Positions 1 through 64,000 of a DNA stretch of 64,000 nt are shown here, piece after piece. Under the pieces are notes generated by a model. It searched no databases. It worked only from the letters and a program-made list of their open reading frames with translations, and was not told where the DNA came from. Source of the DNA: Coriobacteriia bacterium (lineage in GTDB: Bacteria > Actinomycetota > Coriobacteriia > Coriobacteriales > QAMH01); the NCBI GenBank assembly GCA_003149935.1, contig QAMH01000010.1:14827-78826 (forward strand). The letters run 5' to 3'. A program made the translations under genes and the position numbers. The number at the start of each line of letters is the position of its first letter. Positions within the stretch are counted from its first letter, which is position 1.

Positions 1-438
1 GCCAAAGAAGTATGCCGTGTAGTCCCGTTCCCATGCGGGAAGCTCGGTGCCGCGCTCATCGAGGATCATGAGGTTGTACTCGTAGATGATATTGGTCGCA
101 ACGCGCAAAAAGGTATCATCGACTCCGCGCATAGGGCCCACGAGCCGTATGTAGAAGTCCTTTTCGGCAAGCACCGACTGGTAGAGCTTCACGTTGAACA
201 TGACCGCATTCTCGACCGCGTAATCACGCGGGAGAAGCTCGCGCAGCTGCGACTGCGTCATCACCACGTCGCGTTTGAATATATGCGCGACCAAAGCTTC
301 CTTGTCGGTGAAGTGCACGTAGAAGGTCTTGCGTGCGATTCCCGCATCCTCGCAAATCGCCGACACCGTGATCTTCTGATAGGACATCCTGGTAAGCAGC
401 GATCTGAAGCTTTTCTCGATCCTCTCCTCGACGTTCAT
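1..438 (-). CDS. TetR/AcrR-family transcriptional regulator (C-terminus cut by window edge)
   Basis: Not in ORF track because it runs off the edge. Minus-strand translation from ATG 438-436 reads MNVEERIEKSFRSLLTRMSYQKITVSAICEDAGIARKTFYVHFTDKEALVAHIF..., a typical TetR N-terminal HTH. Confidence 0.8.
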   Translation of the reverse strand, partial: MNVEERIEKSFRSLLTRMSYQKITVSAICEDAGIARKTFYVHFTDKEALVAHIFKRDVVMTQSQLRELLPRDYAVENAVMFNVKLYQSVLAEKDFYIRLVGPMRGVDDTFLRVATNIIYEYNLMILDERGTELPAWERDYTAYFFG

Positions 439-575
439 GGCAAACCCCCATCCCCCCAACATGATGCGTATCATTATGGGGGACGGGGGCTCGCCAAAGG
501 CGCTTGATTCCAACTGCGCCATATGTTCGTCCATATCGAGGTTACAAAACCTTCAAACTGTAACCCTTCTAAGCG

Positions 576-1445
576 TTAGACCGTCGCACCGCCACCATTG
601 AAGATGGTCTGACCAGCAATGTACGTACAGGCATCCGAACACAGAAACGCAACCGTGCTCGCGACTTCCTCGGGAATGGAGACGCGCTTCAAGATGGTGT
701 CCTGCACGGTACCCACCATCGAGGCGCGTATGCCCAGATTCTCCTCGGTGGGGTTTTCGAACATGGCGCGCAGCGTCTTCTTGAACATGACGCCTGCCGC
801 AACCCCGTTGACGATGATGCCGTATTGCGCGAGTTCCCCGGCAAGCGAGCGGGTAAGGCCGTTGACGGCCGACTTGGAAGCGCCATACACGGACAGGTTC
901 ACATTGTCGGAACGCTGTGAGGCTTCCGAGGAGATGTTGATGATCTTTCCCCCACCCTGGGGAATCATGTAATCGCAGATATGACGGCAGGTGTTGATGA
1001 CGGAAACGTACGGGCCCTCGACACTCAGCTTGATCTGCTCTTCGGTAAAGTCCTTGAACGGACCGCCTGCGTTGAAGTTGGCGCTGTTCACGAGCACATC
1101 GATGCGTCCCACTTCGTCATGGATTGCTTTGAAGCACGCACCGACCTCGTCGTACTTGGTCAAATCGCAGGTAAACACCCAGGTCTTCACGCCCCAGCGC
1201 TTGGCGACCTTTTCGGCGGTGTCACGCGTGTTCTCCTCGCGACGACCTACGCAGATGACGTTGGCGCCCAGGCTGGCAACGCGATTGCATATCGCCTGAC
1301 CCAAGCATGGACCACCTGCACCTGTAACGAGGATGTTGCGTCCCGTGAGATCCATGAGCTCAATCATGGACTTGTCGATGATTTCGGTCGGTACCTTGTC
1401 CCAGCCCATCTCCTCCAAACCGTATTGCTCGACGTCTTTTACCAT
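576..1445 (-). CDS. Short-chain dehydrogenase/reductase (SDR) family oxidoreductase
   Basis: 289 aa. Rossmann motif VTGAGGPCLGQAI and catalytic YGASKSAV (YxxxK). NSAN motif present. Confidence 0.9.
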   Translation of the reverse strand: MVKDVEQYGLEEMGWDKVPTEIIDKSMIELMDLTGRNILVTGAGGPCLGQAICNRVASLGANVICVGRREENTRDTAEKVAKRWGVKTWVFTCDLTKYDEVGACFKAIHDEVGRIDVLVNSANFNAGGPFKDFTEEQIKLSVEGPYVSVINTCRHICDYMIPQGGGKIINISSEASQRSDNVNLSVYGASKSAVNGLTRSLAGELAQYGIIVNGVAAGVMFKKTLRAMFENPTEENLGIRASMVGTVQDTILKRVSIPEEVASTVAFLCSDACTYIAGQTIFNGGGATV

Positions 1446-1714
1446 AACGTCCCCCTTTCACCTGGGTTGTCAGTGGCTCCATGCTTGCCGAGCACGCTCA
1501 AACGGACAACTGGCAGTACGATGCAGCTGTCTGCGGGTGGGGAAGCGGCGCGCGCAGACGTTACGCCACGGGTGACAGATGCATGCAAATGACGATATCT
1601 GGCAATACGTCGCGCCGTCCTGAGCGAGCGCAAGCGAGTCGAAGGACGACGAGGGCTTACCTCAAACGCGTGAACAGGGCTACGTCCCCCTGTTCACGCG
1701 GCACTCCTGTCCTT

Positions 1715-1794
1715 TCGGGATTCGCCATTATTTGGTTGATGCCGATATCGGGATTCGCCATAATAGGGCCAATACCGATATCGGGATTCGCCAT
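1715..1794. repeat. 33-bp tandem repeat, about 2.4 copies, core TCGGGATTCGCCAT
   Basis: TCGGGATTCGCCAT occurs at 1715-1728, 1748-1761 and 1781-1794, exactly 33 bp apart. Copies 2 and 3 share the longer CCGATATCGGGATTCGCCAT. The last copy abuts the GGAGG RBS of the next gene. Confidence 0.9.
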
Positions 1795-1805
1795 TGGAGG
1801 CAAAG

Positions 1806-3164
1806 ATGCATCGTAACGCCATGGCTAGACTTATCGCATGGAAAGATGACCTTCGCAGAAAGCCGCTCATCATCAACGGGGCAAGGCAGGTAGGGAAGAC
1901 TTGGCTTGCGTTGGAATTCGGGAAGACTCATTTTGAGCAAGTCGCCCATGTAGTCTTTCTGGACAACGAGGAGATGCAGCGCGCTTTTGAAAGAAGCCTT
2001 GACCCAGATCGGTTGCTCACTATCATCGGTGCCGCGACAGGCACGAACCCACAATCGGGAGACGTCCTCGTCTTTCTGGATGAAATCCAAGAATGCCCCC
2101 GGGCGCTGACATCCCTCAAGCGCTTCTGCGAGGAAAGACCCGAGATTCCCGTTATCGCTGCGGGCTCCCTCCTTGGACTTGCCCTCAATCGTGCAACGGA
2201 CACAGCTCCCAATGGAGCCTCCTGGCCTGTAGGCAAAGTAAACTACCTTGACTTGCATCCAATGGCATTCGACGAGTACCTCGAAGCTCTGGGACAGGGG
2301 CAGTTCGCGGACATCCTCAGGTCAGGCGATATGGAGATGGCAGACGCCTTTCACGAGCGTCTCGAAGAACATCTGAAGACATACATGTACGTGGGGGGAA
2401 TGCCCGAGGCTGTTACGGAGTACGTGGAAAGCGGAGATTTCGAACGCGTGCGTCAAGTGCAGACAGAGCTCATCAACGGATACGAACGCGACTTTGCAAA
2501 GCACGTGCCCAACCCAACCACGACCGAGCGAATCAGGCAAACGTGGAAATCAGTCCCCAGACAACTTGCCCGTGAAAGCGACATGAAGCGCTTTACCTAT
2601 GCAGCGATAGAGGAGCATGCGCGCGGCCGTGACTATCGTGATGCAGTAGCATGGCTCATCGACGCCGGACTCGTGACGAAAGTCGAGCGCATATCGAAAC
2701 CGGGAATACCCTTGGCAGGATATGCGGACAGCTCCTATTTCAAGCTCTACCTTCTCGACATCGGATTGCTGGGTGCAATGACCTCGCTTGACGCGAGCTC
2801 CATCATCATGGGGAACAAGCTATTCACAGAGTACAAGGGTGCTTACGCAGAGCAGTACGTCTGCCAACAGCTCGTGTCAACCAATTCGTGTGTCCCCTAT
2901 TATTGGTCGGCAGATGGGAAGAACAAAAAGGGCGAAGTAGACTTCGTCGTGCAGAATGGTGCTTCGGTTTTGCCAGTCGAAGTCAAGGCCGAGGAAAACG
3001 TCAGGGGCTCAAGCATCGCCAACTTCGCAAAACGCTATGACATACAGAAATCCGTACGCTTCTCTGCTAAACCTTATAAAGACCAGGGCTGGCTTGTCAA
3101 CGTCCCCTTGAACATGGCGGAATTTCTGTTCAAGGTGCCCGCCTTGCGTGATGGTGCCATGTAA
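1806..3164 (+). CDS. AAA-family ATPase of the AAA_14/DUF4143 type
   Basis: Track ORF starts at TTG 1794. ATG 1806 sits 5 nt after GGAGG. Walker A GARQVGKTW, Walker B LVFLDEIQ. The C-terminal part is typical of DUF4143 proteins (recognition from memory). Confidence 0.8.
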   Translation: MHRNAMARLIAWKDDLRRKPLIINGARQVGKTWLALEFGKTHFEQVAHVVFLDNEEMQRAFERSLDPDRLLTIIGAATGTNPQSGDVLVFLDEIQECPRALTSLKRFCEERPEIPVIAAGSLLGLALNRATDTAPNGASWPVGKVNYLDLHPMAFDEYLEALGQGQFADILRSGDMEMADAFHERLEEHLKTYMYVGGMPEAVTEYVESGDFERVRQVQTELINGYERDFAKHVPNPTTTERIRQTWKSVPRQLARESDMKRFTYAAIEEHARGRDYRDAVAWLIDAGLVTKVERISKPGIPLAGYADSSYFKLYLLDIGLLGAMTSLDASSIIMGNKLFTEYKGAYAEQYVCQQLVSTNSCVPYYWSADGKNKKGEVDFVVQNGASVLPVEVKAEENVRGSSIANFAKRYDIQKSVRFSAKPYKDQGWLVNVPLNMAEFLFKVPALRDGAM

Positions 3165-3196
3165 AAGCCATGCCACTCCTGGGACATATGCTATAT

Positions 3197-3210
3197 AGAA
3201 CACATGTTCG
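3197..3210. promoter_or_regulatory. LexA (Cheo/SOS) box-like palindrome AGAACACATGTTCG overlapping the putative -35 of the sngABC-like operon
   Basis: GAAC-N4-GTTC perfect dyad. One mismatch to the Gram-positive consensus CGAAC-N4-GTTCG. TATACT (-10-like) lies at 3219-3224 and the operon start at 3271. Confidence 0.3.
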
Positions 3211-3270
3211 CTTTCGTGTATACTCGTATGCCTGACCTTGATGGCTCACGGCAGGCGGAAAGGAGACAGC

Positions 3271-5010
3271 ATGGCGCAACGCTCGGCACGGCAGATGAGC
3301 GTCGACGAGCTGCGCACGCAGATCTCCCAGCGCCTGCGCTCCAATGCCGCCTTTAGCAAAACCGTCTACCAAGACCAGCCCATCATCATGACGGGTAGCC
3401 AGCTCAAGAGCTTCGTGCCGGATGCCATCCGCGAGGCCCGCCAGCTCGCGAAGCAGGGTTACGCACGTAATCTCAGCGTCGTCGACGTCTTTTACGAGCA
3501 AGCGCGGCTCCTTGCCGGTTACGAGGACGACTTCGAATTCATCGGCACGTTTTCGCATTACTACCCCAGCTACGAGGACATGAGCAACGAGCAGCTACGC
3601 GGCTATTTTGCGTGGCGCACCAAGGTACGTCACGGCAACATCGAGCAAGGCTCGCTCTCCTTTGCCTACGTCTACCTCTACGAGCTTATCAACCTCATCG
3701 GCGTCTCAAGCGCGCAGGACGCCTATGACACGCTGCTCGCCTTCGGCACGGCGTACCGCCGCTTCGACACGCGCTTCGGCCAGCTCTTCGATACCTGGCT
3801 CGATGATTTCGTCATCTACTACGGCCTGGATGCAGGCTTGCTGCGCACGCGCTCGTTCGCCAAGCGCGATGCCGCCTTCGACGTGCTGCTGCACCATGAG
3901 ATGCATGCGGAAGGCGAGCTCTTCGATGCGCTTGTCACACTCAGTGGCTATGCGATCATGGACTCCCCCTTCTTCGTCGAGCACGAAGCCGAGCTGCGCC
4001 ACCTCGTTGCGCATGCCTACCGAGCTGCCGCCCAGCATCACGCCAAGCTCAAGACCACGCTACCCGCCAAGCTTGCCGGACGCCTCAAGAACGAACGCCT
4101 CTGGCTGTTCGAACGGGCCGTCTTCGCCAACCCACTCAACATTACAAGCGCCGAGTACCAGATCAGTCCCCACGACACCGTCTATTGTCGGGGCGCAGCC
4201 TGGTTCCGCACGCGCTACGAGAATCTCGAATATCCAATCCCCTGGGTCACCCAGCTGCTCGAGACTTGCGAGTGCATTCTGCGCGATGTCTACGCATACC
4301 CCAACACGCTCGAGCGCAAGCTCACAACCAAGTACCTGCTCAAGGCCGTCGAGACGCGGGCAAGTGAGCTCGCCGAGGAGACACGCCTGCGCGAGGAACG
4401 GGCCGTGCATATCGATTTTTCGCAGCTCGACCACATCCGCAAAGCAGCGAATGAGACCTGCGAGAAGCTCATCGTGGAGGAAGGGGAAGGGATTTCTCCA
4501 CTCCGCGGCCTTGCGGCCGCTCCGGTCGAAATGACAATAGGGAACGGCGTCCCTGCTGTCATTTCGAGCGTGCGAAGCGAGTCGAGAAATCCTTCCGCCC
4601 CTGCTGCCATTTCGAGCGAAGCGAACGAAGTGAGCGCAGTCGAGAAATCTCGACCCTTACGTTCTGCCTGCTGTGGCGAGGGAGATTTCTCCACTCCGGC
4701 GCTTCGCGCCTCCGGTCGAAATGACAACGGGAGCAGCCCATCCGCCCTCGGTCGAAATGACAGGGGGGACGGCCCATCCGCACCCTCGCTTTCCCCCAAA
4801 GAAATCGAACTTGTCGCATGCCTGCTCTCCGGCGGCTCGGTGCGCGAGTTCGAGCGCGCGCATGCCTGCATGGCATCCGTGCTCGTCGACTCCATCAACG
4901 ACAAGCTCTACGACGAGTTCGCCGATATCTGCATAGACGCCACCGGCGACGAGCCCGCCATCATCGAAGACTACGCCCCCGAGCTGCGCACGCTGCTCGG
5001 CCTGTCCTGA
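3271..5010 (+). CDS. sngA: TerB-N/TerB-C domain protein, Shango SngA-like
   Basis: Track ORF starts at TTG 3238. ATG 3271 follows AAGGAG by 6 nt. The N-terminal block MSNEQLRGYFAWRTKVRHGNIEQGSLSFAYVYLYELINLIG matches the TerB-N pattern. The C-terminal blocks IDFSQLDHIRKAANETCEKL and LVDSINDKLYDEFADICIDATGDEP match TerB-C style segments (memory). Confidence 0.7.
   Translation: MAQRSARQMSVDELRTQISQRLRSNAAFSKTVYQDQPIIMTGSQLKSFVPDAIREARQLAKQGYARNLSVVDVFYEQARLLAGYEDDFEFIGTFSHYYPSYEDMSNEQLRGYFAWRTKVRHGNIEQGSLSFAYVYLYELINLIGVSSAQDAYDTLLAFGTAYRRFDTRFGQLFDTWLDDFVIYYGLDAGLLRTRSFAKRDAAFDVLLHHEMHAEGELFDALVTLSGYAIMDSPFFVEHEAELRHLVAHAYRAAAQHHAKLKTTLPAKLAGRLKNERLWLFERAVFANPLNITSAEYQISPHDTVYCRGAAWFRTRYENLEYPIPWVTQLLETCECILRDVYAYPNTLERKLTTKYLLKAVETRASELAEETRLREERAVHIDFSQLDHIRKAANETCEKLIVEEGEGISPLRGLAAAPVEMTIGNGVPAVISSVRSESRNPSAPAAISSEANEVSAVEKSRPLRSACCGEGDFSTPALRASGRNDNGSSPSALGRNDRGDGPSAPSLSPKEIELVACLLSGGSVREFERAHACMASVLVDSINDKLYDEFADICIDATGDEPAIIEDYAPELRTLLGLS
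4489..4762. repeat. Cluster of 5 F1-family short repeats (TGTCATTTCGAGCG...GTCGAGAAATC and its inverse GAGATTTCTCC...GGTCGAAATGACA) lying in frame inside sngA-like CDS
   Basis: Units at 4489-4536 (inverse), 4557-4592, 4605-4652 (forward), 4681-4726 and 4745-4762 (inverse). The same family forms the intergenic array at 25612-25896. Confidence 0.85.
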
Positions 5011-5020
5011 AGGAGCTGTC

Positions 5021-6367
5021 ATGGCCACCAAGATCCCCAAACGCATCGCATCGACCGTGCTCAACTCCCTTAAGGGCGGCGTCGTGCCACGTGTCGGCCT
5101 GCCCTACGTCGCGGTCGGTCGTGAGGCGGAGATCGATGCGCTGCTCCACGACGTCGACATCATCGCCGACGGCGGGGCAACCTTCCGCTTCATCGTCGGC
5201 AAATACGGAAGCGGCAAGAGCTTCCTGCTGCAAACCATCCGCAACTATGCGATGGATCGTAACTTCGTCGTCGTCGATGCCGACCTCTCCCCCGAGCGCC
5301 GTCTCCAGGGCAGCCACGGCCAGGGCCTTGCCACCTACAAGGAGCTCATCCGCAACATGTCGACCAAGACACGCCCCGAAGGTGGCGCGCTCACGCTCAT
5401 CCTCGATCGTTGGATTTCGAGCGTGCAGCAAGACGTGCTTGCCGAAGGGCTCGAGCCCGGTACGGAAGCTTTCGCGCAGCGTGTCGAGATGCGCATCCAC
5501 GAAGTGGTGAGCACGCTCTCGGAGCTCGTGCACGGCTTTGACTTCGCGCAGCTGCTCGTCATGTACTACCGCGCCTACGTCAACGATGACGAGGACACCA
5601 AAGCCAAGGTCATCAAATGGTTCAGGGGCGAATACGCCAACAAGACCGAGGCCAAGACCGAGCTCGGCATCCGCATCGTCATCTCCGACGACGATTGGTA
5701 CGAGTACATCAAGCTTTTCGCATCCTTCCTCGTGCAAGCGGGCTACGCCGGGTTGCTCGTGCTCATCGACGAGCTCGTGAACATCTACAAGGTGCCCAAC
5801 TCCATCACGCGCCAGTACAACTACGAGAAGATCCTCACGATGTACAACGATACGCTGCAGGGTAAGGCGCAGCATCTGGGCATCATCATGGGTGGCACGC
5901 CCCAGTGCGTCGAGGACAAGCGCCGTGGCGTCTACTCGTACGAGGCACTGCGCAGCCGTCTGGCCGAAGGGCGCTTCGCCAGCCAGCAATACAAGGACAT
6001 GCTCGCCCCCATCATCCGTCTCGTGCCACTCACGCACGAGGAGCTCTTCGTACTCGCCGAGAAGCTCACCGCCATCCACGCGCAGCTCTTCGATTACGAG
6101 CCACGCCTGACCGACGATCAGCTCGTCCAGTTCATCAAGACGGAGTTCGAGCGTGTGGGAGCAACCACGCACATCACGCCCCGCGAGGTCATCCGCGATT
6201 TCATCGAGCTGCTCGACATCATGTACCAGAATCCCGACGCGCAGATGGACGAGCTGCTGGCAAGCGAAGCATTCACCAGCGCCATTGCGCCCGATGCTTC
6301 GAGTAACGTGAGCGTGGCTGCCGAGACAAGCGACCGGCAAGAGAACTTCTTCGAGTTCACGCTCTAG
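5021..6367 (+). CDS. sngB: P-loop ATPase of the DUF2791 (BrxC/BrxD-like) family, Shango SngB-like
   Basis: 448 aa. Walker A GKYGSGKSF, Walker B LLVLIDELV. Starts 10 nt after the sngA-like stop. Confidence 0.75.
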   Translation: MATKIPKRIASTVLNSLKGGVVPRVGLPYVAVGREAEIDALLHDVDIIADGGATFRFIVGKYGSGKSFLLQTIRNYAMDRNFVVVDADLSPERRLQGSHGQGLATYKELIRNMSTKTRPEGGALTLILDRWISSVQQDVLAEGLEPGTEAFAQRVEMRIHEVVSTLSELVHGFDFAQLLVMYYRAYVNDDEDTKAKVIKWFRGEYANKTEAKTELGIRIVISDDDWYEYIKLFASFLVQAGYAGLLVLIDELVNIYKVPNSITRQYNYEKILTMYNDTLQGKAQHLGIIMGGTPQCVEDKRRGVYSYEALRSRLAEGRFASQQYKDMLAPIIRLVPLTHEELFVLAEKLTAIHAQLFDYEPRLTDDQLVQFIKTEFERVGATTHITPREVIRDFIELLDIMYQNPDAQMDELLASEAFTSAIAPDASSNVSVAAETSDRQENFFEFTL

Positions 6368-6370
6368 GCG

Positions 6371-8695
6371 GTGATCATGGACGTCTTTGCCTCATATGCG
6401 CCCTTCATCCAGGACTTCATCTACCGTAACGGCTGGGAAAGCCTGCGTTCGGTGCAAGTCGCCGCCGCCGATGCCATCTTCAATTCCGAGGACAACGTCT
6501 TGCTGGCCGCATCCACGGCCTCCGGCAAGACCGAGGCTGCGTTCTTCCCCATACTCTCCCAGCTTGATGAGGACCCCTCCTCGAGCGTCGGCGTGCTCTA
6601 CATCGCACCGCTCAAGGCGCTCATCAACGACCAGTTCGGCCGTCTCACCGAGCTCTGCGAGGAGGCCGAGATTCCCGTCTGGCGTTGGCACGGCGACGTC
6701 GCGCAATCACGCAAGAGCAAGCTGCTCAAGCACCCGAGCGGCATCTTGCAGATCACGCCGGAATCCCTCGAAGCGCTGCTCCTGCACAAGCATTCCCACA
6801 TCCCCGCGCTCTTCGGCGACCTGCGCTTCATCGTCATCGACGAGATTCACTCCCTCATGCGCGCCGACCGCGGTGGTCAATGTCTCTGCCTCATCGAACG
6901 CCTCTCGCGTCTCGCATCATGCAGCCCGCGACGCATCGGGTTGTCGGCAACCATCGGCGACCTCGAGCTGGCCGGACGCTTCCTTGGCGCCGGCTCGGGT
7001 CGCGACACCATCATCCCCCGCATCGAGGACACGCAGCAGCGCTGGCGCCTGTCCATGTCTCACTTCTTCGTGGGAGAGGGCGCCGAGGAAATGGGTGAGA
7101 CACATTGGACAGGTACATCTGTCTCATTGGCAGAATCCAATGAGACAGATGTACCTGTCCAATGTGTCTCACCCTCCCCGCCCGAACCCGCCACCGATGC
7201 CGCTCCCGCAGGCGCGGACCTCGGCCTCGGCTACATCTTCGAGCATACGCGTGGCAAGAAGTGCCTCGTCTTCTGCAACTCGCGCGAGGAGGCCGAAGGC
7301 GTCACCACCACGCTACGTCGCTATTGCGAGGCCAACAACGAGCCCGACCGTTTCCTCATCCATCACGGCAACCTCTCGTCGGCCGTGCGCGAGAGCGCGG
7401 AAGACGTCATGCGCGACGAGGAGCTCGACCAGACGACCGTCACCACGGCCACCCTCGAACTCGGCATCGACATCGGTCGCCTCGAGCGCGCCTTCCAGAT
7501 CGATGCCCCCTTCACGGTGAGCGCGTTCTTGCAGCGCATGGGGCGTACGGGACGGCGAGGCTCGCCCCCGGAGATGTGGTTCGTCATGCGCGAGGACCGC
7601 GCCGAGCCGCGCACCACCCTGGGCGCGACCATCCCCTGGAAGCTCCTGCAGGGCATCGCACTCGTACAACTCTACCTCGAGGATCGCTGGGTCGAGCCAC
7701 CGCGACTCGACCGCCTGCCCTACAGCCTGCTCTACCACCAGACCATGGCAACCCTTGCCAGCGGGGGCGAGATGACGCCGGCCGAGCTCGCAGCCCGCGT
7801 CCTTACCCTCGGGTACTTTCATCGCGTGAGCAGCGAGGACTTCCGCGTCCTGCTACACCACCTCATCGACATCGACCACATCCAGCTCACCGAGGAGGGC
7901 GGTCTCATCGTCGGCATCGCAGGCGAGCGCGTCATCAACAGCTACCGCTTCTACGGCGTCTTCCAGGAAAACGAGGAGTACACCGTTCGCAACGAGTCCC
8001 AGGAGCTCGGCACCATCGTGCTGCCACCGCCCGTGGGCGAAAAGCTCGCCATAGCCGGTGCCACCTGGCTCGTCGAGGAGGTCGACCACAAGCGCCACCT
8101 CGTCTACGCCACGCAAGTAAAGGGCCAAGTGCCGGCCTACTTTGGCGACTGCCCCGGCGACATCAACACGGTCGTACTCGAGCGCATGCTGCGCGTGCTC
8201 ATGGAAGATGCGGATTATCCCTACCTCATGGACAACGCGCGCGGCAGGCTCGCCCAGGCCCGCTCGACCGCACGCAACGCCCATCTCGACCACATCCCGC
8301 TCGTTCGTCTGGGTGGCAACACCTGGGGGCTCTTCCCCTGGCTTGGCAGCTACGCCTTCCTCGCACTCGAGCGTTTCCTCAAGATCAAGTGCGCCGACCA
8401 GCTCCAACTCAAGGGTCTGGACTCGTCGCGTCCCTATTTCATGGAGTTTCGCATGAAGGGCGACGAGCAGCTCTTCTACGATGTGCTCGCGGAGCAGGCA
8501 ACCACACCGTTCGATCCCCTTGACCTCGTCTATCCCGACGAAATCCCCATCTGGGAGAAATACGACGAATACGTGCCCATCGAGCTCATCCGCAAGGGCT
8601 TCGCCGAGAGTGTCCTCGACATCGACGGCATGCTCAAGCGCGTGCGCCAGTGGTGCGGCCTGCCAGACGAGAAGCCGCTGCAGCTCCCGGGCTAG
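6371..8695 (+). CDS. sngC: Superfamily-2 DEAD/DEAH-box (Lhr-like) helicase, Shango SngC-like
   Basis: 774 aa. Motif I ASTASGKTEAAF, Ia YIAPLKALINDQ, II VIDEIHS, III SATIG, VI QRMGRTGRRG. GTG 6371 or ATG 6377 is the start, 3 nt after the sngB-like stop. Confidence 0.85.
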   Translation: MIMDVFASYAPFIQDFIYRNGWESLRSVQVAAADAIFNSEDNVLLAASTASGKTEAAFFPILSQLDEDPSSSVGVLYIAPLKALINDQFGRLTELCEEAEIPVWRWHGDVAQSRKSKLLKHPSGILQITPESLEALLLHKHSHIPALFGDLRFIVIDEIHSLMRADRGGQCLCLIERLSRLASCSPRRIGLSATIGDLELAGRFLGAGSGRDTIIPRIEDTQQRWRLSMSHFFVGEGAEEMGETHWTGTSVSLAESNETDVPVQCVSPSPPEPATDAAPAGADLGLGYIFEHTRGKKCLVFCNSREEAEGVTTTLRRYCEANNEPDRFLIHHGNLSSAVRESAEDVMRDEELDQTTVTTATLELGIDIGRLERAFQIDAPFTVSAFLQRMGRTGRRGSPPEMWFVMREDRAEPRTTLGATIPWKLLQGIALVQLYLEDRWVEPPRLDRLPYSLLYHQTMATLASGGEMTPAELAARVLTLGYFHRVSSEDFRVLLHHLIDIDHIQLTEEGGLIVGIAGERVINSYRFYGVFQENEEYTVRNESQELGTIVLPPPVGEKLAIAGATWLVEEVDHKRHLVYATQVKGQVPAYFGDCPGDINTVVLERMLRVLMEDADYPYLMDNARGRLAQARSTARNAHLDHIPLVRLGGNTWGLFPWLGSYAFLALERFLKIKCADQLQLKGLDSSRPYFMEFRMKGDEQLFYDVLAEQATTPFDPLDLVYPDEIPIWEKYDEYVPIELIRKGFAESVLDIDGMLKRVRQWCGLPDEKPLQLPG
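7093..7174. repeat. Perfect 38-bp-stem inverted repeat (6-nt loop) inside sngC-like CDS, TGAGACA/TGTCTCA family
   Basis: 7093-7130 is the exact reverse complement of 7137-7174 (checked base by base). Translated in frame as ...GETHWTGTSVSLAESNETDVPVQCVSP... between helicase motif III and the second RecA-like domain. Confidence 0.95.
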
Positions 8696-8768
8696 ACGCA
8701 GAGCTCAGTAATTGGAACCACATGGAATTTCGGTGACATGCGTGCTTTCAACAGCTGATGCCTAATCT

Positions 8769-8815
8769 TGCAAAAATCGCCTAAAAATGCAAAAATCGCC
8801 TAAAAATGCAAAAGC
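8769..8815. repeat. 19-bp tandem duplication TGCAAAAATCGCCTAAAAA x2 plus partial third copy
   Basis: 8769-8787 equals 8788-8806, and 8807-8813 restarts the unit. Each junction creates an ATG (8787 and 8806), and these are in different frames. Confidence 0.9.
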
Positions 8816-9933
8816 CAATCTTATCCGAAAGGCCTTATATGGTGCCGAATCCTTTCACTCCCACATTTGGACGAATTCCGCTCTTGATGACGGGAAGAGA
8901 TGCCATCATAGAAGAGATGGAGCAGGCTTTCGATATTGGTTCGGGCGACCCCAATTTATCGACAATCTACACTGGCGCCCGTGGCACGGGAAAAACCGCG
9001 CTCTTGCTCTATCTATCGCGTATCGCATCGGCCCATGGTTGGATAGCCGTTAATGTCACGGCCATTCCCGGGATGCTCGAAGATATTCTTGAGCAGACCA
9101 AGCAGGGAGCCGCGCAGTTCCTCGAAGCCTCTGACAATCCAAGATTGAGGAGTCTCACCATTGGCCAATTTCTTGGTTTGGAATGGGACAACCCGACGCA
9201 GGAGCGTGGCAACTGGCGTACGCAGATGGGAAAGATCATTGCCTCGTTAAACGATCAGGAGATCGGGCTGCTGATCACCGTAGATGAAGTTAATCCCAAG
9301 CTCGATGAAATGGTTCATCTTGCAACCACATACCAGCACTTTGTGGGAGAAGAGCGACAGGTGGGCCTGCTACTTGCCGGTCTTCCAGGCAATGTCAATT
9401 CGCTTTTGCGAAACGAGTCCGTTTCGTTTTTACGCAGAGCAAACCAACACAAGCTGGTGCGCATATCCGATGAAGACATTGCCGAGGGCATCAGAACCAC
9501 TATCGAGGAAGGTGGCCGTTCTATTTCACTTGAGGCCCTCTCATCAGCAGCTAAAGCTAGCGAGGGCTTTCCTTACCTCATGCAACTTGTAGGCTACCAA
9601 AGCTGGGCCAGAAACCCCGATAGCGAGACGGTCTCCGAAGAAGATGTTCACTGGGGCATAGCACGTGCCAGAGCAAGCTTCTCCGAACGAGTGCTCGACG
9701 CAACGTATTATGACCTCTCGGATGGGGACATTCGCTTTCTTCGGGCAATGCTTGCCGATACGAGGGAAAGTCGCTTATCGGATATCGCCTCGAGAATGGG
9801 AGAGGCCAGCAACTACACAAGCACGTACAAGCGTCGCTTGATAGAGCAGGGAGTCATAGGCGAGCGAGGGTCGTCCTACGTTTCTTTTGAGCTTCCCGGA
9901 TTCCGCGAGTACCTCGAAGACAGATTCAAATAA
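8806..9933 (+). CDS. ORC/Cdc6-like (AAA_16/Arch_ATPase-type) ATP-binding protein with probable C-terminal wHTH
   Basis: 375 aa. Walker A GARGTGKTALL, Walker B LLITVDEV. The N-terminal NPFTPTFG motif is common in this family. The true start may be ATG 8839 (MVPNPF...). Hand-counted lines are about 47-50% GC. Confidence 0.7.
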   Translation: MQKPILSERPYMVPNPFTPTFGRIPLLMTGRDAIIEEMEQAFDIGSGDPNLSTIYTGARGTGKTALLLYLSRIASAHGWIAVNVTAIPGMLEDILEQTKQGAAQFLEASDNPRLRSLTIGQFLGLEWDNPTQERGNWRTQMGKIIASLNDQEIGLLITVDEVNPKLDEMVHLATTYQHFVGEERQVGLLLAGLPGNVNSLLRNESVSFLRRANQHKLVRISDEDIAEGIRTTIEEGGRSISLEALSSAAKASEGFPYLMQLVGYQSWARNPDSETVSEEDVHWGIARARASFSERVLDATYYDLSDGDIRFLRAMLADTRESRLSDIASRMGEASNYTSTYKRRLIEQGVIGERGSSYVSFELPGFREYLEDRFK

Positions 9934-9976
9934 CCCGATTGACGTCACTCGGATCCGGCATCTCAAAGCGCAACTG

Positions 9977-10369
9977 CTACTCTCCCACCACCTGCACGTA
10001 CACCTTGCGATGCCGCGGGCCGTCGAACTCGCAGAAGTAGATGCCCTGCCAAGTCCCAAGCGCCATGGCGCCGCCCGTCACGGGAATGGTCTCCGACGCG
10101 CCGATGGCGCTGCTCTTGAGGTGTGCGGCGCTATTGCCCTCGGCATGCCTGAAATCACGCCGGTCGGGAAAGATGTCCGCCAGCGCGAGCTTGAGGTCGC
10201 GCACGACGTCGGGGTCCGCGTTCTCGTTGATGGTGATCGCGGCGGTGGTGTGCGGGCAATAGACCACGCATAGCCCTTCCTCGATGCCGCTTTCCCGCAC
10301 GATTTGCCTTATTCGCGCCGTGATTTCGACAAACCCGTAGACCGGCGTCTCCAGTTCGAATCGCTCCAT
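9977..10369 (-). CDS. yjbQ: YjbQ/UPF0047 family protein (secondary thiamine-phosphate synthase type)
   Basis: 130 aa. CPHTTAAITINENADPDV and GTWQGIYFCEFDGPRHRKV are family signatures as I remember them. Confidence 0.8.
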   Translation of the reverse strand: MERFELETPVYGFVEITARIRQIVRESGIEEGLCVVYCPHTTAAITINENADPDVVRDLKLALADIFPDRRDFRHAEGNSAAHLKSSAIGASETIPVTGGAMALGTWQGIYFCEFDGPRHRKVYVQVVGE

Positions 10370-10383
10370 GTCTGCCTCCCGTT

Positions 10384-10420
10384 AAAATGAGACAATATCT
10401 CTGAGCAATTGTCTCATTTT
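10384..10420. repeat. Single unit of TGAGACA palindromic repeat family (13-bp stem, 11-nt loop)
   Basis: AAAATGAGACAAT (10384-10396) pairs with ATTGTCTCATTTT (10408-10420). The loop sequence resembles the other family members. Confidence 0.85.
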
Positions 10421-10434
10421 CGACGGCGAGGAGC

Positions 10435-11253
10435 ATGACCATGAAGACGACGATACTCGTGGACAATGACGCGCAAAAAGGGCTCGGCTGCGAATGGGGG
10501 TTCTCCGCGCTCATCGAGACCGACGACGCTACCATCCTGCTCGATTCGGGCGCATCGGGGCTCTTCGCGCAAAACGCGCAGGCCCTCGGCATCGACCTGT
10601 CAGATGTCGACTATTGCGTGCTCTCCCACGCCCATTACGACCATGCCGACGGTTTCGGGGACTTCTTCGCAATCAACGACCATGCGCCGCTGCTCATCCA
10701 GGATGCCTGCGAGGAGGTATGCTGGAGCGATGCCAAAGGCGACATGAAGTACATCGGCATCCAGAGGGGGCTTCTCGAGCAGCAGGCATCACGTATCGAG
10801 CGCGTCGACGATGCCCTGCAATTCGCGTCCGGCGCATGGCTCCTGGGCCACAGCACAAAGGGGCTCGACAAGATCGGCGAGCGCGAGCACCTCTACCTGA
10901 AGACCGATGACGGGCTCGTCGGCGACGGATTCGACCACGAGCAGAGCCTCATCATCGAGACGCCCGCGGGACTCGTCATCTTCAACAGCTGCTCCCACGG
11001 AGGCATCGAGACCATCATCAACGAGGCGCGTGCTGCGTTTCCCGGCAAGCCCATCCGCACGCTCGTCGGCGGATTGCACCTGTTCCTGCGCGAAGATGAC
11101 GAAGTACACGCCCTTGCGCAAACCATCCGCGAGCTTGGCATCGACAAGATCTACACCGGCCATTGCACGGGAGAGCATGCGCTCGAAATCCTGCAGGAGG
11201 AGCTCCCCGACATCGTCGAGGCAACCTACGCAGGCCAGATTTTCGAGCTGTAG
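10435..11253 (+). CDS. MBL-fold metallo-hydrolase
   Basis: 272 aa. HxHxDH motif SHAHYDHADG, and a later CSHGG. Confidence 0.85.
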   Translation: MTMKTTILVDNDAQKGLGCEWGFSALIETDDATILLDSGASGLFAQNAQALGIDLSDVDYCVLSHAHYDHADGFGDFFAINDHAPLLIQDACEEVCWSDAKGDMKYIGIQRGLLEQQASRIERVDDALQFASGAWLLGHSTKGLDKIGEREHLYLKTDDGLVGDGFDHEQSLIIETPAGLVIFNSCSHGGIETIINEARAAFPGKPIRTLVGGLHLFLREDDEVHALAQTIRELGIDKIYTGHCTGEHALEILQEELPDIVEATYAGQIFEL

Positions 11254-11276
11254 GAGGCATCTTCGCACGGCGTTTT

Positions 11277-11344
11277 CGTGACAAGGGGGACGGGGGTTCT
11301 GTCACATCCATGGATGTGACAGAACCCCCGTCCCCCTTGTCACG
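11277..11344. terminator. 68-bp perfect palindrome (34-bp arms, no loop) between convergent genes; probable bidirectional terminator
   Basis: 11277-11310 is the reverse complement of 11311-11344 (CGTGACAAGGGGGACGGGGGTTCTGTCACATCCA | TGGATGTGACAGAACCCCCGTCCCCCTTGTCACG). Confidence 0.7.
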
Positions 11345-11357
11345 CCCCCGTATCCCC

Positions 11358-11459
11358 TCACTTCGAAGGCCCGCAAAACAGAATCGCGAGCATCATGATG
11401 ATGATGACGAACCACGCCATCGCGCTGGAACCTGCGAGTAATGCCGACAAGACGCCCAT
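11358..11459 (-). CDS. Small hydrophobic membrane peptide, 33 aa (below track cutoff)
   Basis: MGVLSALLAGSSAMAWFVIIIMMLAILFCGPSK. AAGGAG lies 7 nt upstream of the ATG. The ORF is directly downstream of the APC permease gene on the same strand. Confidence 0.35.
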   Translation of the reverse strand: MGVLSALLAGSSAMAWFVIIIMMLAILFCGPSK

Positions 11460-11531
11460 GATGTTTCTCCTTCGTTTGAACTGAACGACAAACCGAGAGT
11501 ACCAAGCGCCTGTGACACGTTTTCCACCTGC

Positions 11532-12953
11532 TCACTCCATGGTAATCTCGCGGTGCAGAGCGCGTGTCATGACCAGGTAGTACACGATGCCGATGGCTAT
11601 CCACACGACGCCGATGATCTTGGCGGGCACATCAAGTGAGAGCAGCAACGCAAAGACCACAATCATGCCCAAGATGGGGCAGACCAGAAAACGTCCGGGA
11701 TTGCCGTGATCCTTCTTCTTGAACCAGAACCATACGACCACGCAGAGGTTAAGGAGGAAGTACGTGGAAAGCGCACCGAAGTTCACGACCTTGCCCAATC
11801 CCTCCATACCGATGAACAGGAAGGGCGCGAGCAGGACAAGCGAGAGGACCGACACGAAGCACGTGGCGACGATGGGCACCTGGCGCTTCTCGTCGATCTT
11901 GGCTAGGACGCCGGGAAGCGACCCACTCTTGCCCATGACGTAGAGGATGCGTGACACCGACACCGTCGCGACCAAGCCGGTGAAGACGCCCTGGGCCAAG
12001 GCCACGGACACGGCGCAGACGACGCCAAACCACTTGCCACCCACGAGCTCGGCGATATGGTAGAAGCCGTTGTTCTCGTCGTTCTTGCAAATCTGGCCCG
12101 ACGGATCGACGCAGGTGGCGATGAAGCACGTCAGGACGAAGATGGCCACGAGGATGATGACCATGATCATCATCGCGCGCGACGGCCCGTGGCGCTCGTC
12201 CTTCGCCTCGTCGGTGAGCGTCGCCACGCACCCGAAGCCCACGAACGAGAACACCGCCAACGAGGCGGCGCCCATGACGCCGGATACCGAAAAGGTATTG
12301 GGATTGAACAGGGCGGTCAGCGAGAAGCCGCTCGTCTCGGGGTGCCCGATGATGTAGACCACGCCGAACACGATGAACATGCCGAGCACGATGAACTCGA
12401 GGATGAGCGCGATGCGGTTGACGAACATCGTCGTGCTCATGCCGCGTGACGCGACGACGAAGACGAAGACGAGGAAGATGAGGCACCAGCCCCAGACCGG
12501 AATCTGCGGCACGTAGGTGCTCAGCGCCTCGGCACCCATGATGAAGACCATGTCGGGCGACGTGAGATACTGCAGCAACATGAGCCAGCCGGCCACGAAT
12601 CCGAGGCCCTTGCCGATGCTCTTGGACGTGTAGGTATAGATGGAGCCCGACGACGGGAAGGTTCCGATCATCACGCCAAAAGACAGCACGGAAAAGAACA
12701 TGCCGATGAAGGCGACGAAATACGCGAGTGCCGGCATACCGCCCGATGCGTTGGACACGCCGCCGAAGAGGCTGAACGTGGCGATGGGCACCATGAAGAT
12801 GAGGCCGTAGACCACCATGTCGAACACGCCGACTGTCCTCTTGAAGCCGGCATCCCCCTGTGACGAAGACGCGTCCGCAGCCTGTGTCGCAGCTGGCGAG
12901 TCACCTTGCACCGAAGCATCCGTCTTCGGAGCTGCATCCTTGGCATCAGTCAT
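11532..12953 (-). CDS. APC-superfamily amino acid/polyamine permease
   Basis: 473 aa, about 12 hydrophobic segments. The N-terminal FDMVVYGLIFMVPIA block is typical of APC permeases. Confidence 0.85.
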   Translation of the reverse strand: MTDAKDAAPKTDASVQGDSPAATQAADASSSQGDAGFKRTVGVFDMVVYGLIFMVPIATFSLFGGVSNASGGMPALAYFVAFIGMFFSVLSFGVMIGTFPSSGSIYTYTSKSIGKGLGFVAGWLMLLQYLTSPDMVFIMGAEALSTYVPQIPVWGWCLIFLVFVFVVASRGMSTTMFVNRIALILEFIVLGMFIVFGVVYIIGHPETSGFSLTALFNPNTFSVSGVMGAASLAVFSFVGFGCVATLTDEAKDERHGPSRAMMIMVIILVAIFVLTCFIATCVDPSGQICKNDENNGFYHIAELVGGKWFGVVCAVSVALAQGVFTGLVATVSVSRILYVMGKSGSLPGVLAKIDEKRQVPIVATCFVSVLSLVLLAPFLFIGMEGLGKVVNFGALSTYFLLNLCVVVWFWFKKKDHGNPGRFLVCPILGMIVVFALLLSLDVPAKIIGVVWIAIGIVYYLVMTRALHREITME

Positions 12954-12965
12954 GATGACCCCCTC

Positions 12966-14456
12966 CTATCCTCTCCCGGTTTTCTCGCTCGTCGCGCTGT
13001 CCGCAACAGCCGTCTTCCCCTTCTGACGGCGTACGAGACGCGTGTAGACGACGGTGAGAATGACCGCCACTATCAATATGCCAATGGCAATGAGCAGAGT
13101 ATGCGAAAAGCCAAACGCGTAGGCATCGGCCTTGCTCATTCCCCCCGCCATCAAATGGGTGATATCGCCGGACATGATGCCGACGAAGAGAGCCGACGAG
13201 ACTGAGCTGCCGATCTGCACGATCGTCGAGTGGATGGACGAGCCATACGAGGAGATGGCGCGGGGAAGCACGTTGAGGTCGACGGTCTTTACCGCCGGGA
13301 AGAAAATGCCGATGCCCGCATAGGCTATGGCAGCGCAGGCAAGCAAGACGATGACGAGGAGCTGCGCGGAGGCGAAGTACATGCCGATGTAGCCGATGAG
13401 CACGATCGCAAACCCCACCGGCACGAGCGGCCACACGCCGTGCTTCGCAAGCAGATGGCCGCTGGGAAAGCAGCAGGCCGCATAGCACAAGATGGGCACG
13501 ATGCACATGCAACCGGCTATGAACGGCGAGTACGATGCCGCACCCTCGAGATACAGGGGAACGAGCAAGCTCATGTACACCGATGCCATGAACGCAAGCG
13601 TGACGAGCGTCTCGCCGACGGTGAACACCGGATTGCGCAGCGGCGTCAGATTGAGCAGGGGCTCGTCGATGTGCAGCTGACGATACACGAAGATGGCGAG
13701 TATCGCGATGCCGGCGAGCATGATGACGAGTGGCGGAAAGACCTCATGTGAGATCTCGTTAAGGCCGTAGAGGAAGCAGGCCAGGCCGACAAAGCTCAGC
13801 GCAACGCTCGGGATGTCGATATGGGCTTTTCTGCGCATATACAGATTGTGGATAGCCGGCCTGCCCGCAATGATGAGGACAAGGGCAATCACCGCGGGAA
13901 TGAGGAAGAGCGGGCGAAGGCCGACGCAGGTGATGATAAGACCTGAAACGGGCGGGGCAAACGCCAGTGCGACGCCAATGACACCGCTGTTCACGGCGAG
14001 CAAAGTCGCCGCCTTGCCCTTTGGCGCGATGGTGAGCAGTGCCTCGTTGATAAGCGGAAAGCACAGCCCCGTGCAAACGGCCTGGAGGGCACGGGCGACG
14101 ATCATGACCGGATAGTTCCAGGCAAAGAAGCCGAGCAACGATCCCACGAACGAGAAGACGAAGCCTATGGTCATGAGCTTGTGAAGGCCTATGCGCTCGA
14201 GCAGCTTCGCCGCCATGGTGATGGTCGTCGCGGTGACGATCGTGAAGGCGAGCACCATCCAGTTGGCTTGGGAAAGCGTGATGTGAAAGTCGGTTGCGAC
14301 ATAATCGAGCGCAACGTTCATAAGCGATTGCGTGAACGATGCGAGGAGATTGCTCACGAGCAGGACGACGATCATCGCCGTCCGCGCCGCGCCCACCGGC
14401 GGGCTTGGTATGCTCGCATCAGCCGCCATTTTGGCCCCACATTCGATAGTGTACAT
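12966..14456 (-). CDS. MFS transporter, DHA2 (EmrB/QacA-like, 14-TMS) type
   Basis: 496 aa, multi-spanning. LLASFTQSLMNVAL near the N-terminus is typical of DHA2. The start may be the internal M (MAADAS...). Confidence 0.8.
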   Translation of the reverse strand: MYTIECGAKMAADASIPSPPVGAARTAMIVVLLVSNLLASFTQSLMNVALDYVATDFHITLSQANWMVLAFTIVTATTITMAAKLLERIGLHKLMTIGFVFSFVGSLLGFFAWNYPVMIVARALQAVCTGLCFPLINEALLTIAPKGKAATLLAVNSGVIGVALAFAPPVSGLIITCVGLRPLFLIPAVIALVLIIAGRPAIHNLYMRRKAHIDIPSVALSFVGLACFLYGLNEISHEVFPPLVIMLAGIAILAIFVYRQLHIDEPLLNLTPLRNPVFTVGETLVTLAFMASVYMSLLVPLYLEGAASYSPFIAGCMCIVPILCYAACCFPSGHLLAKHGVWPLVPVGFAIVLIGYIGMYFASAQLLVIVLLACAAIAYAGIGIFFPAVKTVDLNVLPRAISSYGSSIHSTIVQIGSSVSSALFVGIMSGDITHLMAGGMSKADAYAFGFSHTLLIAIGILIVAVILTVVYTRLVRRQKGKTAVADSATSEKTGRG

Positions 14457-14578
14457 TCATCGTTTGTCAAGAGCATTGTACTACCGAATAGGCGAAATGC
14501 GCTATTTATTATTCGAGTGGCAATAGTGGTGCTAAGCAGTTGGTCTGTCCAGCAGCATCGAGATCCGGAAGGCCTCTT

Positions 14579-15835
14579 TTACCGCATCTTGCAAAGTGCC
14601 GTACATAGCGTACCGACAAGGCCGATGATCATGACGACACTGCCAGCAAGAAGCGTGTTCTCGAACGAGGGGCCCAGCAAGCCCTGGACGAGGAACGTAC
14701 CCAGGAACTGTCCAATCCCCTGGACGCAGATAAGAACGCCCATGCCGATAGTCGCAAGCTCCGGTCTACTGATCACCTTCATGAAGGCGGTTATCATGAG
14801 GCCGGTGGTGCCCATTCCGATCACACCCATAACCACTGCTCCCACCCACATCACGGCACTTTCGAAGTTGTAGAGAACGAAGGTGCACGGCCCCAGGAAG
14901 AACAGGCAGAAGACGAGCAGCCATTTGGTCTTGCCGGTCTTGTCGGATAGCATTCCGAAGAAAGGAGAAGAGGCAACCGAGATTATCATCGGCAGCGTGC
15001 TTACGAAACCCGACAGGCTTACATCCATGCCGCGCATCTGCAAAATCGAGGGAACCAGGCTCAGGACCGCAAGCAAGCATATGTTAAACGCGATGAACCC
15101 GCAGAAAAAGAGTAGGACGTCCTTCGTCAGAAGCTCGCGATACGAGGGCTTCGCTCCTATATGCGAGGCGGCTGCCTTGCCAGGTGTGACGTCCGATTGC
15201 GCCACCCCCGAAGCCCCTTCGGAGGCATTGACTGCGTCCTCGGGCGCCACAGGCGAGCCCTTCTTGAAAGGATCTCTTACGCAAATACACATGATGACAG
15301 TCGCAATCACGACCAGCGCACCGTAAAAGAGCCAAAGCGAGGTGAGCCCCGCAAACGCGAAGACCAATGGCGTCAGAAACGCGGCGATGGCGGAACCCAA
15401 AGACCCCCACATACCCCAGATGCCCATGGAAGTGCCGATACGCCCTGGTGCGACGCTTTCTTGTATGACCAGCGGGCCGCACGTGGTCACCGCCGTAAGT
15501 GCTATGCCCTCTATGCCACGTGACACGAGCAAGACGATGCCATTGGGCGCGAATGCCCCCATGACAGAGCCGAGAACGATGAGGCACGTCGCGAACACGA
15601 TGATTCTCTTCGGGCTCATGCGAACCGACAACTCACCTATGGCGATTGCCGTCACGGCCATCATGAGCGTGAAGATGGACATGAGCCACGAACCGCCACT
15701 TGCCGACATGGCATACTGCTCCATGATGGCGATCATGATCGTGGGAACCTTGTATTGGACCATTGCCATGGTCACCCCAACGGCCAATACCGAAAGGCTC
15801 ACGACAAGATAGTTCTGGTACTTCGGCTGAATCAC
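14579..15835 (-). CDS. MFS transporter
   Basis: 418 aa, two six-helix halves separated by a hydrophilic loop (KKGSPVAPEDAVNASEG...). Confidence 0.8.
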   Translation of the reverse strand: MIQPKYQNYLVVSLSVLAVGVTMAMVQYKVPTIMIAIMEQYAMSASGGSWLMSIFTLMMAVTAIAIGELSVRMSPKRIIVFATCLIVLGSVMGAFAPNGIVLLVSRGIEGIALTAVTTCGPLVIQESVAPGRIGTSMGIWGMWGSLGSAIAAFLTPLVFAFAGLTSLWLFYGALVVIATVIMCICVRDPFKKGSPVAPEDAVNASEGASGVAQSDVTPGKAAASHIGAKPSYRELLTKDVLLFFCGFIAFNICLLAVLSLVPSILQMRGMDVSLSGFVSTLPMIISVASSPFFGMLSDKTGKTKWLLVFCLFFLGPCTFVLYNFESAVMWVGAVVMGVIGMGTTGLMITAFMKVISRPELATIGMGVLICVQGIGQFLGTFLVQGLLGPSFENTLLAGSVVMIIGLVGTLCTALCKMR

Positions 15836-16054
15836 GAGGCGTCCCCACTTCCTCCACGTTTACATGGTTTTCCGGCGTCACCGGACATGAGAAAGTCTAG
15901 GGAGGGCGTCAATCACGAGCATGACCCCCTGGGCACGGTTTTGGGGATGAGAGGTGAGGGTTATGTCACGACGCTTGAATGACATACGAGCGTCACCAGG
16001 ATGCATCGTGAACGGGTTTCGAGCGGCATTCGAGCGGCAATTATCTCGTCGCCT

Positions 16055-16086
16055 GATAAAAAGGCCAGCGAGAAAACCCGCTGACC
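16055..16086 (-). terminator. Rho-independent terminator after tRNA-Pro
   Basis: Arms 16063-16070 / 16079-16086 (8 bp, one mismatch), followed on the minus strand by TTTTTATC. Confidence 0.5.
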
Positions 16087-16097
16087 TTGCCTTTTAC

Positions 16098-16174
<77 letters not shown>

Positions 16175-16306
16175 ATATGCTGCGTGCCCCGCACGCGAGT
16201 TGCTATGTTACCACAACGACGGACACATAAAACACCTTACTTTTCAAACAGAAGACAACTTGCCTGACACCAAGGACACCTTGCCCTCATTTCCCTATCC
16301 CGAAGC

Positions 16307-17590
16307 CTACGAATCGCTTATCGCAAGACCACAGCTGCGACTTCTCTTGAGATCGGCAATGATCTCATCGGCGCGCACGACAAAACGCGAGGCGACCTGC
16401 ACCGCCTGCGGACCGCATATCTCGATGACGAGCTGCGCATTGTTCCAGCAGTCGCAGAGTTCGCCGAGCATGTCCTGCACCGCCTTGGCCCGTGTATTGG
16501 TATCCTCAGCCGTATCGGGCAAAAGCTCTGCAAACTCACGTGTCACGTAGCGCAGCGCCTTGGCCAGCTTGCGCACGTCATGAACAGCCTCTTGGTCGTC
16601 ATAGCCAACGTGCGCCATCTGCAACTCGTAATCGGTACGCATCTGCGAAACGCGCCTGACGAGCTCCTGCGCATCGAGGCCGGACTGCCTGACGCAACGA
16701 CGCCAGGGCATGTCCTTGATGCGCCCGACCACGCGCGTAATTGCCTTTTGCGTAGACTCGGCAGCAAAGCGCTCGATGAATCCCGTACGAAGCTGCGTGC
16801 AAGCATCGGCCACGATACGTGCCTCGACCGTCTGCGAATCGAGCGCCTCGCAGAGCATGTCTAACTCGCGCAGACGCGAGGTCGGATCTTGTAGCTTCTT
16901 GATATCGCGCATGGTCTTCTTGAGCGCAGAACCCTTGCAATACGGCGCGAGGAAGCCCAGCAGCGAGCGCGCAATTCTCAACGAGATGCGATACTGATGC
17001 AGCGATTCGGGATCATCGGGATTCTCGAGTAGCATGACGCTACAGCGCGCGATGCGTGCGGCGGCATCGGAAAGGGCGTCCTCCACATCGACGATGCTCT
17101 GCCATAGCACGACACGCGGCCCCTGCACGAACCATTCGAGCCACGAGCCAACGCTTGCCGGATCATCCGTCGCCGCAAAACCGAACGACGCCATGGCACC
17201 AGTTCCCATGCCCTGCGGAGCCCCACTCAAGCGTGCGTAGAGCTCGTCCATGAAGGGATTATGTCCGACGGCGATAACGGTGCCCTGCTCTTCGACGAGC
17301 TCGGTCATGAAAGCATCGACGCTGTTGGCGTAAAGCGAATCCCGCACCTCGATGCCATCGACGCCGAGCGCATGCGCAACGACCTCGGCGGTTTGCATGG
17401 CACGCAGCGCCGGGCTGCTCCAGACCTTGACCTCGGCGACATCCTCGTCAGCCAGAAGCTGGAGCGAGATGGGAAACCGCGCCTCGATGCTATATCGACC
17501 GGCACGCGTGAGCTGACGGTCCTTGTCGATGAGCTCGGGGTTGCGCGCCTGGGTCTTAGCGTGCCTGACAAGAACCAATCTGGAAACCAT
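16307..17590 (-). CDS. SixA-type histidine phosphatase fused to CHAD domain
   Basis: The real start is taken at MVSRLVLVRHAKT (RHA/G phosphatase motif) after GGAGGG. The track's 92-aa R/H-rich N-extension overlaps the upstream gene. The C-terminal helical region with HDVRKLAKALRYVTREF fits CHAD. Confidence 0.7.
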   Translation of the reverse strand: MVSRLVLVRHAKTQARNPELIDKDRQLTRAGRYSIEARFPISLQLLADEDVAEVKVWSSPALRAMQTAEVVAHALGVDGIEVRDSLYANSVDAFMTELVEEQGTVIAVGHNPFMDELYARLSGAPQGMGTGAMASFGFAATDDPASVGSWLEWFVQGPRVVLWQSIVDVEDALSDAAARIARCSVMLLENPDDPESLHQYRISLRIARSLLGFLAPYCKGSALKKTMRDIKKLQDPTSRLRELDMLCEALDSQTVEARIVADACTQLRTGFIERFAAESTQKAITRVVGRIKDMPWRRCVRQSGLDAQELVRRVSQMRTDYELQMAHVGYDDQEAVHDVRKLAKALRYVTREFAELLPDTAEDTNTRAKAVQDMLGELCDCWNNAQLVIEICGPQAVQVASRFVVRADEIIADLKRSRSCGLAISDS

Positions 17591-17607
17591 GGGAACCCTC
17601 CTCGCGG

Positions 17608-18009
17608 CTATAGAGCCTCTGGATCTTCGCGTTTCAAGATGAAGTGATAGATGATGAGCACGATGCCCTCGATGGCCGCGGCGATAAGCGCGATGATGAT
17701 GACGATGTGCGCGTACAGGTAGATGCGCGCAAGGGCAGAGCCCGTGATGACAAGGATTGCCCCAATGACGACGGCAAGCGGAATATAGGTCTTGCCCTTG
17801 CCGGGGTCGCAGGAGACGGCATAGCCTGCCAGCGCGAAAACGACGGCCGAAAGTCCGGAGAACCACGTAATCGACGCAATGACCGTACCGATCTCCTGCA
17901 CCTGCATGAGAAGGCTAAATCCACACGCCGACCCACCGACGCCCGCGACGATCACCGAGATGATACGCGTCAGAATCTGTCGAGCCGAAAGTCGATACTC
18001 ATTACTCAT
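17608..18009 (-). CDS. Hypothetical integral membrane protein (4 predicted TM helices)
   Basis: 133 aa, four hydrophobic stretches. No recognisable motif. Confidence 0.55.
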   Translation of the reverse strand: MSNEYRLSARQILTRIISVIVAGVGGSACGFSLLMQVQEIGTVIASITWFSGLSAVVFALAGYAVSCDPGKGKTYIPLAVVIGAILVITGSALARIYLYAHIVIIIALIAAAIEGIVLIIYHFILKREDPEAL

Positions 18010-18027
18010 GCGGCATATGGTACCAGC

Positions 18028-19257
18028 TTACAGCGTGAACTGCATGCCGTCTTCGGCCACAATAACACGACCATCGAACTGCGCGGCATATGCGTAGATC
18101 TCGTCGATCTCGTTCACACCCGGATCGCACATGTGCGGCGCAAGATGCGTGAGATATATGTGTCCGGCATCGAGAATGTCGATGCCCTCGTGCACCGTCT
18201 GACGTACGTCATGATGCGAGCGTGCGGTCCCGTGATTCTCCCAGAACGTCGAATCCATGACGAGGTTGTCGACACCCTTGAGCATCTCGATGACCTCGGG
18301 CTTGAGATCGCTCGTATCGGGCGCGTAGAACGTACGACGTCCCTCGGGCGTGGTGATGAGGTAACCGAAGGTACCCGGCGCGTGCTTGAGCGGCAGCGCC
18401 TGAATCGCGAGGCCGTCCACCTCGCGTACGTCGTACGGGTTCATCACGTCGAGCGCAAAGCAATCGTCCATGTAGGAGTATTCCTTGAGCGCTTCGGCTA
18501 TGGCGTGCTCGCTTCCGTGAAACGGCATCGTGCCCATGAGGTACAGGCGGATGAAGTACTCGAACTCGCCCAGACCGCCCATGTGGTCGTAGTGGGCGTG
18601 GGTGAGGAAGAAGTCGTCGATGACATCGATGCCCTCGCGATTGAGCTGATGGCGGATGTCAGGTGACGCGTCGATAATGGTCGTCCCATGACCGCGCAGG
18701 GCAACGCCCGTGCAACCGCGACGCTTCGTCGGGTCCTTGCGTGCCGCCTCGCACGCAGGGCAATGGCAAAAGAAAGCCGGCACACCGCAGCCCGAGCTCG
18801 TCCCAAGGAAAGTGAAGGTCCGCTCGATGGGAAGGGAGCGGAAGGGCAGCGGGCCGCATGCGGCCTTGTCGGGACAGGCTTCGCACTCGGCACGATACTC
18901 GGGCGCGATGGCATCCCAGCCACAGCGCTCAAAGCCGCAGGACAGGTAGAAGGGCTCGATCTCACCGCGTGCCACGAGACGCAGGTCCGGATGAAGTCGC
19001 AACGCATCCTTGAGCAACGCACGACCCACGCCCTTGCCCTGGACGACGTCGAAGACGACGATGGGGCGCACGTTCCACGAACCGTCGCTGCCCTGCTCCA
19101 GGCGGCAGGCACCGTACATCGTGTTGTCTGGTGTCACGGCGACGCGTATTCCCTCGGGACTCGTGAGGTCGCTGAAGCCCTCGACCGAAAACAGGTACCG
19201 GATGAGATCCATGTCCGCCTCGACGCAATCGCGGATGTGGTATTCGGGTGCGATCAT
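18028..19257 (-). CDS. GNAT acetyltransferase fused to PhnP/PqqB-like MBL-fold hydrolase
   Basis: Start taken at MIAPEY (ATG 19257), which overlaps the upstream stop as ATGA. GNAT motif VVQGKGVGRALL. The MBL part has FLGTSSGCGVPAFFCHCPAC and THAHYDHMGG. Confidence 0.7.
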   Translation of the reverse strand: MIAPEYHIRDCVEADMDLIRYLFSVEGFSDLTSPEGIRVAVTPDNTMYGACRLEQGSDGSWNVRPIVVFDVVQGKGVGRALLKDALRLHPDLRLVARGEIEPFYLSCGFERCGWDAIAPEYRAECEACPDKAACGPLPFRSLPIERTFTFLGTSSGCGVPAFFCHCPACEAARKDPTKRRGCTGVALRGHGTTIIDASPDIRHQLNREGIDVIDDFFLTHAHYDHMGGLGEFEYFIRLYLMGTMPFHGSEHAIAEALKEYSYMDDCFALDVMNPYDVREVDGLAIQALPLKHAPGTFGYLITTPEGRRTFYAPDTSDLKPEVIEMLKGVDNLVMDSTFWENHGTARSHHDVRQTVHEGIDILDAGHIYLTHLAPHMCDPGVNEIDEIYAYAAQFDGRVIVAEDGMQFTL

Positions 19258-19805
19258 GCGTTGAATCCTTTCTCGAAGCGCCCGAAACGCCCGCGCTGCC
19301 CCATGAGCAGCGCCGGACACGGCTCGAGCTTGCCGTTGCCGTCGAGTTCGCCGCGCGTCTCGGCAACGAGCGTCCTACCGACGAAGAGCTCGTGATCCCC
19401 ATGCACGCGCGATTCCACCAGCTGGCACTCGATCCACGAGATGGCCTGCTCGATACGGGCGGCGTCAACATGAGCAGCCGGACACGCCGTGAGTCCCGCT
19501 TCGGCGAAGCGATCCTCGACGCCGTGCTTCCTACCGCACGCCATCGCGATGCGCGCGGCATCCTCGTCAGCACCGAGCACGTTCACGACGAAGCATCCCG
19601 ACTCGCGCATGGCGCACGCGGTCTGCCCGCCGGGGCGAATGGCGACGGCGATGAGGCTCGGCTCGTGCGAAATGGGCATGACCCATGCGATGGTCGCGAC
19701 CTTGTCCATGCCCGTGACATCACGAGCCGTGACGAGTGTCACGGTCGTGGGAACGAGCAGCGTGGCGATCTCGTTGCCGGTCAACTTGCTGAACGACTCC
19801 GTCAT
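19254..19805 (-). CDS. Flavin reductase-like (FMN-binding split-barrel) protein
   Basis: 183 aa. VTLVTA....DKVATIAWVMPISHEPSLIAVAIRP is typical of the flavin reductase family. Confidence 0.8.
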   Translation of the reverse strand: MTESFSKLTGNEIATLLVPTTVTLVTARDVTGMDKVATIAWVMPISHEPSLIAVAIRPGGQTACAMRESGCFVVNVLGADEDAARIAMACGRKHGVEDRFAEAGLTACPAAHVDAARIEQAISWIECQLVESRVHGDHELFVGRTLVAETRGELDGNGKLEPCPALLMGQRGRFGRFEKGFNA

Positions 19806-19817
19806 TACAATCTCCTC

Positions 19818-19890
19818 GATGAGACAGTTGCTCAGGGACGTTGTCTCATTTCTTCATAATGAGACAACGTCCCTGAGCAACTGTCTCATT
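19818..19890. repeat. Double (head-to-head) unit of TGAGACA palindromic repeat family; 32-bp perfect stem, 7-nt loop
   Basis: 19819-19850 is the exact reverse complement of 19858-19889 (checked base by base). Each half is itself a 9-bp-stem hairpin, AATGAGACA-N15-TGTCTCATT. Confidence 0.95.
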
Positions 19891-19906
19891 TTCCCGGTCA
19901 TCGCAC

Positions 19907-20887
19907 CTACATGATGGGCGGCACGTAGATCTTCATGCGCGACTGCGGAATGGCGCGCTTGGCAAGCTCCTGGCAACCCTCGACGATGGTGTCGAGGCGA
20001 TTTGCCGGCACACCCATGTACATCATGTCCTCGCCAATGTCGCTTGACGCGCGGCCGCCATAGCAGCCAAACGAGATGTTCGGCTCGTCGTTCATGAGCG
20101 GCAGCAGCGTCGCCTCCACGCATTGCGCGTTGAAACCCGACGCGTGGAAATCGTGGCGGTGTCCATCGAAGTACGACATGCTCATCGACAGCCACATCAT
20201 CTGCTCGGGCGTACCCGTGAAGACGATGACCTCGGGATGGCGCGTGCATGCGCCGAGTGGCTGCACGAGGGTGGCGCGCTTGGAGTTGGGCGGTAACGTG
20301 GGGCGCTCGGCCACCATCTTGGCCGCGGCCTCGGCATCCACGACCTTGTGGAAGAGCACGTAGATCTCGCCGGTGGCGAGCTTGTCGGGCACGCCGGTCA
20401 TGCCGAAGATCGAGGTGCCGTCGGGACAGGCGTGGCAATGGGGCGGCATGAGTATCGATGCGCCGCGGCGCGCCGCGTTCATGCTCTGGCAGTAGCGCAG
20501 CTTCTCGGTGGGCATGGGAACATCGGGCAGTGGCTCGTCGATGTCGATGAGCCCGACGGCCACCGGATGCCAGCGCAGGTCGAGCGCTTCCATGATGGCC
20601 TTCTCCGCCTCGGCGTAATGCTGCTGCTCCTCGGCGGAAATGGGCTCGGCGCGCTCCTCGCCGGCATACGGATCGAAGGCTGCGGCGCCGGGCAGCGACT
20701 TGATCACGATGGCGCGTTGCGGGCATTGCCCCGAGCAGGTCGTGCAGCCGACGCACGCCTCCATATCGACAGCCCTCGGCATGCCGTTATCGTCCACCTC
20801 GAGGCAGTACTGCGGGCAAAACGCCACGCATAGGCCGCAGGCAACGCAGCGATCCGCATCGTGTATGAACTCGTAGTCAGCGCTCAT
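19907..20887 (-). CDS. 4Fe-4S dicluster ferredoxin domain fused to DUF169 domain
   Basis: 326 aa. CVACGLCVAFCP and CVGCTTCSGQCP. The remainder (HPVAVGLI, YCQSMNAARRG, PEVIVFTGTPEQMMWL, SFGCYGGR) fits DUF169 as I recall it. Confidence 0.7.
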   Translation of the reverse strand: MSADYEFIHDADRCVACGLCVAFCPQYCLEVDDNGMPRAVDMEACVGCTTCSGQCPQRAIVIKSLPGAAAFDPYAGEERAEPISAEEQQHYAEAEKAIMEALDLRWHPVAVGLIDIDEPLPDVPMPTEKLRYCQSMNAARRGASILMPPHCHACPDGTSIFGMTGVPDKLATGEIYVLFHKVVDAEAAAKMVAERPTLPPNSKRATLVQPLGACTRHPEVIVFTGTPEQMMWLSMSMSYFDGHRHDFHASGFNAQCVEATLLPLMNDEPNISFGCYGGRASSDIGEDMMYMGVPANRLDTIVEGCQELAKRAIPQSRMKIYVPPIM

Positions 20888-20905
20888 GGACTGCTCCTTG
20901 TCGCA

Positions 20906-22213
20906 TTAGGCAGTGGGGCCGGTTCCCCACATCTCGTAGATACGCTCACCGGCAGAATTCGTCATCTGGTAGCTGCAAAACGGAATCACGCGCCCGTCCT
21001 TCATCGCCACCGTCATCGAGCATTCCGCCATGCGTTCGGTCGTGGTCGTCATCGCGTCCATGTAGTTCATGATAATGACGCTGATGCCGCGATAGAGGTT
21101 GACGCCCTTCTTGTAGAGGATGTCGGGCAATACCGAGCCCTGCGGGGACGTCGGGTCGTAGTACTGCATGTACTCCTCGCTCGACAGGCCGCGCGTGGCC
21201 GGGATATAGCTGCCGTTTTCGTCCGGCATGAGGAAGGTGCCCGTATCGCACAGCGGGTGCGAGCACCCGAGCGGCATGATGTCTGCGACCTTGATGCGTC
21301 CGCCTGTCTGCTCCTCGAGCGCGTAGATGGTGTCACCGGCCGTGTACGGTGCGTACTCGCTCGGCTCGAAACGTCCCGAAGTGAACGCGGGTTGCAGCGC
21401 CACGCCGATCACCACGTCGGAGTTCTCCCACGCAAAGTCGATGACCTCGCCAACGCGGTCGTCGTTGACGCCCTTGACGATCGTCATGCACAGAACGACC
21501 TGAATGCCCACCTCGCGGCAGTTCTCGATGCAGGCCATCTTATCGGCGAGCATCGCGGCCTTGCCGCATATGGCCTCGTAGGGCTCCTCGTCAATGCCGT
21601 CGAAGGAGAGGTAGATACCCGTGATGCCCGCGTCGACGAGCTTCTGCAGATAATCCTTGGAGCGGCCGATGACGATGCCGTTCGTGTTGATTTCGATGCC
21701 GGTGAAGCCGTGACGGCGTGCGCACATGACGATCTCGGGCAGGTCACTGCGCACCGTCGGCTCTCCGCCGGTGATTTGCAGGCCCGTCTCGGGGCCGACC
21801 TTCTCGGCAAGCGTCGTGATGAGCCCCTCGATCTCGTCGTAGGTGATACCGTCACTCGGGAAATCCGCGCTCATGAAGCACACGGGGCACTTCGCGTTGC
21901 AGCGGCGCGTGACTTCGATTTCCACCAGCGTGCCACGGCGCAGATGGCGCTTGCACAGGCCACAGCTCATGCAGCAGTCGCCCTCGATGGGATACTCGCG
22001 CCACTTTGGCGCCGTCGGCGTGACGCGCATCGAGCGCAGCCACTCGTAATGCTCCGCATTGGGCCACACGTACGTGATGGTCTCGCCATGCTCGGGACAG
22101 GTGCGCGTCATCCAGACCTTGCCGTCGCTGTCCGCGTAGATTTCGGCCTTCAGCTGCTCGAGGCAGTGCGGGCACAGCGCATGCGCCGTATGGAGAGTTC
22201 GATTCTCAGTCAT
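20906..22213 (-). CDS. Radical SAM protein with N-terminal zinc-ribbon
   Basis: 435 aa. CPHC...CPEHG ribbon, then EVTRRCNAKCPVCF (CX3CX2C) and GGEPT. Confidence 0.85.
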   Translation of the reverse strand: MTENRTLHTAHALCPHCLEQLKAEIYADSDGKVWMTRTCPEHGETITYVWPNAEHYEWLRSMRVTPTAPKWREYPIEGDCCMSCGLCKRHLRRGTLVEIEVTRRCNAKCPVCFMSADFPSDGITYDEIEGLITTLAEKVGPETGLQITGGEPTVRSDLPEIVMCARRHGFTGIEINTNGIVIGRSKDYLQKLVDAGITGIYLSFDGIDEEPYEAICGKAAMLADKMACIENCREVGIQVVLCMTIVKGVNDDRVGEVIDFAWENSDVVIGVALQPAFTSGRFEPSEYAPYTAGDTIYALEEQTGGRIKVADIMPLGCSHPLCDTGTFLMPDENGSYIPATRGLSSEEYMQYYDPTSPQGSVLPDILYKKGVNLYRGISVIIMNYMDAMTTTTERMAECSMTVAMKDGRVIPFCSYQMTNSAGERIYEMWGTGPTA

Positions 22214-22245
22214 GAAGGTCCTTTTCCATCCTTTTCACCTACGGA

Positions 22246-22399
22246 GGTAGCTCTTTCTCAAACAATAGCGAAGCAGAAAACGCTTTTCGTGAGGTGCCCT
22301 TGCGAGGACTGTCTGAGCAGGCGCTTTTTGCCTGCGAGTTCCGCAGCAGCCGAACGAAAAGCGTTTTCGGTTGCGGAGCGTGTTTGAGAAAGAGCTACC
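22246..22399. repeat. 154-nt nested inverted-repeat element between DUF2064 stop and radical SAM start
   Basis: Outer arms 22246-22264 / 22381-22399 (19 bp perfect). Inner arms 22276-22290 / 22354-22368 (15 bp). Central hairpin 22317-22335 (GCAGGC-GCTTTTT-GCCTGC). Confidence 0.9.
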
Positions 22400-23318
22400 G
22401 GAGTATCCCTTCGGTCTCCTCCGGCTCGTGTGCGGGCGCGTCGGCGCCATCCTCCACATCATCCAGATACTGGCGCGGATCATGGTTCTCGTTAGGTGCG
22501 GCATGCGGTTTGAGACCGAGGAAGTCAGCCCACTGCAAGACGCGCTTGGGCACGTAGATGCCGGTCTGGTACTCCGATGCCGTACGCAGGGCACGCGCGC
22601 AAGACAGACAGTGCGCGAGGTCCTCGACCTCGTCGACGTCGGCAACAGGCGCAAGATAGGCGTTGGGAATGCCTTCCTCGACGAGCTTCTCGACGTAGCC
22701 ATCAAGCGCGGGGCGTCCGGTCATGTTGTAGTAGATGCCCTGGTGGTTGATGGGCGTGTCGAAGTTGAATCCCACGAGCGAGGTGCCGCATTCCTGGCAC
22801 GGCGCCTGCACGAAGCCCGGCGTCCCGAGCACCTCGGCAAAGTAGATGAGCCACTGGAAAGCCTGGGTCACGTGCGCACGCGGCAACGTGGGAATGTCAG
22901 CGCCAATGGAGACGATGGCCTCATAGCCCTGGTCGAAGATCTCCTTGAACGCCATGTCGAAGTGATCGTCGAAAGTCGCGCCACGGTCGTACATGTAGTG
23001 AATCTCACGCGGCCACTGCCCGATTTCCTCGATCGTCTCCTTCATGAGGGCGACGTTCTTCTCGGGCGTCGTCGAGATGAAGAGATCGTAGCTACGCTCG
23101 GGAGCACTCGGATCAGCCTCGCGCTCTTCGCGATTCAGCGCCTCGAGGTCATCCATGCACCACATGGCAAGTTCGGTCACATCCCACAGGCTGCGCTTGA
23201 AGAACTGGGCGGCCTGCTCCTGGGTAAAGCCGCCACCACGCTCTACGGTGAGACGCGTTTTGACCAGACCGGGAATCGGCGGCTTGGAGAAGATGAGAAT
23301 CGCGTACTTCTTCTGCAT
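22395..23318 (-). CDS. DUF2064 (TIGR04282-like, nucleotidyl/glycosyl-transferase fold) protein
   Basis: 307 aa. The N-terminus AILIFSKPPIPGLVKTRL is the hallmark of DUF2064 proteins (memory). Confidence 0.7.
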   Translation of the reverse strand: MQKKYAILIFSKPPIPGLVKTRLTVERGGGFTQEQAAQFFKRSLWDVTELAMWCMDDLEALNREEREADPSAPERSYDLFISTTPEKNVALMKETIEEIGQWPREIHYMYDRGATFDDHFDMAFKEIFDQGYEAIVSIGADIPTLPRAHVTQAFQWLIYFAEVLGTPGFVQAPCQECGTSLVGFNFDTPINHQGIYYNMTGRPALDGYVEKLVEEGIPNAYLAPVADVDEVEDLAHCLSCARALRTASEYQTGIYVPKRVLQWADFLGLKPHAAPNENHDPRQYLDDVEDGADAPAHEPEETEGILR

Positions 23319-23323
23319 GGGTG

Positions 23324-25543
23324 CTACTCCTTCTTTCTAATGCGGCAGGGAATGCCGTTGTAAATCCACGTCCCGATAAGCGGCTCGCGCGCGCCCTCGA
23401 CGGTACCGCGCGTGAGCAGATTGATGTTTGACTCGAAGCATTTCCCGAAGTCGGGGTCGTCTTCGACTGCCTCAGGGTACCACCATCCGTATTCGGCTGA
23501 TGCGACATCGTCAAGTATATTCGTGATATGCACATATTGGAGTACCTCAACGTCCGGCGTATCCTGACGCGAGATGAGGCACGCATCGCCTTCGGCAAGG
23601 CCCAGACGCTCAGCCGTTGCCTGCGAAAGCTCGACAGTCGGCTTGGGATGGCGAGCGCGCATCGATGGAATCTCGAAGTACGAGGAGGCCCAATAGGGCT
23701 GCTTGCGCGCGCCGGTGATGAGCGTGACGCAATCGGGATCGTGGCATACATCCGCATGCACGCCGGGCACCGGCGTGAAGCGAGCTACTACATCCGCCCC
23801 CCGTCGCTGTAAGAACGGGATGGCGAGCTCCACTTTGCCGCTTTCGGTCGCGAACCCGCGTGGCTCGCCCGTTGTCTCGTCAATCTCGAGGTGCTTGAAG
23901 TAATGTGCTCCCCCACCACACAAGCCCGTAATGGTGAAATCCTCCCAGCTCATGCCCGTCGGCGCGATCGTACGCGCGAGCTCTTCGGTCAGGTCTCGCG
24001 CCGGCCACAGCGCCTCATCACAGCCCATGCGCAAGGCGAGGTCGCGCAGGATTGCGTAGTCCTCGCGGCGCTCGAACTGCGGCTCGACCGCCGCCGGACC
24101 GCCGTAACAGAAGTCGGAGACACCACCCATCGCCTGGAAGCACGGGTGCTCGACGGCAGCGGCAGCGGGAAGAACGTAGTCAGCCATGAGGGCCGTGGGC
24201 GTCATGACGAACTCGAGCACGACGATGAGATCCATCGCCTCGAACGCTTCCATGACAAGCCGCGTGTCGGCATAGGTGACAAGCGGGTTTGCTCCGTCGA
24301 CGATGAGCGCACTCACGCGATAGGGCTTATCGGTGATAGCCGCCTCCCATACGCGTTGCGGTAGCGCGGAGGTGAGGTAGCGCATCGGCAGATGACGCCC
24401 AAGCTTGCCCGTGCGCGCGTCGGCGAGCTCCCAGCCGGCGTAGCTCTGTATGCCGCAATCGGGTTCATTCAGCCCATGCGCGCGTGCCTCGGCAGACAGC
24501 AACGCGCTGTCCTCGAGCTCGAGCTCGCTCATGAAGCTCGGTGCCTCGTTGAGGACGTTGCCGCCCGGCACGTCGACATTGCCCGTGATGGCACGCAGCG
24601 CTGCGATGACACGATGCAACGGCGCGGTATTGGGACCAATCTGGTCGACGCCGCGTCCCGAGAGCAGGCCTGCCGGCTTGCTCGTCGCGTACATGCGAGC
24701 TGCCGCACGTATATCCTCGGCACTCACCTGCGTGATGGCAGCTGCCTCGTCTATCGTGCGCTCGAACGCAGCGGTCTTGAACTCGTCGAAACCAGAGCAC
24801 CATTGTTCGACAAACTCGTGATCATAGAGGTCCTCCTCGATGATGACACGGGCAAACGCGTAGGCGAGGACGAGATCGGTACCCGGGAAGGGAGCGAGCC
24901 ACAGTGTCGCCTTGGCCGCCGTCATGGAAAGCCGCGTATCGATGATGATGAGCTTGCCATCGTTGCGGACGTAATCGGCGATGTTGCGCCAGAAGAGCGA
25001 ATTGTCCGACTCGGCCGGATTGGTGCCCCAGAGCATGAGGCATTCCGTGAGGTCGGGTCTGAAGTCGCACTCGACCGACCAACCGTAGGTCATCGTATCC
25101 ATCCAGATACGGGGGTTCCAGCAAATGGGGCCGATGCCCATGTTGTTGGGGCTGTCGATGAAACTCATGAAGCGATGAAGTGGCCAGTAGACCGCATGCG
25201 GCCCCCCGATGGCGCTCGCCACCGTCCACGGCCCGTGGGCGTCGATGAGCAAGCGCAGGCGCGTCGCGATATCGTCAAGCGCCTCGTCCCAGCTCACGCG
25301 AATAAACCCACCGCCGCCACGTGGCCCTATGCGTTTCAGGGGATAGTTGACGCGGGTGCTTTCGTCGTAGAGCTTCTCGAGGTTGAGCGGCCAGCGGCAG
25401 CAGCGTGCCGCCACACTCGTGTCATACGGATAGCGCGTGGGATCCGGCGTGAAATCGACAACACGCCCGTCCTCGAGCGTTGCATCGAAGGCGCACAGGT
25501 ATCCGCAGTAATGGCAATTGGTTTTGCGTATCTCAGTAGTCAT
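23324..25543 (-). CDS. Molybdopterin (bis-MGD) oxidoreductase, cytoplasmic type
   Basis: 739 aa. N-terminal Fe-S motif CHYCGYLC...C, no signal peptide. Conserved blocks YPLKRIG..G..F.RVSWDEALD and the C-terminal MGD-binding domain. Confidence 0.9.
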   Translation of the reverse strand: MTTEIRKTNCHYCGYLCAFDATLEDGRVVDFTPDPTRYPYDTSVAARCCRWPLNLEKLYDESTRVNYPLKRIGPRGGGGFIRVSWDEALDDIATRLRLLIDAHGPWTVASAIGGPHAVYWPLHRFMSFIDSPNNMGIGPICWNPRIWMDTMTYGWSVECDFRPDLTECLMLWGTNPAESDNSLFWRNIADYVRNDGKLIIIDTRLSMTAAKATLWLAPFPGTDLVLAYAFARVIIEEDLYDHEFVEQWCSGFDEFKTAAFERTIDEAAAITQVSAEDIRAAARMYATSKPAGLLSGRGVDQIGPNTAPLHRVIAALRAITGNVDVPGGNVLNEAPSFMSELELEDSALLSAEARAHGLNEPDCGIQSYAGWELADARTGKLGRHLPMRYLTSALPQRVWEAAITDKPYRVSALIVDGANPLVTYADTRLVMEAFEAMDLIVVLEFVMTPTALMADYVLPAAAAVEHPCFQAMGGVSDFCYGGPAAVEPQFERREDYAILRDLALRMGCDEALWPARDLTEELARTIAPTGMSWEDFTITGLCGGGAHYFKHLEIDETTGEPRGFATESGKVELAIPFLQRRGADVVARFTPVPGVHADVCHDPDCVTLITGARKQPYWASSYFEIPSMRARHPKPTVELSQATAERLGLAEGDACLISRQDTPDVEVLQYVHITNILDDVASAEYGWWYPEAVEDDPDFGKCFESNINLLTRGTVEGAREPLIGTWIYNGIPCRIRKKE

Positions 25544-25611
25544 AGCTCATGATTGTACTGCATGCACCGAACAAACACGGGGACTCTCCGGTTACAACAC
25601 GGAGACGGAGC

Positions 25612-25896
25612 GCCCCCCCCCTTGTCATTTCGAGCGGAGCGGACGGGGCCGCGCCCCCCTGTCATTTCGAGCGAGGCGAACGGGGCCGCGCCCCCCCCTG
25701 TCATTTCGAGCGGAGCGAACGAAGTGAGCGGAGTCGAGAAATCTCGGTCTTTCGCTTAATAGACAGCAGCGGTGGAGATTTCTCCACTCCGGCGCTACGC
25801 GCCTTCGGTCGAAATGACAAGAGACAAACCTTACGGCCCCTTCGGTCGGAATGACAAGGGGTAGGCCTTACGGCCCCTTCGGTCGGAATGACAAAA
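25612..25896. repeat. F1-family repeat array: three direct units then three inverted units (large imperfect palindrome)
   Basis: TGTCATTTCGAGCG starts at 25623, 25660 and 25699 (37/39-bp spacing). Inverse units end in TCGAAATGACA at 25818 and TCGGAATGACA at 25856 and 25893. Confidence 0.9.
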
Positions 25897-25898
25897 GG

Positions 25899-27053
25899 CT
25901 AGTCGACGAGCGTAAGCTCCTCGTTCTCCGAAAGCTCCGCGTACGCCGGGTCGGCGAAAAGTGCATCGACGCTCGCGTATACCTCGCCCCAATCGACGGG
26001 GCAATCGAAGATTTGCTCAAGGTAATGCTGCACGGGCGTGCTTCCCACACCGCGTTGCAACGAGTTGACACATGAGAAGCAGGTCGAAAGCACGCGGTCA
26101 GCATCCACTCCGTCAATCTCGGCCAAACGCAGGTTGCGGCGATACGCGCAGTAATCGGGAGCGCACACGCTCACCATGCCACCCCCACCGCAGCACAGGC
26201 AATCGCGTTTCTCGTGCGGCATGCTCTTGAATGTCGCGTTCTCAAACAGGCTGCGTGCCGCACTGCCAAAGAAACCGGCAGAACGGTCGTAACACGCGTC
26301 GTGAAAGGTGATGGTCTCGGTGCTCTGCGATATCATGCCGCGCTCGACGAGCAGATCGGGCAGCCGCACGATCTCGATTTCCATTCCCTCGATAAGCTGT
26401 GGCAGCAGATGAGCGCAGTGCGGACAGGTGACGACCAGGCGCTTGATTTCCTTCTCGCGCAGAAAAGCCTGCACGCGCTCACGATAGGCATCGTACTCGT
26501 CATAGAAACCGACATCGTAGAAGGTCGCACCGCAGCAAATTGTCAGGGTATAGGCGGCGATGTCCTCGTCGCGCAGCCACTGCGAGACCTTGGCGGTAAG
26601 TTCCGGAGCATACGCATACAACGCACAGCCCGGGAAGAAGGCGGTGTGATTAGCGTCTTCACCCAGGTTAGCCTCGCCTTGGATATAGGTGACGTTGGTG
26701 ATGTCGCCGGCATCACGTGCGCGCAGCGCCGAGAACACGTTGTACTTGAGATCTGTCCTGAATTTGCGATACAGGGGCCTCAGCTCGGGCTTCTGCTTAA
26801 GTAGTAGCGCCCTGAGCGGCTTGGTGGCGCGTGAGGCGACCAGGTCGACCGGACAATTAATCGTGCACCGATTGCATAGCGCGCACGTGAAGGGCGCGTA
26901 ATCCCAGGTTTCCTCGCCGTTGAGGATGGACTCGCACAGCTCGCCGAGATTAGGCTCGCCATTCGAGAAGTTGCCGCAATCGGTCCGGGCACAGAGGCCG
27001 CAGCGAATGCAACTGTCAGAAAAATCCTGCACGTCTTCCAGCGGGTGATGCAT
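25899..27053 (-). CDS. HdrD/GlpC-like Fe-S protein (4Fe-4S dicluster plus CCG cysteine-rich domains)
   Basis: Start taken at MHHPLEDV (ATG 27053) after GGAAGGA. CIRCGLCARTDC, CALCNRCTINCP, and a later CLCCGGGG. Confidence 0.8.
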   Translation of the reverse strand: MHHPLEDVQDFSDSCIRCGLCARTDCGNFSNGEPNLGELCESILNGEETWDYAPFTCALCNRCTINCPVDLVASRATKPLRALLLKQKPELRPLYRKFRTDLKYNVFSALRARDAGDITNVTYIQGEANLGEDANHTAFFPGCALYAYAPELTAKVSQWLRDEDIAAYTLTICCGATFYDVGFYDEYDAYRERVQAFLREKEIKRLVVTCPHCAHLLPQLIEGMEIEIVRLPDLLVERGMISQSTETITFHDACYDRSAGFFGSAARSLFENATFKSMPHEKRDCLCCGGGGMVSVCAPDYCAYRRNLRLAEIDGVDADRVLSTCFSCVNSLQRGVGSTPVQHYLEQIFDCPVDWGEVYASVDALFADPAYAELSENEELTLVD

Positions 27054-27171
27054 CTCGAGTCCTTCCTCGCAGCGTGTTTGTGCCCGATTATACGCCAATG
27101 TGCCAAGAGGCCTGACCCCCTGACACATTCACGCTTGCAAACGAGCAGGTAGCCGTCAACTTCCCCACCAC

Positions 27172-27211
27172 GTCAAACAAAGACCCCCGCCTCTTGGAGG
27201 AGACGGGGGTC
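27172..27211 (-). terminator. Rho-independent terminator ending the Mo-enzyme/4Fe-4S/NrfD operon
   Basis: Arms 27182-27189 / 27204-27211 (GACCCCCG/CGGGGGTC), followed on the minus strand by TTTGTTTG. Confidence 0.6.
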
Positions 27212-27251
27212 GTTCGCATTACTCGCTCGTAGCGAACTGCAAAAGCAGCTC

Positions 27252-28343
27252 CTACTGGGCGCCAGTCATGGCCGGGTTGGGGCCAGAGGTCTGGTAAACC
27301 TCATCGGGACCGTCGGCAGGTGCCTCATCGGCAACCTCACCAGCAGGCGTAACCCACGTCCAGTACTCCTTGCCAGCCTCCCAGTAATCCATGAAGTCCT
27401 GGTGGCTCTGCGGCAGACGCGTGTAGTACTTGAGCTCTGCGGGGGTGACGCGACGCTGATAGCTCCAGATAATCATGAAGCGGAGCAGGCAGCCACCCAT
27501 GAGGGCGATGATCTGCGAAGCGTAGCCGCCCACGCTCGTGATGTTGAGCACGAACGGAATGACCAGACCGCAGCAAACCATGAGGCCCCAGAAGTAACCG
27601 GCCCACTCGCCACGGACCCAGCGCTCCGCATGGGACTTGGCGGTCTCGTTGGAAGCGCAGAACTGCAGCATCACGTACAGGAGCAGCACGACGAGCTCGA
27701 GTGCGATGAGAATCGCGTCGGCAACGTGCAGGATGTGACGCAGCTCCTCGGTGAGCAGCGCGGCAAGCGGCGTGGACAGGTTGACCTGCAGCCACTCGGC
27801 CGGGAAGGGCCACACGCCGATGCACATGGAGAGCAGGGCCGCACCCGTGGAGCAACCGGACACCATGAAGAGCACGGGCAGAACCGGCGTGTTCCAGAAC
27901 GGACGGGACTTCATGCTGGAGAGCAGAACGCCCGTGTAGATCGTGACGCAGAGGCCGAAGATGCCGGCGATGCCGAGCAGAACCTGAGCGCAGCCTTCAT
28001 ACGGAATGAAGGGCAGGAACGTGAACCAGGAGAGCTCCCAGAAGATGAAGAGCACGCCTGCGATCATCGAAATGGAGAGGAACACGGCACCCCACTTGAT
28101 GACCGAGGTCCTCGTCACGAAGGCACGGTAGAAAATCCACGGCTGACCGAGCTCGAACACGAGCAGGCCAGTGCCGATGCCCAGGATGAGGAACGCGATG
28201 AAGACGCCCCAGACCAGAGCACCACTGGTAAGAGCAGACGGCGCGATGAGCAATCCGACAACGGCGGCGGTCGCCATCATGCCGCCACCAAGGCCGCCCA
28301 AGAAGAGGTAGAGGGCGATAGGCCAAATCCAGAACTGTTTCAC
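27252..28343 (-). CDS. NrfD/PsrC-family polytopic membrane anchor subunit
   Basis: 363 aa. WIWPIALYLFLGGLGGG and SRPFWNTPVLPVLF are NrfD-family signatures. 4-nt overlap with the upstream gene. Confidence 0.85.
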   Translation of the reverse strand: MKQFWIWPIALYLFLGGLGGGMMATAAVVGLLIAPSALTSGALVWGVFIAFLILGIGTGLLVFELGQPWIFYRAFVTRTSVIKWGAVFLSISMIAGVLFIFWELSWFTFLPFIPYEGCAQVLLGIAGIFGLCVTIYTGVLLSSMKSRPFWNTPVLPVLFMVSGCSTGAALLSMCIGVWPFPAEWLQVNLSTPLAALLTEELRHILHVADAILIALELVVLLLYVMLQFCASNETAKSHAERWVRGEWAGYFWGLMVCCGLVIPFVLNITSVGGYASQIIALMGGCLLRFMIIWSYQRRVTPAELKYYTRLPQSHQDFMDYWEAGKEYWTWVTPAGEVADEAPADGPDEVYQTSGPNPAMTGAQ

Positions 28344-28903
28344 TGTACCGTACCTCCTAAATCGGGGATGTAGTAGATCATGGGCTCGGTACCAACCTCG
28401 GGATAGACCTGCTCGGTGTAATACGAGTTCACGAGCTTCGAGACCTCGCTGTTGGGGTCATCGAGATCGCCGAACGTGCGGGCCTTCTGATGACAGGTCA
28501 TGACGCAGAAGGGCTGCTCGCCCTCGCGGACACGATCCTTGCAGAAGGTGCACTTGCGGATGTAGCCCTCGTGCTCGTTCATATCGCGAGCGCCGTAGGG
28601 GCACGCATTCGCGCAGACCTTGCATCCCATGCACTGGGAAGGCTCAACCCACACGATACCGTCATCGTCCTGGCGGGACGCGCCGGTCGGGCAGGCGGGC
28701 ACGCAAGCGGGCTTGTCGCAGTGCATGCAGATGAGCGGCGTGAAGGTCATGTGGACATGAGGCCACACGCCCTCTGCTCCGTTGGAAACAACGGGGTTGT
28801 AGATGATGTCAATGGGCAGCTCGTTCCAGGTGCGGCATGCGATGGTGCATGACGAGCAACCAATGCAACGACGCTGGTCCATAACCATTGCGTAACGGGT
28901 CAT
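28340..28903 (-). CDS. 4Fe-4S ferredoxin-type electron-transfer subunit (DmsB/PsrB-like)
   Basis: Start taken at MTRYAMVMDQRRC (ATG 28903) after AGAGGAGG. Four Cys groups: CIGCSSCTIAC, CMHCDKPACVPACP, CMGCKVCANACP, CTFC. Confidence 0.9.
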   Translation of the reverse strand: MTRYAMVMDQRRCIGCSSCTIACRTWNELPIDIIYNPVVSNGAEGVWPHVHMTFTPLICMHCDKPACVPACPTGASRQDDDGIVWVEPSQCMGCKVCANACPYGARDMNEHEGYIRKCTFCKDRVREGEQPFCVMTCHQKARTFGDLDDPNSEVSKLVNSYYTEQVYPEVGTEPMIYYIPDLGGTVQ

Positions 28904-28919
28904 TCCAGTCCTCCTCTCT

Positions 28920-31835
28920 TTACTGGTTCGCTTGGACGCTGGCGTCCTTGATGTTATAGGGCGCTTCGACAGGCTGCATCGAGAAGTCGTACCAGTCGTT
29001 CTTCTCCTCGTCGACCAGGTAGTTACCGCCCTCATGCTGCACGAAGCGATAACCGGTACCCGGCTGATAGTGGAAGGAGCTCGTCGGGTCGATCAGCCAG
29101 CCACTGCCCGTGTCATAGTAACGGCCCTTGTCGTCCTCGGCCTTGAGCGTGACGGGGTTCCACGTCGTGCCGGCGGGCAGCTCGAAATCGGCCTGCGGGC
29201 CCTCGCAGGGCTGCATGGAGAAGTCGTAGAACTGGCCCGTGCTCTCGTCGAGCAGGAAGTCGCCATTGTAGGAGATGTACTTGTAACCCGTGCCCATCTG
29301 GTAGAAGGTGCCCGTCGCATCGTCGACCATCCAGCCAGAGGCCTGATCGTAGCGGCGGCCATTCTCGTCATAGCAGGCACGCTTGCGGTAATCCCAGGTG
29401 AGACCCTCGGGAACCTCGAAGTCGGGCTGCGCGAAGACGGGCTCGGCAAACTCGAGTGCCATCTTCTGGGTGCTCGGCATGGCGTGCACGCCCGGGCCCT
29501 CGGAAGCGAAAGCGGAACCGGGGATGGAGAACTGGCAGTCGCGCTCCGTGTACTCGTAGTCGATGTCGGTGCACTTGTAGACCTTGCACATGAGGCCACG
29601 GTTGGCCCAGCAGCCGGTCAGCGGATCGCAGTGCTCGTCATCGACGGACGTGAGCACGTTGGTGTTGGACTCGAGGCAACCAAAGGGCTCGGGGCCTTCG
29701 GGGCTACGCTCGGGGAACCACCAGCCGCGCTGCGTGTAGATCGCACGCGGATCGATGCCCGGCTCGACGTTGGCGCGCATCTTGATGCGGCCACGACGGG
29801 TCTCGATCCAGCACCAGTCGCCCATCTCGATGCCCAGCGTGAGGGCGAGGTCGGGATGGATGGTGAAGTACGGATCGGGCTTGATGTAACGGATGATCGG
29901 GTTGTTGAAGTGCTCCGAGTGGTGGAACGGCATGAAGCCGCCGCCCGTCGTAAGAACGATGGGATACTCGGCTGCAACCTCGGGATCGTCGATCTCGTTC
30001 TCGGCCGGACCGATGTACTTCGGGAACGCCGGCAGACCGAACTCCTCGAAGACCGAGCACTTGAGCTCGACCTTGCCCGAAGCGGTGCAGAACTGGCCCT
30101 TCTGCAGGTACTTCTGGTACTGCAGCGGCGGATAGTACATGCGGAAGCGGGCGACGAAGTCGTTGTAGTCCGTGATGGGGAGACCAAGCGGCGAGAGAAC
30201 GTGGAAGTATGCGTCCTCAAGCTCCGGCCAGGGCCAGTCCTCTTCGGTCTGACCGCAGGCAAGGCCCAGGTCCCTCCAGATGTTGTAGTCGGTCTTGCGC
30301 TCGTACATCGGCCAGATGGCACGCTCGGAGCAGACGATGGAGTCGGTGACGCCGTAGTTGGTGTGAACCATCGGGCGCTCCATGGCACCTGCGACCGGCA
30401 GTACGAAGTCGGCCATGAGGGCCGTCGGGGTCATGAAGTACTCGAGGACGACCAGGAACTCGACCTGCTTGCAAGCCTCGAAGGTCATCTTGGCGTCGCC
30501 ATAGGACGACAGCGGATTGGAGCCACTGACGAACAGCGCGCGGACCTGATAGGGATCGCCCGTGAGGATGGCCTTGAAAACGGACGGGCCATGAGCCTCG
30601 CACATCCACTCGGCGGTAAAGGCCTTGCCCCACTTGTCCTTGGAGATCTGGGAAAGACGCTCGTAGCCGGGCCAGGAGGTCATCTTGTACTTGTCGGCAC
30701 CGATCTGCTTGGCGCGCATCTCGACGGGCAGGCGGTCATTGGCCTCGAGCTCCTCGTCGGTGACATATGCCGCAGGACCGGGCATGCCGTCGCCACCGGG
30801 GCAATCGAGGTTGCCGCAGATGGCGCGCAGGATCGAGCGGGCGTGCATGCCAGCACCGGCCGTGCGGCCGAGCTGATCCCAGGTGCAGCCCCACTGGATG
30901 TTGCCGGGACGGTTGGTCGCGTACATGCGAGCAGCCTGGCGGATGAGCTCAGGATCGAGCCAGGTGAGGGGCGCGGCCCACTCGGGGGTGTACGGCTCGA
31001 TGTAGTCGCGAAGCTCGTCGAAGCCCTCGCACCACTGATCGACGAAGTCCATGTCATAGATGAACTCGTTCATGATGACGTTGATCATCGCCATGGACAG
31101 GGCCGTGTCAGAACCCGGGCGCAGCGGCAGCCAGAGGTCTGCGTGGGCCGCGGTCTCGGAGTAACGCGGATCGACGACGATGAGCTTCATGCCGGTGGCC
31201 TTCTGCAGGTCGGTGTAACCATGCATGCCGGGCATGGAAGATGCGCCGGGGTTGAAGCCCCACAGGATGACGCACTTGGACGCGCCCAGGTCGGTCTCAA
31301 ACGGAGACCAGCCGTTGATGGCGGTCTCGACCATGAAGGTCGGGATCCAGCACAGCAGGGCGTTGTGGAAGCCGTTGGGCGTTCCGAACATGTTGAGGAA
31401 GCGACGCCTTGCCCAGTCGTCGGTACGCAGGGTACCGGCCGCAGCGGCGACTGCCTCTGCGCCAGACTCCTCCTTGATCTGGTTGAGCTTTGCGGCGATC
31501 TCGGTCAGGGCCTGATCCCAGGAGACGCGCTCCCACTTGTTCTCGCCCTTCTCGCCTGCGCGCTTCATCGGGTAGTTGATGCGCGACGGATTATCCACGA
31601 ACGTATAGGCCTGGTTGCCACGCGTGCACAGGCCACCAGCGTTGGTGGGATGATCCGGATCGCCTTCGGCGTAGATGAGCTTACCGTCCTTGACGTAAGC
31701 CAGAACACCGCAGTTCTGATGGCAGAAATAGCAGCATGACTTCTTGACCTCCACGCCTTCTGCGTGGATTTCATCCAACCATTTCGTCGATGAATAGTCT
31801 CTCACTCTGCCTCCTCCTTCATTCTCTCTTGCCAC
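28920..31835 (-). CDS. Molybdopterin (bis-MGD) oxidoreductase catalytic subunit with about 215-aa C-terminal extension, no Tat signal
   Basis: 971 aa. Fe-S motif CCYFCHQNC...C, and YPMKRAGEKGENKWERVSWDQAL. The start may be GTG 31805, just after GAAGGAGGAGG. The C-terminus holds two ~72-aa aromatic repeats. Confidence 0.9.
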   Translation of the reverse strand: MARENEGGGRVRDYSSTKWLDEIHAEGVEVKKSCCYFCHQNCGVLAYVKDGKLIYAEGDPDHPTNAGGLCTRGNQAYTFVDNPSRINYPMKRAGEKGENKWERVSWDQALTEIAAKLNQIKEESGAEAVAAAAGTLRTDDWARRRFLNMFGTPNGFHNALLCWIPTFMVETAINGWSPFETDLGASKCVILWGFNPGASSMPGMHGYTDLQKATGMKLIVVDPRYSETAAHADLWLPLRPGSDTALSMAMINVIMNEFIYDMDFVDQWCEGFDELRDYIEPYTPEWAAPLTWLDPELIRQAARMYATNRPGNIQWGCTWDQLGRTAGAGMHARSILRAICGNLDCPGGDGMPGPAAYVTDEELEANDRLPVEMRAKQIGADKYKMTSWPGYERLSQISKDKWGKAFTAEWMCEAHGPSVFKAILTGDPYQVRALFVSGSNPLSSYGDAKMTFEACKQVEFLVVLEYFMTPTALMADFVLPVAGAMERPMVHTNYGVTDSIVCSERAIWPMYERKTDYNIWRDLGLACGQTEEDWPWPELEDAYFHVLSPLGLPITDYNDFVARFRMYYPPLQYQKYLQKGQFCTASGKVELKCSVFEEFGLPAFPKYIGPAENEIDDPEVAAEYPIVLTTGGGFMPFHHSEHFNNPIIRYIKPDPYFTIHPDLALTLGIEMGDWCWIETRRGRIKMRANVEPGIDPRAIYTQRGWWFPERSPEGPEPFGCLESNTNVLTSVDDEHCDPLTGCWANRGLMCKVYKCTDIDYEYTERDCQFSIPGSAFASEGPGVHAMPSTQKMALEFAEPVFAQPDFEVPEGLTWDYRKRACYDENGRRYDQASGWMVDDATGTFYQMGTGYKYISYNGDFLLDESTGQFYDFSMQPCEGPQADFELPAGTTWNPVTLKAEDDKGRYYDTGSGWLIDPTSSFHYQPGTGYRFVQHEGGNYLVDEEKNDWYDFSMQPVEAPYNIKDASVQANQ

Positions 31836-32027
31836 ATGTTTGCATTACCTGCTTTCCGCAGACCATGCAGTCATGCGGAACACCTCCTACGAAGACGTCG
31901 CCATCTTCGCGTGTTGACGTTATCTACCTGCACCGCCTGTGACCGCAATGACAAGCGGACATGGCGATGCCGACGTCTAACGTCTAACTTCCGTATTAAA
32001 TCACGGGATGGAGGTTATGTGAAGCTA

Positions 32028-32083
32028 TGAAAAGGGGGATTTCGCCTGCGAGCGCAATCTGCACCGCTTTCGGCGAAATCCCC
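32028..32083 (-). terminator. Hairpin terminator downstream of mrp-like gene
   Basis: GGGGATTTCGCC (32035-32046) pairs with GGCGAAATCCCC (32072-32083), 25-nt loop. The minus strand continues CTTTTC. Confidence 0.45.
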
Positions 32084-32130
32084 ATCATGTTCGTGCGCTA
32101 GCAAGCGCTTTTCACACAAGGAGTCAAGTA

Positions 32131-32955
32131 CTAGATTGACTCAATCTTGTTGACGATCGGGTCAAGCCAGTCGCCCTTGATGTCCTCGACATTGCCCGAG
32201 TCGACCTCAGCCGAAATCTTCGGATCCATTGGCACGCAGGCCCAGGCATCGATGCCCTTGCTCTTGGCGATGGCCTCGACCTCGGACTTGCCAAAGATCT
32301 CGTGACGCGAGCCACAGTCAGGGCACTCGTAATACGACATGTTCTCGACCAGGCCCAGCACCGGCACGTTCATGTGCTCGGTCATGCGGATGGCCTTCTC
32401 GACGATCATGTTAACGAGCACCTGCGGCGCGGTGGCAATGACAACGCCCTTGAGCGGGAACTGCTGGAAGACCGTCATGGGGATGTCACCCGTTCCCGGA
32501 GGCATGTCGACGATGAGGTAGTCGAGCTCGCCCCAGTTGATGTCGCTGTAGAACTGCGTGAGGATGCCGTTGAGGACAGGACCGCGCCAGAGGAACGGCG
32601 TCGCCTCGTCGGCGGTAAGCATGTTAGTTGACACGACCTTGATACCCGTCTTGGTCTCGGCCGGCCTCAGCATGCCATCCTCGTCGACGGCGGGAGGCTC
32701 ATGAATACCAAAGGAACGCGGGATGGACGGGCCCGTGATATCTCCATCGAGAATGCCGACCTCGTGGCCACGACGACGTAGCTCGCAGGCGAGCATCGCA
32801 GCCGTAAGCGATTTGCCGACACCGCCTTTGCCGCTTGCGACGGCGATGACGTTTTTGATCTTCGTACCCTCATGAAGTTGCAGCGTCTGCGGAGCGGTGC
32901 GATCGGCACACCCGCTATCGCCACATGCGGAGCAATTGGAATTGCATTCAGCCAT
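32131..32955 (-). CDS. Mrp/NBP35/ApbC-family Fe-S cluster carrier ATPase
   Basis: 274 aa. Deviant Walker A SGKGGVGKS, DMPPGTGD, and CPDCG. Confidence 0.9.
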   Translation of the reverse strand: MAECNSNCSACGDSGCADRTAPQTLQLHEGTKIKNVIAVASGKGGVGKSLTAAMLACELRRRGHEVGILDGDITGPSIPRSFGIHEPPAVDEDGMLRPAETKTGIKVVSTNMLTADEATPFLWRGPVLNGILTQFYSDINWGELDYLIVDMPPGTGDIPMTVFQQFPLKGVVIATAPQVLVNMIVEKAIRMTEHMNVPVLGLVENMSYYECPDCGSRHEIFGKSEVEAIAKSKGIDAWACVPMDPKISAEVDSGNVEDIKGDWLDPIVNKIESI

Positions 32956-33079
32956 GTTGAATCTCCCTAAGCCGTCCTGACATCCCAGGACCTCTCTCTT
33001 AAAAGCCGTGCTTCATGGTAATGCATGCCCCAAGCGCACACCAGTTACGAAACGGCAACCAAGCACTTTGCCAGCACAC

Positions 33080-33111
33080 GAAAAAAGGAGGCCAAGACAT
33101 ATGTCCCGGCC
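33080..33111 (-). terminator. Rho-independent terminator after tRNA-Val
   Basis: 33090-33111 forms a 9-bp stem (two G-U pairs) with an ATAT loop. The minus strand continues TCCTTTTTT. Confidence 0.6.
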
Positions 33112-33125
33112 CCCTTGCATGTACC

Positions 33126-33200
33126 TGGTGGGCGTTACTGGGATCGAACCAGTGGCCTTTTCCGTGTCAGGGAAACGCGCTCCCGCTGCGCCAAACGCCC
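33126..33200 (-). tRNA. tRNA-Val (anticodon GAC)
   Basis: Manual cloverleaf: GGGCGTT acceptor, anticodon arm TTTCC-CTGACAC-GGAAA, T arm ACTGG-TTCGATC-CCAGT, CCA encoded. Confidence 0.9.
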
Positions 33201-33302
33201 GTGGCAAAGTAGTCTAACAGAATGACGCTTCATCGCAAGCACGTATTTTTACAAGTTTCTCTTGCGCTTTGCCAAAAACTTCCCTAGAATACCGCTCTGC
33301 GC

Positions 33303-33378
33303 GCGGAAGTGGCTCAGTTGGTAGAGCACAACCTTGCCAAGGTTGGGGTCGCGGGTTCGAGCCCCGTCTTCCGCTCCA
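33303..33378 (+). tRNA. tRNA-Gly (anticodon GCC)
   Basis: GCGGAAG acceptor, anticodon arm CAACC-TTGCCAA-GGTTG, T arm GCGGG-TTCGAGC-CCCGT, CCA encoded. Confidence 0.9.
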
Positions 33379-33387
33379 TGCTAAGTC

Positions 33388-33415
33388 AAGAGCCGGCTTC
33401 CCAGTCGGCTCTTTT
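33388..33415 (+). terminator. Hairpin plus T-run between tRNA-Gly and tRNA-Cys
   Basis: AAGAGCCG (33388-33395) pairs with CGGCTCTT (33406-33413), followed by TT. Confidence 0.45.
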
Positions 33416-33433
33416 ACTCAAAGCACGTGGCAT

Positions 33434-33507
33434 GGCGACGTGGCCAAGCGGTAAGGCAGAGGCCTGCAAAGCCTTTATCACCGGTTCGATTCCGGTCGTC
33501 GCCTCCA
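33434..33507 (+). tRNA. tRNA-Cys (anticodon GCA)
   Basis: GGCGACG acceptor, anticodon arm GAGGC-CTGCAAA-GCCTT, T arm ACCGG-TTCGATT-CCGGT, CCA encoded. Confidence 0.9.
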
Positions 33508-33518
33508 GCAAACGAAAA

Positions 33519-33549
33519 GGGCCGGGTAACCCCGGCCCTTGTTTTTTTT
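33519..33549 (+). terminator. Rho-independent terminator after tRNA-Cys
   Basis: GGGCCGGG-TAAC-CCCGGCCC followed by TTGTTTTTTTT. Confidence 0.7.
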
Positions 33550-33624
33550 GGTGGCCCCACCAGGATTCGAACCTGGAACCTGTCGATTATGAGTCGATCG
33601 CGCTAACCATTGCGCCATGGGGCC
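33549..33624 (-). tRNA. tRNA with CAT anticodon (elongator Met or lysidine-modified Ile2)
   Basis: GGCCCCA acceptor, anticodon arm ATCGA-CTCATAA-TCGAC, T arm CCAGG-TTCGAAT-CCTGG, CCA encoded. The GGCCCC/GGGGCC acceptor stem resembles E. coli ileX (memory). Confidence 0.85.
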
Positions 33625-33652
33625 AAACGACGGCCATTATACACGAGGGCCG

Positions 33653-35110
<1,458 letters not shown>

Positions 35111-35124
35111 GTCAATCCCCTTTT

Positions 35125-36984
35125 CTAATCCTTCATATCGTCAGGCGCGTTGTTTCGCAGTCTGACGAGTTCCTTTTGCATCGACACGGTCCGCTCGAAG
35201 AGCTTGTCGAGTTCCTCGGGTGAAAGCCCACTTTCCGAACGCATGCGTGCCTTCGCATCTCGAATGCTTCGCTCAAGGTCACGCTCGCGTAGCGTGCGAA
35301 CCATGAGGCGCGCTTGAAACAGCTTCTCTGTGCTGTCCTCCGTTTCGATCATCGCCTGGGCGAGCAGGGTCGAAGCATCGGGACACGCCCTCTGGACTGA
35401 CGCGAGCGCCTGCGCGGCAGATGCATCATGGTCAAGCGCGATGAGAGCATCGGCCATGCTCTCTGCGGCCTGATCCATCCACCTGATGCGCATCAGGTCC
35501 TTCCCAATGTGATCGAGAAGATGAGCGTCTGTCACAACGAGCGCGATGAGCCCATACTCCATACGAGCGGATTGTTGGTCCGCCTCGATGATCTGCTCGG
35601 CTACCGGGTTAACCGCATTCGGTTGGGGCTCTGAGACGGCCTGATCGTTTTGATGGCGGGCAGCCATAGGGGCCTTGGTCTCCTTGAGAGCCTTGAATAC
35701 GGCAGTATACTCCACATTCAAACGGTCGGCGATGATATTGACATAATCCGTTGCCGAAACGGAGTCCTTGATGGGATACAGAATCTGCAGTGCCTCCGTC
35801 ATGGCACGCGCCTTGTTTTCCGGACGACGCAAGTCGTAGCGCTCGATGCAGCGATTGATCGAAAAGGCGAGCAGCGGCTCGGCAGCGGCGATGATGGCAC
35901 GCATCGCATCCGCATCATGCGCACCGAGGAACTCCGCCGGGTCGTTGCCATCGGGAAGCACCACGACGCGCAGGTCGATCGGATCACGACGGCTCTCGAC
36001 CGCCGATTGCCAGTCGATGAACTCGCTCGCGCGATCCGCCGCCTTCTGGCCCGCGGCATCACCGTCGAAGAGATAGACGATACGCGAGGCGAAGCGGCTG
36101 ATGAGCTTGACATGCTGGGCCGTGAGCGCCGTGCCGAGCGTGGCGACGGCGTTCTTGATGCCAGCCCGGTGCATGGCGATGACATCGGTATAGCCTTCCA
36201 CGACGATGGCCTCGCCGCTGTTGACGATGGCATTCTTCGCAACGTCGATACCGAACATGTTCGATGACTTGTGAAAGATGGGCGTCTCCGAAGTGTTGAG
36301 GTACTTGGGTTCGCCTTGCCCCATGATGCGGCCGCCAAACGCTATGCTGCGCCCCTGCAAATCGTGCACGGGAAACATCACGCGCTCGAAGAAGCGGTCG
36401 ATGAGATATCCGCCCTTGTTCACGAAGGCGAGGTTCGCACCGACGAGCTCGTCACGGGTAAATCCCCGTGACTGGAGATGTGCGACGAGCTTGCCGTGGC
36501 CGGGGGCATAGCCAAGCTTCCACTCCCGCGCGCACTCCGAGCCAAAGCCACGCTCGTGCAAATAGGCGCGGGCCTGCGTGGGGCCAGCATCGCGCGAGCG
36601 CATGAGCTCCATGTGATAGAAGTTCTCGGCCTCGGCGCAGGCCTGCATCATGCGGTCCTTGAGGCTGCGGGGAACGCCGCTCCCGCCCACCTCGGTGATC
36701 TCGATGTTGGCGCGATCGGCCAGCGCGCGCACGGCCTCGGGAAACTCGAGATGCTCGCTTTCCATGAGATAGCCGAAGACATCGCCGCTCTTGCCGCACC
36801 CGAAACAGTGCCAGTTCTGCAAGTCGGGATCTATCTTGAACGAGGGGGTCTTCTCGTCATGGAACGGACAGCATCCCCAGAACAGACGGCCCTTCTGATT
36901 GAGCACGACGCGCTCGTTCACGAGGGAGACCAAATCGGTCGCCTCGCGCACGCGGCGGATGTCGTCATCGGAGATGCGCGCCAT
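35125..36984 (-). CDS. dnaG: DNA primase
   Basis: 619 aa. Zinc finger [12 protein letters not shown]...CFGCG, and Toprim [10 protein letters not shown]. Confidence 0.95.
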
Positions 36985-36986
36985 GG

Positions 36987-38012
36987 CTACTTGCCTCCCA
37001 GGTGCTCACGCACCCATTCGATGTTGCCCATCACCGTCTCAATGAGCTCATCCTTCGTCTCGAACACGCGCGGTCCACGCAGCCACTCTTCGAACTCGAT
37101 GCGAATGTCCTTGCCGTAAAGATCGCCGTCAAAGTCGAGCAAATGTGCCTCGACCGGAGCCGTCGCCTCGGCAAAGCTCCTGGCAACGCCCACGTTGACG
37201 GCAGCCGCGTAGCGTGCGCCATCGACAATGCCGTACGCACCGTAGACGCCTTCGCGCGGCAACATGGTCTCGCAATTCGAAAGGTCGAGATTGGCCGTCG
37301 CAAAGCCGAAGCCGTCACCTGCGCCACGACCATGCACGATGGTGCCGACGATGCTGTGCGGCCTGCCGGCAAGCAAGCGCTTTGCCTGCGTAACCGCGCC
37401 CTCGCGCAATTCCGCGCGTATGCGTGTCGACGAGATGACCTCGCCATTCTCCTCGATGAGCTCGCAGGAGACGGGTTCGCATCCGTGGTCGAGCGCCCAA
37501 CGCCCCAGATCCTCGACCGTGCCGCTGGCATGGGCGCCAAAGTGAAAATCCAAGCCGGTGAAAATAGCACGTGGATTCGTGACGCTACCCAGGAAGTCGA
37601 GAAACTCCGCGGGCGGCATCGAGAACAGCTCCGAGCTCGTGACGAGGTTCAGCACCCCGCCTTCGGCCTGCTCGGCAACCATCGCAAGGCGCTCGTCGTT
37701 CGAGAGCAGCTTGCCGAAGGTGGGATCATCGGCACGGAATATCTCATCGGGATCGCGGTCGAAGGTCACGGCGACGAGGGGCAGGCCAAGCTCGCGAGCC
37801 CTTTCGCGCGCTTGCGCGAAAATCGCCCGGTGACCGATGTGCATGCCATCGAAAACGCCAATGACGAGAACAGTCCCATTGTTATCTCGACCGAGCGGAG
37901 AGATCTCGCCCGCACGAAACGCCGCTGGATCGCACCGTGTGATTGTCCCCGCCTTAGCCAACGCCGATGACACCCCCGGGAATGACCGTCGCGGGGCGAC
38001 ATGCCCCGGCAA
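36987..38012 (-). CDS. ribF: Bifunctional riboflavin kinase / FAD synthetase
   Basis: IGVFDGMHIGH nucleotidyltransferase motif and a C-terminal riboflavin kinase domain (GFATANL). Start uncertain: the track start overlaps truB by 59 nt, and GTG 37973 or a nearby TTG are alternatives. Confidence 0.85.
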   Translation of the reverse strand: MPGHVAPRRSFPGVSSALAKAGTITRCDPAAFRAGEISPLGRDNNGTVLVIGVFDGMHIGHRAIFAQARERARELGLPLVAVTFDRDPDEIFRADDPTFGKLLSNDERLAMVAEQAEGGVLNLVTSSELFSMPPAEFLDFLGSVTNPRAIFTGLDFHFGAHASGTVEDLGRWALDHGCEPVSCELIEENGEVISSTRIRAELREGAVTQAKRLLAGRPHSIVGTIVHGRGAGDGFGFATANLDLSNCETMLPREGVYGAYGIVDGARYAAAVNVGVARSFAEATAPVEAHLLDFDGDLYGKDIRIEFEEWLRGPRVFETKDELIETVMGNIEWVREHLGGK

Positions 38013-38925
38013 CGAAGTTGTAGACGGCGAGCAGCTTGTTGTCGCGAATGCACGAAATCATGCCCTCGTCTGCGGAGATATCGGTAAGTTCGCGACCGTT
38101 TGCCACACATTGCGCCTGTTGCTCGCCGAGCTCGATGACGGGAAATCCCAAGAGCCGAGCCGGGTCGCACCACGGCAGCACGCCGCCTGCCTCGGCACGG
38201 TTCGCGAGCTCGTCGATGGAGCAGGCCTCGTCAATGCCCATCGTGGCAACCGACGTACGGCGAAGCGAGCCCAAATGGGCGCCGCATCCGAGATAGGCAC
38301 CGATATCACGCGCGAGGGCACGGATGTACGTACCCTTGCTCACGTCGAAATGGACGTCCCAGAAGGGCAGCACGCGCACCGACGTGCTGCCATCGGCGCA
38401 GATGAGCTTCGCCTCGCACACGCCCGCGCCCACAAGCTGCGCCCCGTACACAGTGACGTGGCGCGCCTCAAGCTCGAGGCACGTGCCCTCACGCGCCGCC
38501 TTGTAGGCGACGACGCCGTTCTTCTTGATGGCAGAATACGCAGGCGGAAGCTGCTCGAGCTCGCCCGTGAACTCGTCGAGGATGGCCTGGGCATCCACTG
38601 ACCGCATGATATCCGCAAGCTCCCCGTCAGACGCGCTCGCGAGCGTGCGTCCCTGGGCATCATCCGTATCGGTGGCGGCGCCAAAGACGATGCGGGCATC
38701 GTAGCCTTTGTCGTGTCCGGTGAGGTACTCGGACAGGCGCGTGGCTGCGCCCACTCCCACGAGCATGAGACCCGTCGCGGCCGGATCGAGCGTGCCGGCA
38801 TGCCCCACGCGCCGCTCACCCGTAATCTGGCGTACGCGATTGACCACATCGTGCGATGTCATCCCATAGGGCTTGTCGAGCGCGAGCACGCCGCACAGTC
38901 CGCTGGCACCACGCCTGCGGCTCAT
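37954..38925 (-). CDS. truB: tRNA pseudouridine(55) synthase
   Basis: 323 aa. Catalytic block VGHAGTLDPAATGLM. Confidence 0.9.
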   Translation of the reverse strand: MSRRRGASGLCGVLALDKPYGMTSHDVVNRVRQITGERRVGHAGTLDPAATGLMLVGVGAATRLSEYLTGHDKGYDARIVFGAATDTDDAQGRTLASASDGELADIMRSVDAQAILDEFTGELEQLPPAYSAIKKNGVVAYKAAREGTCLELEARHVTVYGAQLVGAGVCEAKLICADGSTSVRVLPFWDVHFDVSKGTYIRALARDIGAYLGCGAHLGSLRRTSVATMGIDEACSIDELANRAEAGGVLPWCDPARLLGFPVIELGEQQAQCVANGRELTDISADEGMISCIRDNKLLAVYNFVAGACRPATVIPGGVIGVG

Positions 38926-39971
38926 AGCATGTCCTCGCGAATCCTCGTGAATGCCGTCGTGGCGGTTACCTCGGCATCCGTCGTCATCGAGGCCTTCGGT
39001 TGTTCGGCAAAGGACTCCGCAACGAGGCCCTCGACGATGGCACGCGCTTCGGGCAGCTTGCCGTGAATGGTGAAGCCGGCTGCCGCTTTGTGACCGCCAC
39101 CGTTCATCTGGGCGGCGATGGCAGCGACATCGCGATCGGTCTTGGAGCGAATCGAGCCGCGCACGACGGGACCCTGCTCACGCAGCATGACGGCGATCTC
39201 GACGCCATCGAGCTGGCGTATCGCGTCGATGAGCGAATCGCCGTCCTCCTTGCTCGCGCCAAGCTCCTCGAAGTCGGCCTCGCAAGCCCACGACAGGGCG
39301 AGCTTGCCGTCGAAGAGCAACTCGAGACGACGCACGACGAGCGCCTCGAGCTGCAAGGCTGCCCAACTGCGACGCTGGTAGACGTAGCGTGCGACTTCGG
39401 AGGGAAGCGCGCCGGCCGCCGCCATGTCGGCCGCCGCCATGAGCGCACGCGAGTCGGCATTCTGAAACTGGAACCTGCCCGTGTCGGTCACGAGCGCGGT
39501 ATAGCAACAGGTCGCGATATCCGCCGTCATCTCGGCGCCGGCCTGTTCGAGGAAATCCCAGACGAGCATGCCCGCAGCCGCAGCCGTGCTGTCGACATAG
39601 CCGACATCGGCAAAGGATGCATCGCCCTGGTGATGGTCGATGACAAGCGTCTTCTTCGCGCGCTTGAAGACGTGCTCGCCATCACCGGCACGCGCGGCGC
39701 TCGGCACGTCAACGAGAATGAAGACGTCCGGGCGCGCATGATACTCGCAAGCGGGCATGAAGTCCCCGTAGCTTGCGAGAAAGTCGTAGAGCTTGGGCTG
39801 CTCGCGCGTCGCGAGCAGCGGCGTCACCTCGTAACCGAGACTGCGCAGGCCCAGCGTGAGGGCAAGCGCGCTGCCGAGGCAATCGCCATCCGGGTTGACA
39901 TGGCCGCAGACGGCGACGCTTCGCGCCCCGTCAAGCAGCTCAATGCCATTCGTGTAATCGAGCTTCGCCAT
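38922..39971 (-). CDS. DHH/DHHA1 phosphoesterase (NrnA-like oligoribonuclease/pAp phosphatase)
   Basis: 349 aa. GHVNPDGDCLGS, VIDHHQG, and GGGHKAAAGF. Confidence 0.8.
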   Translation of the reverse strand: MAKLDYTNGIELLDGARSVAVCGHVNPDGDCLGSALALTLGLRSLGYEVTPLLATREQPKLYDFLASYGDFMPACEYHARPDVFILVDVPSAARAGDGEHVFKRAKKTLVIDHHQGDASFADVGYVDSTAAAAGMLVWDFLEQAGAEMTADIATCCYTALVTDTGRFQFQNADSRALMAAADMAAAGALPSEVARYVYQRRSWAALQLEALVVRRLELLFDGKLALSWACEADFEELGASKEDGDSLIDAIRQLDGVEIAVMLREQGPVVRGSIRSKTDRDVAAIAAQMNGGGHKAAAGFTIHGKLPEARAIVEGLVAESFAEQPKASMTTDAEVTATTAFTRIREDML

Positions 39972-40022
39972 TGATCGTCCTTTTGGTCCTGGTACGTGAT
40001 CGCAAACGATGATTGCGCTGCG

Positions 40023-40358
40023 CTAGCCCTCGTCGGAAAACAGCGACGCGATGCGCTCGGCAGCGTCGACCGACGGGTCGATGAAGAAGCGCAACTCGGG
40101 CGTGACGCGCCAACCGAGGCTCTTGCCGACAAGCGAGCGTATGCGGCCCTTGGCGGCTTCGAGCCCCTCCATGACCTCGTCATAGCGGCTCGCATCGGCG
40201 CTCACGTAGACGTTGGCGACTTCGCGGTCCTTGGAGACCTCGACGTCGGTGACCGTCACGAGCTCGAGACGCGGGTCGGCGATCTGGAACAGCAGCACGT
40301 TGGCGATCTTCTCGCGCAGTTCCTCGTTGACACGACGCGATGTGGGTGTCTGTTTCAT
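40023..40358 (-). CDS. rbfA: Ribosome-binding factor A
   Basis: 111 aa. RVNEELREKIANVL...DPRL..VTVTDVEVSKD pattern. Position between infB and nrnA/truB. Confidence 0.9.
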   Translation of the reverse strand: MKQTPTSRRVNEELREKIANVLLFQIADPRLELVTVTDVEVSKDREVANVYVSADASRYDEVMEGLEAAKGRIRSLVGKSLGWRVTPELRFFIDPSVDAAERIASLFSDEG

Positions 40359-40360
40359 GT

Positions 40361-42913
40361 CTATTCCTTACGGGCGACCTGCTCGATGCGATAGCCCTCG
40401 ATGACGTCGCCTTCCTTGATGTCCTGGAAGTCCTCGATGCCGATGCCGCACTCCGTGCCCGAACGCACCGATGACACGTCATCACGATAGTGGCGCATGG
40501 ACATGATGGAGCCGTCGTGAACGATGACGCCGTCACGCACGATGCGCACGTGGTCGGTGTTGGCGATTTCGCCTTCGGTGACGATGCAGCCGGCGATGAC
40601 GCCGACCTTGGGCATCTTGAAGGTCTCGCGCACGGTGGCGGAACCGGTATCGACCTCGACCTCCTCGGGAGCGAGCAAGCCGACGCGTGCGGCGTTGATG
40701 TCCTCGATAGCCTGGTAGATGACGCGGTACAGGCGGATGTCGACCTTCTCGCGCTCGGCAGCCTGACGCACGCCGGCCTGCGGACGCACGCCGAAGCCGA
40801 TGATGATGGCATCGGATGCCGCGGCAAAGTTGACGTCCGTCTCGGTAACGCCACCGACGGCGGCGCGGATGACGTTGATGCGCACCTCGGACTGATCCAT
40901 CTTCTCGAGCGCACCGCGCAGAGCCTCGATGGAACCCTGGGTGTCGGCCTTGACGATGAGGTTGAGCTCGGCATGCTTGTTGGCCTCGATGCGGGCGAAG
41001 AGGTCATCGAGGTTCATGTGACGCGGAGCCTCCTGCGCGGCCAGGCGCTGCTTGAGCTCGCGCTCGGCAGCCAGGCTACGGGCCTCGGACTCGTTTTCGA
41101 AGACGGCGAACTCGTCACCGGCGCTCGGGACCGAGGACAGGCCCAGGATCTCGACCGGATCGGCGGGCTTGGCCTCCTTGACCGAATTGCCCTTCGGGTC
41201 GATGAGCGCACGCACGTGACCGAAGCACACGCCTGCGACGAGAGCGTCGCCCACGCGCAGCGTACCACGCTGCACGATGACGGTCGCCACCGGACCGCGG
41301 CCCTTGTCGAGGTTGGCCTCAATGACGAAGCCGCTCGCGGTCGTATCGGGGTTGGCCTTGAGCTCGAGTACTTCGGCCTGGAGGATGATCGTCTCGAGCA
41401 GCTCGTCGATGTTGAGGTTCTGGCGAGCCGAGACCTCGACGAACATGTTGTTGCCGCCCCACTCCTCGGGCACGACGCCACGCTCGGCGAGTTCGCTCTT
41501 CACGCGATCGGGATTGGCGCCCGGCTTATCGATCTTGTTAATGGCCACGACGATGGGGACATCGGCTGCCTTGGCGTGATCGATGGCCTCGATGGTCTGC
41601 GGCATGACGCCGTCATCGGCAGCGACGACCAGGACGATGATATCGGTGACCTGCGCACCACGCGCGCGCATGGCGGTAAACGCCTCGTGGCCCGGGGTGT
41701 CGATGAAGGTGATCTGATTGCCGTTGATCCAGACCACGGATGCGCCGATGGCCTGCGTGATGCCACCGGCCTCGGCCTGCTGCACGCCCGAATGACGAAT
41801 GGCATCGAGCAGCGAGGTCTTGCCGTGGTCGACGTGACCCATGACGGTAACGACGGGCGGACGCGGCTTGAGGTCCTTCTCGTCATCGTAGAAGGTGAAC
41901 GACATCTCCTCCTCCGGCGAGATAATCTTGACCTCGCGGCCAATGTCGCCAGCGATGAGCTCGACCAAGTCGTCGCTCATCGACTGGGTGAGGGTCAGCG
42001 GCGTGCCGAGCAGGAAGAGCCTCTTGACGACCTCGTTGCCGGGCACCTCGAGCGCATCGGCGAGCTCGCCCACCGTGATGCCGCTCGTGACCTGGACGAC
42101 GCCCACGGGCACACCCGTGATTTCTGCCTTGCGCTGCGCCTCTTCCTCGGCCTTCTTGGCAGCTTCGGCGGCTCGGCGCTCCTTGCGCTTCTTGCGACGG
42201 CCAGTCGATTGCTTCTCGACCTCGGCAACGGCGGCACGCGCCTCCTCGAGAACCTTGTCGCGCTGCAGCTGCTCGACGGCCTGCGCCATCTGGCGGTAAC
42301 GGTCGTCCTCGGACTCCGAGTCGACCTCCACCTGCTGGCGAGCCTTCTTTTTCTTCTTGGCGCCCTTCTCGCGATAGGGCGAATCGGCCTGCGCGGGCTC
42401 GGCGCTCGCCTGCGCGGCAGCAGCGGCGCGAGCCTCGTCCGCCTCTTTCTTCTCCTGCGTCAGACGGTTGCTCTCGGCAGCGATCTGCGAGAGAAGCCCA
42501 TCGAAGACCGAGGGCTTGGAAGGCTTGGGTTCCTCGACGACCTCCTCGACCTCCTGCTGGCTGGCGGCCTTGGCCTCCGCCTCGGCAGCCTCGCGCCTCT
42601 TCTGCTCCTTCTGACGACGCTTGATCTCGGCCTGGGCAGCTTGCTTGTGCTCCTCCTCGAGGCGCTTGCGCTCCTCTTCCTCGGCACTTACCTGCTCCTC
42701 GGCAGCGGCGTCCTTCCCTTTGTCCTCCTGGGCCTCCTCGGTGCGCTTTTGCAACTCTGGCCCAAGCTCCTTGCGAATCTTGTCGACATAGGCATCGACA
42801 AGCGTGGACGCATGATTCTTGACGGGGATCTTCATCTCCTTGAGTCTCTCGACGAGCTCCTTGGAGGTCATCCCGAACTCTTTGGCGAGCTCATGTACAC
42901 GCATTCCTGCCAT
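40361..42913 (-). CDS. infB: Translation initiation factor IF-2
   Basis: G domain [24 protein letters not shown] 42913 ([14 protein letters not shown]) follows AGGTGA by 8 nt. The track uses GTG 42925. Confidence 0.95.
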
Positions 42914-42921
42914 ATTCCCTA

Positions 42922-43221
42922 TCACCTATCCCCTGCTGATGCCGCACTCGAGGTGCGCATGTATGCGTCAAAATCGGCCCTCAGCCGTTCGTAATCGTCG
43001 TTTCCCACCTTGGTGCGCAGACGACCGCCCAAAAGGCGCTTCTCGCATGCCTTGGCAAAGCACGCCTCGTCCGCGCAGACATAGGCCCCACGTCCCGCCA
43101 TCTTGCCGCTCGCATCGAGGGCAACCACCCCGTCTGCGCCGCACACGAAACGCACGAGCGTGCGTTTGTCAGAACTCGCGCGGCATGCGATGCAGGTGCG
43201 TATGGGAACCTTCTTCGTCAT
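42922..43221 (-). CDS. ylxR: YlxR/RnpM (DUF448) RNA-binding protein
   Basis: Start at [14 protein letters not shown] (ATG 43221, overlapping the nusA stop as TAATG). Classic position between nusA and infB. Confidence 0.8.
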   Translation of the reverse strand: MTKKVPIRTCIACRASSDKRTLVRFVCGADGVVALDASGKMAGRGAYVCADEACFAKACEKRLLGGRLRTKVGNDDYERLRADFDAYMRTSSAASAGDR

Positions 43222-44492
43222 TAGATGAGGGACTCCTCTTCCTCGTCCTCGACGGGCTCGGATCCCTGGCCATCGGCATGGATGCCGCAGAAGTGCGAGC
43301 CGGGACGGGCATGGTTGCGGCAACGGACGCCCTCGGGGCTCACATACTCGCAGCGCTGGTCCACCGGCTCCTCGACCACGTCGTCTTCCTCGTCGATGAG
43401 GGAGGTCATGGACACGAGCGACCCGCCATCGGCGGCAACGAGGCTCGCCGACTTGATGTCGATGTGCCAGCCGGTGAGGCGCGCCGCAAGGCGCGCGTTC
43501 TGGCCTTCTTTACCGATGGCGAGCGAAAGCTGGTCATCGGGCACGACGACGGTTGCGTAATGGGTGTCCTCGTTGATAAGCACGCTGGAGACCTTGGCCG
43601 GCGAGAGCGCGTTGGCCACGAAGGTCACCGGATCCTCGCTCCACTGGATGACGTCGATGCGCTCGCCGCGCAGCTCGCCGACCACCATGCGGATGCGCGA
43701 GCCCTTGGGGCCGACGCATGCGCCTACCGGATCGAGGTTGGACTCGCGGGAATGCACGGCGATCTTGGAGCGGGCGCCGGCCTCGCGCGCGACGGACTTG
43801 ACCTCGACGACGCCATCGTAGATCTCGGGCACCTCGAGCTCGAGCAAGCGACGGATGAGATCGGGATGCGTGCGGCTCACGATGATGCTCGGACGGTTGC
43901 CACCATCGCGCGTGCGCGTGGCCCCCTGTGCCTGCTGGCTTGGGTCGCGTACGTCGATGATGAGCGCTTTGATGCGCTGATTGTGCTGGTAATACTCGTT
44001 GGAAGGGCGCTCGTTGCGCTCGTTCTCGTTGCGACGCCTGTCGAAGTGCGGCAGCTCGGCCTCGACGCCATCGCGGATCTTGATGATGGTGAAGTCCGGC
44101 GTGGTCTGCAGCACGGTACCGGTGATGAGCTCACCCTTGCGGTCGGCGAACTCCTTGTAGATGCTCGCACGGGCGGCATCGCGGACGATCTCGTTGATGA
44201 CGCGCTTGGCGTTTTGCGCGGCGATGCGCGATACGTTTTCGGGCGTCACGTCACGCGGCTCGTAGTCCTCGTACTCGCCCGTCTCGGGATCCTCCTCGCC
44301 GATGCCAACCATCTCGTAGACGAAAATGCGGCCGCTCTCGCGGTCGATGGTGACCTGCGCATCCCAATCAAGGTCGAGAATGCCCTTATAGCTGCGCGCA
44401 AGATCCTGCTCGAGGCGCTCGAGCACGGCGAGCTGATCGATACCACGCTCGGCGGCGAGATCGGAAAGTGCGCTGATGAGTTCTGATGACAT
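43221..44492 (-). CDS. nusA: Transcription termination/antitermination factor NusA
   Basis: 423 aa. S1 and KH blocks ([32 protein letters not shown]). Confidence 0.95.
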
Positions 44493-44505
44493 GATTCCTC
44501 CCTAT

Positions 44506-45021
44506 TTAGTTGTCCTGATCAAGCGTCGCGTCTTCGTCATCGAAGTTGCGACCGCCAAAATCGATTTGGCCAATGATGTGCGCCTTCTTGATGCGATCAA
44601 AGGCAAGGCGCTCCATCGTGCCATCTTCCATTTCAAGCACGAGCTCATCACCTTCGAGCCCGTGCGAGATTCCCGTGAACTTGCTGCGTGCGGCCCCTGG
44701 CTTGAGATAGACCACCGTGGTCTCTCCCGCAAAGCGATCGAAGTCATCGCGCTTGCGCAGGGGACGGTCGATGCCCGGTGACGAGACCTCGAGGTCGTAT
44801 GATTCCATGAAGGGGTCGGCTTCCTCAATGGCCGCATCCACCCACTCTTGGGCATCGACGAGCTCGTCGAGTGTGATGCCACCAGCCGGAGTGTCGAGAA
44901 ACACGCGCAGAACGGGACGCTTGCGCGTACCGGCAACCTCGACCGTCACGAGGTCGAGACCGTGCTTGCTTGCAAGCGGCTCGAGTACCTCGATGAGCTT
45001 GTCTTCCCTATTCACCTGCAC
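44506..45021 (-). CDS. rimP: Ribosome maturation factor RimP
   Basis: 171 aa. Position upstream of nusA. SSPGIDRPL motif. GTG start, either 45021 or 45015. Confidence 0.85.
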   Translation of the reverse strand: MQVNREDKLIEVLEPLASKHGLDLVTVEVAGTRKRPVLRVFLDTPAGGITLDELVDAQEWVDAAIEEADPFMESYDLEVSSPGIDRPLRKRDDFDRFAGETTVVYLKPGAARSKFTGISHGLEGDELVLEMEDGTMERLAFDRIKKAHIIGQIDFGGRNFDDEDATLDQDN

Positions 45022-45498
45022 GTCTCCTTACAAACAAAGAAAGCGGGGCAAATCCCACTTTCTCCTTCACTCTTCTAGCTCTAACGGCGGCGTAGAAAGC
45101 CATACCGTGGCTGCAAGCAGCCTCGAAGCACACCGAATGGACGCTTCGACAAGCCATCCTATTGTACTCGGATTCATGCACAAGTCAATGAGACAAAAAC
45201 CCGCCAGGGCGCTTTTGCCTCGTCGTGTCACAGGGGTCAGACCCCGTGACACATTGGCGGCATTGCGACAAGGATGACGAGTGCGCGACCGCTTCCGGAC
45301 GCTCCGTGCCAAGAAACCCCGCCGCGTGACCGCCAAAAGAGGCGTTTCTTCCCGTTTTGCCAAGCCAGGCGGTCACTGACCGTGAACTTTGGCATCCGGC
45401 GGTCAACAGCCCAACATCCTTGGCAACGCGTCTCCGAAAATGGTCATGCGCCCGCCATCCTTGGCAAGCGTCGCGCACCTGTCGACAGACAAATCCCG

Positions 45499-48018
45499 TT
45501 AATTCGCAACCACGTTGACGACGGTCGGGGCGACGATGGTCTTGCGCACGGTGAGCCCCTCGATGCGATCGGCCACAGCTTCGAGAGCCGCCGCGACGAT
45601 CTCGTCCTCGCTGGCATCGGCCGCCGTCGTTATGTGGCCGCGTACCTTGCCGCCGATCATGACGGCGCGCTCGACCTCGTCAGCCTTGGTGGCCTCCTCA
45701 TCGAAGCTCGGCCAGCTGGCAGCATAGGCACTGCCCTCGTTACCGAGTGCCTCGGTCCACAGCTCGTCTGCCCAGTGCGGGGCATAGGGAGCGAGCAGCA
45801 GCACGAGCGTTGTGGCGACCGCACGGCACAGCTCCTTGTCGCGTGCGTCCTCCACCGTGGCGTTGAGATAATCGGCCGTCGTGTTGGAGAGCTCCATGAT
45901 GGCCGCGAGTGCCGTGTTGAAGTTGAAGCGCTCGATGTCGGCGCCCACTTTCTTGATGGTCGCATGCATCTGACGGTTGAGCTCCTTGGCGAGTTGCCCG
46001 TCATCGGTCGGACCAGTGGCATCGGCCAGCGACCACACCTGCCCCCACGCGCGCTTCAAGAAGCGCGCCATGGCCGCACAGCTCTTGTCGTCCCACTGCA
46101 GGTCCTTGTCGGGTGGCGCCATGAACAGGATGCACGCGCGGGCGGCATCGACGCCGTACTCGTCGATGAGCGACTCGGGCGACACGACGTTGCCCTTGGA
46201 CTTGGACATCGTCTCGCCCTTGGAGTCCTTGACCATGCCCTGGCACAGCAGGTTCGTGAATGGCTCGTCGAAATCGAGCATGCCGGCATCACGCGCGACC
46301 TTGGTCCAGAAGCGCGAGTACAGCAGGTGCAAGATGGCATGCTCGATGCCACCGATGTACTGATCGACGGGCATGAAGCGATCGGCCTTGTCCTTGGCAA
46401 AGGGCAGGCTCTTGTTGTGCGGGTCGGTATAGCGCAGGTAGTACCACGAGCTGCACGTGAAGGTGTCCATGGTGTCGGTCTCGCGATGCGCGGGCTTGCC
46501 ACACACGGGACAAATGCACTCGTAGAACTCCTTGGAGTCCTTGAGCGTCTGGCCGGCGGCGATGTCGATGTCCATGGGGAGAATGACCGGCAGGTCCTGT
46601 TCGGGAACGGGCACCAGGCCGCACTCGTCGCAGTAGATCATCGGGATGGGATTTCCCCAATAGCGCTGACGGCTGATGAGCCAGTCGCGAAGGCGGAAGT
46701 TCACGACCCCCTGGCCCAGGTCGCGCTCGGCGAGCCAGTCGATGACCGCCTGCATGCCCTCGGAGTCGTGTCCGCCGGGCATGCCGGTGAACTGCCCGGA
46801 CTGCACCATGATGCCGTCGCCGGCATAGGCCTCGTCCCAATCCACGTCGGTCACCTCGAGGTCGCGCACGTCGGCAAGTTCGGTGGCAAGCGGGCTGTCC
46901 GCAGGCACGACGACCGGCGGGATGGGCAGGCCGTACTTGCGCGCAAACTCGAAGTCGCGCTGGTCGCCACAGGGCACGGCCATGACGGCGCCCGTGCCGT
47001 AGTCGGTCAGCACGTAGTCGGAAACCCAGACCGGCACCTTGGCACCGTTGACGGGGTTGATGACATAGCGGCCCGTGAACGCGCCGTGCTTCTCGCGGTC
47101 GCCCATCGTACGCTCGACGGCCGTGGCGGCGGCCGCAACCTTCTGCACCTCGCGCACCTCGGCCTCGTACTCGGTGCCCGCGATCAGGCGCTCGACGAGC
47201 TTGTGCTCGGGCGCGAGCATGAAGAAGGTGCAGCCGAAGAGCGTGTCGGGACGCGTCGTGAACACGGTGATGGTCTCGTCGGTGGGCTCGCCCGTCTCAT
47301 CGCAGAGCGTGAACTTCACCTCAGCACCCTCGCTGCGGCCAATCCAGTTGGCCTGCATCTGCTTGACGCGCTCGGGCCAGCCAGGCAGCTTGTCGAGATC
47401 ATCAAGCAGCTCTTGAGCGTAATCGGTGATCTTGAGATACCACTGGTCGAGCTCGCGGCGCTCGACGGTGGAGTGACAGCGCCAGCACGTGCCCTGCTCG
47501 ACTTGCTCGTTGGCGAGCACCGTCTTGCAGTCCGGACACCAGTTGACGGGATTCGACTTGCGATACGCCAGGCCCTTCTCGTACATTTTGAGGAAGAACC
47601 ACTGACCCCAGCGGTAGTAGTCCTCCTTGCACGTGATGACCGTGCGGTCCCAATCGTAGGAAAGGCCCATGCGCTTGAAGCTCGCCATCTGGGTGTCGAT
47701 GTTCTCGAAAGTCCAGGTGGCCGGATGGCTGTGATGCTTGATGGCGGCGTTTTCGGCCGGCAGGCCAAAGGCATCCCATCCGATGGGATGCAGCACGTCG
47801 TAGCCATTCATGTGCAGGTAGCGCGCGTAGACGTCGCCGATGGTGTAGTTGCGCACGTGACCCATGTGGATGTCACCGCTCGGATACGGGAACATCTCGA
47901 GCACGTACTTCGCAGGGCGCTCGGATGCCTCGTCAAGCTTGAATAGCTCATGCTCCGCCCAGTACTGCTGCCATTTGGGTTCGATGGAATGCGGATCATA
48001 CGCCTCGTGCATGGCCAA
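45499..48018 (-). CDS. leuS: Leucine--tRNA ligase
   Basis: 839 aa. HIGH-type [11 protein letters not shown] and KMSKS-type MSKSKGN. Confidence 0.95.
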
Positions 48019-48105
48019 CCTCCGATGTGCCGTCAGATACGTGCGTCAGATAAAACAGTGACACATCATACCGCAGCGTCACGACGATAACGCGCTCAAA
48101 CGCCG

Positions 48106-48687
48106 CTAAAACGCGATGAGACCCAGATGTTCGAGGAGTATCTTGAGACCGATGGCGATGAGCACGATACCGCCCGCGATCTGCGACGGCTTCTCGAAGC
48201 GCACCCCAAAGCGGTTGCCCACGACAACGCCGACAAGCGAGAGGACGAAGGTCGTGCAGCCGATGATCAGCGCAGCCGCCACGATGTCGATCTGCAGAAA
48301 CGAGAAGCTGATACCGACGGCCAACGCGTCGATGCTCGTGGCGATGGCGAGCATGAAGAGTTCGCGCAAGTCGAGCTTCTGCGTGGACGTTTCGCCGTCC
48401 TCTTCCGCATCTTCGTCATGGAAGGCATCCCACAACATCTTTCCGCCGACGAGCGCGAGCAACGCAAAGGCGATCCAATGGTCGACCGCCGTGACGTAGA
48501 CCGCGAACGCGCTTCCCACCAACCAGCCGATGACCGGCATGAGGCCCTGGAAGACGCCGAAGAACAGCGCGATGACGAGCGCATGGGCGTAGTTGACGCG
48601 ATGCATGCCCAGGCCCTTGCAGACGGACACCGCAAACGCATCCATCGACAGGCCAACGCCAATGAGGAATATCTCGACGAATCCCAC
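48106..48687 (-). CDS. mntP: Manganese efflux pump MntP family
   Basis: 193 aa. Two DUF204 halves (SMDAFAVS ; SIDALAVG). Confidence 0.85.
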   Translation of the reverse strand: MGFVEIFLIGVGLSMDAFAVSVCKGLGMHRVNYAHALVIALFFGVFQGLMPVIGWLVGSAFAVYVTAVDHWIAFALLALVGGKMLWDAFHDEDAEEDGETSTQKLDLRELFMLAIATSIDALAVGISFSFLQIDIVAAALIIGCTTFVLSLVGVVVGNRFGVRFEKPSQIAGGIVLIAIGLKILLEHLGLIAF

Positions 48688-48696
48688 GAAAAAGCC

Positions 48697-49509
48697 CTAG
48701 GCCACGGCATCCGGTTCGGTCGGTTGGCCTTCGGCTCGGTTCACGTCCATGAGCTCCCTTTGGAGCTGCTGCATCGTGGGCGGTACCCAGGTGATAGCGT
48801 CCGCGCCGGCATCGATCGTGCTCCTGATGGAGGCGGCGTCCTTGCCGCCACTCGCGATGATGGGAATCTCCGGGAAGCGCTCGCGCACCTTCTCGACGAC
48901 CATCGGCGTGTCCTTGCCGGCGGCAACGTTGACCACCTTGGCGCCGGCCATGATCTTGGTGGCGATGAGCTCGTCGAAAGTCACAACCGTGAGGACGACG
49001 GGGATATCGATGCTCGAGGAAATCTGATGTACGTCCTCGATGCTCGTGGGCGAATTAACGACGACGCCGTAGGCACCCTGCATCTCGGACTGAACCGCCA
49101 TCGCCTTCGAGCGCGTGCCCGTGGTGGTCGTGCCGGCGACACCCGTGAAGACCGGGCGACCCGAAGCGGTCACGAGTCCCTGCGTGATGATGGGCTGGCA
49201 GGTGAAGGGGTACACGGCGAGCACGGCGTCGGCATCGCAGTTGCAGATGATGGCCAGGTCCGTGGAGAAGACGAGCGACTTGATGCGACGGCCGAAGAAC
49301 GAGATGCCCGGACAGGCGTCGATCTGCCGGGGAACGTGCAGCGCGGCAGGCGCGTGACGGTACACACCGTCGATAGCCTTGGGGTCACAGCGCGTGACGA
49401 TGGTATCGAGGTGCATGACGTCTGCCGGCGCGGAGGAAGAGCTCCCGTCATTGCGGGAGCGCATGCCCTTGAGGGCGCGAATCTTGTGAAGTGGCGATTT
49501 GCTCTTCAT
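48697..49509 (-). CDS. Conserved hypothetical protein, probably a TIM-barrel (NanE/ThiE-like C-terminus)
   Basis: Start taken at MKSKSPLHK (ATG 49509). IIASGGKDAASIRSTIDAGADAITW resembles phosphate-binding barrel ends. The function is not recognised. Confidence 0.55.
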   Translation of the reverse strand: MKSKSPLHKIRALKGMRSRNDGSSSSAPADVMHLDTIVTRCDPKAIDGVYRHAPAALHVPRQIDACPGISFFGRRIKSLVFSTDLAIICNCDADAVLAVYPFTCQPIITQGLVTASGRPVFTGVAGTTTTGTRSKAMAVQSEMQGAYGVVVNSPTSIEDVHQISSSIDIPVVLTVVTFDELIATKIMAGAKVVNVAAGKDTPMVVEKVRERFPEIPIIASGGKDAASIRSTIDAGADAITWVPPTMQQLQRELMDVNRAEGQPTEPDAVA

Positions 49510-49632
49510 CGTCAGTCCTAACTCGAGGCGCCCTACAGGCCCCATCTCCAAAGGGGAGACAATGATAGCAATTCGCCTCGTTCCCGCGATGCTCGTCGCC
49601 GAAATTTAAGGAGATTCTAAGCGGGACAAGAA

Positions 49633-49665
49633 AATGAGACAGTTACTCAGAGACGCTGTCTCACT
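49633..49665. repeat. Single unit of TGAGACA palindromic repeat family
   Basis: AATGAGACA-GTTACTCAGAGACGC-TGTCTCACT. Lies in a divergent promoter region. Confidence 0.8.
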
Positions 49666-49722
49666 GGAATCCATGAGGCTATACTTCAGTCGATATCCAA
49701 ACTTCGCTCAAGGAGGCACGTC

Positions 49723-50091
49723 ATGGAACAGGCCACGTTCGATTACGTCGCACCGCGCGTCGACATTCTCTCGACATCACAGGCCAGTACGCAGGTGACC
49801 AAGGACGCAGCGCTCGCATGGAAGGAAGCCGTCGCTGCCGACAACAGCGATGCAGCCGTCGAGCAGGCAACCGAGCAGCTGCTCGACATCCTCGAGGGAC
49901 GCCCCACCACCATCGACGGCGTCATCGCCTTTGCTCAAGGCCCCGCCAAGGAGATGTTCGGCGAAGAGGCAGCCGCCCAGATTTTGGCGAAGCAGGAACA
50001 ACGCAAGGCCGACGGCGCAAAGTGGTGCGACTGCGACGCCTGCACCGCCGCCACCGAGATCCTCGCCCAATTCAGCCGCGTAGAGCTGTAA
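49723..50091 (+). CDS. Hypothetical protein with C-terminal CDCDAC motif
   Basis: 122 aa, AAGGAGG 7 nt upstream. Acidic/alanine-rich, no family recognised with confidence. Confidence 0.5.
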   Translation: MEQATFDYVAPRVDILSTSQASTQVTKDAALAWKEAVAADNSDAAVEQATEQLLDILEGRPTTIDGVIAFAQGPAKEMFGEEAAAQILAKQEQRKADGAKWCDCDACTAATEILAQFSRVEL

Positions 50092-50103
50092 AGGAAAAGC
50101 TCT

Positions 50104-50688
50104 CTATACCCCCGGGTTCGTGAGGCGCAGGATGCTGCGCCCAAACTCGTAGCCGTACGGCGGCTCGGCCACCCAATCGGCCCTGAAGTCGCGCGTCGTA
50201 GTCGAGATGCTTTCCCCGCGGTTCACCGTCAGGTACTCGTCACTCCATATGTCGCGGTCGAAGGCGAGCAGCCCACCGTCCTCGCTCTCGATGATCACCG
50301 CCTGCACGCATTTGAAGTCGATGAGTCGCCGCGATCCCTTGACGAGCAACGCCGTATCCACCACCACGAGTATGTCGGCCACCTGAAAGCCGCACTCCAC
50401 GCGCGTCACGTGCTTGCCCGGCGGCGTCCACAGCTCCCCCTTCGCCGGCTCGGCACGCAGAATCGTGACCTCCTCCTCGATGAAGTCCGGCCCCAACGCA
50501 AGTGTCTCGTGCTCGTTCACGAGGTCGATCGCAAAGCCGTCGAAGACGAGCCGCGCGGTCTTGTATATGTGGTCGCTCTCGCCGTCGAGGCAATAGCCCT
50601 CGTATGCGACGAGCTCGCGCCCGATGCACGAGCGCAGAAGCGCCAGCGCTGTATCGTCAAACTGACGGCTAATTTCTATCAGGCTCAT
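50104..50688 (-). CDS. Hypothetical protein
   Basis: Start taken at MSLIEISRQF (ATG 50688). The longer track start would overlap the divergent aminopeptidase gene. Confidence 0.5.
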   Translation of the reverse strand: MSLIEISRQFDDTALALLRSCIGRELVAYEGYCLDGESDHIYKTARLVFDGFAIDLVNEHETLALGPDFIEEEVTILRAEPAKGELWTPPGKHVTRVECGFQVADILVVVDTALLVKGSRRLIDFKCVQAVIIESEDGGLLAFDRDIWSDEYLTVNRGESISTTTRDFRADWVAEPPYGYEFGRSILRLTNPGV

Positions 50689-50770
50689 GACAATCGCCTT
50701 CCCACTCGCGCACTCGTAGTATATTGACGCACTAAGCATACTGCATCGACCACCATATAGGAGGGTGTTC

Positions 50771-52195
50771 ATGGAACGCGAGAACGCATGGAAGAGCTAT
50801 AGCGACAAGGATCTCGATGAGCTCGAGAAACTCAGCAACGATTACATCGAGTTCATCTCGGAGAACAAGACCGAGCGCGAATGCGTGAGCGCCTCGATCG
50901 CTCTGGCCGAAAAGGCCGGGTACAAGTCGCTCGCCAAGGCCATCAAGAAGCAGCGCAAGCTCAAGGCCGGCGACAAGGTCTACGCCCAGACCCACGGCAA
51001 GGCCCTCATCTTGGCGGTGCTCGGTACCGACCCGCTCGAAGACGGCTTCAACATCTTGGGCGCCCACATCGACTCGCCTCGCCTCGACGCCAAGCAAAAC
51101 CCGCTCTACGAGAACACGGACATCGCGCTGCTCGACACGCACTATTACGGCGGCATCAAGAAGTACCAGTGGGTCACGCTCCCGCTGGCTATCCACGGCG
51201 TCATCGCCCTCAAGGCGGGCAAGTCCATCGAGGTCCGCGTCGGCGAAGACCCATCCGACCCCGTGTTCTGCATCTCGGACCTCCTCCCCCATCTGGGGCA
51301 AAAGCAGATGGAGAAGAATGCCAAGGAGGTCATCGATGCTGAAGACCTCGATGTGATCGTGGGCAGCAGGCCGCTTCTCTTCGAGAAGGACAAGCTCAAC
51401 GACGACTCTCCCGCATGGGAGAAGGTCGCCGAGAAGGAGCCGGTCAAGGCATCCGTGCTCAAGTACCTTGCCGAGTACTACGGCATCGAGGAGGAGGATT
51501 TCCTCTCCGCCGAGCTCGAAATCGTTCCAGCCGGTCGTGCCCGCGAGATGGGCTTCGACCGCTCCATGGTCATCGGTTACGGCCAGGACGACCGCGTCTG
51601 CGCCTACACGTCGCTCGTCGCCCAGCTCGCCATCGAAAATCCCAAGCGCACCGCCGTCACCGTGCTGGTCGACAAGGAGGAGATCGGTAGCGTGGGCGCT
51701 ACGGGCATGGAGTCACTGTTCTTCGAGAACACCATCGCCGAGATCATGGAGCTCGCCGGCGAAGGCGGCCAGCTCAAGCTACGCCGCGCGCTCGGTGCGT
51801 GCAAGATGCTGTCCTCCGACGTCTCCGCCGCACTCGACCCCTGCTACGCGAGCGTCTTCGAGCCCAAGAACGCCGCCTACATGGGTCGCGGCCTCGTCTT
51901 CAACAAGTACACGGGCGCACGCGGCAAGAGCGGCAGCAACGACACGTCGGCGGAGTTCGTCGCCGAGGTGCGCCGCGTCATGGACGGTGCGGGCGTCGCG
52001 TTTCAGACCGCCGAGCTCGGTCGCGTCGACATCGGCGGTGGCGGTACGATCGCCTACATCCCGGCCAAGTACGACATGGACGTCATCGACAGTGGCGTGG
52101 CCGTGCTCTCGATGCACGCACCCTGGGAGATCACGAGCAAGGCCGACATCTACGAGGCCCGCAAGGGTTACGAGGCGTTCCTGAAGAACGCATAG
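50771..52195 (+). CDS. M18-family aminopeptidase
   Basis: ATG 50771 follows GGAGGG. GAHIDSPRLD and DKEEIGSVGATG metal-ligand blocks. Confidence 0.85.
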   Translation: MERENAWKSYSDKDLDELEKLSNDYIEFISENKTERECVSASIALAEKAGYKSLAKAIKKQRKLKAGDKVYAQTHGKALILAVLGTDPLEDGFNILGAHIDSPRLDAKQNPLYENTDIALLDTHYYGGIKKYQWVTLPLAIHGVIALKAGKSIEVRVGEDPSDPVFCISDLLPHLGQKQMEKNAKEVIDAEDLDVIVGSRPLLFEKDKLNDDSPAWEKVAEKEPVKASVLKYLAEYYGIEEEDFLSAELEIVPAGRAREMGFDRSMVIGYGQDDRVCAYTSLVAQLAIENPKRTAVTVLVDKEEIGSVGATGMESLFFENTIAEIMELAGEGGQLKLRRALGACKMLSSDVSAALDPCYASVFEPKNAAYMGRGLVFNKYTGARGKSGSNDTSAEFVAEVRRVMDGAGVAFQTAELGRVDIGGGGTIAYIPAKYDMDVIDSGVAVLSMHAPWEITSKADIYEARKGYEAFLKNA

Positions 52196-52200
52196 GTGAC
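52081..52200. repeat. Left 120-bp direct repeat (aminopeptidase 3' end; putative attL)
   Basis: 115/120 identical to 61141-61260 by manual alignment. Confidence 0.95.
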
Positions 52201-52217
52201 ATTTAGCTGATAGCCTT

Positions 52218-52250
52218 AAACGGGCGGTCGCACTTTGCGGCCGCCCGTTT
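52218..52250 (+). terminator. 14-bp-stem hairpin after the intact aminopeptidase gene
   Basis: AAACGGGCGGTCGC-ACTTT-GCGGCCGCCCGTTT (one G-U pair). Confidence 0.5.
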
Positions 52251-52521
52251 CGATTGACCAACGTCACTTCATTCCATTGGGATGCATGAAACTGACGATT
52301 ATGTGAGACCGCGGCAAGACCCGTGTAAGAAAATTTCGATTATGTGTGACTAATCGCAAAGCAACTTTCACACAATCGAGAAAACCCTACAATCACGGCT
52401 GGCCAACTTCACAAAATCGTAAATTTCCCGCACCCCCGTACCGCCGGCTACACATAATCGAAATTTCTTTGCATGCGAGCCCTATCACATGCGCACCATC
52501 GCAAATCGAAAGCCGCGCTTC

Positions 52522-53790
52522 TTACTGCTTATCAAAACTGATAAGGCGGCGAGGTATCGCAAAGGCGATGATGCCAGCAGCTAGATACACGATGCCCGTA
52601 ATTGCGAACAGAGCATAGTTGTTGGAGCCTGCACCAAGGGCGATGAGAACCGGTATGAGCCACGCTCCAAGGTTCTGCAACGTCGCTTGCAGACCGCCTG
52701 CAACACCCATTATCTCCGGCTCGCGGATAATCTCCTTCAACATGCCCAGAAGCGCCTTGCCAAGCGGATTCACAACGCCATTGAAAAAACCAGTTATGCC
52801 CAACAGCAAAACGACAAGCTCGCCATTGGGCATGAACCATCCGAACACGCATATCAGGAAGATACATAGGCATCCGCTCAAAATGCACGCCTGCGTTCTC
52901 TTCATGCCAATCTTTTCGAGAACGAACGGAAACAGGATGCTCACAGCCATCATTCCAAAGCTGTTGAGCGTAACCATGTTATTTGCAAAGATCTCCGTTA
53001 CCCCTTTCGAGGCTACGACAGCAGCCGTCAGACTCGACGCGAAGGTCGTGCCAGCTCCCATGGGCAAGGCAATGACCAGTGAGGCGATCCAAACCCAGGG
53101 TCGCTTGAAAACAGCGAGATACTCGGAAATGCCAATATGGCTGCCAGCTGACTCTGCCGCCTTCTGCGGCGTCTTTCCCAGAAGCATGAAGCACAGGACA
53201 CCAACTGTGGATACGACGCTCGTGGCGGTGAGGACGGCCATCGTCGATTCAAAAAGGGCGGGAAACTGCACGCCCAGTGTAATGCCCACCGGCGCTCCTG
53301 CGACGTAAAACCCCATCGCCAAGGCAATGCGATTCTTGAACCATAAGCTTAGGTACTTGAGCGAATTCGCATTGAGCCCGGCAAGGCCAAATCCTATGAC
53401 GAAAGTCGCAAGATAATATAGCCAGAACTGGCCTGTGGGATAGAATGCGACACGCATCCACACACCAGCCAACGATATAAGAGCGCCAATCTTCATGGCA
53501 GTCGAGACTTGTATCTTGTCTCCAAGAACACCAAACGGAATGGCAAACACGGCTCCGGTGAGAAAAGAAGCGGACGCGAGCACGCCAACATCGGCTGGAT
53601 TGATTCCGTAATCGCTTACCAAACGCGCGCCAACGCCGCCGGTAACGCCCACTGCACACTCGAGCGCGACGTGGCACAAAAAGATTCCTGCAAGGGCAAT
53701 CCACTTCTTGGCCCCGTAAGGGTCAAGAATACGCTGATCCGCGAGGGGCTTTGACGCGCAAGCCCCTCGCTGCTCTTCATTTAACGACAT
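52522..53790 (-). CDS. MFS transporter
   Basis: Start taken at MSLNEEQRG (ATG 53790) after GGGAG. Multi-spanning. Confidence 0.8.
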   Translation of the reverse strand: MSLNEEQRGACASKPLADQRILDPYGAKKWIALAGIFLCHVALECAVGVTGGVGARLVSDYGINPADVGVLASASFLTGAVFAIPFGVLGDKIQVSTAMKIGALISLAGVWMRVAFYPTGQFWLYYLATFVIGFGLAGLNANSLKYLSLWFKNRIALAMGFYVAGAPVGITLGVQFPALFESTMAVLTATSVVSTVGVLCFMLLGKTPQKAAESAGSHIGISEYLAVFKRPWVWIASLVIALPMGAGTTFASSLTAAVVASKGVTEIFANNMVTLNSFGMMAVSILFPFVLEKIGMKRTQACILSGCLCIFLICVFGWFMPNGELVVLLLGITGFFNGVVNPLGKALLGMLKEIIREPEIMGVAGGLQATLQNLGAWLIPVLIALGAGSNNYALFAITGIVYLAAGIIAFAIPRRLISFDKQ

Positions 53791-53926
53791 GGTCCATCTC
53801 CCTGCACTACCAGCTGTTGATGCGTTTATGAAACACATCGGCTGAAATAAGCGAATAATCCCTCATAGTGCATTTCTCCAAATCTCTCCTGGTCACCCAC
53901 AAGACGAAAGACCAGGTCGTCTTTTG

Positions 53927-54085
53927 CTATTCACCGGAGGGAGGCTTGGGAATGAAGATGTCGCGTTTTTTCGCATCATTGGCGACATGATTGTCTGCCA
54001 TGCCCATGCGCTCGTAGGAGGTAAGCTCCCTCTCCTCCTGAGCCTCCTCGACACGCTTTTCGTCAGCTGCACTTTCATCTGCCAT
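53927..54085 (-). CDS. Small acidic hypothetical protein, 52 aa (below track cutoff)
   Basis: MADESAADEKRVEEAQEERELTSYERMGMADNHVANDAKKRDIFIPKPPSGE. AGGAG lies 9 nt upstream. Preferred over the overlapping R-rich 61-aa track ORF. Confidence 0.35.
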   Translation of the reverse strand: MADESAADEKRVEEAQEERELTSYERMGMADNHVANDAKKRDIFIPKPPSGE

Positions 54086-54254
54086 GATGGTCTCTCCTTT
54101 TCTTTAGATCGTCAGCAATATCGCAAGACCTGGAACTCACCTAACGATGCGTTCCGTAGTCGCAAGTTGCCAACATGAACGAATGGGGGGGGTGCCCAGC
54201 CGGTTGGGGGCAAAACTCAGGGAAATAGCCGGCTGGGCAAACGGATGGACGGTA

Positions 54255-55511
54255 CTACTTGCCTTCCAGGTCCGGACGCACCGGAAGCACCTTCTTCTTG
54301 ACGTAGAGAGTGAGCATAACCGTAAGCACGAGGCTGACGATTGCAAGCCCGACGATGAGCGGCAGGCACGCGGCCCACACACCACCAGCGCCATCGATGA
54401 GGGCACTGGGCAGCGTCACTCCGAGAGCGCCACCGATGTTAGCGCCAATCATCATGATGCCCATAGCCATCGAGAGCGTCTTGGGATTCTTCAGGATATC
54501 GGGCACCCAAGCAAACGCCACCGGCATGTTGATCGTGGAAACGAACGAGTACCAGATGATGAAGATTGCCATGATGGCAGCCGGGACACTGAATACGACG
54601 AGGAACGTCACGATACTCACGGCGCATATCGCCAACATCAGCCAACCGCGCTTGGTCGGCTTGACGATATTGATGATGATGCCAATGAGCACACTGCCGA
54701 CAATGCCGCCAAGAGATCCCAGAGAAACCAGATTATTCGCATCTGCAGGATCCAGACCAGCGCCCATGGGGCTCGACAGGTAAGCCGGATACAGGCCAGT
54801 GTAAACAGAACATCCAAACGCCAGACCACAGCAGATGAGGGTGAGCAGCCAAGGGCCTGGCTCCTTCAAACCATCGACGATCGAAGCCTTCTCCTCTGGC
54901 TCATCGGTGCCATCGGCATCGGCAGCTTGCTGACCCGGATTCTTAATGAACAAAATGAACAACACGAGGGCGATGATCTGGCAAACGCCAACAACAATCC
55001 ACTCGCCCTGCCAGCCGAATGCAGGGACGACGCCATTAGCGATCTGAGCGACCAGAAGCTGCGCGACAGGAACCCAAATAACCCAGATACCATTGGGCAA
55101 GCCTCGTTGTTCAGGAGCGAAGCTTGCCGAGATAATCGCGACGCTTACCATGGTCAGACAGCCATAGGAAACAGCGTCGAGCACGCGGCTTGCGATAAGC
55201 AATTCGATACTCGGAGCAACGGCGCCCAAAAGGCATTCCAGAATGCCGCAGACGATGACAATGATGCCAAATGTCTTGACGCCAACCTTCTGCATGATGC
55301 CACCGGCGGGAAGCGCGGTAACCAGACAACTGATACCGACAATGGACATCATCCAGCTGACCGTAGTCATGTCAGTCCCATAGAAGTTCATGATGTTGGG
55401 CATGTTGACAGGGACCTTGAACATGCCCATTGCAATAGTGATGCCCGCGAAAAAGACGATTGCAAACTGCAACCACGCCTTTGCCGGACTCATGGTTTGC
55501 TTGTTATCCAT
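54255..55511 (-). CDS. MFS transporter
   Basis: 418 aa. AAGGAG 6 nt upstream. Starts 9 nt after the stop of the ferredoxin-subunit gene. Confidence 0.85.
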   Translation of the reverse strand: MDNKQTMSPAKAWLQFAIVFFAGITIAMGMFKVPVNMPNIMNFYGTDMTTVSWMMSIVGISCLVTALPAGGIMQKVGVKTFGIIVIVCGILECLLGAVAPSIELLIASRVLDAVSYGCLTMVSVAIISASFAPEQRGLPNGIWVIWVPVAQLLVAQIANGVVPAFGWQGEWIVVGVCQIIALVLFILFIKNPGQQAADADGTDEPEEKASIVDGLKEPGPWLLTLICCGLAFGCSVYTGLYPAYLSSPMGAGLDPADANNLVSLGSLGGIVGSVLIGIIINIVKPTKRGWLMLAICAVSIVTFLVVFSVPAAIMAIFIIWYSFVSTINMPVAFAWVPDILKNPKTLSMAMGIMMIGANIGGALGVTLPSALIDGAGGVWAACLPLIVGLAIVSLVLTVMLTLYVKKKVLPVRPDLEGK

Positions 55512-55520
55512 CGTAGCTCC

Positions 55521-56327
55521 TTATTCCTTTTCCAGTGGAAAGTCACCTATGTTGAGGCTTTCTTGCAACGTGATGGGCTTGTTCTTCACACCTTTGAAAC
55601 CTGGAGCTTCAATGTTCAAAACATACTCACCAAGATTCAGGTGCTTGAACCAAAAGTCACCAAACCCATCCGTCTCGGTCTCGAGAGTCTCGCCACTGGG
55701 GCAGCGCAAAGTCACCTTCGCACCCTCAATGATGAGATCGGCTTCTGGATCCCATACTTCACCGGAAATAAAGAAGCCGAATGGGTTGAGATAATGCACG
55801 CGCGAACCCGAATCAGCGATATTGAACGCGCCGGTATCTTGCGCAATCTCGTCAGCAAACTCCTCTTCATCACCGAAACGTAGGGCACCCGTTGCGCAGG
55901 CATCAACACAGTGAGGGAGCTCTCCTTCATCGACAAGGTGAGCGCAACCGGTGCATTTTTGAGCAAGGCTCAAATCTTCGTTCCAATACACCGCACCATA
56001 CGAGCAAAGATGCACCAGGTCTTTCCTACCCACGGCCTTCTCAGGATCGATGATAACCAGGCCATCCTCGCGACGATACACGGCTTCGGGTGCAGCCTCG
56101 ATCAAAGGGCAATACTCACAGTGACGGCACAGCATCGGACGATACTCAATGCGAACTTTAGGGACTTGGCCATGAGTGCGCTCGTACATCTTGAGCCAGA
56201 ATTGTCCCGTATTTGGCTCTGGCTTCGAGTAGGGCGGCCATGCATTGCCAACGTTCTCATCCTTGCATGCAAGCTGACAGGCGTAACAGCCGTTGCACTT
56301 GTTAAGATCAACGACGAAAGTCTTCAT
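55521..56327 (-). CDS. 4Fe-4S subunit with C-terminal beta-sandwich tail, pyrogallol transhydroxylase small-subunit (BthL)-like
   Basis: 268 aa. CNGCYACQLACKDEN, CRHCEYCP, REDGLVIIDPEKAVGRKDLVHLCSYGAVYWNEDLSLAQKCTGCAHLVDE. Tail GAKVTLRCPSGETLETETDGFGDFWFKHLNLGEYVLNI. Confidence 0.8.
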   Translation of the reverse strand: MKTFVVDLNKCNGCYACQLACKDENVGNAWPPYSKPEPNTGQFWLKMYERTHGQVPKVRIEYRPMLCRHCEYCPLIEAAPEAVYRREDGLVIIDPEKAVGRKDLVHLCSYGAVYWNEDLSLAQKCTGCAHLVDEGELPHCVDACATGALRFGDEEEFADEIAQDTGAFNIADSGSRVHYLNPFGFFISGEVWDPEADLIIEGAKVTLRCPSGETLETETDGFGDFWFKHLNLGEYVLNIEAPGFKGVKNKPITLQESLNIGDFPLEKE

Positions 56328-56329
56328 CC

Positions 56330-58915
56330 TTATGCCTCCTCTTTAATCCAGCTGGTGATGTCAACGCCCTCGGCAGGGTCATAAGGACGATTGAACGCCT
56401 CGGGGTATTCCTCTGCGAGTCTGAAAACGTCGACTTTCTCGATACCAACGAGGAAGCCACTGGTGACTTCACCCGCAGCGTTCTTGGATGTAATCTTCGA
56501 AGGAGCGATAAGATTATTGGCACCTCCACGATCGGAAACACCTGGCTCGATGGGATCGAGACGAGCGCCATGATCCTGATAAACGGTATTGGTGCGAATG
56601 CGCTCGGTCACAATAGCACCGCCCAAGACCCAACCGCGCTGGTTGTAAATCTTCACGATGTCGCCACTGATGATTCCAAGGGGAGCCGCATCTTTCGGAT
56701 TGATCCAGACGGGCTCGTACATGTAGCCATCAGGTCCCTTTACCTTGCAGGTCGGGATTTCACGGATCCAAGGAATATCATCCATGTTCGCATGAACGCG
56801 CCAACGAGGATGATTCGACACCATCAAGAAGGGATACTCTTGCGCGCGGTCGCACAGGAGGCTCTCCTGATGGCGGGTGCCATACTGGATGGAATGCGGA
56901 ACCGGCCTGCGCTCCTTGTCATCAGGGAAGTGCTCCGCGAGACCCGTTGCGTAGAATTCGATTTTGCCTGTTGGAGTCTGCAGAGGAAACGCCTCGGGGT
57001 CATTGCAGAAATTCTCCCAACCGCGGGGCAGGTCTTCCCAGTCCTCCATCGTGGGGGCAACGTAATAGCCCTTCTCCAAGAACTCATCGAACGTCATCTT
57101 GTCGGGAGCGCCTTGCTGAGCGCAATCAAAGCCAACCTTGACCCACTCCCTGACGTCCTTGCCCTCGGTGTACTCCTCGTAGAGGCCGAGCTTCTTGGCA
57201 ACTTCGCCAACGGCTTCATAGTCACTCATCGATTCTCCGAGCGACTCAACTGCCTGCGCCTCATAGAAGATGCTGCCAAACTGGCCGCCACCATTATCCT
57301 GTCCGACATCCTCTTCCTCGAACTTGGTGTTAATGGGAAGCAGGATATCCGCGAAGAGGCAGTCGTTCTCCATCCAGGGGTGTTGAGCAACGACGCATTC
57401 GATTCTCTCATCGCGAAGCGCGTCCTCCATGGTGTTGCCACCGTTCCAGCATGTCGTCCAACACGGAGTGTCCGTCCAAATCATGTGAATCGGCTCAGCT
57501 CCCGGAATGGGGTACTGATACTGCTGGAACTGGTTTTCACGTGGCCAGGAGCACACGGTGTAGCCCATCCAAGTCAAGGGATTCTCGGCCGTATAATCGC
57601 CAAGGAGCGCCTTGGCAACCAGAGTCTTGGGAATGGAAGACTTGGTTTCCTGGAAGTCCCAGCCATGGTAGGCCGCACCAACAATCATGTTGCTCGAATA
57701 GCAGGGAGCCGGTTGCTGAGACGGCAGGCCGTACATGTACCACTCGATGAACTTGACAATGTTACGACCGGGCTTGCCAAGACCCATCATGGTCATGAGC
57801 GCGGCTTCGAAACGCGCAGGCTCATGAGAGTAGGTGGAGCGAATAAACGATCCGCCATTGCCATGGCCGATGCTCGTGGCCCGCTTTGCCCATTGATGGG
57901 CAAGCGCTTTGATTTGGCGGGAGGGAACACCGCAGATAGGAGAAGCCCATTCAGGCGTCTTGGGCTGCCCATCTTCCTTGCCGAGAATATAGTACTCGAA
58001 CCAATCATAGCCCACGGAATGCGTATCGATATACTCCTGGTCAACGAGACCCTCCGTCATCCAGACATAGGCAACAGCCGCCTGCAACGCAGAGTCCGTA
58101 TTGGGAAGAACAGGAATCCATTTGTCAGCATGCACCGCTGCGCCGTAGTTGAGATCAGGGCAGATATAGACTTGCTGAACACCGATCTCGGTAAGCCAGA
58201 AGCAATAGGCGCTGGGAAGCTGCCCCTGCCAACCCCAGGTCGTCGTCTCCATATCGCAGCCCCACAGAAGCAGCATGTCGGAGTTCTCGGCGATGTCCAG
58301 AAGAAGGTTGCCGATCTCGAACTGACCCAACGGGTCTTCGCCCCACATGTGCTTTGCTCCCCAGTACCAACCTTCCCAGGAGTCTGGCTGGCGAGCCTGA
58401 TAGGTCCAATCGTCGCCGATAAGGTTCATGAGGCGTGTCGGGCATCCATGCGACGCGTGGATAACCTTCGTCTCGCCATGTCCATCGGCCTGTACAAACA
58501 CCGACGACAAACCGTAGGTGTCTTTGACGCGCATAACCTCATCGGCGACGATCTGAGTTGCCTCATCCCAGGAGATACGCTCGAACTTGCTTTTTCCTCG
58601 ATTCTGGGGATTCCTTTCTCCCTTGGGATCCCAATCAACGCGCTTCATTGGATAGAGGATGCGATTCTTCGAATACACACGATTCTTGTATGCGTATGCA
58701 TATGGCGGAAGCATGGTCTTGAGACCGGAATGAAACTCGCTTCCTCTTGCTTTGATGGTCCACGGCTTGAGATGCTCCACGGAGTACTCTTTGTCGTAGC
58801 GCAGCGGGCGTGTGCGAATAATTTTGTCATCCTGCACATCGACCTCGGCAACATTCGCACCGATGCCGAACGAGTTCAGACCCGTTGCCTTGATAACTGT
58901 TTTCTTGTCAGCCAC
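56330..58915 (-). CDS. bis-MGD molybdoenzyme, pyrogallol-phloroglucinol transhydroxylase large-subunit (AthL)-like
   Basis: 861 aa. No N-terminal Cys cluster and no signal peptide. Blocks YPMKRVDWDPKGERNPQNRG, ERISWDEA, DSWEGWYWGAKHMWG, GESMSDYEAVGEVAKKLG. Confidence 0.8.
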   Translation of the reverse strand: MADKKTVIKATGLNSFGIGANVAEVDVQDDKIIRTRPLRYDKEYSVEHLKPWTIKARGSEFHSGLKTMLPPYAYAYKNRVYSKNRILYPMKRVDWDPKGERNPQNRGKSKFERISWDEATQIVADEVMRVKDTYGLSSVFVQADGHGETKVIHASHGCPTRLMNLIGDDWTYQARQPDSWEGWYWGAKHMWGEDPLGQFEIGNLLLDIAENSDMLLLWGCDMETTTWGWQGQLPSAYCFWLTEIGVQQVYICPDLNYGAAVHADKWIPVLPNTDSALQAAVAYVWMTEGLVDQEYIDTHSVGYDWFEYYILGKEDGQPKTPEWASPICGVPSRQIKALAHQWAKRATSIGHGNGGSFIRSTYSHEPARFEAALMTMMGLGKPGRNIVKFIEWYMYGLPSQQPAPCYSSNMIVGAAYHGWDFQETKSSIPKTLVAKALLGDYTAENPLTWMGYTVCSWPRENQFQQYQYPIPGAEPIHMIWTDTPCWTTCWNGGNTMEDALRDERIECVVAQHPWMENDCLFADILLPINTKFEEEDVGQDNGGGQFGSIFYEAQAVESLGESMSDYEAVGEVAKKLGLYEEYTEGKDVREWVKVGFDCAQQGAPDKMTFDEFLEKGYYVAPTMEDWEDLPRGWENFCNDPEAFPLQTPTGKIEFYATGLAEHFPDDKERRPVPHSIQYGTRHQESLLCDRAQEYPFLMVSNHPRWRVHANMDDIPWIREIPTCKVKGPDGYMYEPVWINPKDAAPLGIISGDIVKIYNQRGWVLGGAIVTERIRTNTVYQDHGARLDPIEPGVSDRGGANNLIAPSKITSKNAAGEVTSGFLVGIEKVDVFRLAEEYPEAFNRPYDPAEGVDITSWIKEEA

Positions 58916-59056
58916 GAAATCCTACCTCCTTCAAAAAGACGCTCTCTCTTTTCTCAGAATTCTCGATACGTTTTGCGCGCGATGAACGTTGAGAATTCCC
59001 TCCGAACGTATTATTGGAAGGGGCTTGGCTGCTTGAACAGTCACTATGATTTCATA

Positions 59057-59077
59057 ATGCATATGTCAAAAATGCAT
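59057..59077. promoter_or_regulatory. Candidate LysR-type operator ATGCAT-N9-ATGCAT (contains TGCA-N11-TGCA)
   Basis: Lies in the divergent region between the Mo-enzyme operon (start 58915) and lysR (start 59177). Confidence 0.35.
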
Positions 59078-59176
59078 ACCTGCAGTTAGACGTGCATCAC
59101 GCTAAAAACGAGAACACGGCGTTGCATGTTGCAGAGGGATTTCAGGACTAGAATAGAATCGAGGGGAGGCACAGAT

Positions 59177-60052
59177 ATGCAAATTGAGTTCATTCGTGAG
59201 TTTCTCACTGTTGCGGATTGCAAAAGCATCTCTGAAGCAGCCCAGAATCTCTTCCTGACGCAGCCAGTTCTAAGCAGACATATCAAGGCGATCGAAACGG
59301 AACTTGGAACCGATTTGTTTGCCCGATCTTCAAGGGGACTCGAGCTCACCGATCTGGGCGAGGAAGTATATAACTCATTCACCAATATCTTGCGTTCATA
59401 TGACAGCCTTGTCGACCGAATAAGCGCCGTAAAGAAATTCAATACTCATTCGATTCATTTTGGCATACTGGCCATGACAGCCGATCGTTATGCCATTCCG
59501 TTGGCAAAACAATTCCGTGAAGAAAATCCTGATGTCAGGTTTACATTCATTACCCTCAAGCCCAATGACATCATCGATGGCCTGGTTGCAGGCAGACTCG
59601 ACGTAGGTTTCGTGGGAACCAACAAGTTCCAGGATAAGGGGCAGCTCACATATGTGAAAGTTGGAAAAGAGCATCTCAATCTCGCAGTACCCCTCACCAA
59701 CAAGACGGCAAAGATGGACTTCATAACCGCTGAAGATATCGGCGACAGGCCTCTCGTATGTTTAAAAATGAATGACACGACACGAGTGCTCAACAACGCG
59801 TTATTTAATGCCGGTTTTCAACCAAGAAAGATATTGTCTGTCGACGAGCTCGAAATTGTAGCCACAACAGTTCTTGAAAATAATGGGTATTTTGCAATAC
59901 CCGACTACATGCGTCCGCTTTTTAAAATGAACCCGTCGCTTCGCGTACTCAGAATTGAGCCCCCTCTACAATTCAATGCATACTTCGCATACAAGACCTC
60001 GACAGTCAACGCAACCACCAAACGCTTCATAGAGAGCGTCGAGAAACCCTGA
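59177..60052 (+). CDS. LysR-family transcriptional regulator
   Basis: ATG 59177 follows GGAGG by 8 nt. HTH SISEAAQNLFLTQPVLSRHIKAIE. Confidence 0.9.
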   Translation: MQIEFIREFLTVADCKSISEAAQNLFLTQPVLSRHIKAIETELGTDLFARSSRGLELTDLGEEVYNSFTNILRSYDSLVDRISAVKKFNTHSIHFGILAMTADRYAIPLAKQFREENPDVRFTFITLKPNDIIDGLVAGRLDVGFVGTNKFQDKGQLTYVKVGKEHLNLAVPLTNKTAKMDFITAEDIGDRPLVCLKMNDTTRVLNNALFNAGFQPRKILSVDELEIVATTVLENNGYFAIPDYMRPLFKMNPSLRVLRIEPPLQFNAYFAYKTSTVNATTKRFIESVEKP

Positions 60053-60065
60053 GCAGTTAGTATCC

Positions 60066-61019
60066 CTATTGCAAACCAAGCTCACGAAGCCTCTCGATAA
60101 CACGCTGCATCCCGTCCTCGACCTCAGGGATGCCCTCTCCTTGATTCAAAAGATATGCATGGTGCAATCCCTCACCCACAATGAACTCGACATCCCCACC
60201 TGAGCACGAAATAGCCCTGACGAATTCGCGGATACCTGGATAAAGCTCTTCAAGCGTGCCACATAGCACCAACATGGGAGCCAAACCCTTCTTTGGCCCA
60301 TAAAACGGATCGGGCGGAAAAGCGTCAGGAGCGTTTTCGGTTCCTTCCACGAGCAACCGCGCTATCTCTCTGCTCCCATACCAATCGAGCAGAGGATCAT
60401 CCACTTTATAGCCTTCGCGATCCGCAACAACTCCCATCAAGTCTACAAACGGGGAATATGGAATCAGAAGATCGGGCTGCGCGAGATCCCTCTCTGCGCA
60501 TATTTGCGAAATAGCAATAGCCAGCGCCCCTCCGGCGGAGTCCCCCATAAGGGCAATCCTTTTGTCCGGATACCTATTTCTAATCGTTTCGTATGCCTCA
60601 AGACATGAAGAAAGAATCTCCTTGATTGAAGCTGAAGGGAGCAGAGGGTACATGGGCAGTGATACACCACATCTTAGCTCTCGCACCAAACGAGCGGACA
60701 AAAAGTAGTGTGGGGGCACGGCCGGAAACACATATCCTCCGCCATGGATATAAATGACGTGGACATTGCTGACACCTCTCGAATCATCTGCCTCTTTTGG
60801 AAGCAAGGTCACGAGCTCTGCAGTGTCCGTAATCTGCGAAATTTCAATCCTTGCATCTCTTAAGACAGAGACAGGAATCTCAAGCATCTTTTTATCGGAC
60901 TGTTGGGCAATGCGGCTTCCGTCGATTATCTGAGCAAACAATTGCGGGTTGCGAAAGCCTTCAACCATATTTGCCGCACGCATCGCATCGATGCATTCTT
61001 GCGCTTGCCTGCTCAACAT
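60066..61019 (-). CDS. Alpha/beta hydrolase, hormone-sensitive-lipase (family IV) type esterase
   Basis: 317 aa. Oxyanion HGGGY, nucleophile elbow GDSAGG. Confidence 0.85.
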   Translation of the reverse strand: MLSRQAQECIDAMRAANMVEGFRNPQLFAQIIDGSRIAQQSDKKMLEIPVSVLRDARIEISQITDTAELVTLLPKEADDSRGVSNVHVIYIHGGGYVFPAVPPHYFLSARLVRELRCGVSLPMYPLLPSASIKEILSSCLEAYETIRNRYPDKRIALMGDSAGGALAIAISQICAERDLAQPDLLIPYSPFVDLMGVVADREGYKVDDPLLDWYGSREIARLLVEGTENAPDAFPPDPFYGPKKGLAPMLVLCGTLEELYPGIREFVRAISCSGGDVEFIVGEGLHHAYLLNQGEGIPEVEDGMQRVIERLRELGLQ

Positions 61020-61140
61020 AAAGCATGCCTCCTTCGGATAATGTATGCTCTTCTAGAATTAATTATTAGTGCGCGAGGCGCTGGTGCATAGGCGCTTTTT
61101 TTCATAGAGCCTATGTAATAACTGCATAGCTAGCATATAA

Positions 61141-61255
61141 CGTCATCGACAGTGGCGTGGCCGTGCTCTCAATGCACGCTCCCTGGGAGATCACGAGCAA
61201 GGCCGACATCTACGAGGCCCGCAAGGGCTACGAGGCGTTCCTCAAGAACGCGTAG
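61141..61255 (+). pseudogene. Orphan 3' fragment (last 37 codons plus stop) of the M18 aminopeptidase gene; right direct repeat extends to 61260
   Basis: Reads VIDSGVAVLSMHAPWEITSKADIYEARKGYEAFLKNA*, identical in protein to the end of the intact gene. There is no upstream coding continuity. Confidence 0.9.
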
Positions 61256-61269
61256 GTGACTGACACTCG

Positions 61270-61302
61270 AATGAGACAGTTGCTCTGAGCAACTGTCTCA
61301 TT
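61270..61302. repeat. Collapsed TGAGACA-family palindrome (16-bp arms), probable bidirectional terminator
   Basis: AATGAGACAGTTGCTC-T-GAGCAACTGTCTCATT. It equals the outer arms of the 19818-19890 element with the centre missing, and overlaps the PIN gene stop codon. Confidence 0.85.
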
Positions 61303-61762
61303 AGACATCCAGGAGTGCGGCCATCAGCTCCTTATCCTCATGATCGACCGTGAGGAGGAACTCCTTGGCCGTGACGCTCTTCACCTTGCTGCCCACAAAG
61401 GCGTCCTCATCACGTGTGATAATGAAATCAGCCCCGTTCAGCTCTGCGCACGCACGGACGAGCCCGTCTTCGAAGTCGGGCTCGTTGCTCCGAAGGGAGC
61501 GGTCGCATTCCTCTGCGGAAACGGGAGCAACCGCCACGAGGCCCAGAAGGTTCTCGAGCGCCTCGCGCGCAATCGCCTCGCTGTAAGCCCGACACAAGAT
61601 GTAGTAGGCGTCGTTGAAGGAAGTCGCTGCCGCAAATCCGTAATCTCCACTACCGTTGCACCACCTCAGCAACGCAAGCGCTTCGTCATGCTGAGGACGA
61701 TTGGGAATAACACTATCCAGGAGAATATTGGTGTCGAGCAAGATCCTATACATCGCGCTCAC
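61301..61762 (-). CDS. PIN-domain toxin (VapC-like)
   Basis: MYRILLDTNILLD... and the C-terminal ITRDEDAF acidic residues. The start may be ATG 61753. Confidence 0.8.
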   Translation of the reverse strand: MSAMYRILLDTNILLDSVIPNRPQHDEALALLRWCNGSGDYGFAAATSFNDAYYILCRAYSEAIAREALENLLGLVAVAPVSAEECDRSLRSNEPDFEDGLVRACAELNGADFIITRDEDAFVGSKVKSVTAKEFLLTVDHEDKELMAALLDV

Positions 61763-62039
61763 CCAGAAGGTCTTTCATCTGCGCATCTGACATACCTGCA
61801 AACGCCTCGGGCGCTGGCGGAAGCGTCTCCACGAACTCGACGAAGCGAGAGAACTGGGCGCTTGGAACCGGCTTGCTGGCAGGCGCGGTCAGAGCCTCGG
61901 GCAACTCCCCCGTCTGGGCGATCGAGAACCACGTGGCCTTGATCACATCGGCCACTGTAAGGCCCGATGCGCGTATGACGCGATCTGCGCGCTCCTTTAT
62001 GGCTTGGTCAATTCGGCCCGAGACAACAGCAGTTTGCAT
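61746..62039 (-). CDS. RelB/DinJ-type (RHH) antitoxin
   Basis: Start at MQTAVVSGRIDQAIKERADRVIRASGLTVADVIK (ATG 62039 after GGAGGG). Overlaps the PIN gene start. Confidence 0.65.
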   Translation of the reverse strand: MQTAVVSGRIDQAIKERADRVIRASGLTVADVIKATWFSIAQTGELPEALTAPASKPVPSAQFSRFVEFVETLPPAPEAFAGMSDAQMKDLLGERDV

Positions 62040-62056
62040 AACGCCCTCCATCTTGA

Positions 62057-62071
62057 TGTATACAGTATACA
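62057..62071. promoter_or_regulatory. 15-bp palindrome TGTATAC-A-GTATACA upstream of antitoxin gene (candidate autoregulatory operator)
   Basis: 7-bp perfect inverted repeat, 18 nt upstream of the antitoxin ATG. Confidence 0.35.
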
Positions 62072-62138
62072 CCGACAAGGAGGAGCTATTCCAACGAGGC
62101 GTCATCAAAAACGCATAGGAGTTATTGTTTGAACCTGT

Positions 62139-62170
62139 AGTCGCTAGGCGCGGGGTCGCGCCTAGCGACT
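62139..62170 (-). terminator. 13-bp-stem hairpin just downstream of purL
   Basis: AGTCGCTAGGCGC-GGGGTC-GCGCCTAGCGACT. No clear T-run. Confidence 0.45.
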
Positions 62171-62174
62171 CACC

Positions 62175-64000
62175 TTACTCCGTGAAGTACCCCACGCCGC
62201 CTTCAATGAGCGGCTGGTAGCTCAGGTCCGGGATGTTCTGGTACACGCCCGCGCTCCAACGCTCGGTGTGCCCCATCTTGCCGAGCACGCGCCCGTCCGG
62301 ACTCGTGATGCCCTCGATGGCGAGCACCGAGCCATTGGGGTTCACGTCGAGGTCCATGCTCGGCATGCCATCCAGACCCACGTACTGCGTCGCGATCTGC
62401 CCGCTCTCGATAAGCTGCTCGAGCGTGTCATCGTTGGCGACAAAGCGTCCCTCGCCATGGCTGATGGCGACGGTATGGATGTCGCCCACCTCACAGCGCG
62501 AGAGCCACGGCGACAGGTTGGACGCCACGCGCGTGCGCACGATGCGGCTCTGGTGCCTGCCAATCGTGTTGAAGGTGAGCGTCGGACAGCCTGCATCGGT
62601 CGTGACGATATCGCCATAGGGCACCAATCCGAGCTTGACGAGCGCCTGGAAACCGTTGCAAATACCCAGCATGAGGCCATCACGATCGTTGAGCAGACGG
62701 CGCACCGCCTCCGTCACGTTGGGGTTGCGGAAGAACGCCGTGATGAACTTGGCGCTGCCATCGGGCTCGTCGCCACCGGAAAAGCCGCCGGGAATCATGA
62801 TGATCTGGCTGTTGTCGATTTTCTCGACAAAGGCACGCGTACTCTCTGCAACCGCATCCGGCGTCAGGTTGTTGATGATGAAGGTCTCGGGCAGGGCGCC
62901 GGCGCGCTCGAAGGCGAGCGCCGTGTCGTACTCGCAATTGTTGCCTGGAAAGACCGGAATGATGACGCGCGGCTTGGCAAGATTGCCGCAATACGTGAGC
63001 GGCACATGGCTCGCATCGCTGATCATGTCGACCCCGCCGCCATCCTCACGATACGGGAAGACGTCCTCGAGCTCGCTCTCCCATGCCTCCTGCAGCACGG
63101 CAAGACGCACGGTCTGCCCACCGGCAATGATCGCGTATTCCTCGATGGTCTCGCCCAGGTCAACCACGTGCATGTTCTCCGTCGATTCCGGAAGCTCCGC
63201 TCCGGGTGCCATCTCGACGGCGAAAGATCCGTACGCGTTGACGAACAGTGTGTCGAGATCGACCTCGTCGTTGATGCGCAGACCGATGCCGTTACCCAGG
63301 CACATCTTGAAGAGCAGCTCGGCATCTCCGCCGAAGCCCGGCGTGCCCACGGCGAGCACCTGACCGTCCTTGATAAGACGCTCGACCGTGTCGAGGCATT
63401 CGAGCAGACCGTCCTTCTCGGGCATGAGCCCATCGGCTTCGTAGAACGGATGGATGCACAGCACCATGTGCCCAGCGCCCTTGAACTCGGGGCTCATCGC
63501 ATGGTCGACCGTACCGACGGCCGTCGCGAAGCTCACGAGCGTGGGTGGAACATCGAGGTCCTCGAAGCTGCCCGACATGGAGTCCTTGCCACCAATGGAG
63601 CCCACGCCCAAATCGACCTGGGCCATGAGCGCGCCAAGCAGCGACGCGGCGGGCTTGCCCCAGCGCTCGGGGACGTCACGCAGCGAGCCAAAGTACTCCT
63701 GGAAGGTCAGATACGCGTCCTTGCGAGCAAAGCCCGCGGCCACGAGCTTTGCCACGCTCTCGACAACCGCGAGATACGCGCCCTTGAACTGATTGGCCGA
63801 CGATAGATACGGATTGAATCCCCAGGCCATGCCGCTCGTCGTGGTGGTTTCGCCCTCGACGGGAAGCTTGGCGATCATTGCCATGGGAGTGGTGAGCTGC
63901 CGTGCGCCGCCAAAGGGCATGAGCACCGTATTGGCGCCGATGGTGGAGTCGAACATCTCGACGAGGCCCTTGTTCGAGGCGACGTTGAGATCGGTAACGA
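62175..64000 (-). CDS. purL: Phosphoribosylformylglycinamidine synthase, single-chain type (C-terminal part; N-terminus beyond window)
   Basis: C-terminal glutamine amidotransferase with GICNGFQAL and HGEGRF. The reading frame stays open to the window edge. Confidence 0.9.
   Translation of the reverse strand, partial: VTDLNVASNKGLVEMFDSTIGANTVLMPFGGARQLTTPMAMIAKLPVEGETTTTSGMAWGFNPYLSSANQFKGAYLAVVESVAKLVAAGFARKDAYLTFQEYFGSLRDVPERWGKPAASLLGALMAQVDLGVGSIGGKDSMSGSFEDLDVPPTLVSFATAVGTVDHAMSPEFKGAGHMVLCIHPFYEADGLMPEKDGLLECLDTVERLIKDGQVLAVGTPGFGGDAELLFKMCLGNGIGLRINDEVDLDTLFVNAYGSFAVEMAPGAELPESTENMHVVDLGETIEEYAIIAGGQTVRLAVLQEAWESELEDVFPYREDGGGVDMISDASHVPLTYCGNLAKPRVIIPVFPGNNCEYDTALAFERAGALPETFIINNLTPDAVAESTRAFVEKIDNSQIIMIPGGFSGGDEPDGSAKFITAFFRNPNVTEAVRRLLNDRDGLMLGICNGFQALVKLGLVPYGDIVTTDAGCPTLTFNTIGRHQSRIVRTRVASNLSPWLSRCEVGDIHTVAISHGEGRFVANDDTLEQLIESGQIATQYVGLDGMPSMDLDVNPNGSVLAIEGITSPDGRVLGKMGHTERWSAGVYQNIPDLSYQPLIEGGVGYFTE

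What the first reader, a model, noticed from the sequence alone, without database searches (positions are those of the whole stretch)
4489..4762. An array of intergenic-type F1 repeats is embedded in frame inside the TerB (sngA-like) gene
About 270 nt of the CDS consist of five units of a short repeat. The forward form is TGTCATTTCGAGCG...GTCGAGAAATC and the inverse form is GAGATTTCTCCACTCCGGCGC...GGTCGAAATGACA. The same family builds the non-coding array at 25612-25896.

The frame stays open. The repeats are translated as a low-complexity linker (..VEMTIGNGVPAVISSVRSESRNPSAPAAISSEANEVSAVEKSRP..GRNDNG..GRNDRG..). This linker lies between the LD..I....ET block and the final L.DSIN....D..GD block of the TerB-C region.

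Either a REP/MITE-like element invaded a defence gene and was tolerated as a linker, or the gene is a disguised pseudogene. Repeat-number changes here could also switch the gene on or off.
Basis: seen in the sequence. Interest (0 to 1): 0.6.

Follow-up and report, generated by a model that had tools for sequence, protein, structure and literature searches.

The report
Palindromic repeat array translated inside SngA
A cluster of short hairpin-forming "junk" DNA repeats, a family also found in several distant bacterial phyla, sits in frame inside an intact anti-phage gene and is read as a floppy, length-variable spacer between two protein domains; this is a known kind of event (as in Rickettsia) seen here in a new repeat family and host gene.

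Summary
Window 4489-4781 lies inside the sngA gene (3271-5010) of a complete Shango sngABC operon. It consists of the same palindromic repeat family as the non-coding array at 25612-25896.

The array has no in-frame stop. It encodes residues about 407-503, which AlphaFold predicts as fully disordered. It splits the TerB_C Pfam match.

An orthologue 97-99% identical in flanking DNA (L003) has an unrelated linker, although its genome carries the repeat elsewhere. Nine other alleles carry different numbers and orders of the units, and all are in frame. All 15 tandem unit spacings in sngA are 36, 39 or 48 nt, against 32 of 91 multiples of three elsewhere. The C-terminal block downstream has dN/dS of 0.2-0.5.

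This supports [quoted passage not shown]. It does not support the pseudogene reading or on/off switching by unit number.

The family is REP/BIME-like, with two hairpin unit types and compensatory changes. It occurs in Coriobacteriia, Clostridia, Negativicutes, Bacteroidia, Planctomycetes and Chloroflexi, and it also sits in frame in a dnaX gene and a DNA methyltransferase gene. It is absent from Rfam and from the phage and plasmid collections searched. The closest precedent is the Rickettsia palindromic elements.

The parts
3271..5010 (+). sngA coding sequence (579 aa; TerB_N plus split TerB_C), the host gene of the array
   Evidence: ORF. Pfam TerB_N 71-254 and TerB_C 369-573. PADLOC SngA E=2e-59. 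Full-length alignment with 33 orthologues.
4489..4536 (+). Unit 1, R-type hairpin unit (GGGATTTCTCCAC - small hairpin GCGGCC..GGCCGC - GGTCGAAATGACA); read as GISPLRGLAAAPVEMT
   Evidence: Motif map, repeats, fold
4537..4556 (+). Short palindromic spacer (GGGAACGGCGTCCC) at the centre of the first large hairpin (4484-4597)
   Evidence: Inverted repeat I6; DNA fold
4557..4593 (+). Unit 2, short L-type unit (TGTCATTTCGAGCG ... AGTCGAGAAATCCT); read as VISSVRSESRNP
4605..4651 (+). Unit 3, L-type unit (TGCCATTTCGAGCGAAGCGAACGAAGTGAGCGCAGTCGAGAAATCTC); read as AISSEANEVSAVEKS; left half of the canonical doublet
   Evidence: 91% identical to 25692-25746 (family D16)
4652..4681 (+). Variable central loop of the doublet
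   Evidence: loop of 15-45 nt, unrelated in sequence between copies
4682..4726 (+). Unit 4, R-type unit (GAGATTTCTCCAC - hairpin GGCGCttcGCGCC - GGTCGAAATGACA); read as DFSTPALRASGRNDN; right half of the doublet
   Evidence: 92% identical to 25769-25820 (family D17); RNA fold of 4600-4730 gives -54.5 kcal/mol, z=-3.25
4727..4781 (+). Extra terminal unit: second 36-nt tandem copy of the GGTCGAAATGACA end plus spacer; read as GSSPSALGRNDRGDGPS
   Evidence: Tandem Repeats Finder, 4713-4781, period 36; family D1
25612..25896 (+). Non-coding array of the same family: three left terminal units, one doublet, two right terminal units, with spacings of 37/39/37/37 nt. It lies between a CCG-domain gene (stop 25899) and a molybdopterin oxidoreductase gene (start 25543), both on the minus strand.
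5021..6367 (+). sngB (BrxC/BrxD-type ATPase), intact
   Evidence: PADLOC SngB E=1.5e-194; Pfam PF10923
6371..8695 (+). sngC (DEAD/DEAH helicase), intact
   Evidence: PADLOC SngC E=1e-271

Best explanation
The 4489-4781 stretch is a cluster of REP/BIME-like palindromic repeat units. There are four complete hairpin units in alternating orientation plus one extra terminal unit. The cluster occupies the whole inter-domain linker of an otherwise intact and functional sngA gene.

It is transcribed and translated with the gene. It produces a disordered spacer of about 95 residues between helix 384-399 of the TerB_C region and the conserved C-terminal helical block (from residue 509).

The linker tolerates almost any sequence, so selection acts only on keeping the frame open. 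That explains the absence of stops in the used frame and the unit lengths that are multiples of three. It also explains why strains differ by whole in-frame units and why the effect is on linker length, not on gene on/off state.

The array reached this position by insertion and/or by homologous recombination between alleles. The linker is a recombination junction, and near-identical gene backbones carry unrelated linkers.

Shown: presence, identity with the intergenic family, open frame, presence/absence and copy-number polymorphism, predicted disorder, and purifying selection downstream. Inferred: that the full-length protein is made and active, and how the units are copied. I suspect a REP-type single-strand hairpin mechanism with an unidentified enzyme, plus slippage or recombination between units.
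For: 1. **Same family as the non-coding copies.**. Almost every base of the repeat-bearing linkers is hit by copies from unrelated loci.
2. **Host gene intact.** It matches SngA, SngB and SngC models. It has both TerB domains. All 95 invariant columns of a 34-sequence alignment are kept.
3. **Orthologue without the repeats.** L003 is 97% identical in the 1.2-kb N-terminal DNA and 99% identical in the C-terminal DNA, but has an unrelated linker of about 72 aa. Its assembly, CABURF01, carries the family elsewhere (L061; tandem units at L003:257).
4. **Allelic series, all in frame**. Here A> / <A is the terminal motif and B> / <B the inner motif, in forward or inverted form:
   - window: <B<A | A>B> | A>B><B<A | <A (579 aa)
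   - L131: one more A>, one fewer <A (580 aa)
   - L002: one more A> (591 aa)
   - L001 (585 aa), L004, L005, L006 and L008: other arrangements
   - L007: a single doublet
5. **Unit spacings.** 15 of 15 in sngA are multiples of 3, against 32 of 91 elsewhere. The genic array is open in 2 of 6 frames, the intergenic array in 0 of 6.
6. **Predicted disorder.** AlphaFold gives pLDDT of about 28 and no secondary structure for residues 400-503, with confident helices on both sides.
7. **Selection downstream.** dN/dS of the 69 codons after the array is 0.21-0.50 in all 20 informative pairs of repeat-bearing alleles.
8. **Same behaviour in other genes.** The family is in frame in the dnaX linker (L073, residues 645-691). 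It is also in frame between the methylase and TaqI_C domains of a Bacteroidia N6-methyltransferase (L100, L014), where the extra units are 30 nt apart.
Against: - No direct evidence of the protein: there are no proteomic or ribosome-profiling data.
- Most alleles came from catalogues of called proteins, which favours intact genes. Only one repeat-bearing allele (L131) came from a DNA-level scan.
- Copy numbers come from short-read metagenome assemblies, which can collapse or mis-join repeats.
- The 15 spacings are not independent, because related alleles share them.
- The dN/dS estimate rests on only 69 codons.
- Strong hairpins in the mRNA (-54 kcal/mol for the core) could affect expression in ways not tested.
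- No mobilising enzyme was found.
Confidence: 0.75

Rival explanations
1. Adaptive hypervariable linker. The repeats, and the palindromes in the other alleles, are kept because they generate rapid diversity in length, sequence or orientation in a region of SngA that matters in the arms race. Examples would be escape from a phage inhibitor or tuning of the coupling between sensor and C-terminal module. This can be true together with the main explanation.
For: - Backbones that are 96-99% identical carry unrelated linkers.
- N- and C-terminal parts have different nearest relatives (L130: N-part 96-98% identical to window, L131 and L004, C-part 96% to L129; L004: N-part 98%, C-part 88%). Recombination therefore breaks at the linker.
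- A 122-nt linker segment is inverted between L129 and L132 (89% identity), flanked by 17-nt inverted repeats and open in both orientations.
- At least five linker types occur among orthologues above 70% identity.
Against: - The linker has no conserved residue, is predicted disordered, and is short (about 30-45 aa) and unrelated in more distant orthologues (P0047, P0048). This is what neutral drift in an unconstrained spacer looks like.
- The same repeat family sits in a housekeeping dnaX linker, where no arms race is expected.
Confidence: 0.15
2. Contingency locus. Gain or loss of repeat units shifts the frame and switches sngA on and off.
For: Unit number does vary between closely related alleles (window, L131, L002, L001). 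Non-coding arrays of the family have units of 37 or 38 nt, which would shift the frame.
Against: - All 15 tandem spacings inside sngA are multiples of three (36, 39, 48).
- All ten repeat-bearing alleles are in frame.
- The truncated homologues found (P0036, P0041) are frameshifted in linkers without the repeat, not in repeat arrays.
Confidence: 0.04
3. Disguised pseudogene. The array disrupted sngA, and the open frame is a chance survival.
For: A GC-rich stretch of about 290 nt can stay open by chance. A second frame of the array is also open.
Against: - The reading frame is the same on both sides of the array.
- The C-terminal block is under purifying selection in repeat-bearing alleles.
- The arrangement is found in several independent assemblies and in clusters with many members (24 sequences for P0001).
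- sngB and sngC are intact.
Confidence: 0.03
4. Nucleic-acid-level function. The two large hairpins (4484-4597 and 4601-4735) act in the mRNA or in single-stranded DNA. They could serve as a processing or stability element, a translational pause site, or a replication or recombination signal, so that the peptide is a by-product.
For: - Folding is stronger than in shuffles: DNA -81.4 kcal/mol, z=-5.4; core RNA -54.5 kcal/mol, z=-3.25.
- The family keeps compensatory base pairs, so the hairpin form is under selection somewhere in its life cycle.
Against: - That selection is explained by the element's own propagation.
- Orthologues work with linkers that lack these hairpins (L003, L132, L129).
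- There is no T-tract terminator: 2 weak matches against 0.8 expected.
- There is no orientation bias relative to neighbouring genes: 17 against 14.
Confidence: 0.08

Closest known systems
Rickettsia palindromic elements (RPE; Ogata et al. 2000, as summarised in the MITE review PMC10969869)
   Same: - Short palindromic repeats of about 100-150 bp are present in many copies.
- They are inserted in frame into unrelated protein-coding genes that stay functional.
- They are translated as an extra peptide at positions compatible with the fold.
- Orthologues without the insert exist.
   Different: - The sequence family and the hosts are different (gut Coriobacteriia and other phyla, not Rickettsia).
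- Here it is an array of several units in alternating orientation, not a single element.
- Unit number varies in frame between strains.
- The array replaces a whole linker that is also a recombination hot spot.
- The host gene is an anti-phage defence gene.
REP / BIME / REPIN elements of proteobacteria
   Same: - The units are imperfect hairpins of about 30-50 nt.
- There are two unit types, which alternate in inverted orientation and form doublets and larger clusters.
- Most copies are intergenic, including copies inside operons.
- Compensatory changes keep the stem.
   Different: - There is no GTAG head.
- No RAYT transposase was found nearby.
- This copy is intragenic and translated.
- The conserved motifs are shared across phyla, whereas REP families are usually species- or genus-specific (my own knowledge).
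Intragenic MITEs, ERIC and BOX elements that give in-frame fusions (PMC10969869)
   Same: A small non-autonomous repeat inside a coding sequence contributes codons.
   Different: Terminal inverted repeats with target-site duplications and a parent insertion sequence were not identified here. The palindrome continues outward with lineage-specific sequence.
Intragenic invertons (Chanin et al., PMC10028968)
   Same: In the repeat-free sngA alleles, a 122-nt segment bounded by 17-nt inverted repeats occurs in both orientations and recodes the linker. Palindromic arrays like the one in the window are potential inversion substrates.
   Different: Inversion was seen only between different metagenome assemblies, not as a mixture within one strain. 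No invertase was identified. It was not shown for the window's own array.
Simple-sequence contingency loci (phase variation by slipped-strand mispairing)
   Same: Tandem units inside a gene differ in number between strains.
   Different: The units are 36-48 nt long and are multiples of three, so the frame is preserved.

Membership tests
Shango defence system, SngA component | Protein with TerB_N and TerB_C domains that matches the SngA model | tested here: met
   Pfam TerB_N E=3.5e-27 and TerB_C E=1.6e-16; PADLOC SngA E=2.1e-59 over residues 31-576
Shango defence system, SngA component | Adjacent sngB ATPase and sngC helicase on the same strand | tested here: met
   SngB E=1.5e-194 at 5021-6367; SngC E=1.1e-271 at 6371-8695
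Shango defence system, SngA component | Protects against phage | not testable with these tools
   Requires a phage challenge. Defence by Shango was shown for other hosts (10.1101/2022.05.11.491447; 10.1101/2022.11.11.516204).
In-frame palindromic insertions of the RPE kind | Element is a multi-copy palindromic repeat also found outside genes | tested here: met
In-frame palindromic insertions of the RPE kind | Host reading frame continues through the element, and orthologues without it exist | tested here: met
   Open frame; L003, L132 and L129 lack it
In-frame palindromic insertions of the RPE kind | Insert lies where the fold tolerates it | tested here: met
   Prediction only: pLDDT below 50 for residues 400-503 between confident helices
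In-frame palindromic insertions of the RPE kind | Sequence belongs to one of the Rickettsia RPE families | not tested
   No RPE sequences were compared. The host phylum and motifs differ, so I claim analogy, not membership.
REP/BIME (REPIN) elements | Short imperfect hairpin units with compensatory stem changes | tested here: met
   Pentamers stay complementary in six sub-families. The x:y pair is G:C in 163 units and C:G in 143 units, with 6 non-pairs.
REP/BIME (REPIN) elements | Two unit types alternating in inverted orientation within clusters | tested here: met
   L-type GAGC/GTCGA and R-type GACC/GTGGA; arrangement in the window and its alleles
REP/BIME (REPIN) elements | Associated RAYT (Y1/HUH) transposase gene flanked by the repeats | tested here: inconclusive
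   None among the 13 window ORFs checked or the ten most recurrent neighbour families in 120 loci. Whole genomes were not searched.
REP/BIME (REPIN) elements | Extragenic location | tested here: not met
   This copy is inside a coding sequence, although most copies of the family are not (26 of 129 lie in open stretches of at least 600 nt, most of them spurious)
MITE | Terminal inverted repeats with a target-site duplication and a related autonomous insertion sequence | not tested
   The element ends could not be defined, because the palindrome extends outward in a lineage-specific way. No parent element was seen.
Phase-variable contingency locus | Repeat unit length not divisible by three, and out-of-frame alleles in the population | tested here: not met
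   Units of 36, 39 and 48 nt; 10 of 10 repeat-bearing alleles in frame

The most novel reading that the evidence does not exclude
The repeat is an undescribed REP/BIME-like family whose conserved motifs are shared across at least six phyla. It has two unit types, and each unit is a hairpin with a co-varying 5-bp stem, conserved tandem G.A mismatches and an optional side hairpin. It is chromosomal, with no match in the phage and plasmid collections searched.

It is repeatedly taken up as an in-frame, length-variable disordered linker in multi-domain proteins (SngA, a restriction-modification methylase, DnaX). In SngA the palindromes make the linker a hot spot for allele swapping and intragenic inversion.
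Probability: 0.4. Interest if true: 0.65.

Novelty: new variant of a known kind. Interest (0 to 1): 0.5.

Why it matters
- **Annotation.** A repeat array in the middle of a defence gene need not mean a dead gene. Linker length in SngA is evidently free to vary.
- **Protein evolution.** This extends the Rickettsia phenomenon of selfish palindromes translated inside genes to common gut Actinobacteria and Bacteroidia. It adds in-frame copy-number variation of the units.
- **Mobile-element biology.** The same 12-13-nt motifs with compensated stems occur in Actinobacteria, Firmicutes, Bacteroidota, Planctomycetota and Chloroflexota. They have no match in Rfam or in the phage and plasmid collections searched. 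This points to a widespread hairpin-recognising mechanism that has not been identified.
- **Shango.** The system's mechanism is unknown. The natural linker variants show that the N-terminal TerB_N module and the C-terminal TerB_C block can be separated by about 30 to 110 unrelated residues.

Tried and rejected
- **Rfam.** No family at gathering score in the window. None at E up to 10 over 4300-4950. None at E up to 1 on the elements in nine loci from other phyla.
- **Translated repeat against protein families.** No hit in Pfam or NCBIfam at E up to 10.
- **Literature by motif strings.** Only unrelated primers were found. A REP/RAYT keyword search returned irrelevant papers.
- **Linker peptide against the 5.8-billion protein index.** One hit only, a fragment of the same gene. 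The result is uninformative, probably because the query is short and low in complexity.
- **Full HMMER scan of 1.84 billion representative proteins.** Three weak hits. P0083 and P0085 are ORFs made of repeat arrays; P0084 is an unrelated repetitive protein. A protein-level census of host genes was therefore not possible.
- **Vector for cross-phylum spread.** No match in 2.9 million viral contigs, in PLSDB plasmids or in INPHARED phages.
- **Mobilising enzyme.** There is no transposase among the ORFs checked in the window. The recurrent neighbours in 120 loci are ordinary genes such as ABC transporters, leucine-rich-repeat proteins and DUF4143 ATPases.
- **Strand-specific RNA role.** Orientation relative to co-directional neighbour genes is 17 against 14, so there is no bias. 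The ORF calls behind this count are crude.
- **Internal terminator or promoter.** Nothing beyond chance.
- **Idea that the element is built to be stop-free.** The enrichment is modest: 1.9 against 1.2 open frames of six. Frame openness in sngA is better explained by selection on the host gene.
- **Pairing between the two halves (long hairpin) as the conserved structure.** Rejected as the primary constraint. Hybrid doublets keep complementarity within each half but not between halves.
- **Truncated homologues P0036 and P0041 as frameshifts in the repeat.** They are frameshifts in repeat-free linkers.
Full report

Yes. The terminal motif GTCGAAATGACA (up to 1 mismatch) occurs ten times in the 64-kb window. 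Five copies lie at 4523-4762 and five at 25623-25893. Shuffles give 0.48 expected matches.

The inner motif GAGATTTCTCCACTCCG occurs six times against 0.19 expected. Three copies are in the gene and two in the intergenic array.

The genic stretch aligns colinearly with the + strand of the intergenic array, and the two core blocks are 91-92% identical. Tandem Repeats Finder reports a 36-nt period over 4713-4781.

**2. The host gene**

- The ORF 3271-5010 encodes a 579-aa protein with TerB_N (71-254) and TerB_C (369-573) domains.
- It matches the PADLOC SngA model (E=2e-59). It is followed by sngB (E=1.5e-194) and sngC (E=1e-271), which makes a complete Shango system.
- Shango is a TerB-containing anti-phage system of unknown mechanism (10.1101/2022.05.11.491447).
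- An AlphaFold model built on 34 orthologues gives pLDDT of about 28 and no secondary structure for residues 400-503. Confident helices lie at 384-399 and from 509 onward. The repeat-encoded segment is therefore a predicted disordered linker.

**3. Anatomy of the array**

I use these motif names:

| Name | Sequence |
|---|---|
| A> | TGTCATTTCGAGCG |
| <A | CGGTCGAAATGACA |
| B> | AGTCGAGAAATCTC |
| <B | GAGATTTCTCCACT |

The window reads <B<A | A>B> | A>B><B<A | <A. As single-stranded DNA it folds into two large hairpins, 4484-4597 and 4601-4735. The energy is -81.4 kcal/mol with z=-5.4. The canonical doublet folded as RNA gives -54.5 kcal/mol with z=-3.25.

Two of six frames over the array are stop-free. 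The intergenic array has a stop in every frame.

**4. Orthologues: insertion or native sequence?**

Eighty-one homologues were found, and 33 were aligned with the window protein. Everything is conserved except the stretch between '...CEKLIV[ED]E' and 'L[ST]P.E...'. That stretch is hypervariable in length and sequence.

I fetched the DNA of 11 close orthologues.

*Alleles that carry the repeat.* They differ in unit number and order:

| Allele | Arrangement | Protein length |
|---|---|---|
| L007 | A>B><B<A (one doublet) | 540 aa |
| L004 | A> A>B><B<A | 543 aa |
| L005 | <B<A<A A>A>B> | 548 aa |
| L006 | <B<A<A A>A>A>A>B> | 577 aa |
| L001 | <B<A A>A>A>B><B<A<A | 585 aa |
| L002 | window plus one A> | 591 aa |
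| L131 | window plus one A>, minus one <A | 580 aa |
| L008 | <B<A A>B> followed by a second palindrome family | 546 aa |

*Alleles without the repeat.* L003, L132/L133, L129/L134-136 and L130 have no unit of this family.

*The decisive comparison.* L003 is 97% identical to the window over the 1.2-kb N-terminal DNA and 99% identical over the C-terminal DNA. Its assembly, CABURF01, carries the family elsewhere (L061; tandem units at L003:257).

BLAST of each linker against all other held DNA covers nearly every base of the repeat-bearing linkers with dozens of hits. The repeat-free linkers get none apart from hits to each other.

**5. Is the gene alive, and could unit number switch it?**

- All ten repeat-bearing alleles are in frame. 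One of them, L131, came from a DNA-level scan that does not depend on ORF calling.
- Every tandem spacing of terminal motifs inside sngA is 36, 39 or 48 nt (15 of 15). Elsewhere 32 of 91 spacings are multiples of three, which is the chance proportion. The window's own intergenic array has spacings of 37/39/37/37.
- The 69 codons downstream of the array have dN/dS of 0.21-0.50 in all 20 informative pairs of repeat-bearing alleles. The C-terminal block is therefore translated and constrained.
- The truncated homologues P0036 and P0041 are frameshifted in repeat-free linkers.

I conclude that unit changes alter linker length, not the frame, and that the pseudogene reading is unlikely.

*Caveats.*
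- The spacings are not independent, because related alleles share them.
- Copy numbers rest on short-read assemblies.
- Protein catalogues favour intact genes.

**6. The linker is a rearrangement hot spot**

- N- and C-terminal parts of the gene have different nearest relatives. L130 has an N-part 96-98% identical to window, L131 and L004, but a C-part 96% identical to L129. L004 has an N-part at 98% and a C-part at 88%. Recombination therefore breaks at the linker.
- Among repeat-free alleles, a 122-nt segment of L129 is the reverse complement of the L132 segment (89% identity). It is bounded by 17-nt inverted repeats and is open in both orientations. This resembles intragenic invertons (PMC10028968), but it was seen only between assemblies.
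- L130 carries its own 28-nt perfect inverted repeat and a duplicated block.
- Two metagenome contigs join the N-terminal sngA part to unrelated genes at or within the linker (L137, L138). These may be chimeric assemblies.

**7. What the repeat family is**

*Distribution.* One exact-pattern scan of 185,579 species genomes used GTCGAGAAATCTC-N15-45-GAGATTTCTCCAC. The hits were in Coriobacteriia, Clostridia, Ruminococcus, Dialister, Bacteroidia/Bacteroidales, Phycisphaerae and Thermomicrobiales, with locus GC from 0.43 to 0.69.

*Architecture.* It is the same everywhere: GTCATTTCGAGC - optional insert - GTCGAGAAATCTC - variable loop - GAGATTTCTCCAC - optional insert, often its own hairpin such as GGCGCttcGCGCC or CCGCatagCGG - GGTCGAAATGAC. 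The right-hand inserts fold better than shuffles (median z=-1.56).

*The unit is the half element.*
- Its pentamers co-vary and stay complementary in six sub-families: ATTTC/GAAAT, ATGTC/GACAT, ATGTT/AACAT, ACCTC/GAGGT, ATTCC/GGAAT and ATATT/AATAT.
- Hybrid doublets exist whose two halves carry different pentamers. Pairing is therefore within halves.
- Next to the pentamer helix lie conserved tandem G.A/A.G mismatches.
- After those comes a pair x:y that is G:C in 163 units and C:G in 143, with only 6 non-pairs.
- This gives two unit types that alternate in inverted orientation, like the Y and Z REP units of BIMEs.

*What it did not match.*
- Rfam.
- Viral contigs, plasmids and phages.
- Any printed sequence in the paper library.
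- No recurrent transposase was found nearby.
- There is no orientation bias relative to neighbouring genes.

How the family is copied remains unknown. A REP-type mechanism acting on single-stranded hairpins is my inference from the anatomy.

**8. The same family in frame in other genes**

Of 129 elements, 26 lie in open stretches of at least 600 nt, but most of those stretches are spurious in GC-rich DNA. Two cases are real:

- A Coriobacteriia dnaX gene (L073). The element is at residues 645-691, after domain III, and is read in the same frame as in sngA: 'VISSEANEVSAVEKS...DFSTP...RNDN'.
- A Bacteroidia N6-adenine methyltransferase (L100, L014). The element lies between the methylase and TaqI_C domains, with two extra terminal units 30 nt apart.

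In all three host genes the element sits between domains.

**9. Comparison with what is known**

The behaviour matches the Rickettsia palindromic elements. Those are repeats inserted in frame in many genes, with predicted compatibility with the fold (PMC10969869, citing Ogata et al. 2000). The unit organisation matches REP/BIME clusters.

The differences are:
- a new sequence family with cross-phylum motifs;
- an array rather than a single element;
- in-frame unit-number polymorphism;
- replacement of an entire linker in a defence gene that also shows allele swapping and inversion.

I therefore rate it a new variant of a known kind.

**10. Verdict**

The pseudogene and on/off readings are not. 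Interest is moderate (0.5). The event itself has precedent, but the repeat family's breadth and structure, and the plasticity of the sngA linker, deserve follow-up.

Noticed in passing
L009-L128 (genome-contig hits); window 4489-4781 and 25612-25896: The repeat's 12-13-nt motifs are shared by genomes of at least six phyla: Coriobacteriia, Clostridia, Negativicutes, Bacteroidia, Planctomycetes and Chloroflexi. There was no match in Rfam, viral contigs, plasmids or phages.
   Followed up: partly
All held loci: The half element is a hairpin with a co-varying 5-bp stem (six complementary variants), conserved tandem G.A mismatches and a G:C / C:G swap that defines two unit types. Hybrid doublets show that the halves are separable modules.
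   Followed up: yes
L073:2819-5377 (+), element at about 4762-4886: The same repeat doublet lies in frame in the proline/alanine-rich linker of a Coriobacteriia dnaX (DNA polymerase III tau/gamma) gene. It is read in the same frame as in sngA.
   Followed up: partly
L100:2374-4227 (-) and L014:6511-7998 (+): A doublet plus two extra 30-nt terminal units lie in frame between the N6-methylase and TaqI_C specificity domains of a Bacteroidia restriction-modification methyltransferase. This is a second defence-type gene hosting the family.
   Followed up: partly
L129:4267-4388 versus L132:2845-2966: In sngA alleles without the repeat, a 122-nt linker segment occurs in opposite orientations (89% identity). 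It is bounded by 17-nt inverted repeats and open in both orientations, which looks like an intragenic inversion.
   Followed up: partly
sngA loci L004 and L130 versus window, L131 and L129: The N- and C-terminal parts of sngA have different closest relatives, so alleles are mosaics with the breakpoint in the linker.
   Followed up: partly
L008:2086-2160; window 27097-27132 and 45232-45255: A second palindromic repeat (AATGTG.CA..GGGGTCAGACCCC..TG.CACATT type) is also translated inside the sngA linker of allele L008. It has non-coding copies in the window.
   Followed up: partly
window 10386-10421, 19818-19893, 49633-49668, 61270-61305: Another hairpin repeat family (AATGAGACA...TGTCTCATT, about 36 nt) is scattered through the window.
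   Followed up: no
window 1715-1795 and 8769-8813: Tandem repeats flank the region: 2.5 copies of 33 nt just upstream of the DUF4143 ATPase gene that precedes sngA, and 2.4 perfect copies of 19 nt (TGCAAAAATCGCCTAAAAA) just downstream of sngC.
   Followed up: no
L001, L004, L008, L129 and L130 versus L005 and L007 versus window 1794-3164: The Shango operon has different upstream neighbours in different genomes: TetR plus a molybdopterin oxidoreductase, carB, or a DUF4143 AAA ATPase. This suggests that the operon moves as a unit.
   Followed up: no
L137:325-3027 and L138:1501-4209: Two metagenome contigs continue from the sngA N-terminal part, at or within the linker, into unrelated coding sequence (a membrane protein; a PolC-like polymerase). 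These are either chimeric assemblies or real rearrangements.
   Followed up: no
window 52080-52200 and 61140-61260: A 121-nt direct repeat at 96% identity, with the copies 9 kb apart.
   Followed up: no

What the first reader, a model, noticed from the sequence alone, without database searches (positions are those of the whole stretch)
7093..7174. Perfect 38-bp-stem palindrome inserted in frame between the two RecA-like domains of the Shango-like helicase
7093-7130 is the exact reverse complement of 7137-7174 (all 38 pairs checked), with a 6-nt loop. Its arms start and end with GTGAGACA / TGTCTCAT(T). This is the terminal signature and head-to-head architecture of the TGAGACA repeat family, which is otherwise seen only outside genes in this window.

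The insert is read through as ...GETHWTGTSVSLAESNETDVPVQCVSP..., after motif III (SATIG) and before the second helicase lobe (KKCLVFCNSREEAE).

A hairpin this stable inside an mRNA or on replicating DNA should affect translation, RNA stability or genome stability. The second gene of the same operon carrying a different repeat insertion is a striking coincidence.
Basis: seen in the sequence. Interest (0 to 1): 0.6.

Follow-up and report, generated by a model that had tools for sequence, protein, structure and literature searches.

The report
Mobile REPIN palindrome inside Shango helicase
The perfect 82-bp palindrome is a REPIN, an inverted pair of a 31-bp mobile repeat that a RAYT-type transposase spreads through Collinsella-like gut bacteria, sitting in frame in the variable linker of the anti-phage helicase SngC; this kind of event is already known, here seen in a new host and gene.

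Summary
Window 7093-7130 and 7137-7174 are perfect 38-nt reverse complements around a 6-nt loop, read through in frame as residues 241-268 of SngC, the helicase of a complete Shango operon (SngA/B/C).

Each arm holds a 31-bp unit, TGAGACA-N17-TGTCTCA. That exact unit is dispersed: 98 metagenome loci, as singlets and inverted doublets. In L143 and L199, two inverted copies directly flank a 249-aa Y1/HUH transposase whose best curated match is REP-associated tyrosine transposase. A 54% paralogue is flanked by a different unit with the same termini. The palindrome is therefore a REPIN of a REP/RAYT system in Coriobacteriia.

SngC orthologues 93-99% identical carry other states at the same linker site: the 29-bp sister class as doublet or singlet, or no REP at all. 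Alleles show compensatory changes in both arms and inverted spacers, so this is neither an assembly artefact nor an ancestral peptide.

True intragenic copies are rare: SngC and one RlmKL-like gene among about 246 elements. In-frame REP dimers in genes, including helicases, are already published, so this is a new member of a known kind. Any effect of the hairpin on expression is inferred, not shown.

The parts
7093..7130 (+). Left arm of the palindrome (REPIN arm 1, including GGG outer flank and TTGG inner flank)
   Evidence: 38 nt, 100% complementary to 7137-7174
7096..7126 (+). REP unit 1, 31-bp class 'F2': TGAGACA-CATTGGACAGGTACATC-TGTCTCA
   Evidence: Identical to the units that flank the RAYT gene in L143 and to 98 metagenome loci.
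7131..7136 (+). 6-nt loop CAGAAT; found inverted (ATTCTG) in alleles L007/L161/L208
7137..7174 (+). Right arm of the palindrome (REPIN arm 2)
7141..7171 (-). REP unit 2, the exact reverse complement of unit 1
6371..8695 (+). sngC, Shango helicase (774 codons). The REPIN encodes residues 241-268, in the linker between RecA1 and RecA2.
   Evidence: PADLOC SngC E = 1e-271. Pfam DEAD 27-196 and Helicase_C 289-397. Lhr-core 5v9x aligns to residues 34-214 and 315-396.
5021..6367 (+). sngB (BrxC/BrxD-type ATPase)
3238..5010 (+). sngA (TerB_N/TerB_C). Its linker (about 4520-4775) is built from a second dispersed repeat family.
10388..10416 (.). REP singlet, 29-bp class 'F1', intergenic, flanked by an A-run and a T-run
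19819..19889 (.). F1 REPIN (inverted doublet, 32-nt perfect arms, 7-nt spacer) between convergent ORFs
49635..49663 (.). F1 REP singlet, intergenic
61272..61300 (.). F1 REP singlet (self-complementary form), intergenic

Best explanation
The palindrome is a REPIN (a REP doublet that forms a hairpin). It consists of two inverted copies of a 31-bp REP unit (TGAGACA-N17-TGTCTCA) from a REP/RAYT system of Collinsella-like Coriobacteriia.

The family is dispersed, presumably by a cognate Y1/HUH 'REP-associated tyrosine transposase' acting on single-stranded hairpin DNA, as in the IS200/IS605 family. This mobilisation step is inferred.

One copy sits in the length- and sequence-variable linker between the two RecA lobes of the Shango helicase SngC. 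It survives there because it keeps the frame, has no stop codon in that frame, and adds about 27 residues to a tolerant segment (shown by comparison with orthologues).

Once in place, the doublet behaves like other copies of the family. Its arms stay perfectly complementary through paired changes, its spacer flips orientation, and doublets and singlets interconvert. This is best explained by intra-palindrome template switching or gene conversion during replication (pattern shown, mechanism inferred).

Any consequence for the host is inferred only. A 38-bp perfect stem in the sngC mRNA should slow ribosomes and offer an RNase III-type substrate, and the DNA palindrome should be a local instability site.
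For: 1. Dispersed family. The exact 31-bp unit occurs in 98 stretches of human-gut metagenome contigs, several per assembly, as singlets and inverted doublets.

2. Cognate transposase.
- L143:1738-2484 (L199 is 99% identical) encodes a 249-aa protein that matches Pfam Y1_Tnp at 51.8 bits against a cutoff of 23.
- Its best NCBIfam family is REP_Tyr_transpos.
- It carries an HUH motif (NHFHLLV) and a Tyr motif (RYIHENP).
- It is flanked directly by two inverted copies of the very unit in SngC, at L143 1679-1709 and 2485-2515.
- A 54% paralogue at L198:5267-6016 is flanked by inverted 33-bp units with the same termini.
- Homologues are widespread in Coriobacteriia, and JGI names one of them RayT.

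3. REPIN architecture. 45 of 48 same-class adjacent pairs are exact reverse complements, with spacers of 7-26 nt. The 31-bp unit alone barely folds (-4 kcal/mol, z = -0.6), whereas the doublet folds at -47 kcal/mol.

4. Insertion, not ancestry. SngC orthologues 93-99% identical have different states at the same site:
- an F1 doublet (L001);
- an F1 singlet, 39 nt shorter (L002/L003);
- a GC-rich linker with no REP (L004/L005).
An 80%-identical orthologue has a short linker with no repeat (L008).

5. Dynamics.
- L006 has A>G in arm 1 and T>C in arm 2, so the palindrome stays perfect.
- L007/L161 have the loop inverted.
- P0034 is the flipped-spacer form of the F1 allele.
- The same behaviour appears at other loci: spacer flips in L120/L152, L146/L167 and L162/L182; paired arm changes in L192 and L200/L201.

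6. Precedent. REP dimers inside genes that encode 20-30 aa, many in repair genes and helicases, are reported in PMC3733652. REPINs with compensatory hairpin changes are reported in PMC3116915.
Against: - The units lack the GTAG or CGTC head that tags the REP superfamilies catalogued in PMC3733652.
- The transposase scores 65 bits against NCBIfam REP_Tyr_transpos, below the curated cutoff of 80. It also carries an extra C-terminal region of about 110 aa.
- No RAYT gene lies in this 64-kb window. Co-occurrence of the SngC allele (L161) and the RAYT (L199) is shown only within one metagenome assembly, not within one genome.
- No clean empty site was found, so the exact insertion boundaries and any target duplication are undefined.
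- Transposition itself was not observed.
- Effects on SngC expression or function are untested. The AlphaFold model was too poor (mean pLDDT 45) to show that the linker is disordered.
Confidence: 0.85

Rival explanations
1. The doublet did not arrive as a REPIN. A single REP unit was present at the site, and the palindrome formed in place by an inverted duplication (hairpin-primed synthesis or replication template switching).
For: Singlet and doublet forms alternate at the same locus in at least five places, including SngC itself (L001 versus L002/L003; L034/L056 versus L114; L088 versus L094; L133 versus L156; L159 versus L140/L149). Arms are almost always perfect (45 of 48). Palindromy often extends a few variable nucleotides beyond the unit into the outer flank.
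Against: Doublets and singlets differ in flank preference: doublet outer flanks are G-rich (GGG/CCC or GA/TC), while singlets have AA/TT. This is expected if doublets move as units. The 31-bp unit alone is a weak hairpin, whereas the doublet is the stable structure. No F2 singlet allele of SngC was seen. Doublet-to-singlet collapse explains the same polymorphisms.
Confidence: 0.2
2. The hairpin is kept by selection as a cis-regulatory RNA or DNA element that tunes or switches Shango expression, for example by ribosome pausing, RNase III cleavage or replication-dependent instability. On this view it is not a merely tolerated passenger.
For: The stem is extremely stable. Complementarity is preserved through paired changes. 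Both SngA and SngC of the operon carry repeat-derived linkers. The alleles persist in many samples.
Against: Paired changes and perfect arms are the rule for intergenic copies of the family too, so they need no gene-specific selection. About half of the close orthologues work without any REP at this site. There is no terminator-like tail and no Rfam family. No expression data exist.
Confidence: 0.1
3. The palindrome is an assembly or sequencing artefact, such as a chimeric fold-back read.
For: Perfect palindromes can arise from fold-back chimeras, and many contigs in the collections break at these doublets.
Against: The same structure at the same site appears in independent assemblies from different samples, with a paired arm substitution (L006) and a flipped loop (L007, L161, L208). 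The reading frame is preserved. Protein clusters with this peptide hold more than 30 member sequences.
Confidence: 0.02
4. The segment is an ancestral part of the SngC linker whose DNA happens to be palindromic, and it resembles the repeats by chance.
For: SngC linkers vary in length in all lineages.
Against: The 31-mer is identical to 98 loci elsewhere and to the units that flank a transposase. Orthologues of 72-96% identity lack the peptide. Chance expectation is 0.
Confidence: 0.01

Closest known systems
REPIN/RAYT systems (REP doublets forming hairpins with REP-associated tyrosine transposases; Pseudomonas fluorescens SBW25, E. coli BIMEs; PMC3116915, PMC5581495)
   Same: Short dispersed palindromic units. 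Inverted doublets with short spacers that fold into one long hairpin. Compensatory changes across the hairpin. Singlets alongside doublets. A class-specific Y1/HUH transposase gene flanked by inverted units (a REPtron). Several classes, each with its own transposase paralogue.
   Different: The host is Coriobacteriia (Actinomycetota); I found no paper describing REPIN/RAYT there. The unit head is (A)ATGAGACA rather than GTAG. The classes share only 7-nt termini around unrelated 15-19-nt cores. The transposase is about 250 aa with an extra C-terminal region and scores below the NCBIfam RAYT cutoff. The spacers are very short (7-14 nt).
Intragenic REPs (Di Nocera et al. 2013, PMC3733652)
   Same: REP monomers and dimers inserted in frame in genes, with dimers encoding 20-30 residues. 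They are over-represented in DNA repair and replication genes, including UvrD/Rep and RNA helicases.
   Different: Those are GTAG- or CGTC-tagged REPs in Proteobacteria, Opitutus and Rickettsia. Here the host gene is an anti-phage defence helicase, and the site is polymorphic between two REP classes, singlet or doublet forms, and no REP.
Rickettsia palindromic elements (RPE; my own knowledge, and cited in PMC3733652)
   Same: Palindromic mobile DNA inserted in frame into protein-coding genes, tolerated because it adds a surface or linker peptide.
   Different: RPE-1 elements are longer (about 100-150 bp) and have no sequence relation or known RAYT link. They are largely fixed, not polymorphic among close strains.
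Quasipalindrome template-switch mutagenesis (Ripley model, E. coli studies; my own knowledge)
   Same: It explains simultaneous 'corrections' that keep two arms complementary, and inversion of the spacer between inverted repeats.
   Different: It is a general replication process, not a family of elements. Here it is invoked only for the maintenance and flip-flop of the doublet.

Membership tests
REP / REPIN-RAYT system | Short (20-40 bp) repeated unit with palindromic character, present in many dispersed copies | tested here: met
The 31-bp unit is only weakly self-complementary.
REP / REPIN-RAYT system | Units paired in inverted orientation with a short spacer, folding into one hairpin (REPIN) | tested here: met
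   55 adjacent pairs were found; 45 are exact inverted copies with spacers of 7-26 nt. The SngC doublet folds at -47 kcal/mol as DNA.
REP / REPIN-RAYT system | Class-specific Y1/HUH tyrosine transposase gene flanked by inverted units (REPtron) | tested here: met
   L143/L199 have a Y1_Tnp gene between inverted 31-bp units. L198 has a paralogue between inverted 33-bp units.
REP / REPIN-RAYT system | Transposase reaches the curated RAYT model threshold (NCBIfam NF047646) | tested here: not met
   It scores 65.3 bits against a cutoff of 80. RAYT is still the best and only NCBIfam hit. Pfam Y1_Tnp is above its threshold.
REP / REPIN-RAYT system | Conserved GTAG (or CGTC) tetranucleotide at one end of the unit | tested here: not met
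   All units begin (A)ATGAGACA and end TGTCTCAT(T); there is no GTAG or CGTC head.
REP / REPIN-RAYT system | Predominantly extragenic location | tested here: met
   Of the 20 longest stop-free frames that span elements, only SngC and an RlmKL-like gene have domains on both sides. The other window copies are extragenic.
REP / REPIN-RAYT system | RAYT binds and cleaves the unit as single-stranded DNA and mobilises it | not testable with these tools
   This needs biochemistry or read-level evidence of excision or insertion.
Shango defence system (host operon) | SngA (TerB) + SngB (ATPase) + SngC (helicase) adjacent in one orientation | tested here: met
   PADLOC scores are SngA 1.7e-59, SngB 1.5e-194 and SngC 1.1e-271, for contiguous genes 3238-8695.
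Intrinsic transcription terminator | G+C-rich hairpin followed by a T-tract | tested here: not met
   No terminator-like site was called at 7093-7174; the stem is followed by CCCTCCCCGCCC.
Any curated RNA family (Rfam 15) | Match at or above the gathering score | tested here: not met
   There are only generic miRNA-precursor hairpin hits, far below gathering scores.

The most novel reading that the evidence does not exclude
REP units of this family act as exchangeable cassettes at fixed sites. In two unrelated genes (SngC and an RlmKL-like methyltransferase) and at three or more intergenic loci, the same site carries the 29-bp class in one lineage and the 31-bp (or 33-bp) class in another. The junction next to TGTCTCA is preserved, and in L157 a GTCTCA remnant of an earlier unit remains. 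This would mean RAYT-driven homing or replacement at the shared 7-nt termini. For Shango, it would mean a strain-variable hairpin that sets helicase dosage after transcription.
Probability: 0.15. Interest if true: 0.7.

Novelty: new member of a known kind. Interest (0 to 1): 0.4.

Why it matters
It explains an odd-looking feature with a known mechanism. It also documents, apparently for the first time, a multi-class REP/RAYT system in abundant human-gut Coriobacteriia.

It shows that a mobile hairpin can live in frame inside an anti-phage helicase and vary between closely related strains: REP class, singlet or doublet, and spacer orientation.

Practical consequences:
- These elements break short-read assemblies.
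- They create length variants in protein clusters.
- They can mimic 'hypervariable' defence-protein regions.

If the hairpin lowers SngC output, it would be a simple natural knob on defence-system cost.

Tried and rejected
- **Structure prediction.** The AlphaFold2 model of SngC from a 26-sequence alignment was too poor to say anything about linker disorder (mean pLDDT 45, pTM 0.33). No fold search was run.
- **Rfam.** A scan at a permissive E-value gave only sub-threshold miRNA-like hairpin hits.
- **Terminators and promoters.** The scan found nothing at the palindrome.
- **RAYT in the window.** A tblastn search with the RAYT against the window found nothing.
- **Stop-free frames as a proxy for coding insertions.** 73 of 246 elements are spanned by frames of at least 150 aa. 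Pfam checks of the top 20 showed that nearly all are antisense or read-through frames, or lie upstream of the first domain.
- **Variant C linker.** I looked for a REP in the 795-aa orthologues (L004) and found none; it is GC-rich with short direct repeats and slippage-type indels.
- **The 11277-11344 palindrome.** I tested it as a member of a dispersed class; it has no other copy in 1.66 Mb of fetched loci.
- **Empty site.** I searched for a clean empty allele of the SngC site to define the boundaries and any target duplication, and found none.
- **Literature.** Searches found no paper on REPIN or RAYT in Collinsella or Coriobacteriia, and nothing on SngC linker variation.
Full report
**Observation.**
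The sequence at 6900-7400 and the repeat finder confirm the palindrome. Window 7093-7130 (GGGTGAGACACATTGGACAGGTACATCTGTCTCATTGG) is the exact reverse complement of 7137-7174, with the 6-nt loop CAGAAT between them. The 38-mer, allowing up to three mismatches, occurs only as these two arms, and none is expected by chance. As RNA the region folds at -89.5 kcal/mol, against -35.3 +/- 3.8 for shuffles (z = -14.3). As DNA the 82-mer folds at -47.1 kcal/mol (z = -17).

**Host gene.**
- The palindrome lies inside ORF 6371-8695 and is read through as residues 241-268, MGETHWTGTSVSLAESNETDVPVQCVSP.
- Pfam places a DEAD domain at residues 27-196 and Helicase_C at 289-397.
- PADLOC identifies the three contiguous genes 3238-5010, 5021-6367 and 6371-8695 as SngA, SngB and SngC of Shango, with E-values of 2e-59, 2e-194 and 1e-271.
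- The closest solved structure, mycobacterial Lhr-core 5v9x, aligns to residues 34-214 and 315-396. The insert sits in the unaligned connector between the RecA lobes.
- The stem has no T-tail and is not called as a terminator. It matches no Rfam family above threshold.

**The repeat family in the window.**
TGAGACA occurs 16 times, against 8.5 expected. Apart from the SngC copies and two lone heptamers (7056, 45189), these form 29-bp units of the form TGAGACA-N15-TGTCTCA:
- 10388;
- 19820 and 19860, an inverted doublet with 32-nt perfect arms;
- 49635;
- 61272.

Their consensus is TGAGACA-RTTGCTCAGRGAYRY-TGTCTCA, with A-rich and T-rich flanks. None lies inside a long reading frame. The SngC unit is 31 bp, with an unrelated 17-nt core (CATTGGACAGGTACATC). 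It shares only the 7-nt termini with the 29-bp units.

**It is an insertion, and the site is polymorphic.**
The 120 closest SngC homologues (72-99% identity, 748-829 aa) differ mainly in the stretch between ...GEGAEEM and EPATDAAP.... The DNA of representatives shows the following states:
- L006, L007 and L161 carry the same 31-bp doublet as the window.
- L001 carries, at the same right-hand junction, a doublet of the 29-bp class: GA[TGAGACAGTTGCTCAGGGACGCTGTCTCA]TAAACCCCAA[reverse complement of that unit]TC.
- L002 and L003 carry only one such unit, 39 nt shorter and in frame.
- L004 and L005 have a 159-nt GC-rich linker with no such unit.
- L008 (80% identity) has a short linker with no repeat.

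Among the 120 representatives I counted 2 with the 31-bp doublet (plus the window), about 32 with the 29-bp doublet, about 13 with the singlet, about 55 with no REP, and 17 more distant ones with unrelated linkers. It is not met.

**The palindrome is maintained dynamically.**
- L006 differs from the window by A>G in arm 1 and the matching T>C in arm 2, so the palindrome stays perfect.
- L007, L161 and L208 have the loop inverted (ATTCTG).
- P0034 is the flipped-spacer form of the 29-bp allele.
- These differences between independent assemblies also rule out an assembly artefact.

**What the family is.**
A metagenome scan for the exact 31-bp unit returned 98 loci on many contigs, as singlets and inverted doublets. 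Pooling all fetched DNA gave about 240 non-redundant elements of several classes (29, 30, 31 and 33 bp), all sharing the TGAGACA/TGTCTCA termini. Of 48 same-class adjacent pairs, 45 are exact inverted copies, with spacers of 7-26 nt. Flanks are A at -1 and -2 for singlets, and G-rich (GGG/CCC or GA/TC) on the outside of doublets.

The decisive result came from an orthologous-locus comparison. Where L190 and L219 have one 31-bp unit, L143 has two inverted units 775 bp apart.
- The interval encodes a 249-aa protein with HUH (NHFHLLV) and Tyr (RYIHENP) motifs.
- It matches Pfam Y1_Tnp at 51.8 bits, against a cutoff of 23.
- Its only NCBIfam hit is REP-associated tyrosine transposase, at 65 bits against a cutoff of 80.
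- L199 has the same arrangement.
- A 54% paralogue in L198 is flanked by inverted 33-bp units.
- Homologues of about 250 aa are common in Coriobacteriaceae, Eggerthellaceae and Atopobiaceae. One source names them 'REP element-mobilizing transposase RayT'.

This is the REPtron organisation, and the doublets are REPINs as defined by Bertels and Rainey (PMC3116915). Those authors also report that compensatory changes across the hairpin are common. The 31-bp unit alone is a weak hairpin (-4 kcal/mol, z = -0.6), whereas the doublet is the stable structure. This fits the view that the doublet is the functional entity.

**Behaviour at other loci.**
- Singlet and doublet forms alternate at five or more orthologous loci.
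- Spacers are inverted between strains (L120/L152, L146/L167, L162/L182).
- Single units are inverted between their 7-nt termini (L011/L123).
- Outer-flank positions change in pairs (L200/L201; flanks listed).
- Different classes occupy the same locus (L019/L026, L112/L126, L126/L204).

These patterns are what replication template switching or gene conversion within a palindrome would produce. That mechanism is my inference from established work on quasipalindromes.

**How unusual is a coding copy?**
73 of 246 elements are spanned by stop-free frames of at least 150 aa. Pfam checks of the 20 longest showed that only two genes have domains on both sides of the element. One is SngC. The other is an RlmKL-like methyltransferase, with the element between UPF0020 and Methyltrans_SAM.

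In that second gene, L052 carries a 29-bp-class doublet and L157 a 31-bp-class doublet at the same place, in proteins 86% identical. L157 also keeps a GTCTCA remnant 23 nt downstream. So intragenic copies are rare (about 1-2% of elements). Both known sites are inter-domain linkers, and both show class switching.

**SngA.**
The SngA linker (about 4520-4775) varies among orthologues. It is built from another dispersed family (...TCGAAATGACA...), with 11 copies in the window against 1.1 expected, six of them at 25623-25893. There are more than 100 distinct contexts in the fetched loci.

**Comparison with what is known.**
Di Nocera et al. (PMC3733652) already describe REPs inside genes. [quoted passage not shown] Their paper also cites the Rickettsia RPEs as in-frame inserts. 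The present case is therefore a new member of a known kind. It differs in four respects:
- the host clade (I found no paper on REPIN or RAYT in Collinsella or Coriobacteriia);
- the absence of a GTAG or CGTC head;
- several classes sharing only 7-nt termini;
- a longer transposase that falls below the curated RAYT threshold.

**What it does.**
- Shown: the insert preserves the frame and the helicase motifs, and it persists in many samples.
- Inferred: it is a tolerated passenger in a permissive linker.
- Untested: a 38-bp perfect stem within the mRNA should impede ribosomes and be a good double-strand-specific RNase substrate, and the DNA palindrome is a likely hotspot for deletion to a singlet (45 nt, in frame). 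The AlphaFold model was too poor to use.

**Verdict.**
Interest is moderate. The most novel reading still open is class replacement at fixed sites, together with post-transcriptional dosing of a defence helicase.

Noticed in passing
window 4520-4775 (inside sngA) and 25623-25893: A second dispersed repeat family (...GGCGCTTCGCGCCTYCGS-TCGAAATGACA...) has 11 copies in the window against 1.1 expected. It makes up part of the hypervariable SngA linker, which is read through in frame, and forms a six-copy inverted cluster near 25.7 kb. More than 100 distinct contexts occur in the fetched Coriobacteriia loci, often next to TGAGACA units.
   Followed up: partly
window 11277-11344: A perfect 34+34-nt palindrome with no spacer lies just after the ORF ending at 11253. 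Its units are GTGACA-N16-TGTCAC, so the architecture resembles the REP doublets but with different termini. No other copy was found in 1.66 Mb of fetched loci.
   Followed up: partly
L052:4554-6278(-) and L157:2-1621(+): An RlmKL-like rRNA methyltransferase carries an in-frame REP doublet between its two domains. It is the 29-bp class in L052 and the 31-bp class in L157 (proteins 86% identical). L157 keeps a GTCTCA remnant 23 nt downstream, which suggests that one class replaced the other.
   Followed up: partly
L143:1679-2515 versus L190:302-332 and L219:1538-1568: The RAYT gene with its second flanking unit is present or absent at one orthologous locus. It behaves like a doublet whose 'spacer' is the transposase gene collapsing to a singlet.
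   Followed up: partly
L198:5222-6066: A 54%-identical paralogous Y1 transposase is flanked by inverted 33-bp units (TGAGACA-AAACCAGCCCGGCGGCATC-TGTCTCA). This indicates one transposase per REP class. The transposase for the 29-bp class was not found in the fetched DNA.
   Followed up: no
L130, L134, L150, L151, L164, L174, L177, L181, L188, L204, L208 (contig ends): Many metagenome contigs start or stop inside a doublet, so these REPINs are frequent assembly breakpoints in Collinsella-like genomes.
   Followed up: no
window 1794-3164 and 8806-9933: The Shango operon is preceded by a PADLOC candidate defence gene, PDC-S01 (AAA_14/DUF4143, E = 4e-165). It is followed by a 375-aa AAA_16 ORF. Orthologous contigs have a YjbQ gene at that position instead (L001-L007), so the neighbourhood looks like a variable defence island.
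   Followed up: no
window 1715-1787: Overlapping imperfect inverted or tandem repeats of CCGATATCGGGATTCGCCAT lie just upstream of the PDC-S01 gene (I4 and I6).
   Followed up: no
window 52000-62000: G+C drops to 0.49-0.55, against about 0.61 elsewhere. AT-rich inverted repeats lie at 52282-52474. This may be horizontally acquired DNA.
   Followed up: no

Follow-up and report, generated by a model that had tools for sequence, protein, structure and literature searches.

A vertically inherited locus of Coriobacteriia linking two acetylene-hydratase-like molybdoenzymes with a radical SAM enzyme and two DUF domains

The window, a 64,000-nucleotide stretch of a Coriobacteriia bacterium contig (QAMH01000010.1), carries on its minus strand a locus of approximately 14 kb and 11 genes (about 18028-31835) that links two acetylene-hydratase-like molybdenum (Mo) enzymes with one radical SAM enzyme (rSAM) and two DUF domains. 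The features are summarized in Table 1. An initial annotation had described six co-directional genes, which form the downstream part of the locus. These six open reading frames (ORFs) are real, and their families and spacing agree with that description according to ORF calls, Pfam matches and direct reading: a gap of 5 nt between MoAH and DUF2064 (23319-23323), a gap of 18 nt between rSAM and the ferredoxin-DUF169 protein (20888-20905), and an ATGA stop/start overlap between flavin reductase and GNAT-MBL (19254-19257). No family had to be reassigned. The string extends beyond 25543, its supposed start, with four further co-directional and syntenic genes upstream (25899-31835). Neither the CCG protein nor the NrfD-anchored second Mo enzyme had been noted.

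Table 1. Genes and sequence elements of the locus and its 3' flank.
Feature	Position	Strand	Length	Matches and remarks
Histidine phosphatase-CHAD fusion	16307..17866	-		Pfam His_Phos_1 + CHAD
GNAT N-acetyltransferase fused to PhnP/PqqB-type metallo-beta-lactamase (MBL)-fold hydrolase	18028..19257	-	409 aa	Pfam Acetyltransf_7 + Lactamase_B_2 74.6 bits
Flavin reductase-like (split-barrel FMN) protein	19254..19805	-	183 aa	Pfam Flavin_Reduct 105.7 bits
Perfect palindrome	19819..19889			between ferredoxin-DUF169 and flavin reductase; 32-nt arms, 100% complementary
2x[4Fe-4S] ferredoxin fused to DUF169	19907..20887	-	326 aa	Pfam Fer4 + DUF169 174 bits
Radical SAM enzyme, Tes/TrsS superfamily	20906..22213	-	435 aa	Pfam Zn_ribbon_HMPTM 55.8 bits + Radical_SAM 93.7 bits
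Nested palindromic insertion element	22246..22399			between DUF2064 and rSAM; overlaps DUF2064 stop codon
DUF2064 protein	22395..23318	-	307 aa	Pfam DUF2064 51.3 bits (cut-off 25.8); nucleotide-diphospho-sugar/nucleotidyl-transferase fold
MoAH, soluble acetylene-hydratase-clade bis-MGD enzyme	23324..25543	-	739 aa	Pfam Molybdopterin 130 bits + Molydop_binding
Repeat-rich intergenic spacer	25544..25898			between CCG and MoAH; ~28-nt unit, direct and inverted copies
CCG protein, 2x[4Fe-4S] region + two CCG domains (HdrD/GlpC/TfrB-like)	25899..27128	-		Pfam CCG 54.6 bits; likely start near 27053
Terminator-like hairpin	27182..27211	-		between NrfD and CCG genes; 12 bp, 9 G-C pairs, then T-run; consensus scan
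NrfD-type integral membrane, quinol-interacting anchor	27252..28343	-		Pfam NrfD 92.9 bits
Four-cluster ferredoxin (FeS) subunit, DmsB/NrfC/DsrO-like	28340..28903	-		likely start ATG 28903; mechanical ORF to 29035
Mo971, acetylene-hydratase-clade bis-MGD catalytic subunit	28920..31835	-	971 aa	Pfam Molybdop_Fe4S4, Molybdopterin, Molydop_binding, OCRE

Acetylene hydratase (PDB 2e7z) is the best solved structure for both Mo971 (E 5e-120) and MoAH (E 2.5e-73), which are 34% identical to each other over 744 aa. Both enzymes look catalytically intact from their alignments. The FeS motif and the Cys Mo/W ligand of MoAH align with acetylene hydratase, where the Cys equivalent to W-ligand Cys141 is kept and the catalytic Asp13 is replaced by Gly; in Mo971, which ends in two OCRE repeats, the equivalent residues are present in the translation and in the alignment to MoAH. 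MoAH starts only 8 residues before its C-x2-C-x3-C motif, leaving no room for a Tat signal, and no twin-arginine motif was found in MoAH, Mo971 or the FeS subunit, Mo971 orthologue N-termini included. MoAH is thus a signal-less bis-MGD enzyme, as first described. Orthologues of the FeS subunit begin MTRYVMVIDQRRCIGC and have no signal peptide; its NCBIfam matches (NrfC 170 bits, ArrB 164, DsrO 160) are all below the cut-offs. The CCG protein best matches NF045663, the dicluster/CCG protein of TrsS neighbourhoods, below the cut-off (86.5 bits, 21% identity), and has weak direct similarity to the homologue of locus L091 (E 4e-9).

A DUF2064 protein of nucleotidyl/glycosyl-transferase fold, a Tes/TrsS-type rSAM and a ferredoxin-DUF169 fusion form the three-gene core module. 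The DUF2064 protein has a conserved C-terminal extension of approximately 70 aa, its orthologues share the invariant motifs KTRLT, GADIPT, PCQECGTSLVG and NExHDPRQY, and its PDB match is 3cgx (E 2.8e-5). Its proposed membership of TIGR04282 was not upheld, with a score of 61 bits against a cut-off of 134. The rSAM combines an N-terminal Zn ribbon, a CxxCxxC auxiliary motif, a CX3CX2C core and a C-terminal ...MD...C...IPFC motif. Its NCBIfam scores are 332.6 bits for TrsS and 311.9 bits for Tes, below the respective cut-offs of 490 and 450, and it matches PDB 7tol over residues 12-321 (E 1.7e-75). In a HMMER search of 1.84 billion representative proteins, one per 50%-identity cluster, the clade itself reached 831 bits and the next full-length relatives, members of NCBIfam TrsS, approximately 270 bits. 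The enzyme makes up a third branch, next to Tes and TrsS.

The ferredoxin-DUF169 protein is the best-conserved protein of the locus, with approximately 70% identity across genera, and residues C133, C154, C256, C275 and H152 of DUF169 are invariant; its predicted structure is of low confidence (pLDDT 47). The initial annotation assigned it an electron-supplying role, which is incomplete for a best-conserved protein whose DUF169 domain has four invariant cysteines of its own. An unrelated 5.8-kb contig (L173, 48% GC) encodes the same trio (rSAM 42% identity, DUF2064 30%, DUF169::Fer4 42%). The two domains are joined N-to-C here and C-to-N in that contig, where the invariant DUF169 cysteines are kept; ferredoxin and DUF169 were fused independently, in both domain orders. 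No Mo enzyme lies beside the trio on the 5.8-kb contig, and the trio is therefore separable from one, at least in position.

The flavin reductase gene is co-directional in the lineage of the window, and many Eggerthellaceae carry a 25-34%-identical homologue just downstream on the opposite strand. The GNAT-MBL translation shows the motifs QGKGVG and HAHYDH and scores 102.9 bits against PhnP, below the cut-off of 272. GNAT and MBL are fused in the window, whereas in Eggerthellaceae each has its own gene, GNAT at the 3' end of the locus and MBL at the other, 5' end; with two exceptions, the MBL gene of these loci is on the opposite strand.

Two structured repeats had been noted as interruptions of the string, and both proved to be palindromic elements. 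The one between DUF2064 and rSAM contains inverted repeats I4 (19 nt, 100%) and I5 and is missing in L007, L008 and L009; the perfect palindrome upstream of flavin reductase is missing in L008 and L011. Among 98-99%-identical relatives, the DUF2064-rSAM gap is 7 nt versus 111-214 nt with the insert, and the gap between the ferredoxin fusion and flavin reductase is 26 nt versus 103-128 nt. Both inserts are strain-variable insertions into native gaps of 7 nt and 26 nt. In L010, the arm sequence of the perfect palindrome is also found in the DUF2064-rSAM spacer. The CCG-MoAH spacer contains the inverted pairs I2 and I7 and ranges in length between 88 and 324 nt in near-identical relatives.

Conservation of the locus was assessed in other genomes. 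DUF2064 gave 143 matches in a scan of a one-genome-per-species collection, and the 80 fetched loci look coriobacterial by shared synteny, including seven whose records bear other taxon names. The order Mo971–FeS–NrfD–CCG–MoAH–DUF2064–rSAM–Fd/DUF169–GNAT is found in Gordonibacter, Paraeggerthella, Ellagibacter, Adlercreutzia, Raoultibacter and other genera, and synteny holds in many species of Coriobacteriia at 50-60% amino-acid identity. In 85 mapped loci, where the proteins share only 25-70% identity with those of the window and denominators vary per gene, MoAH lies immediately upstream of DUF2064 in 72/72 and rSAM downstream of it in 78/78; Mo971 is upstream of the DUF2064 anchor in all 51 loci with enough flank. 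The FeS subunit (56/59), NrfD (56/60), the ferredoxin-DUF169 fusion (64/70) and GNAT (54/64) are present in most loci, as is the CCG protein (54/63) at just 25-30% identity. Pfam-labelled neighbourhoods agree with these counts. MMPL and ADH genes lie near the copy in Paraeggerthella, but conservation of these two does not extend to other genera.

The neighbours of the locus are housekeeping genes (dnaG, ribF, truB) and not a mobile island. The locus is one vertically inherited unit, kept intact in respiratory gut Coriobacteriia. The conserved neighbourhood and the gene fusions (GNAT-MBL, ferredoxin-DUF169) strongly favour functional coupling, and the dedicated pathway proposed in the initial annotation is supported in this respect. 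Synteny alone is no proof of a shared pathway, and vertical inheritance at a single conserved site is also compatible with a housekeeping role in cofactor or lipid metabolism. The hairpin between the NrfD and CCG genes is a possible boundary of two transcription units, and the locus may therefore comprise two or more; in a consensus scan, promoter-like and terminator-like sites occurred at chance rate.

Relatives of the rSAM provide a wider comparison. Of the TrsS-like metagenome loci, 30 have 7 kb or more of upstream sequence; in 21 of these, pterin Mo/W enzymes of three unrelated families lie nearby: 19 have a Mo enzyme of the XO family (xanthine-oxidase-type aldehyde oxidoreductase) or DMSOR family (DMSO-reductase type) and two more a tungsten AFOR. 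Two of the three families are non-homologous aldehyde oxidoreductases, and one locus (L125) has two tandem DMSOR paralogues. A dicluster/CCG protein lies beside TrsS in 30/46 loci. The analogy with the window locus covers only rSAM, CCG protein and pterin enzyme. An acyl-AMP-ligase-like gene and a methyltransferase belong to canonical TrsS loci, as do aldehyde oxidoreductases, whereas the window locus is without the canonical set (methyltransferase, AMP ligase, C_GCAxxG, DUF7479), and DUF2064 and DUF169 occur in 0/80 TrsS loci. The interchange of unrelated pterin enzymes beside TrsS fits a pathway enzyme better than a cofactor client.

The explanation we favour, at about even chances, is that all products of the locus act on the same small molecule within a single pathway. 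The roles proposed below follow from family membership, two of the families being DUFs. The rSAM would perform radical C-H functionalisation, reduced through the ferredoxin domain and/or flavin reductase, and DUF2064, GNAT and MBL would attach and take off a handle (nucleotide, sugar-phosphate or acetyl). Two-electron redox or hydration steps would fall to the two Mo enzymes. One, a membrane-bound complex of Mo971, the four-cluster ferredoxin and the NrfD quinol anchor, would be wired to the menaquinone pool through NrfD and, from the lack of signal peptides, would face the cytoplasm; the other, its soluble paralogue MoAH, would be paired with the HdrD/GlpC-like CCG iron-sulfur protein, the direction of electron flow being presumed in both cases. 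With such roles, the Mo enzymes are probably steps of the pathway and not clients of cofactor maturation.

In the opposite arrangement, which we consider unlikely, rSAM, DUF2064 and DUF169 would make or alter the pyranopterin/bis-MGD cofactor, or would modify the neighbouring Mo enzyme post-translationally, with DUF2064 acting as a nucleotidyl transferase like MobA/MocA and MBL as a phosphodiesterase. The fold class of DUF2064 is that of MobA, MocA and CofC (3cgx; TIGR04282 has the alias 'glyco_like_cofC'), only 5 nt separate it from the Mo gene, and the closest match of the rSAM core beyond the enzyme's own superfamily is MoaA (97 bits; PDB 1tv7). Names also point to pterins: the rSAM N-terminal domain is 'Zn_ribbon_HMPTM' in Pfam, the annotation first given to the family's archaeal member was pterin methylase, and JGI labels one homologue '7,8-dihydro-6-hydroxymethylpterin dimethyltransferase'. 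Genes for XdhC, an NTP_transf_3/HD protein, MoeA and ModABC-like proteins are frequent in TrsS loci, but XdhC, MocA and ModABC are already accounted for as the usual factors that mature the adjacent aldehyde oxidoreductase. The XO-family, DMSOR-family and AFOR partners of TrsS-type genes use differently finished cofactors, and many other bis-MGD enzymes in these bacteria need only standard MobA. Among the fetched Coriobacteriia loci the trio is seen only beside this Mo enzyme pair, and no Moco riboswitch or other Rfam element was found in 17800-33200. The association of TrsS with three unrelated pterin families and the trio on the 5.8-kb contig also argue against accessory genes serving the Mo enzyme or its cofactor, the part of the initial proposal that finds no specific support.

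A more specific proposal casts the rSAM as a bacterial tail-coupling enzyme like Tes/Mss, with the locus modifying a membrane-embedded hydrophobic molecule, a membrane lipid or quinone, at the cytoplasmic face. This would be a special case compatible with the small-molecule pathway, one that makes a specific substrate claim, and we consider it unlikely. We know of no membrane-spanning lipid described from this family. The only characterised rSAM relative, GDGT-MAS/Tes (7tol), couples lipid tails, and bacterial Tes homologues are assumed to make membrane-spanning lipids (PMC8941075). The NrfD anchor and signal-less catalytic subunits would place the active site at the cytoplasmic membrane surface; the acyl-AMP-ligase-like gene, methyltransferase and aldehyde oxidoreductases of canonical TrsS loci, and the vertical inheritance and housekeeping setting of the locus, are also in favour. 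However, the rSAM falls short of the Tes cut-off, its alignment to 7tol is limited to the residues given above, and the locus has no conserved lipid-synthesis gene.

An arsenosugar-like or organo-metalloid pathway is very doubtful. It comes from the name 'TIGR04282 family arsenosugar biosynthesis glycosyltransferase' in some records of Ellagibacter and Paraeggerthella orthologues, and TIGR04282 is described as accompanying both a radical SAM enzyme and a phosphoesterase, a parallel to rSAM and MBL here; against it are the low TIGR04282 score, an rSAM of Tes/TrsS and not TIGR04167/ArsS type (TIGR04167 is not among the best 25 of 48 NCBIfam matches) and the lack of arsenic genes and of an ArsM-like methyltransferase in the locus. 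That unrelated genes acting independently came together by chance would suit the hairpin, the long repeat-filled spacers and the chance-rate promoter-like and terminator-like sites, but is effectively refuted by a gene order kept across genera at such divergence, by the fusions and by the strain-variable origin of the spacers.

The histidine phosphatase-CHAD gene is possibly a lineage-specific twelfth member of the locus. It is not at the locus in Eggerthellaceae. In the close relatives L006-L013 it lies 3' of GNAT-MBL; L015 also has it there, but at a greater distance. His_Phos_1 genes occur in 12/80 TrsS loci.

The locus is a real, strongly conserved and uncharacterised system, and it is a new version of the already catalogued TrsS-type radical SAM/pterin-enzyme neighbourhood. 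The initial annotation had described six consecutive minus-strand genes with a 5-nt gap, an 18-nt gap and an ATGA overlap; ORF listing and HMM scans recover all six genes, and these three junctions are exact. MoAH, the soluble bis-MGD enzyme of the acetylene-hydratase clade, starts so close to its FeS motif that it has no signal peptide. The two structured interruptions of the string were likewise borne out, as palindromic elements fill its two longer spacers. These spacers are only 7 nt and 26 nt long in genomes 98-99% identical to the window, which marks the elements as recent insertions in a string that is otherwise tightly packed. They belong to a REP/MITE-like family of small palindromic elements whose presence and length vary among these near-identical genomes, and one arm sequence occurs in two different spacers of comparison locus L010. 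The locus exceeds the six genes, with four more same-strand genes lying upstream (see the table). A strong minus-strand terminator-like hairpin (12 bp with 9 G-C pairs, then a T-run) stands in the intergenic spacer between the NrfD and CCG genes; the locus may thus be split into two transcription units and possibly yields more than one transcript. Rfam searches over 17800-33200 returned tRNAs only, both at the gathering threshold and at E<=1, with no riboswitch or regulatory RNA.

Features of the locus and its flanks in the window, with retention of each gene among the mapped loci (denominators are loci with enough flank)
Feature	Position	Strand	Details	Loci retaining the gene
Mo971, second Mo enzyme	28920-31835	minus	971 aa; upstream extension	51/51
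OCRE domains (two) of Mo971	28923-29561		C-terminal	
Four-cluster ferredoxin (FeS subunit)	28340-28903	minus	Upstream extension	56/59
NrfD membrane protein	27252-28343	minus	Upstream extension	56/60
Terminator-like hairpin	27182-27211	minus	NrfD/CCG spacer	
CCG-domain iron-sulfur protein	25899-27128	minus	Upstream extension	54/63
MoAH, bis-MGD enzyme	23324-25543	minus	739 aa; FeS motif begins 8 residues after start	72/72, upstream of DUF2064
DUF2064 protein	22395-23318	minus	307 aa; Pfam 51 bits	
Radical SAM enzyme	20906-22213	minus	435 aa; Zn_ribbon_HMPTM and Radical_SAM	78/78, downstream of DUF2064
Ferredoxin-DUF169 fusion	19907-20887	minus	326 aa; DUF169 174 bits	64/70
Flavin reductase	19254-19805	minus	183 aa; Flavin_Reduct 106 bits	
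GNAT-MBL fusion	18028-19257	minus	409 aa; Acetyltransf_7 and Lactamase_B_2	54/64 (GNAT)
Palindromic elements	19819-19889; 22246-22399; 25544-25898		REP/MITE-like	
Mrp/ApbC-type Fe-S cluster carrier	32131-32955	minus	Upstream of Mo971	
Histidine phosphatase-CHAD fusion	16307-17866	minus	SixA-like	
tRNA genes	16101-16174; 33129-33624		One downstream; four upstream	
Transporter genes	11532-15835	minus	Downstream	

The DUF2064 protein has hundreds of homologues, and among the 120 listed, all those with a named organism are from Coriobacteria. Scanning one genome per species yielded 143 matches, from which 80 loci were fetched; the hosts, seven records with other taxon names aside, are Gordonibacter, Paraeggerthella, Ellagibacter, Adlercreutzia, Raoultibacter, Enterorhabdus, Parvibacter, Aphodovivens and the uncultured gut lineage of the window. 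With five loci fetched earlier, 85 were mapped using DUF2064 as the anchor. Neighbourhood conservation had been set beforehand as the measure of functional linkage, and it supports that linkage: gene order is kept across genera at just 25-70% identity to the window proteins. The locus is a family-wide, syntenic system, not a strain-variable reductase cassette. The seven records with other taxon names (L017-L020, L025, L026 and L028) are titled, e.g., Akkermansia muciniphila, Agathobacter rectalis, Bacteroidaceae, Ruthenibacterium and Oscillibacter; they are probably mis-binned contigs, since they are syntenic with and about 80% identical to the coriobacterial locus. Among the matches listed, none is named Eggerthella lenta.

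MoAH and Mo971 are paralogues with 34% identity, and acetylene hydratase (PDB 2e7z) is the top solved-structure match of both. Pfam places the Molybdopterin, Molydop_binding and N-terminal Fe4S4 domains of the bis-MGD superfamily in both proteins; the Fe4S4 domain of MoAH falls slightly under its cut-off (21.7 vs 22.7) and has the C-x2-C-x3-C...C motif. As in acetylene hydratase, MoAH keeps the N-terminal [4Fe-4S] motif and, by alignment to 2e7z, a Cys at the position of the metal ligand Cys141; pairwise alignment with MoAH puts ...NALLCWIP... of Mo971 at the same place. Acetylene hydratase proper was rejected as an identity. Its catalytic Asp13, directly after the second FeS Cys, is Gly in MoAH (alignment to 2e7z) and His in Mo971 (from its translation). 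The catechol dehydroxylases of Eggerthella and Gordonibacter are related to acetylene hydratase and occur in alpha-beta-gamma and alpha-beta architectures (PMC11574389). They come from the same bacterial family and are likened here through their literature description. Unlike acetylene hydratase and the dehydroxylases, the window-type locus sits at one conserved position across genera together with a radical SAM module, and all its subunits are without Tat signals.

The Mo971-FeS-NrfD unit resembles the Psr/Phs/Nrf three-subunit quinol-linked reductases in combining a bis-MGD catalytic subunit, a four-cluster ferredoxin and an NrfD anchor, and PhsA is among its top NCBIfam matches (303 bits). 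It differs in that all of these scores are far under the cut-offs and in that Mo971 carries two OCRE repeats (34.8 bits vs a cut-off of 24.7). OCRE is also seen in the Paraeggerthella orthologue; elsewhere the domain is known from eukaryotic RNA-binding proteins. An exported Psr/Phs-type reductase was rejected, as a twin-arginine signal is missing from both the catalytic and the FeS subunit at the true N-termini of orthologues. The RRxFL motif is absent there from all three soluble subunits (MoAH, Mo971 and FeS); RRxFL-like matches are confined to spurious upstream ORF extensions, and a Tat signal was rejected. Because no orthologue of these subunits has a Tat motif, the membrane-anchored Mo971-FeS-NrfD enzyme should face the cytoplasm.

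The radical SAM enzyme falls under the curated cut-offs of both related families, with 332.6 bits vs 490 for TrsS (NF045646), whose bona fide members score 493-619, and 311.9 bits vs 450 for the tetraether synthase family Tes/GDGT-MAS (NF045702). Its alignment to tetraether synthase (PDB 7tol) covers residues 12-321 of 435 (E 1.7e-75). An exhaustive HMMER search of 1.84 billion representatives, one per 50%-identity cluster of public proteins, gave 831 bits inside its own clade and about 270 bits for the next full-length relatives. On these sequence comparisons (scores under both cut-offs, a partial 7tol alignment and the drop from 831 to about 270 bits), the enzyme is placed as a third branch of the Tes/TrsS superfamily, forming a separate Coriobacteriia clade. 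Ten of the next relatives were checked; half are bona fide TrsS, and the others score best for TrsS yet remain under its cut-off. The enzyme shares with TrsS the N-terminal Zn ribbon, CxxCxxC and a C-terminal ...FxD...C...IPFC, and it aligns over its full length with TrsS-like proteins. With Tes/GDGT-MAS it shares a Zn-ribbon (rubredoxin-like) N-terminus, an auxiliary-cluster motif and the radical SAM core; it differs in its C-terminal ~115 residues, which lie outside the 7tol alignment, in its bacterial host and in having no lipid genes nearby.

The TrsS neighbourhood families NF045646, NF045663, NF045666 and NF045667 are attributed to Haft and Tolstoy (2025, mSystems), as cited in PMC13188914. 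TrsS protein neighbourhoods and 80 further TrsS-like metagenome loci were surveyed. The canonical order is XO-family aldehyde oxidoreductase, NF045663-like flavo/FeS/CCG protein, DUF7479, methyltransferase, C_GCAxxG, TrsS and AMP ligase, often followed by XdhC, an NTP_transf_3/HD protein, a histidine phosphatase and ModABC-like genes. The methyltransferase, C_GCAxxG, AMP ligase and DUF7479 are found in 40-48 of the 80 loci. Among the 30 TrsS-like loci whose upstream flank reaches 7 kb or more, 19 have an XO-family or DMSO-reductase-family enzyme and two more have a tungsten aldehyde:ferredoxin oxidoreductase (AFOR), so that a pterin Mo/W enzyme occurs in 21/30. A dicluster/CCG protein accompanies TrsS in 30/46 loci. 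As a general pattern, a TrsS-type radical SAM enzyme is accompanied by a CCG protein and a pterin enzyme, the latter drawn from three unrelated families that include two of aldehyde oxidoreductases. TrsS genes beside pterin enzymes were located in L091/L092 (3928-12416), L090 (82-9378), L121 (9240-13445), L114 (15819-17807) and L125 (3186-12749); L125 has two tandem DMSO-reductase paralogues and FmdE. XdhC, MocA-like, MoeA and ModABC-like genes are often near these TrsS genes, and the XdhC, MocA-like and Mod genes are explained by the routine maturation needs of the adjacent aldehyde oxidoreductase. A literature search for DVU_155x locus tags gave no matches.

The window locus shares the pterin Mo/W enzyme and dicluster/CCG pairing of TrsS neighbourhoods through MoAH and its CCG protein, whose top NCBIfam match, a weak one, is the dicluster/CCG family of TrsS loci (NF045663). 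Common to both settings, too, is the frequent proximity of a histidine phosphatase and an NTP-transferase-fold gene; unrelated TrsS loci often have adjacent His_Phos_1 and NTP_transf_3/HD genes. The remaining TrsS set is missing from the window locus, which has no DVU_1556-type methyltransferase, DVU_1553-type AMP ligase, C_GCAxxG or DUF7479. It has instead DUF2064, ferredoxin-DUF169, GNAT, MBL and flavin reductase, none of which was found in the 80 TrsS loci, and its Mo enzyme is of the acetylene-hydratase clade with a second, NrfD-anchored paralogue.

The chances are even that the locus encodes a single small-molecule pathway. The radical SAM enzyme would perform radical C-H chemistry on a small molecule, DUF2064, GNAT and MBL would handle a nucleotide, sugar-phosphate or acetyl group, and the two Mo enzymes would provide redox or hydration steps, one quinol-linked via NrfD and the other linked to the CCG protein. 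This pathway is favoured because non-homologous pterin enzymes interchange beside TrsS-type radical SAM enzymes, which is expected of a pathway step rather than of the tailoring of one particular cofactor, and because the maturation genes of TrsS loci have an ordinary explanation. The same interchange makes it improbable that the accessory genes tailor the cofactor of the Mo enzyme, as the DUF2064 fold, the MoaA-like radical SAM core and an old pterin-methylase annotation of the radical SAM family would suggest. The initial annotation had proposed a dedicated pathway modifying a cofactor or substrate and serving the Mo enzyme; the dedicated pathway is supported, whereas the service to the Mo enzyme or its cofactor is not. 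A lipid or quinone as the substrate is doubtful to a similar degree. It is the default literature reading of bacterial Tes homologues and fits a membrane anchor that faces the cytoplasm, but the locus has no conserved lipid gene and the curated Tes cut-off is missed. A bacterial Tes homologue need not mark membrane-spanning lipid synthesis, since many here adjoin aldehyde oxidoreductases and other pterin enzymes.

An arsenosugar pathway is disfavoured. The DUF2064 assignment itself is sound in Pfam (51.3 vs 25.8), and the window resembles the "rSAM/selenodomain-associated transferase" set TIGR04282/TIGR04167, now assigned to arsenosugar biosynthesis, in placing a DUF2064 transferase beside a radical SAM enzyme and a phosphoesterase-type hydrolase. 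However, the window protein reaches only 61.1 bits against the curated TIGR04282 cut-off of 134, the adjacent radical SAM enzyme is of the Tes/TrsS type rather than the TIGR04167/ArsS type (TIGR04167 is not among the best 25 of its 48 NCBIfam matches), and no arsenic-related gene is present in the locus. Chance juxtaposition of the genes is also disfavoured.

DUF169 (PF02596) is matched over its full profile (174.2 bits vs 27) and, at about 70% identity, surpasses the other proteins of the locus in conservation, with four invariant Cys and one His. The closest radical SAM homologue outside the Coriobacteriia clade is encoded on L173, a contig of 48% GC with the order HtpG, radical SAM, DUF2064, DUF169::ferredoxin and solute-binding protein. 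The radical SAM enzyme and the DUF169 protein of L173 are each 42% identical to their window counterparts, and DUF2064 is 30% identical; the DUF169 protein retains the four Cys and the His. The gene order differs from that of the window, the ferredoxin lies at the other end of DUF169, and no Mo enzyme stands beside the trio (1318-4933) on this short contig. The L173 radical SAM protein is without a Zn ribbon and its C-terminus is apparently truncated. Two independent ferredoxin fusions argue that DUF169 itself would need electrons rather than merely pass them on. The AlphaFold2 model of the ferredoxin-DUF169 fusion, built on a 16-sequence alignment of close homologues only, reached pLDDT 47 and was too poor for a fold search. 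The 90%-identity cluster of P0236 combines a 438-aa radical SAM representative with many 341-aa "DUF169 domain-containing protein" members (Ellagibacter), a mixture that could stem from faulty clustering or from a gene mis-called across the junction between the two genes. The literature search returned no papers on this neighbourhood, with DUF169 and DUF2064 appearing in passing; most apparent DUF169 matches in fact concerned DUF1693 or DUF1696.

More tentatively, radical SAM enzymes of the Tes/TrsS type may not only couple lipid tails but also habitually partner pterin Mo/W enzymes across three unrelated families, with the coriobacterial locus as a distinct version. Such a partnership could, for instance, functionalise an unactivated C-H bond anaerobically and then apply a redox or hydration step that depends on Mo, and DUF2064 and the Cys-rich DUF169 would have catalytic roles in the coriobacterial version. 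If this pairing holds, solving it would assign DUF169, DUF2064 and the TrsS family their first functions and reveal a core trait of Eggerthellaceae, major gut transformers of drugs and polyphenols. Many gut transformations of drugs, catechols, lignans and polyphenols are carried out by Eggerthellaceae through DMSO-reductase-family enzymes. In the family-wide system, two acetylene-hydratase-like enzymes, both predicted to face the cytoplasm, come together with two domains of unknown function and a radical SAM enzyme, and the system is a defined, genetically compact starting point for learning what DUF169, DUF2064 and the Tes/TrsS branch do.

The ends of the locus vary between lineages. Eggerthellaceae encode GNAT and MBL separately: MBL lies at the 5' end and, with the exception of two loci, is divergent, and GNAT lies at the 3' end, often with a flavin reductase just past it on the other strand. 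The lineage of the window has the GNAT-MBL fusion instead, with the flavin reductase within the string. The MBL fold is supported by Lactamase_B_2 (74.6 bits) and an HxHxDH motif, and membership of PhnP (102.9 vs a cut-off of 272) and PqqB (67.5 vs 245) was rejected. A Cys-rich PadR-family regulator is encoded in L001 (13819-14250) and 32 other Eggerthellaceae loci (33 in total), on the opposite strand just past the GNAT and flavin-reductase genes; none is present in the 64-kb window. Outside Paraeggerthella it is 69-90% identical across genera, far better kept than the enzymes. Around the Paraeggerthella copy lie ADH, MMPL, TRIC, SpoU and phosphatase genes, which are not conserved in other loci and were rejected as members. 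The Mrp/ApbC-type carrier directly upstream of and co-directional with Mo971 has MrpORP as its top NCBIfam match (299 bits, under the cut-off), and its position is not kept in Eggerthellaceae. The SixA-like histidine phosphatase-CHAD fusion follows GNAT-MBL in close relatives. On the downstream side, two MFS transporters and an amino-acid permease are co-directional with the locus, and tRNA genes stand on both sides of it, with the housekeeping genes dnaG, ribF and truB beyond them.
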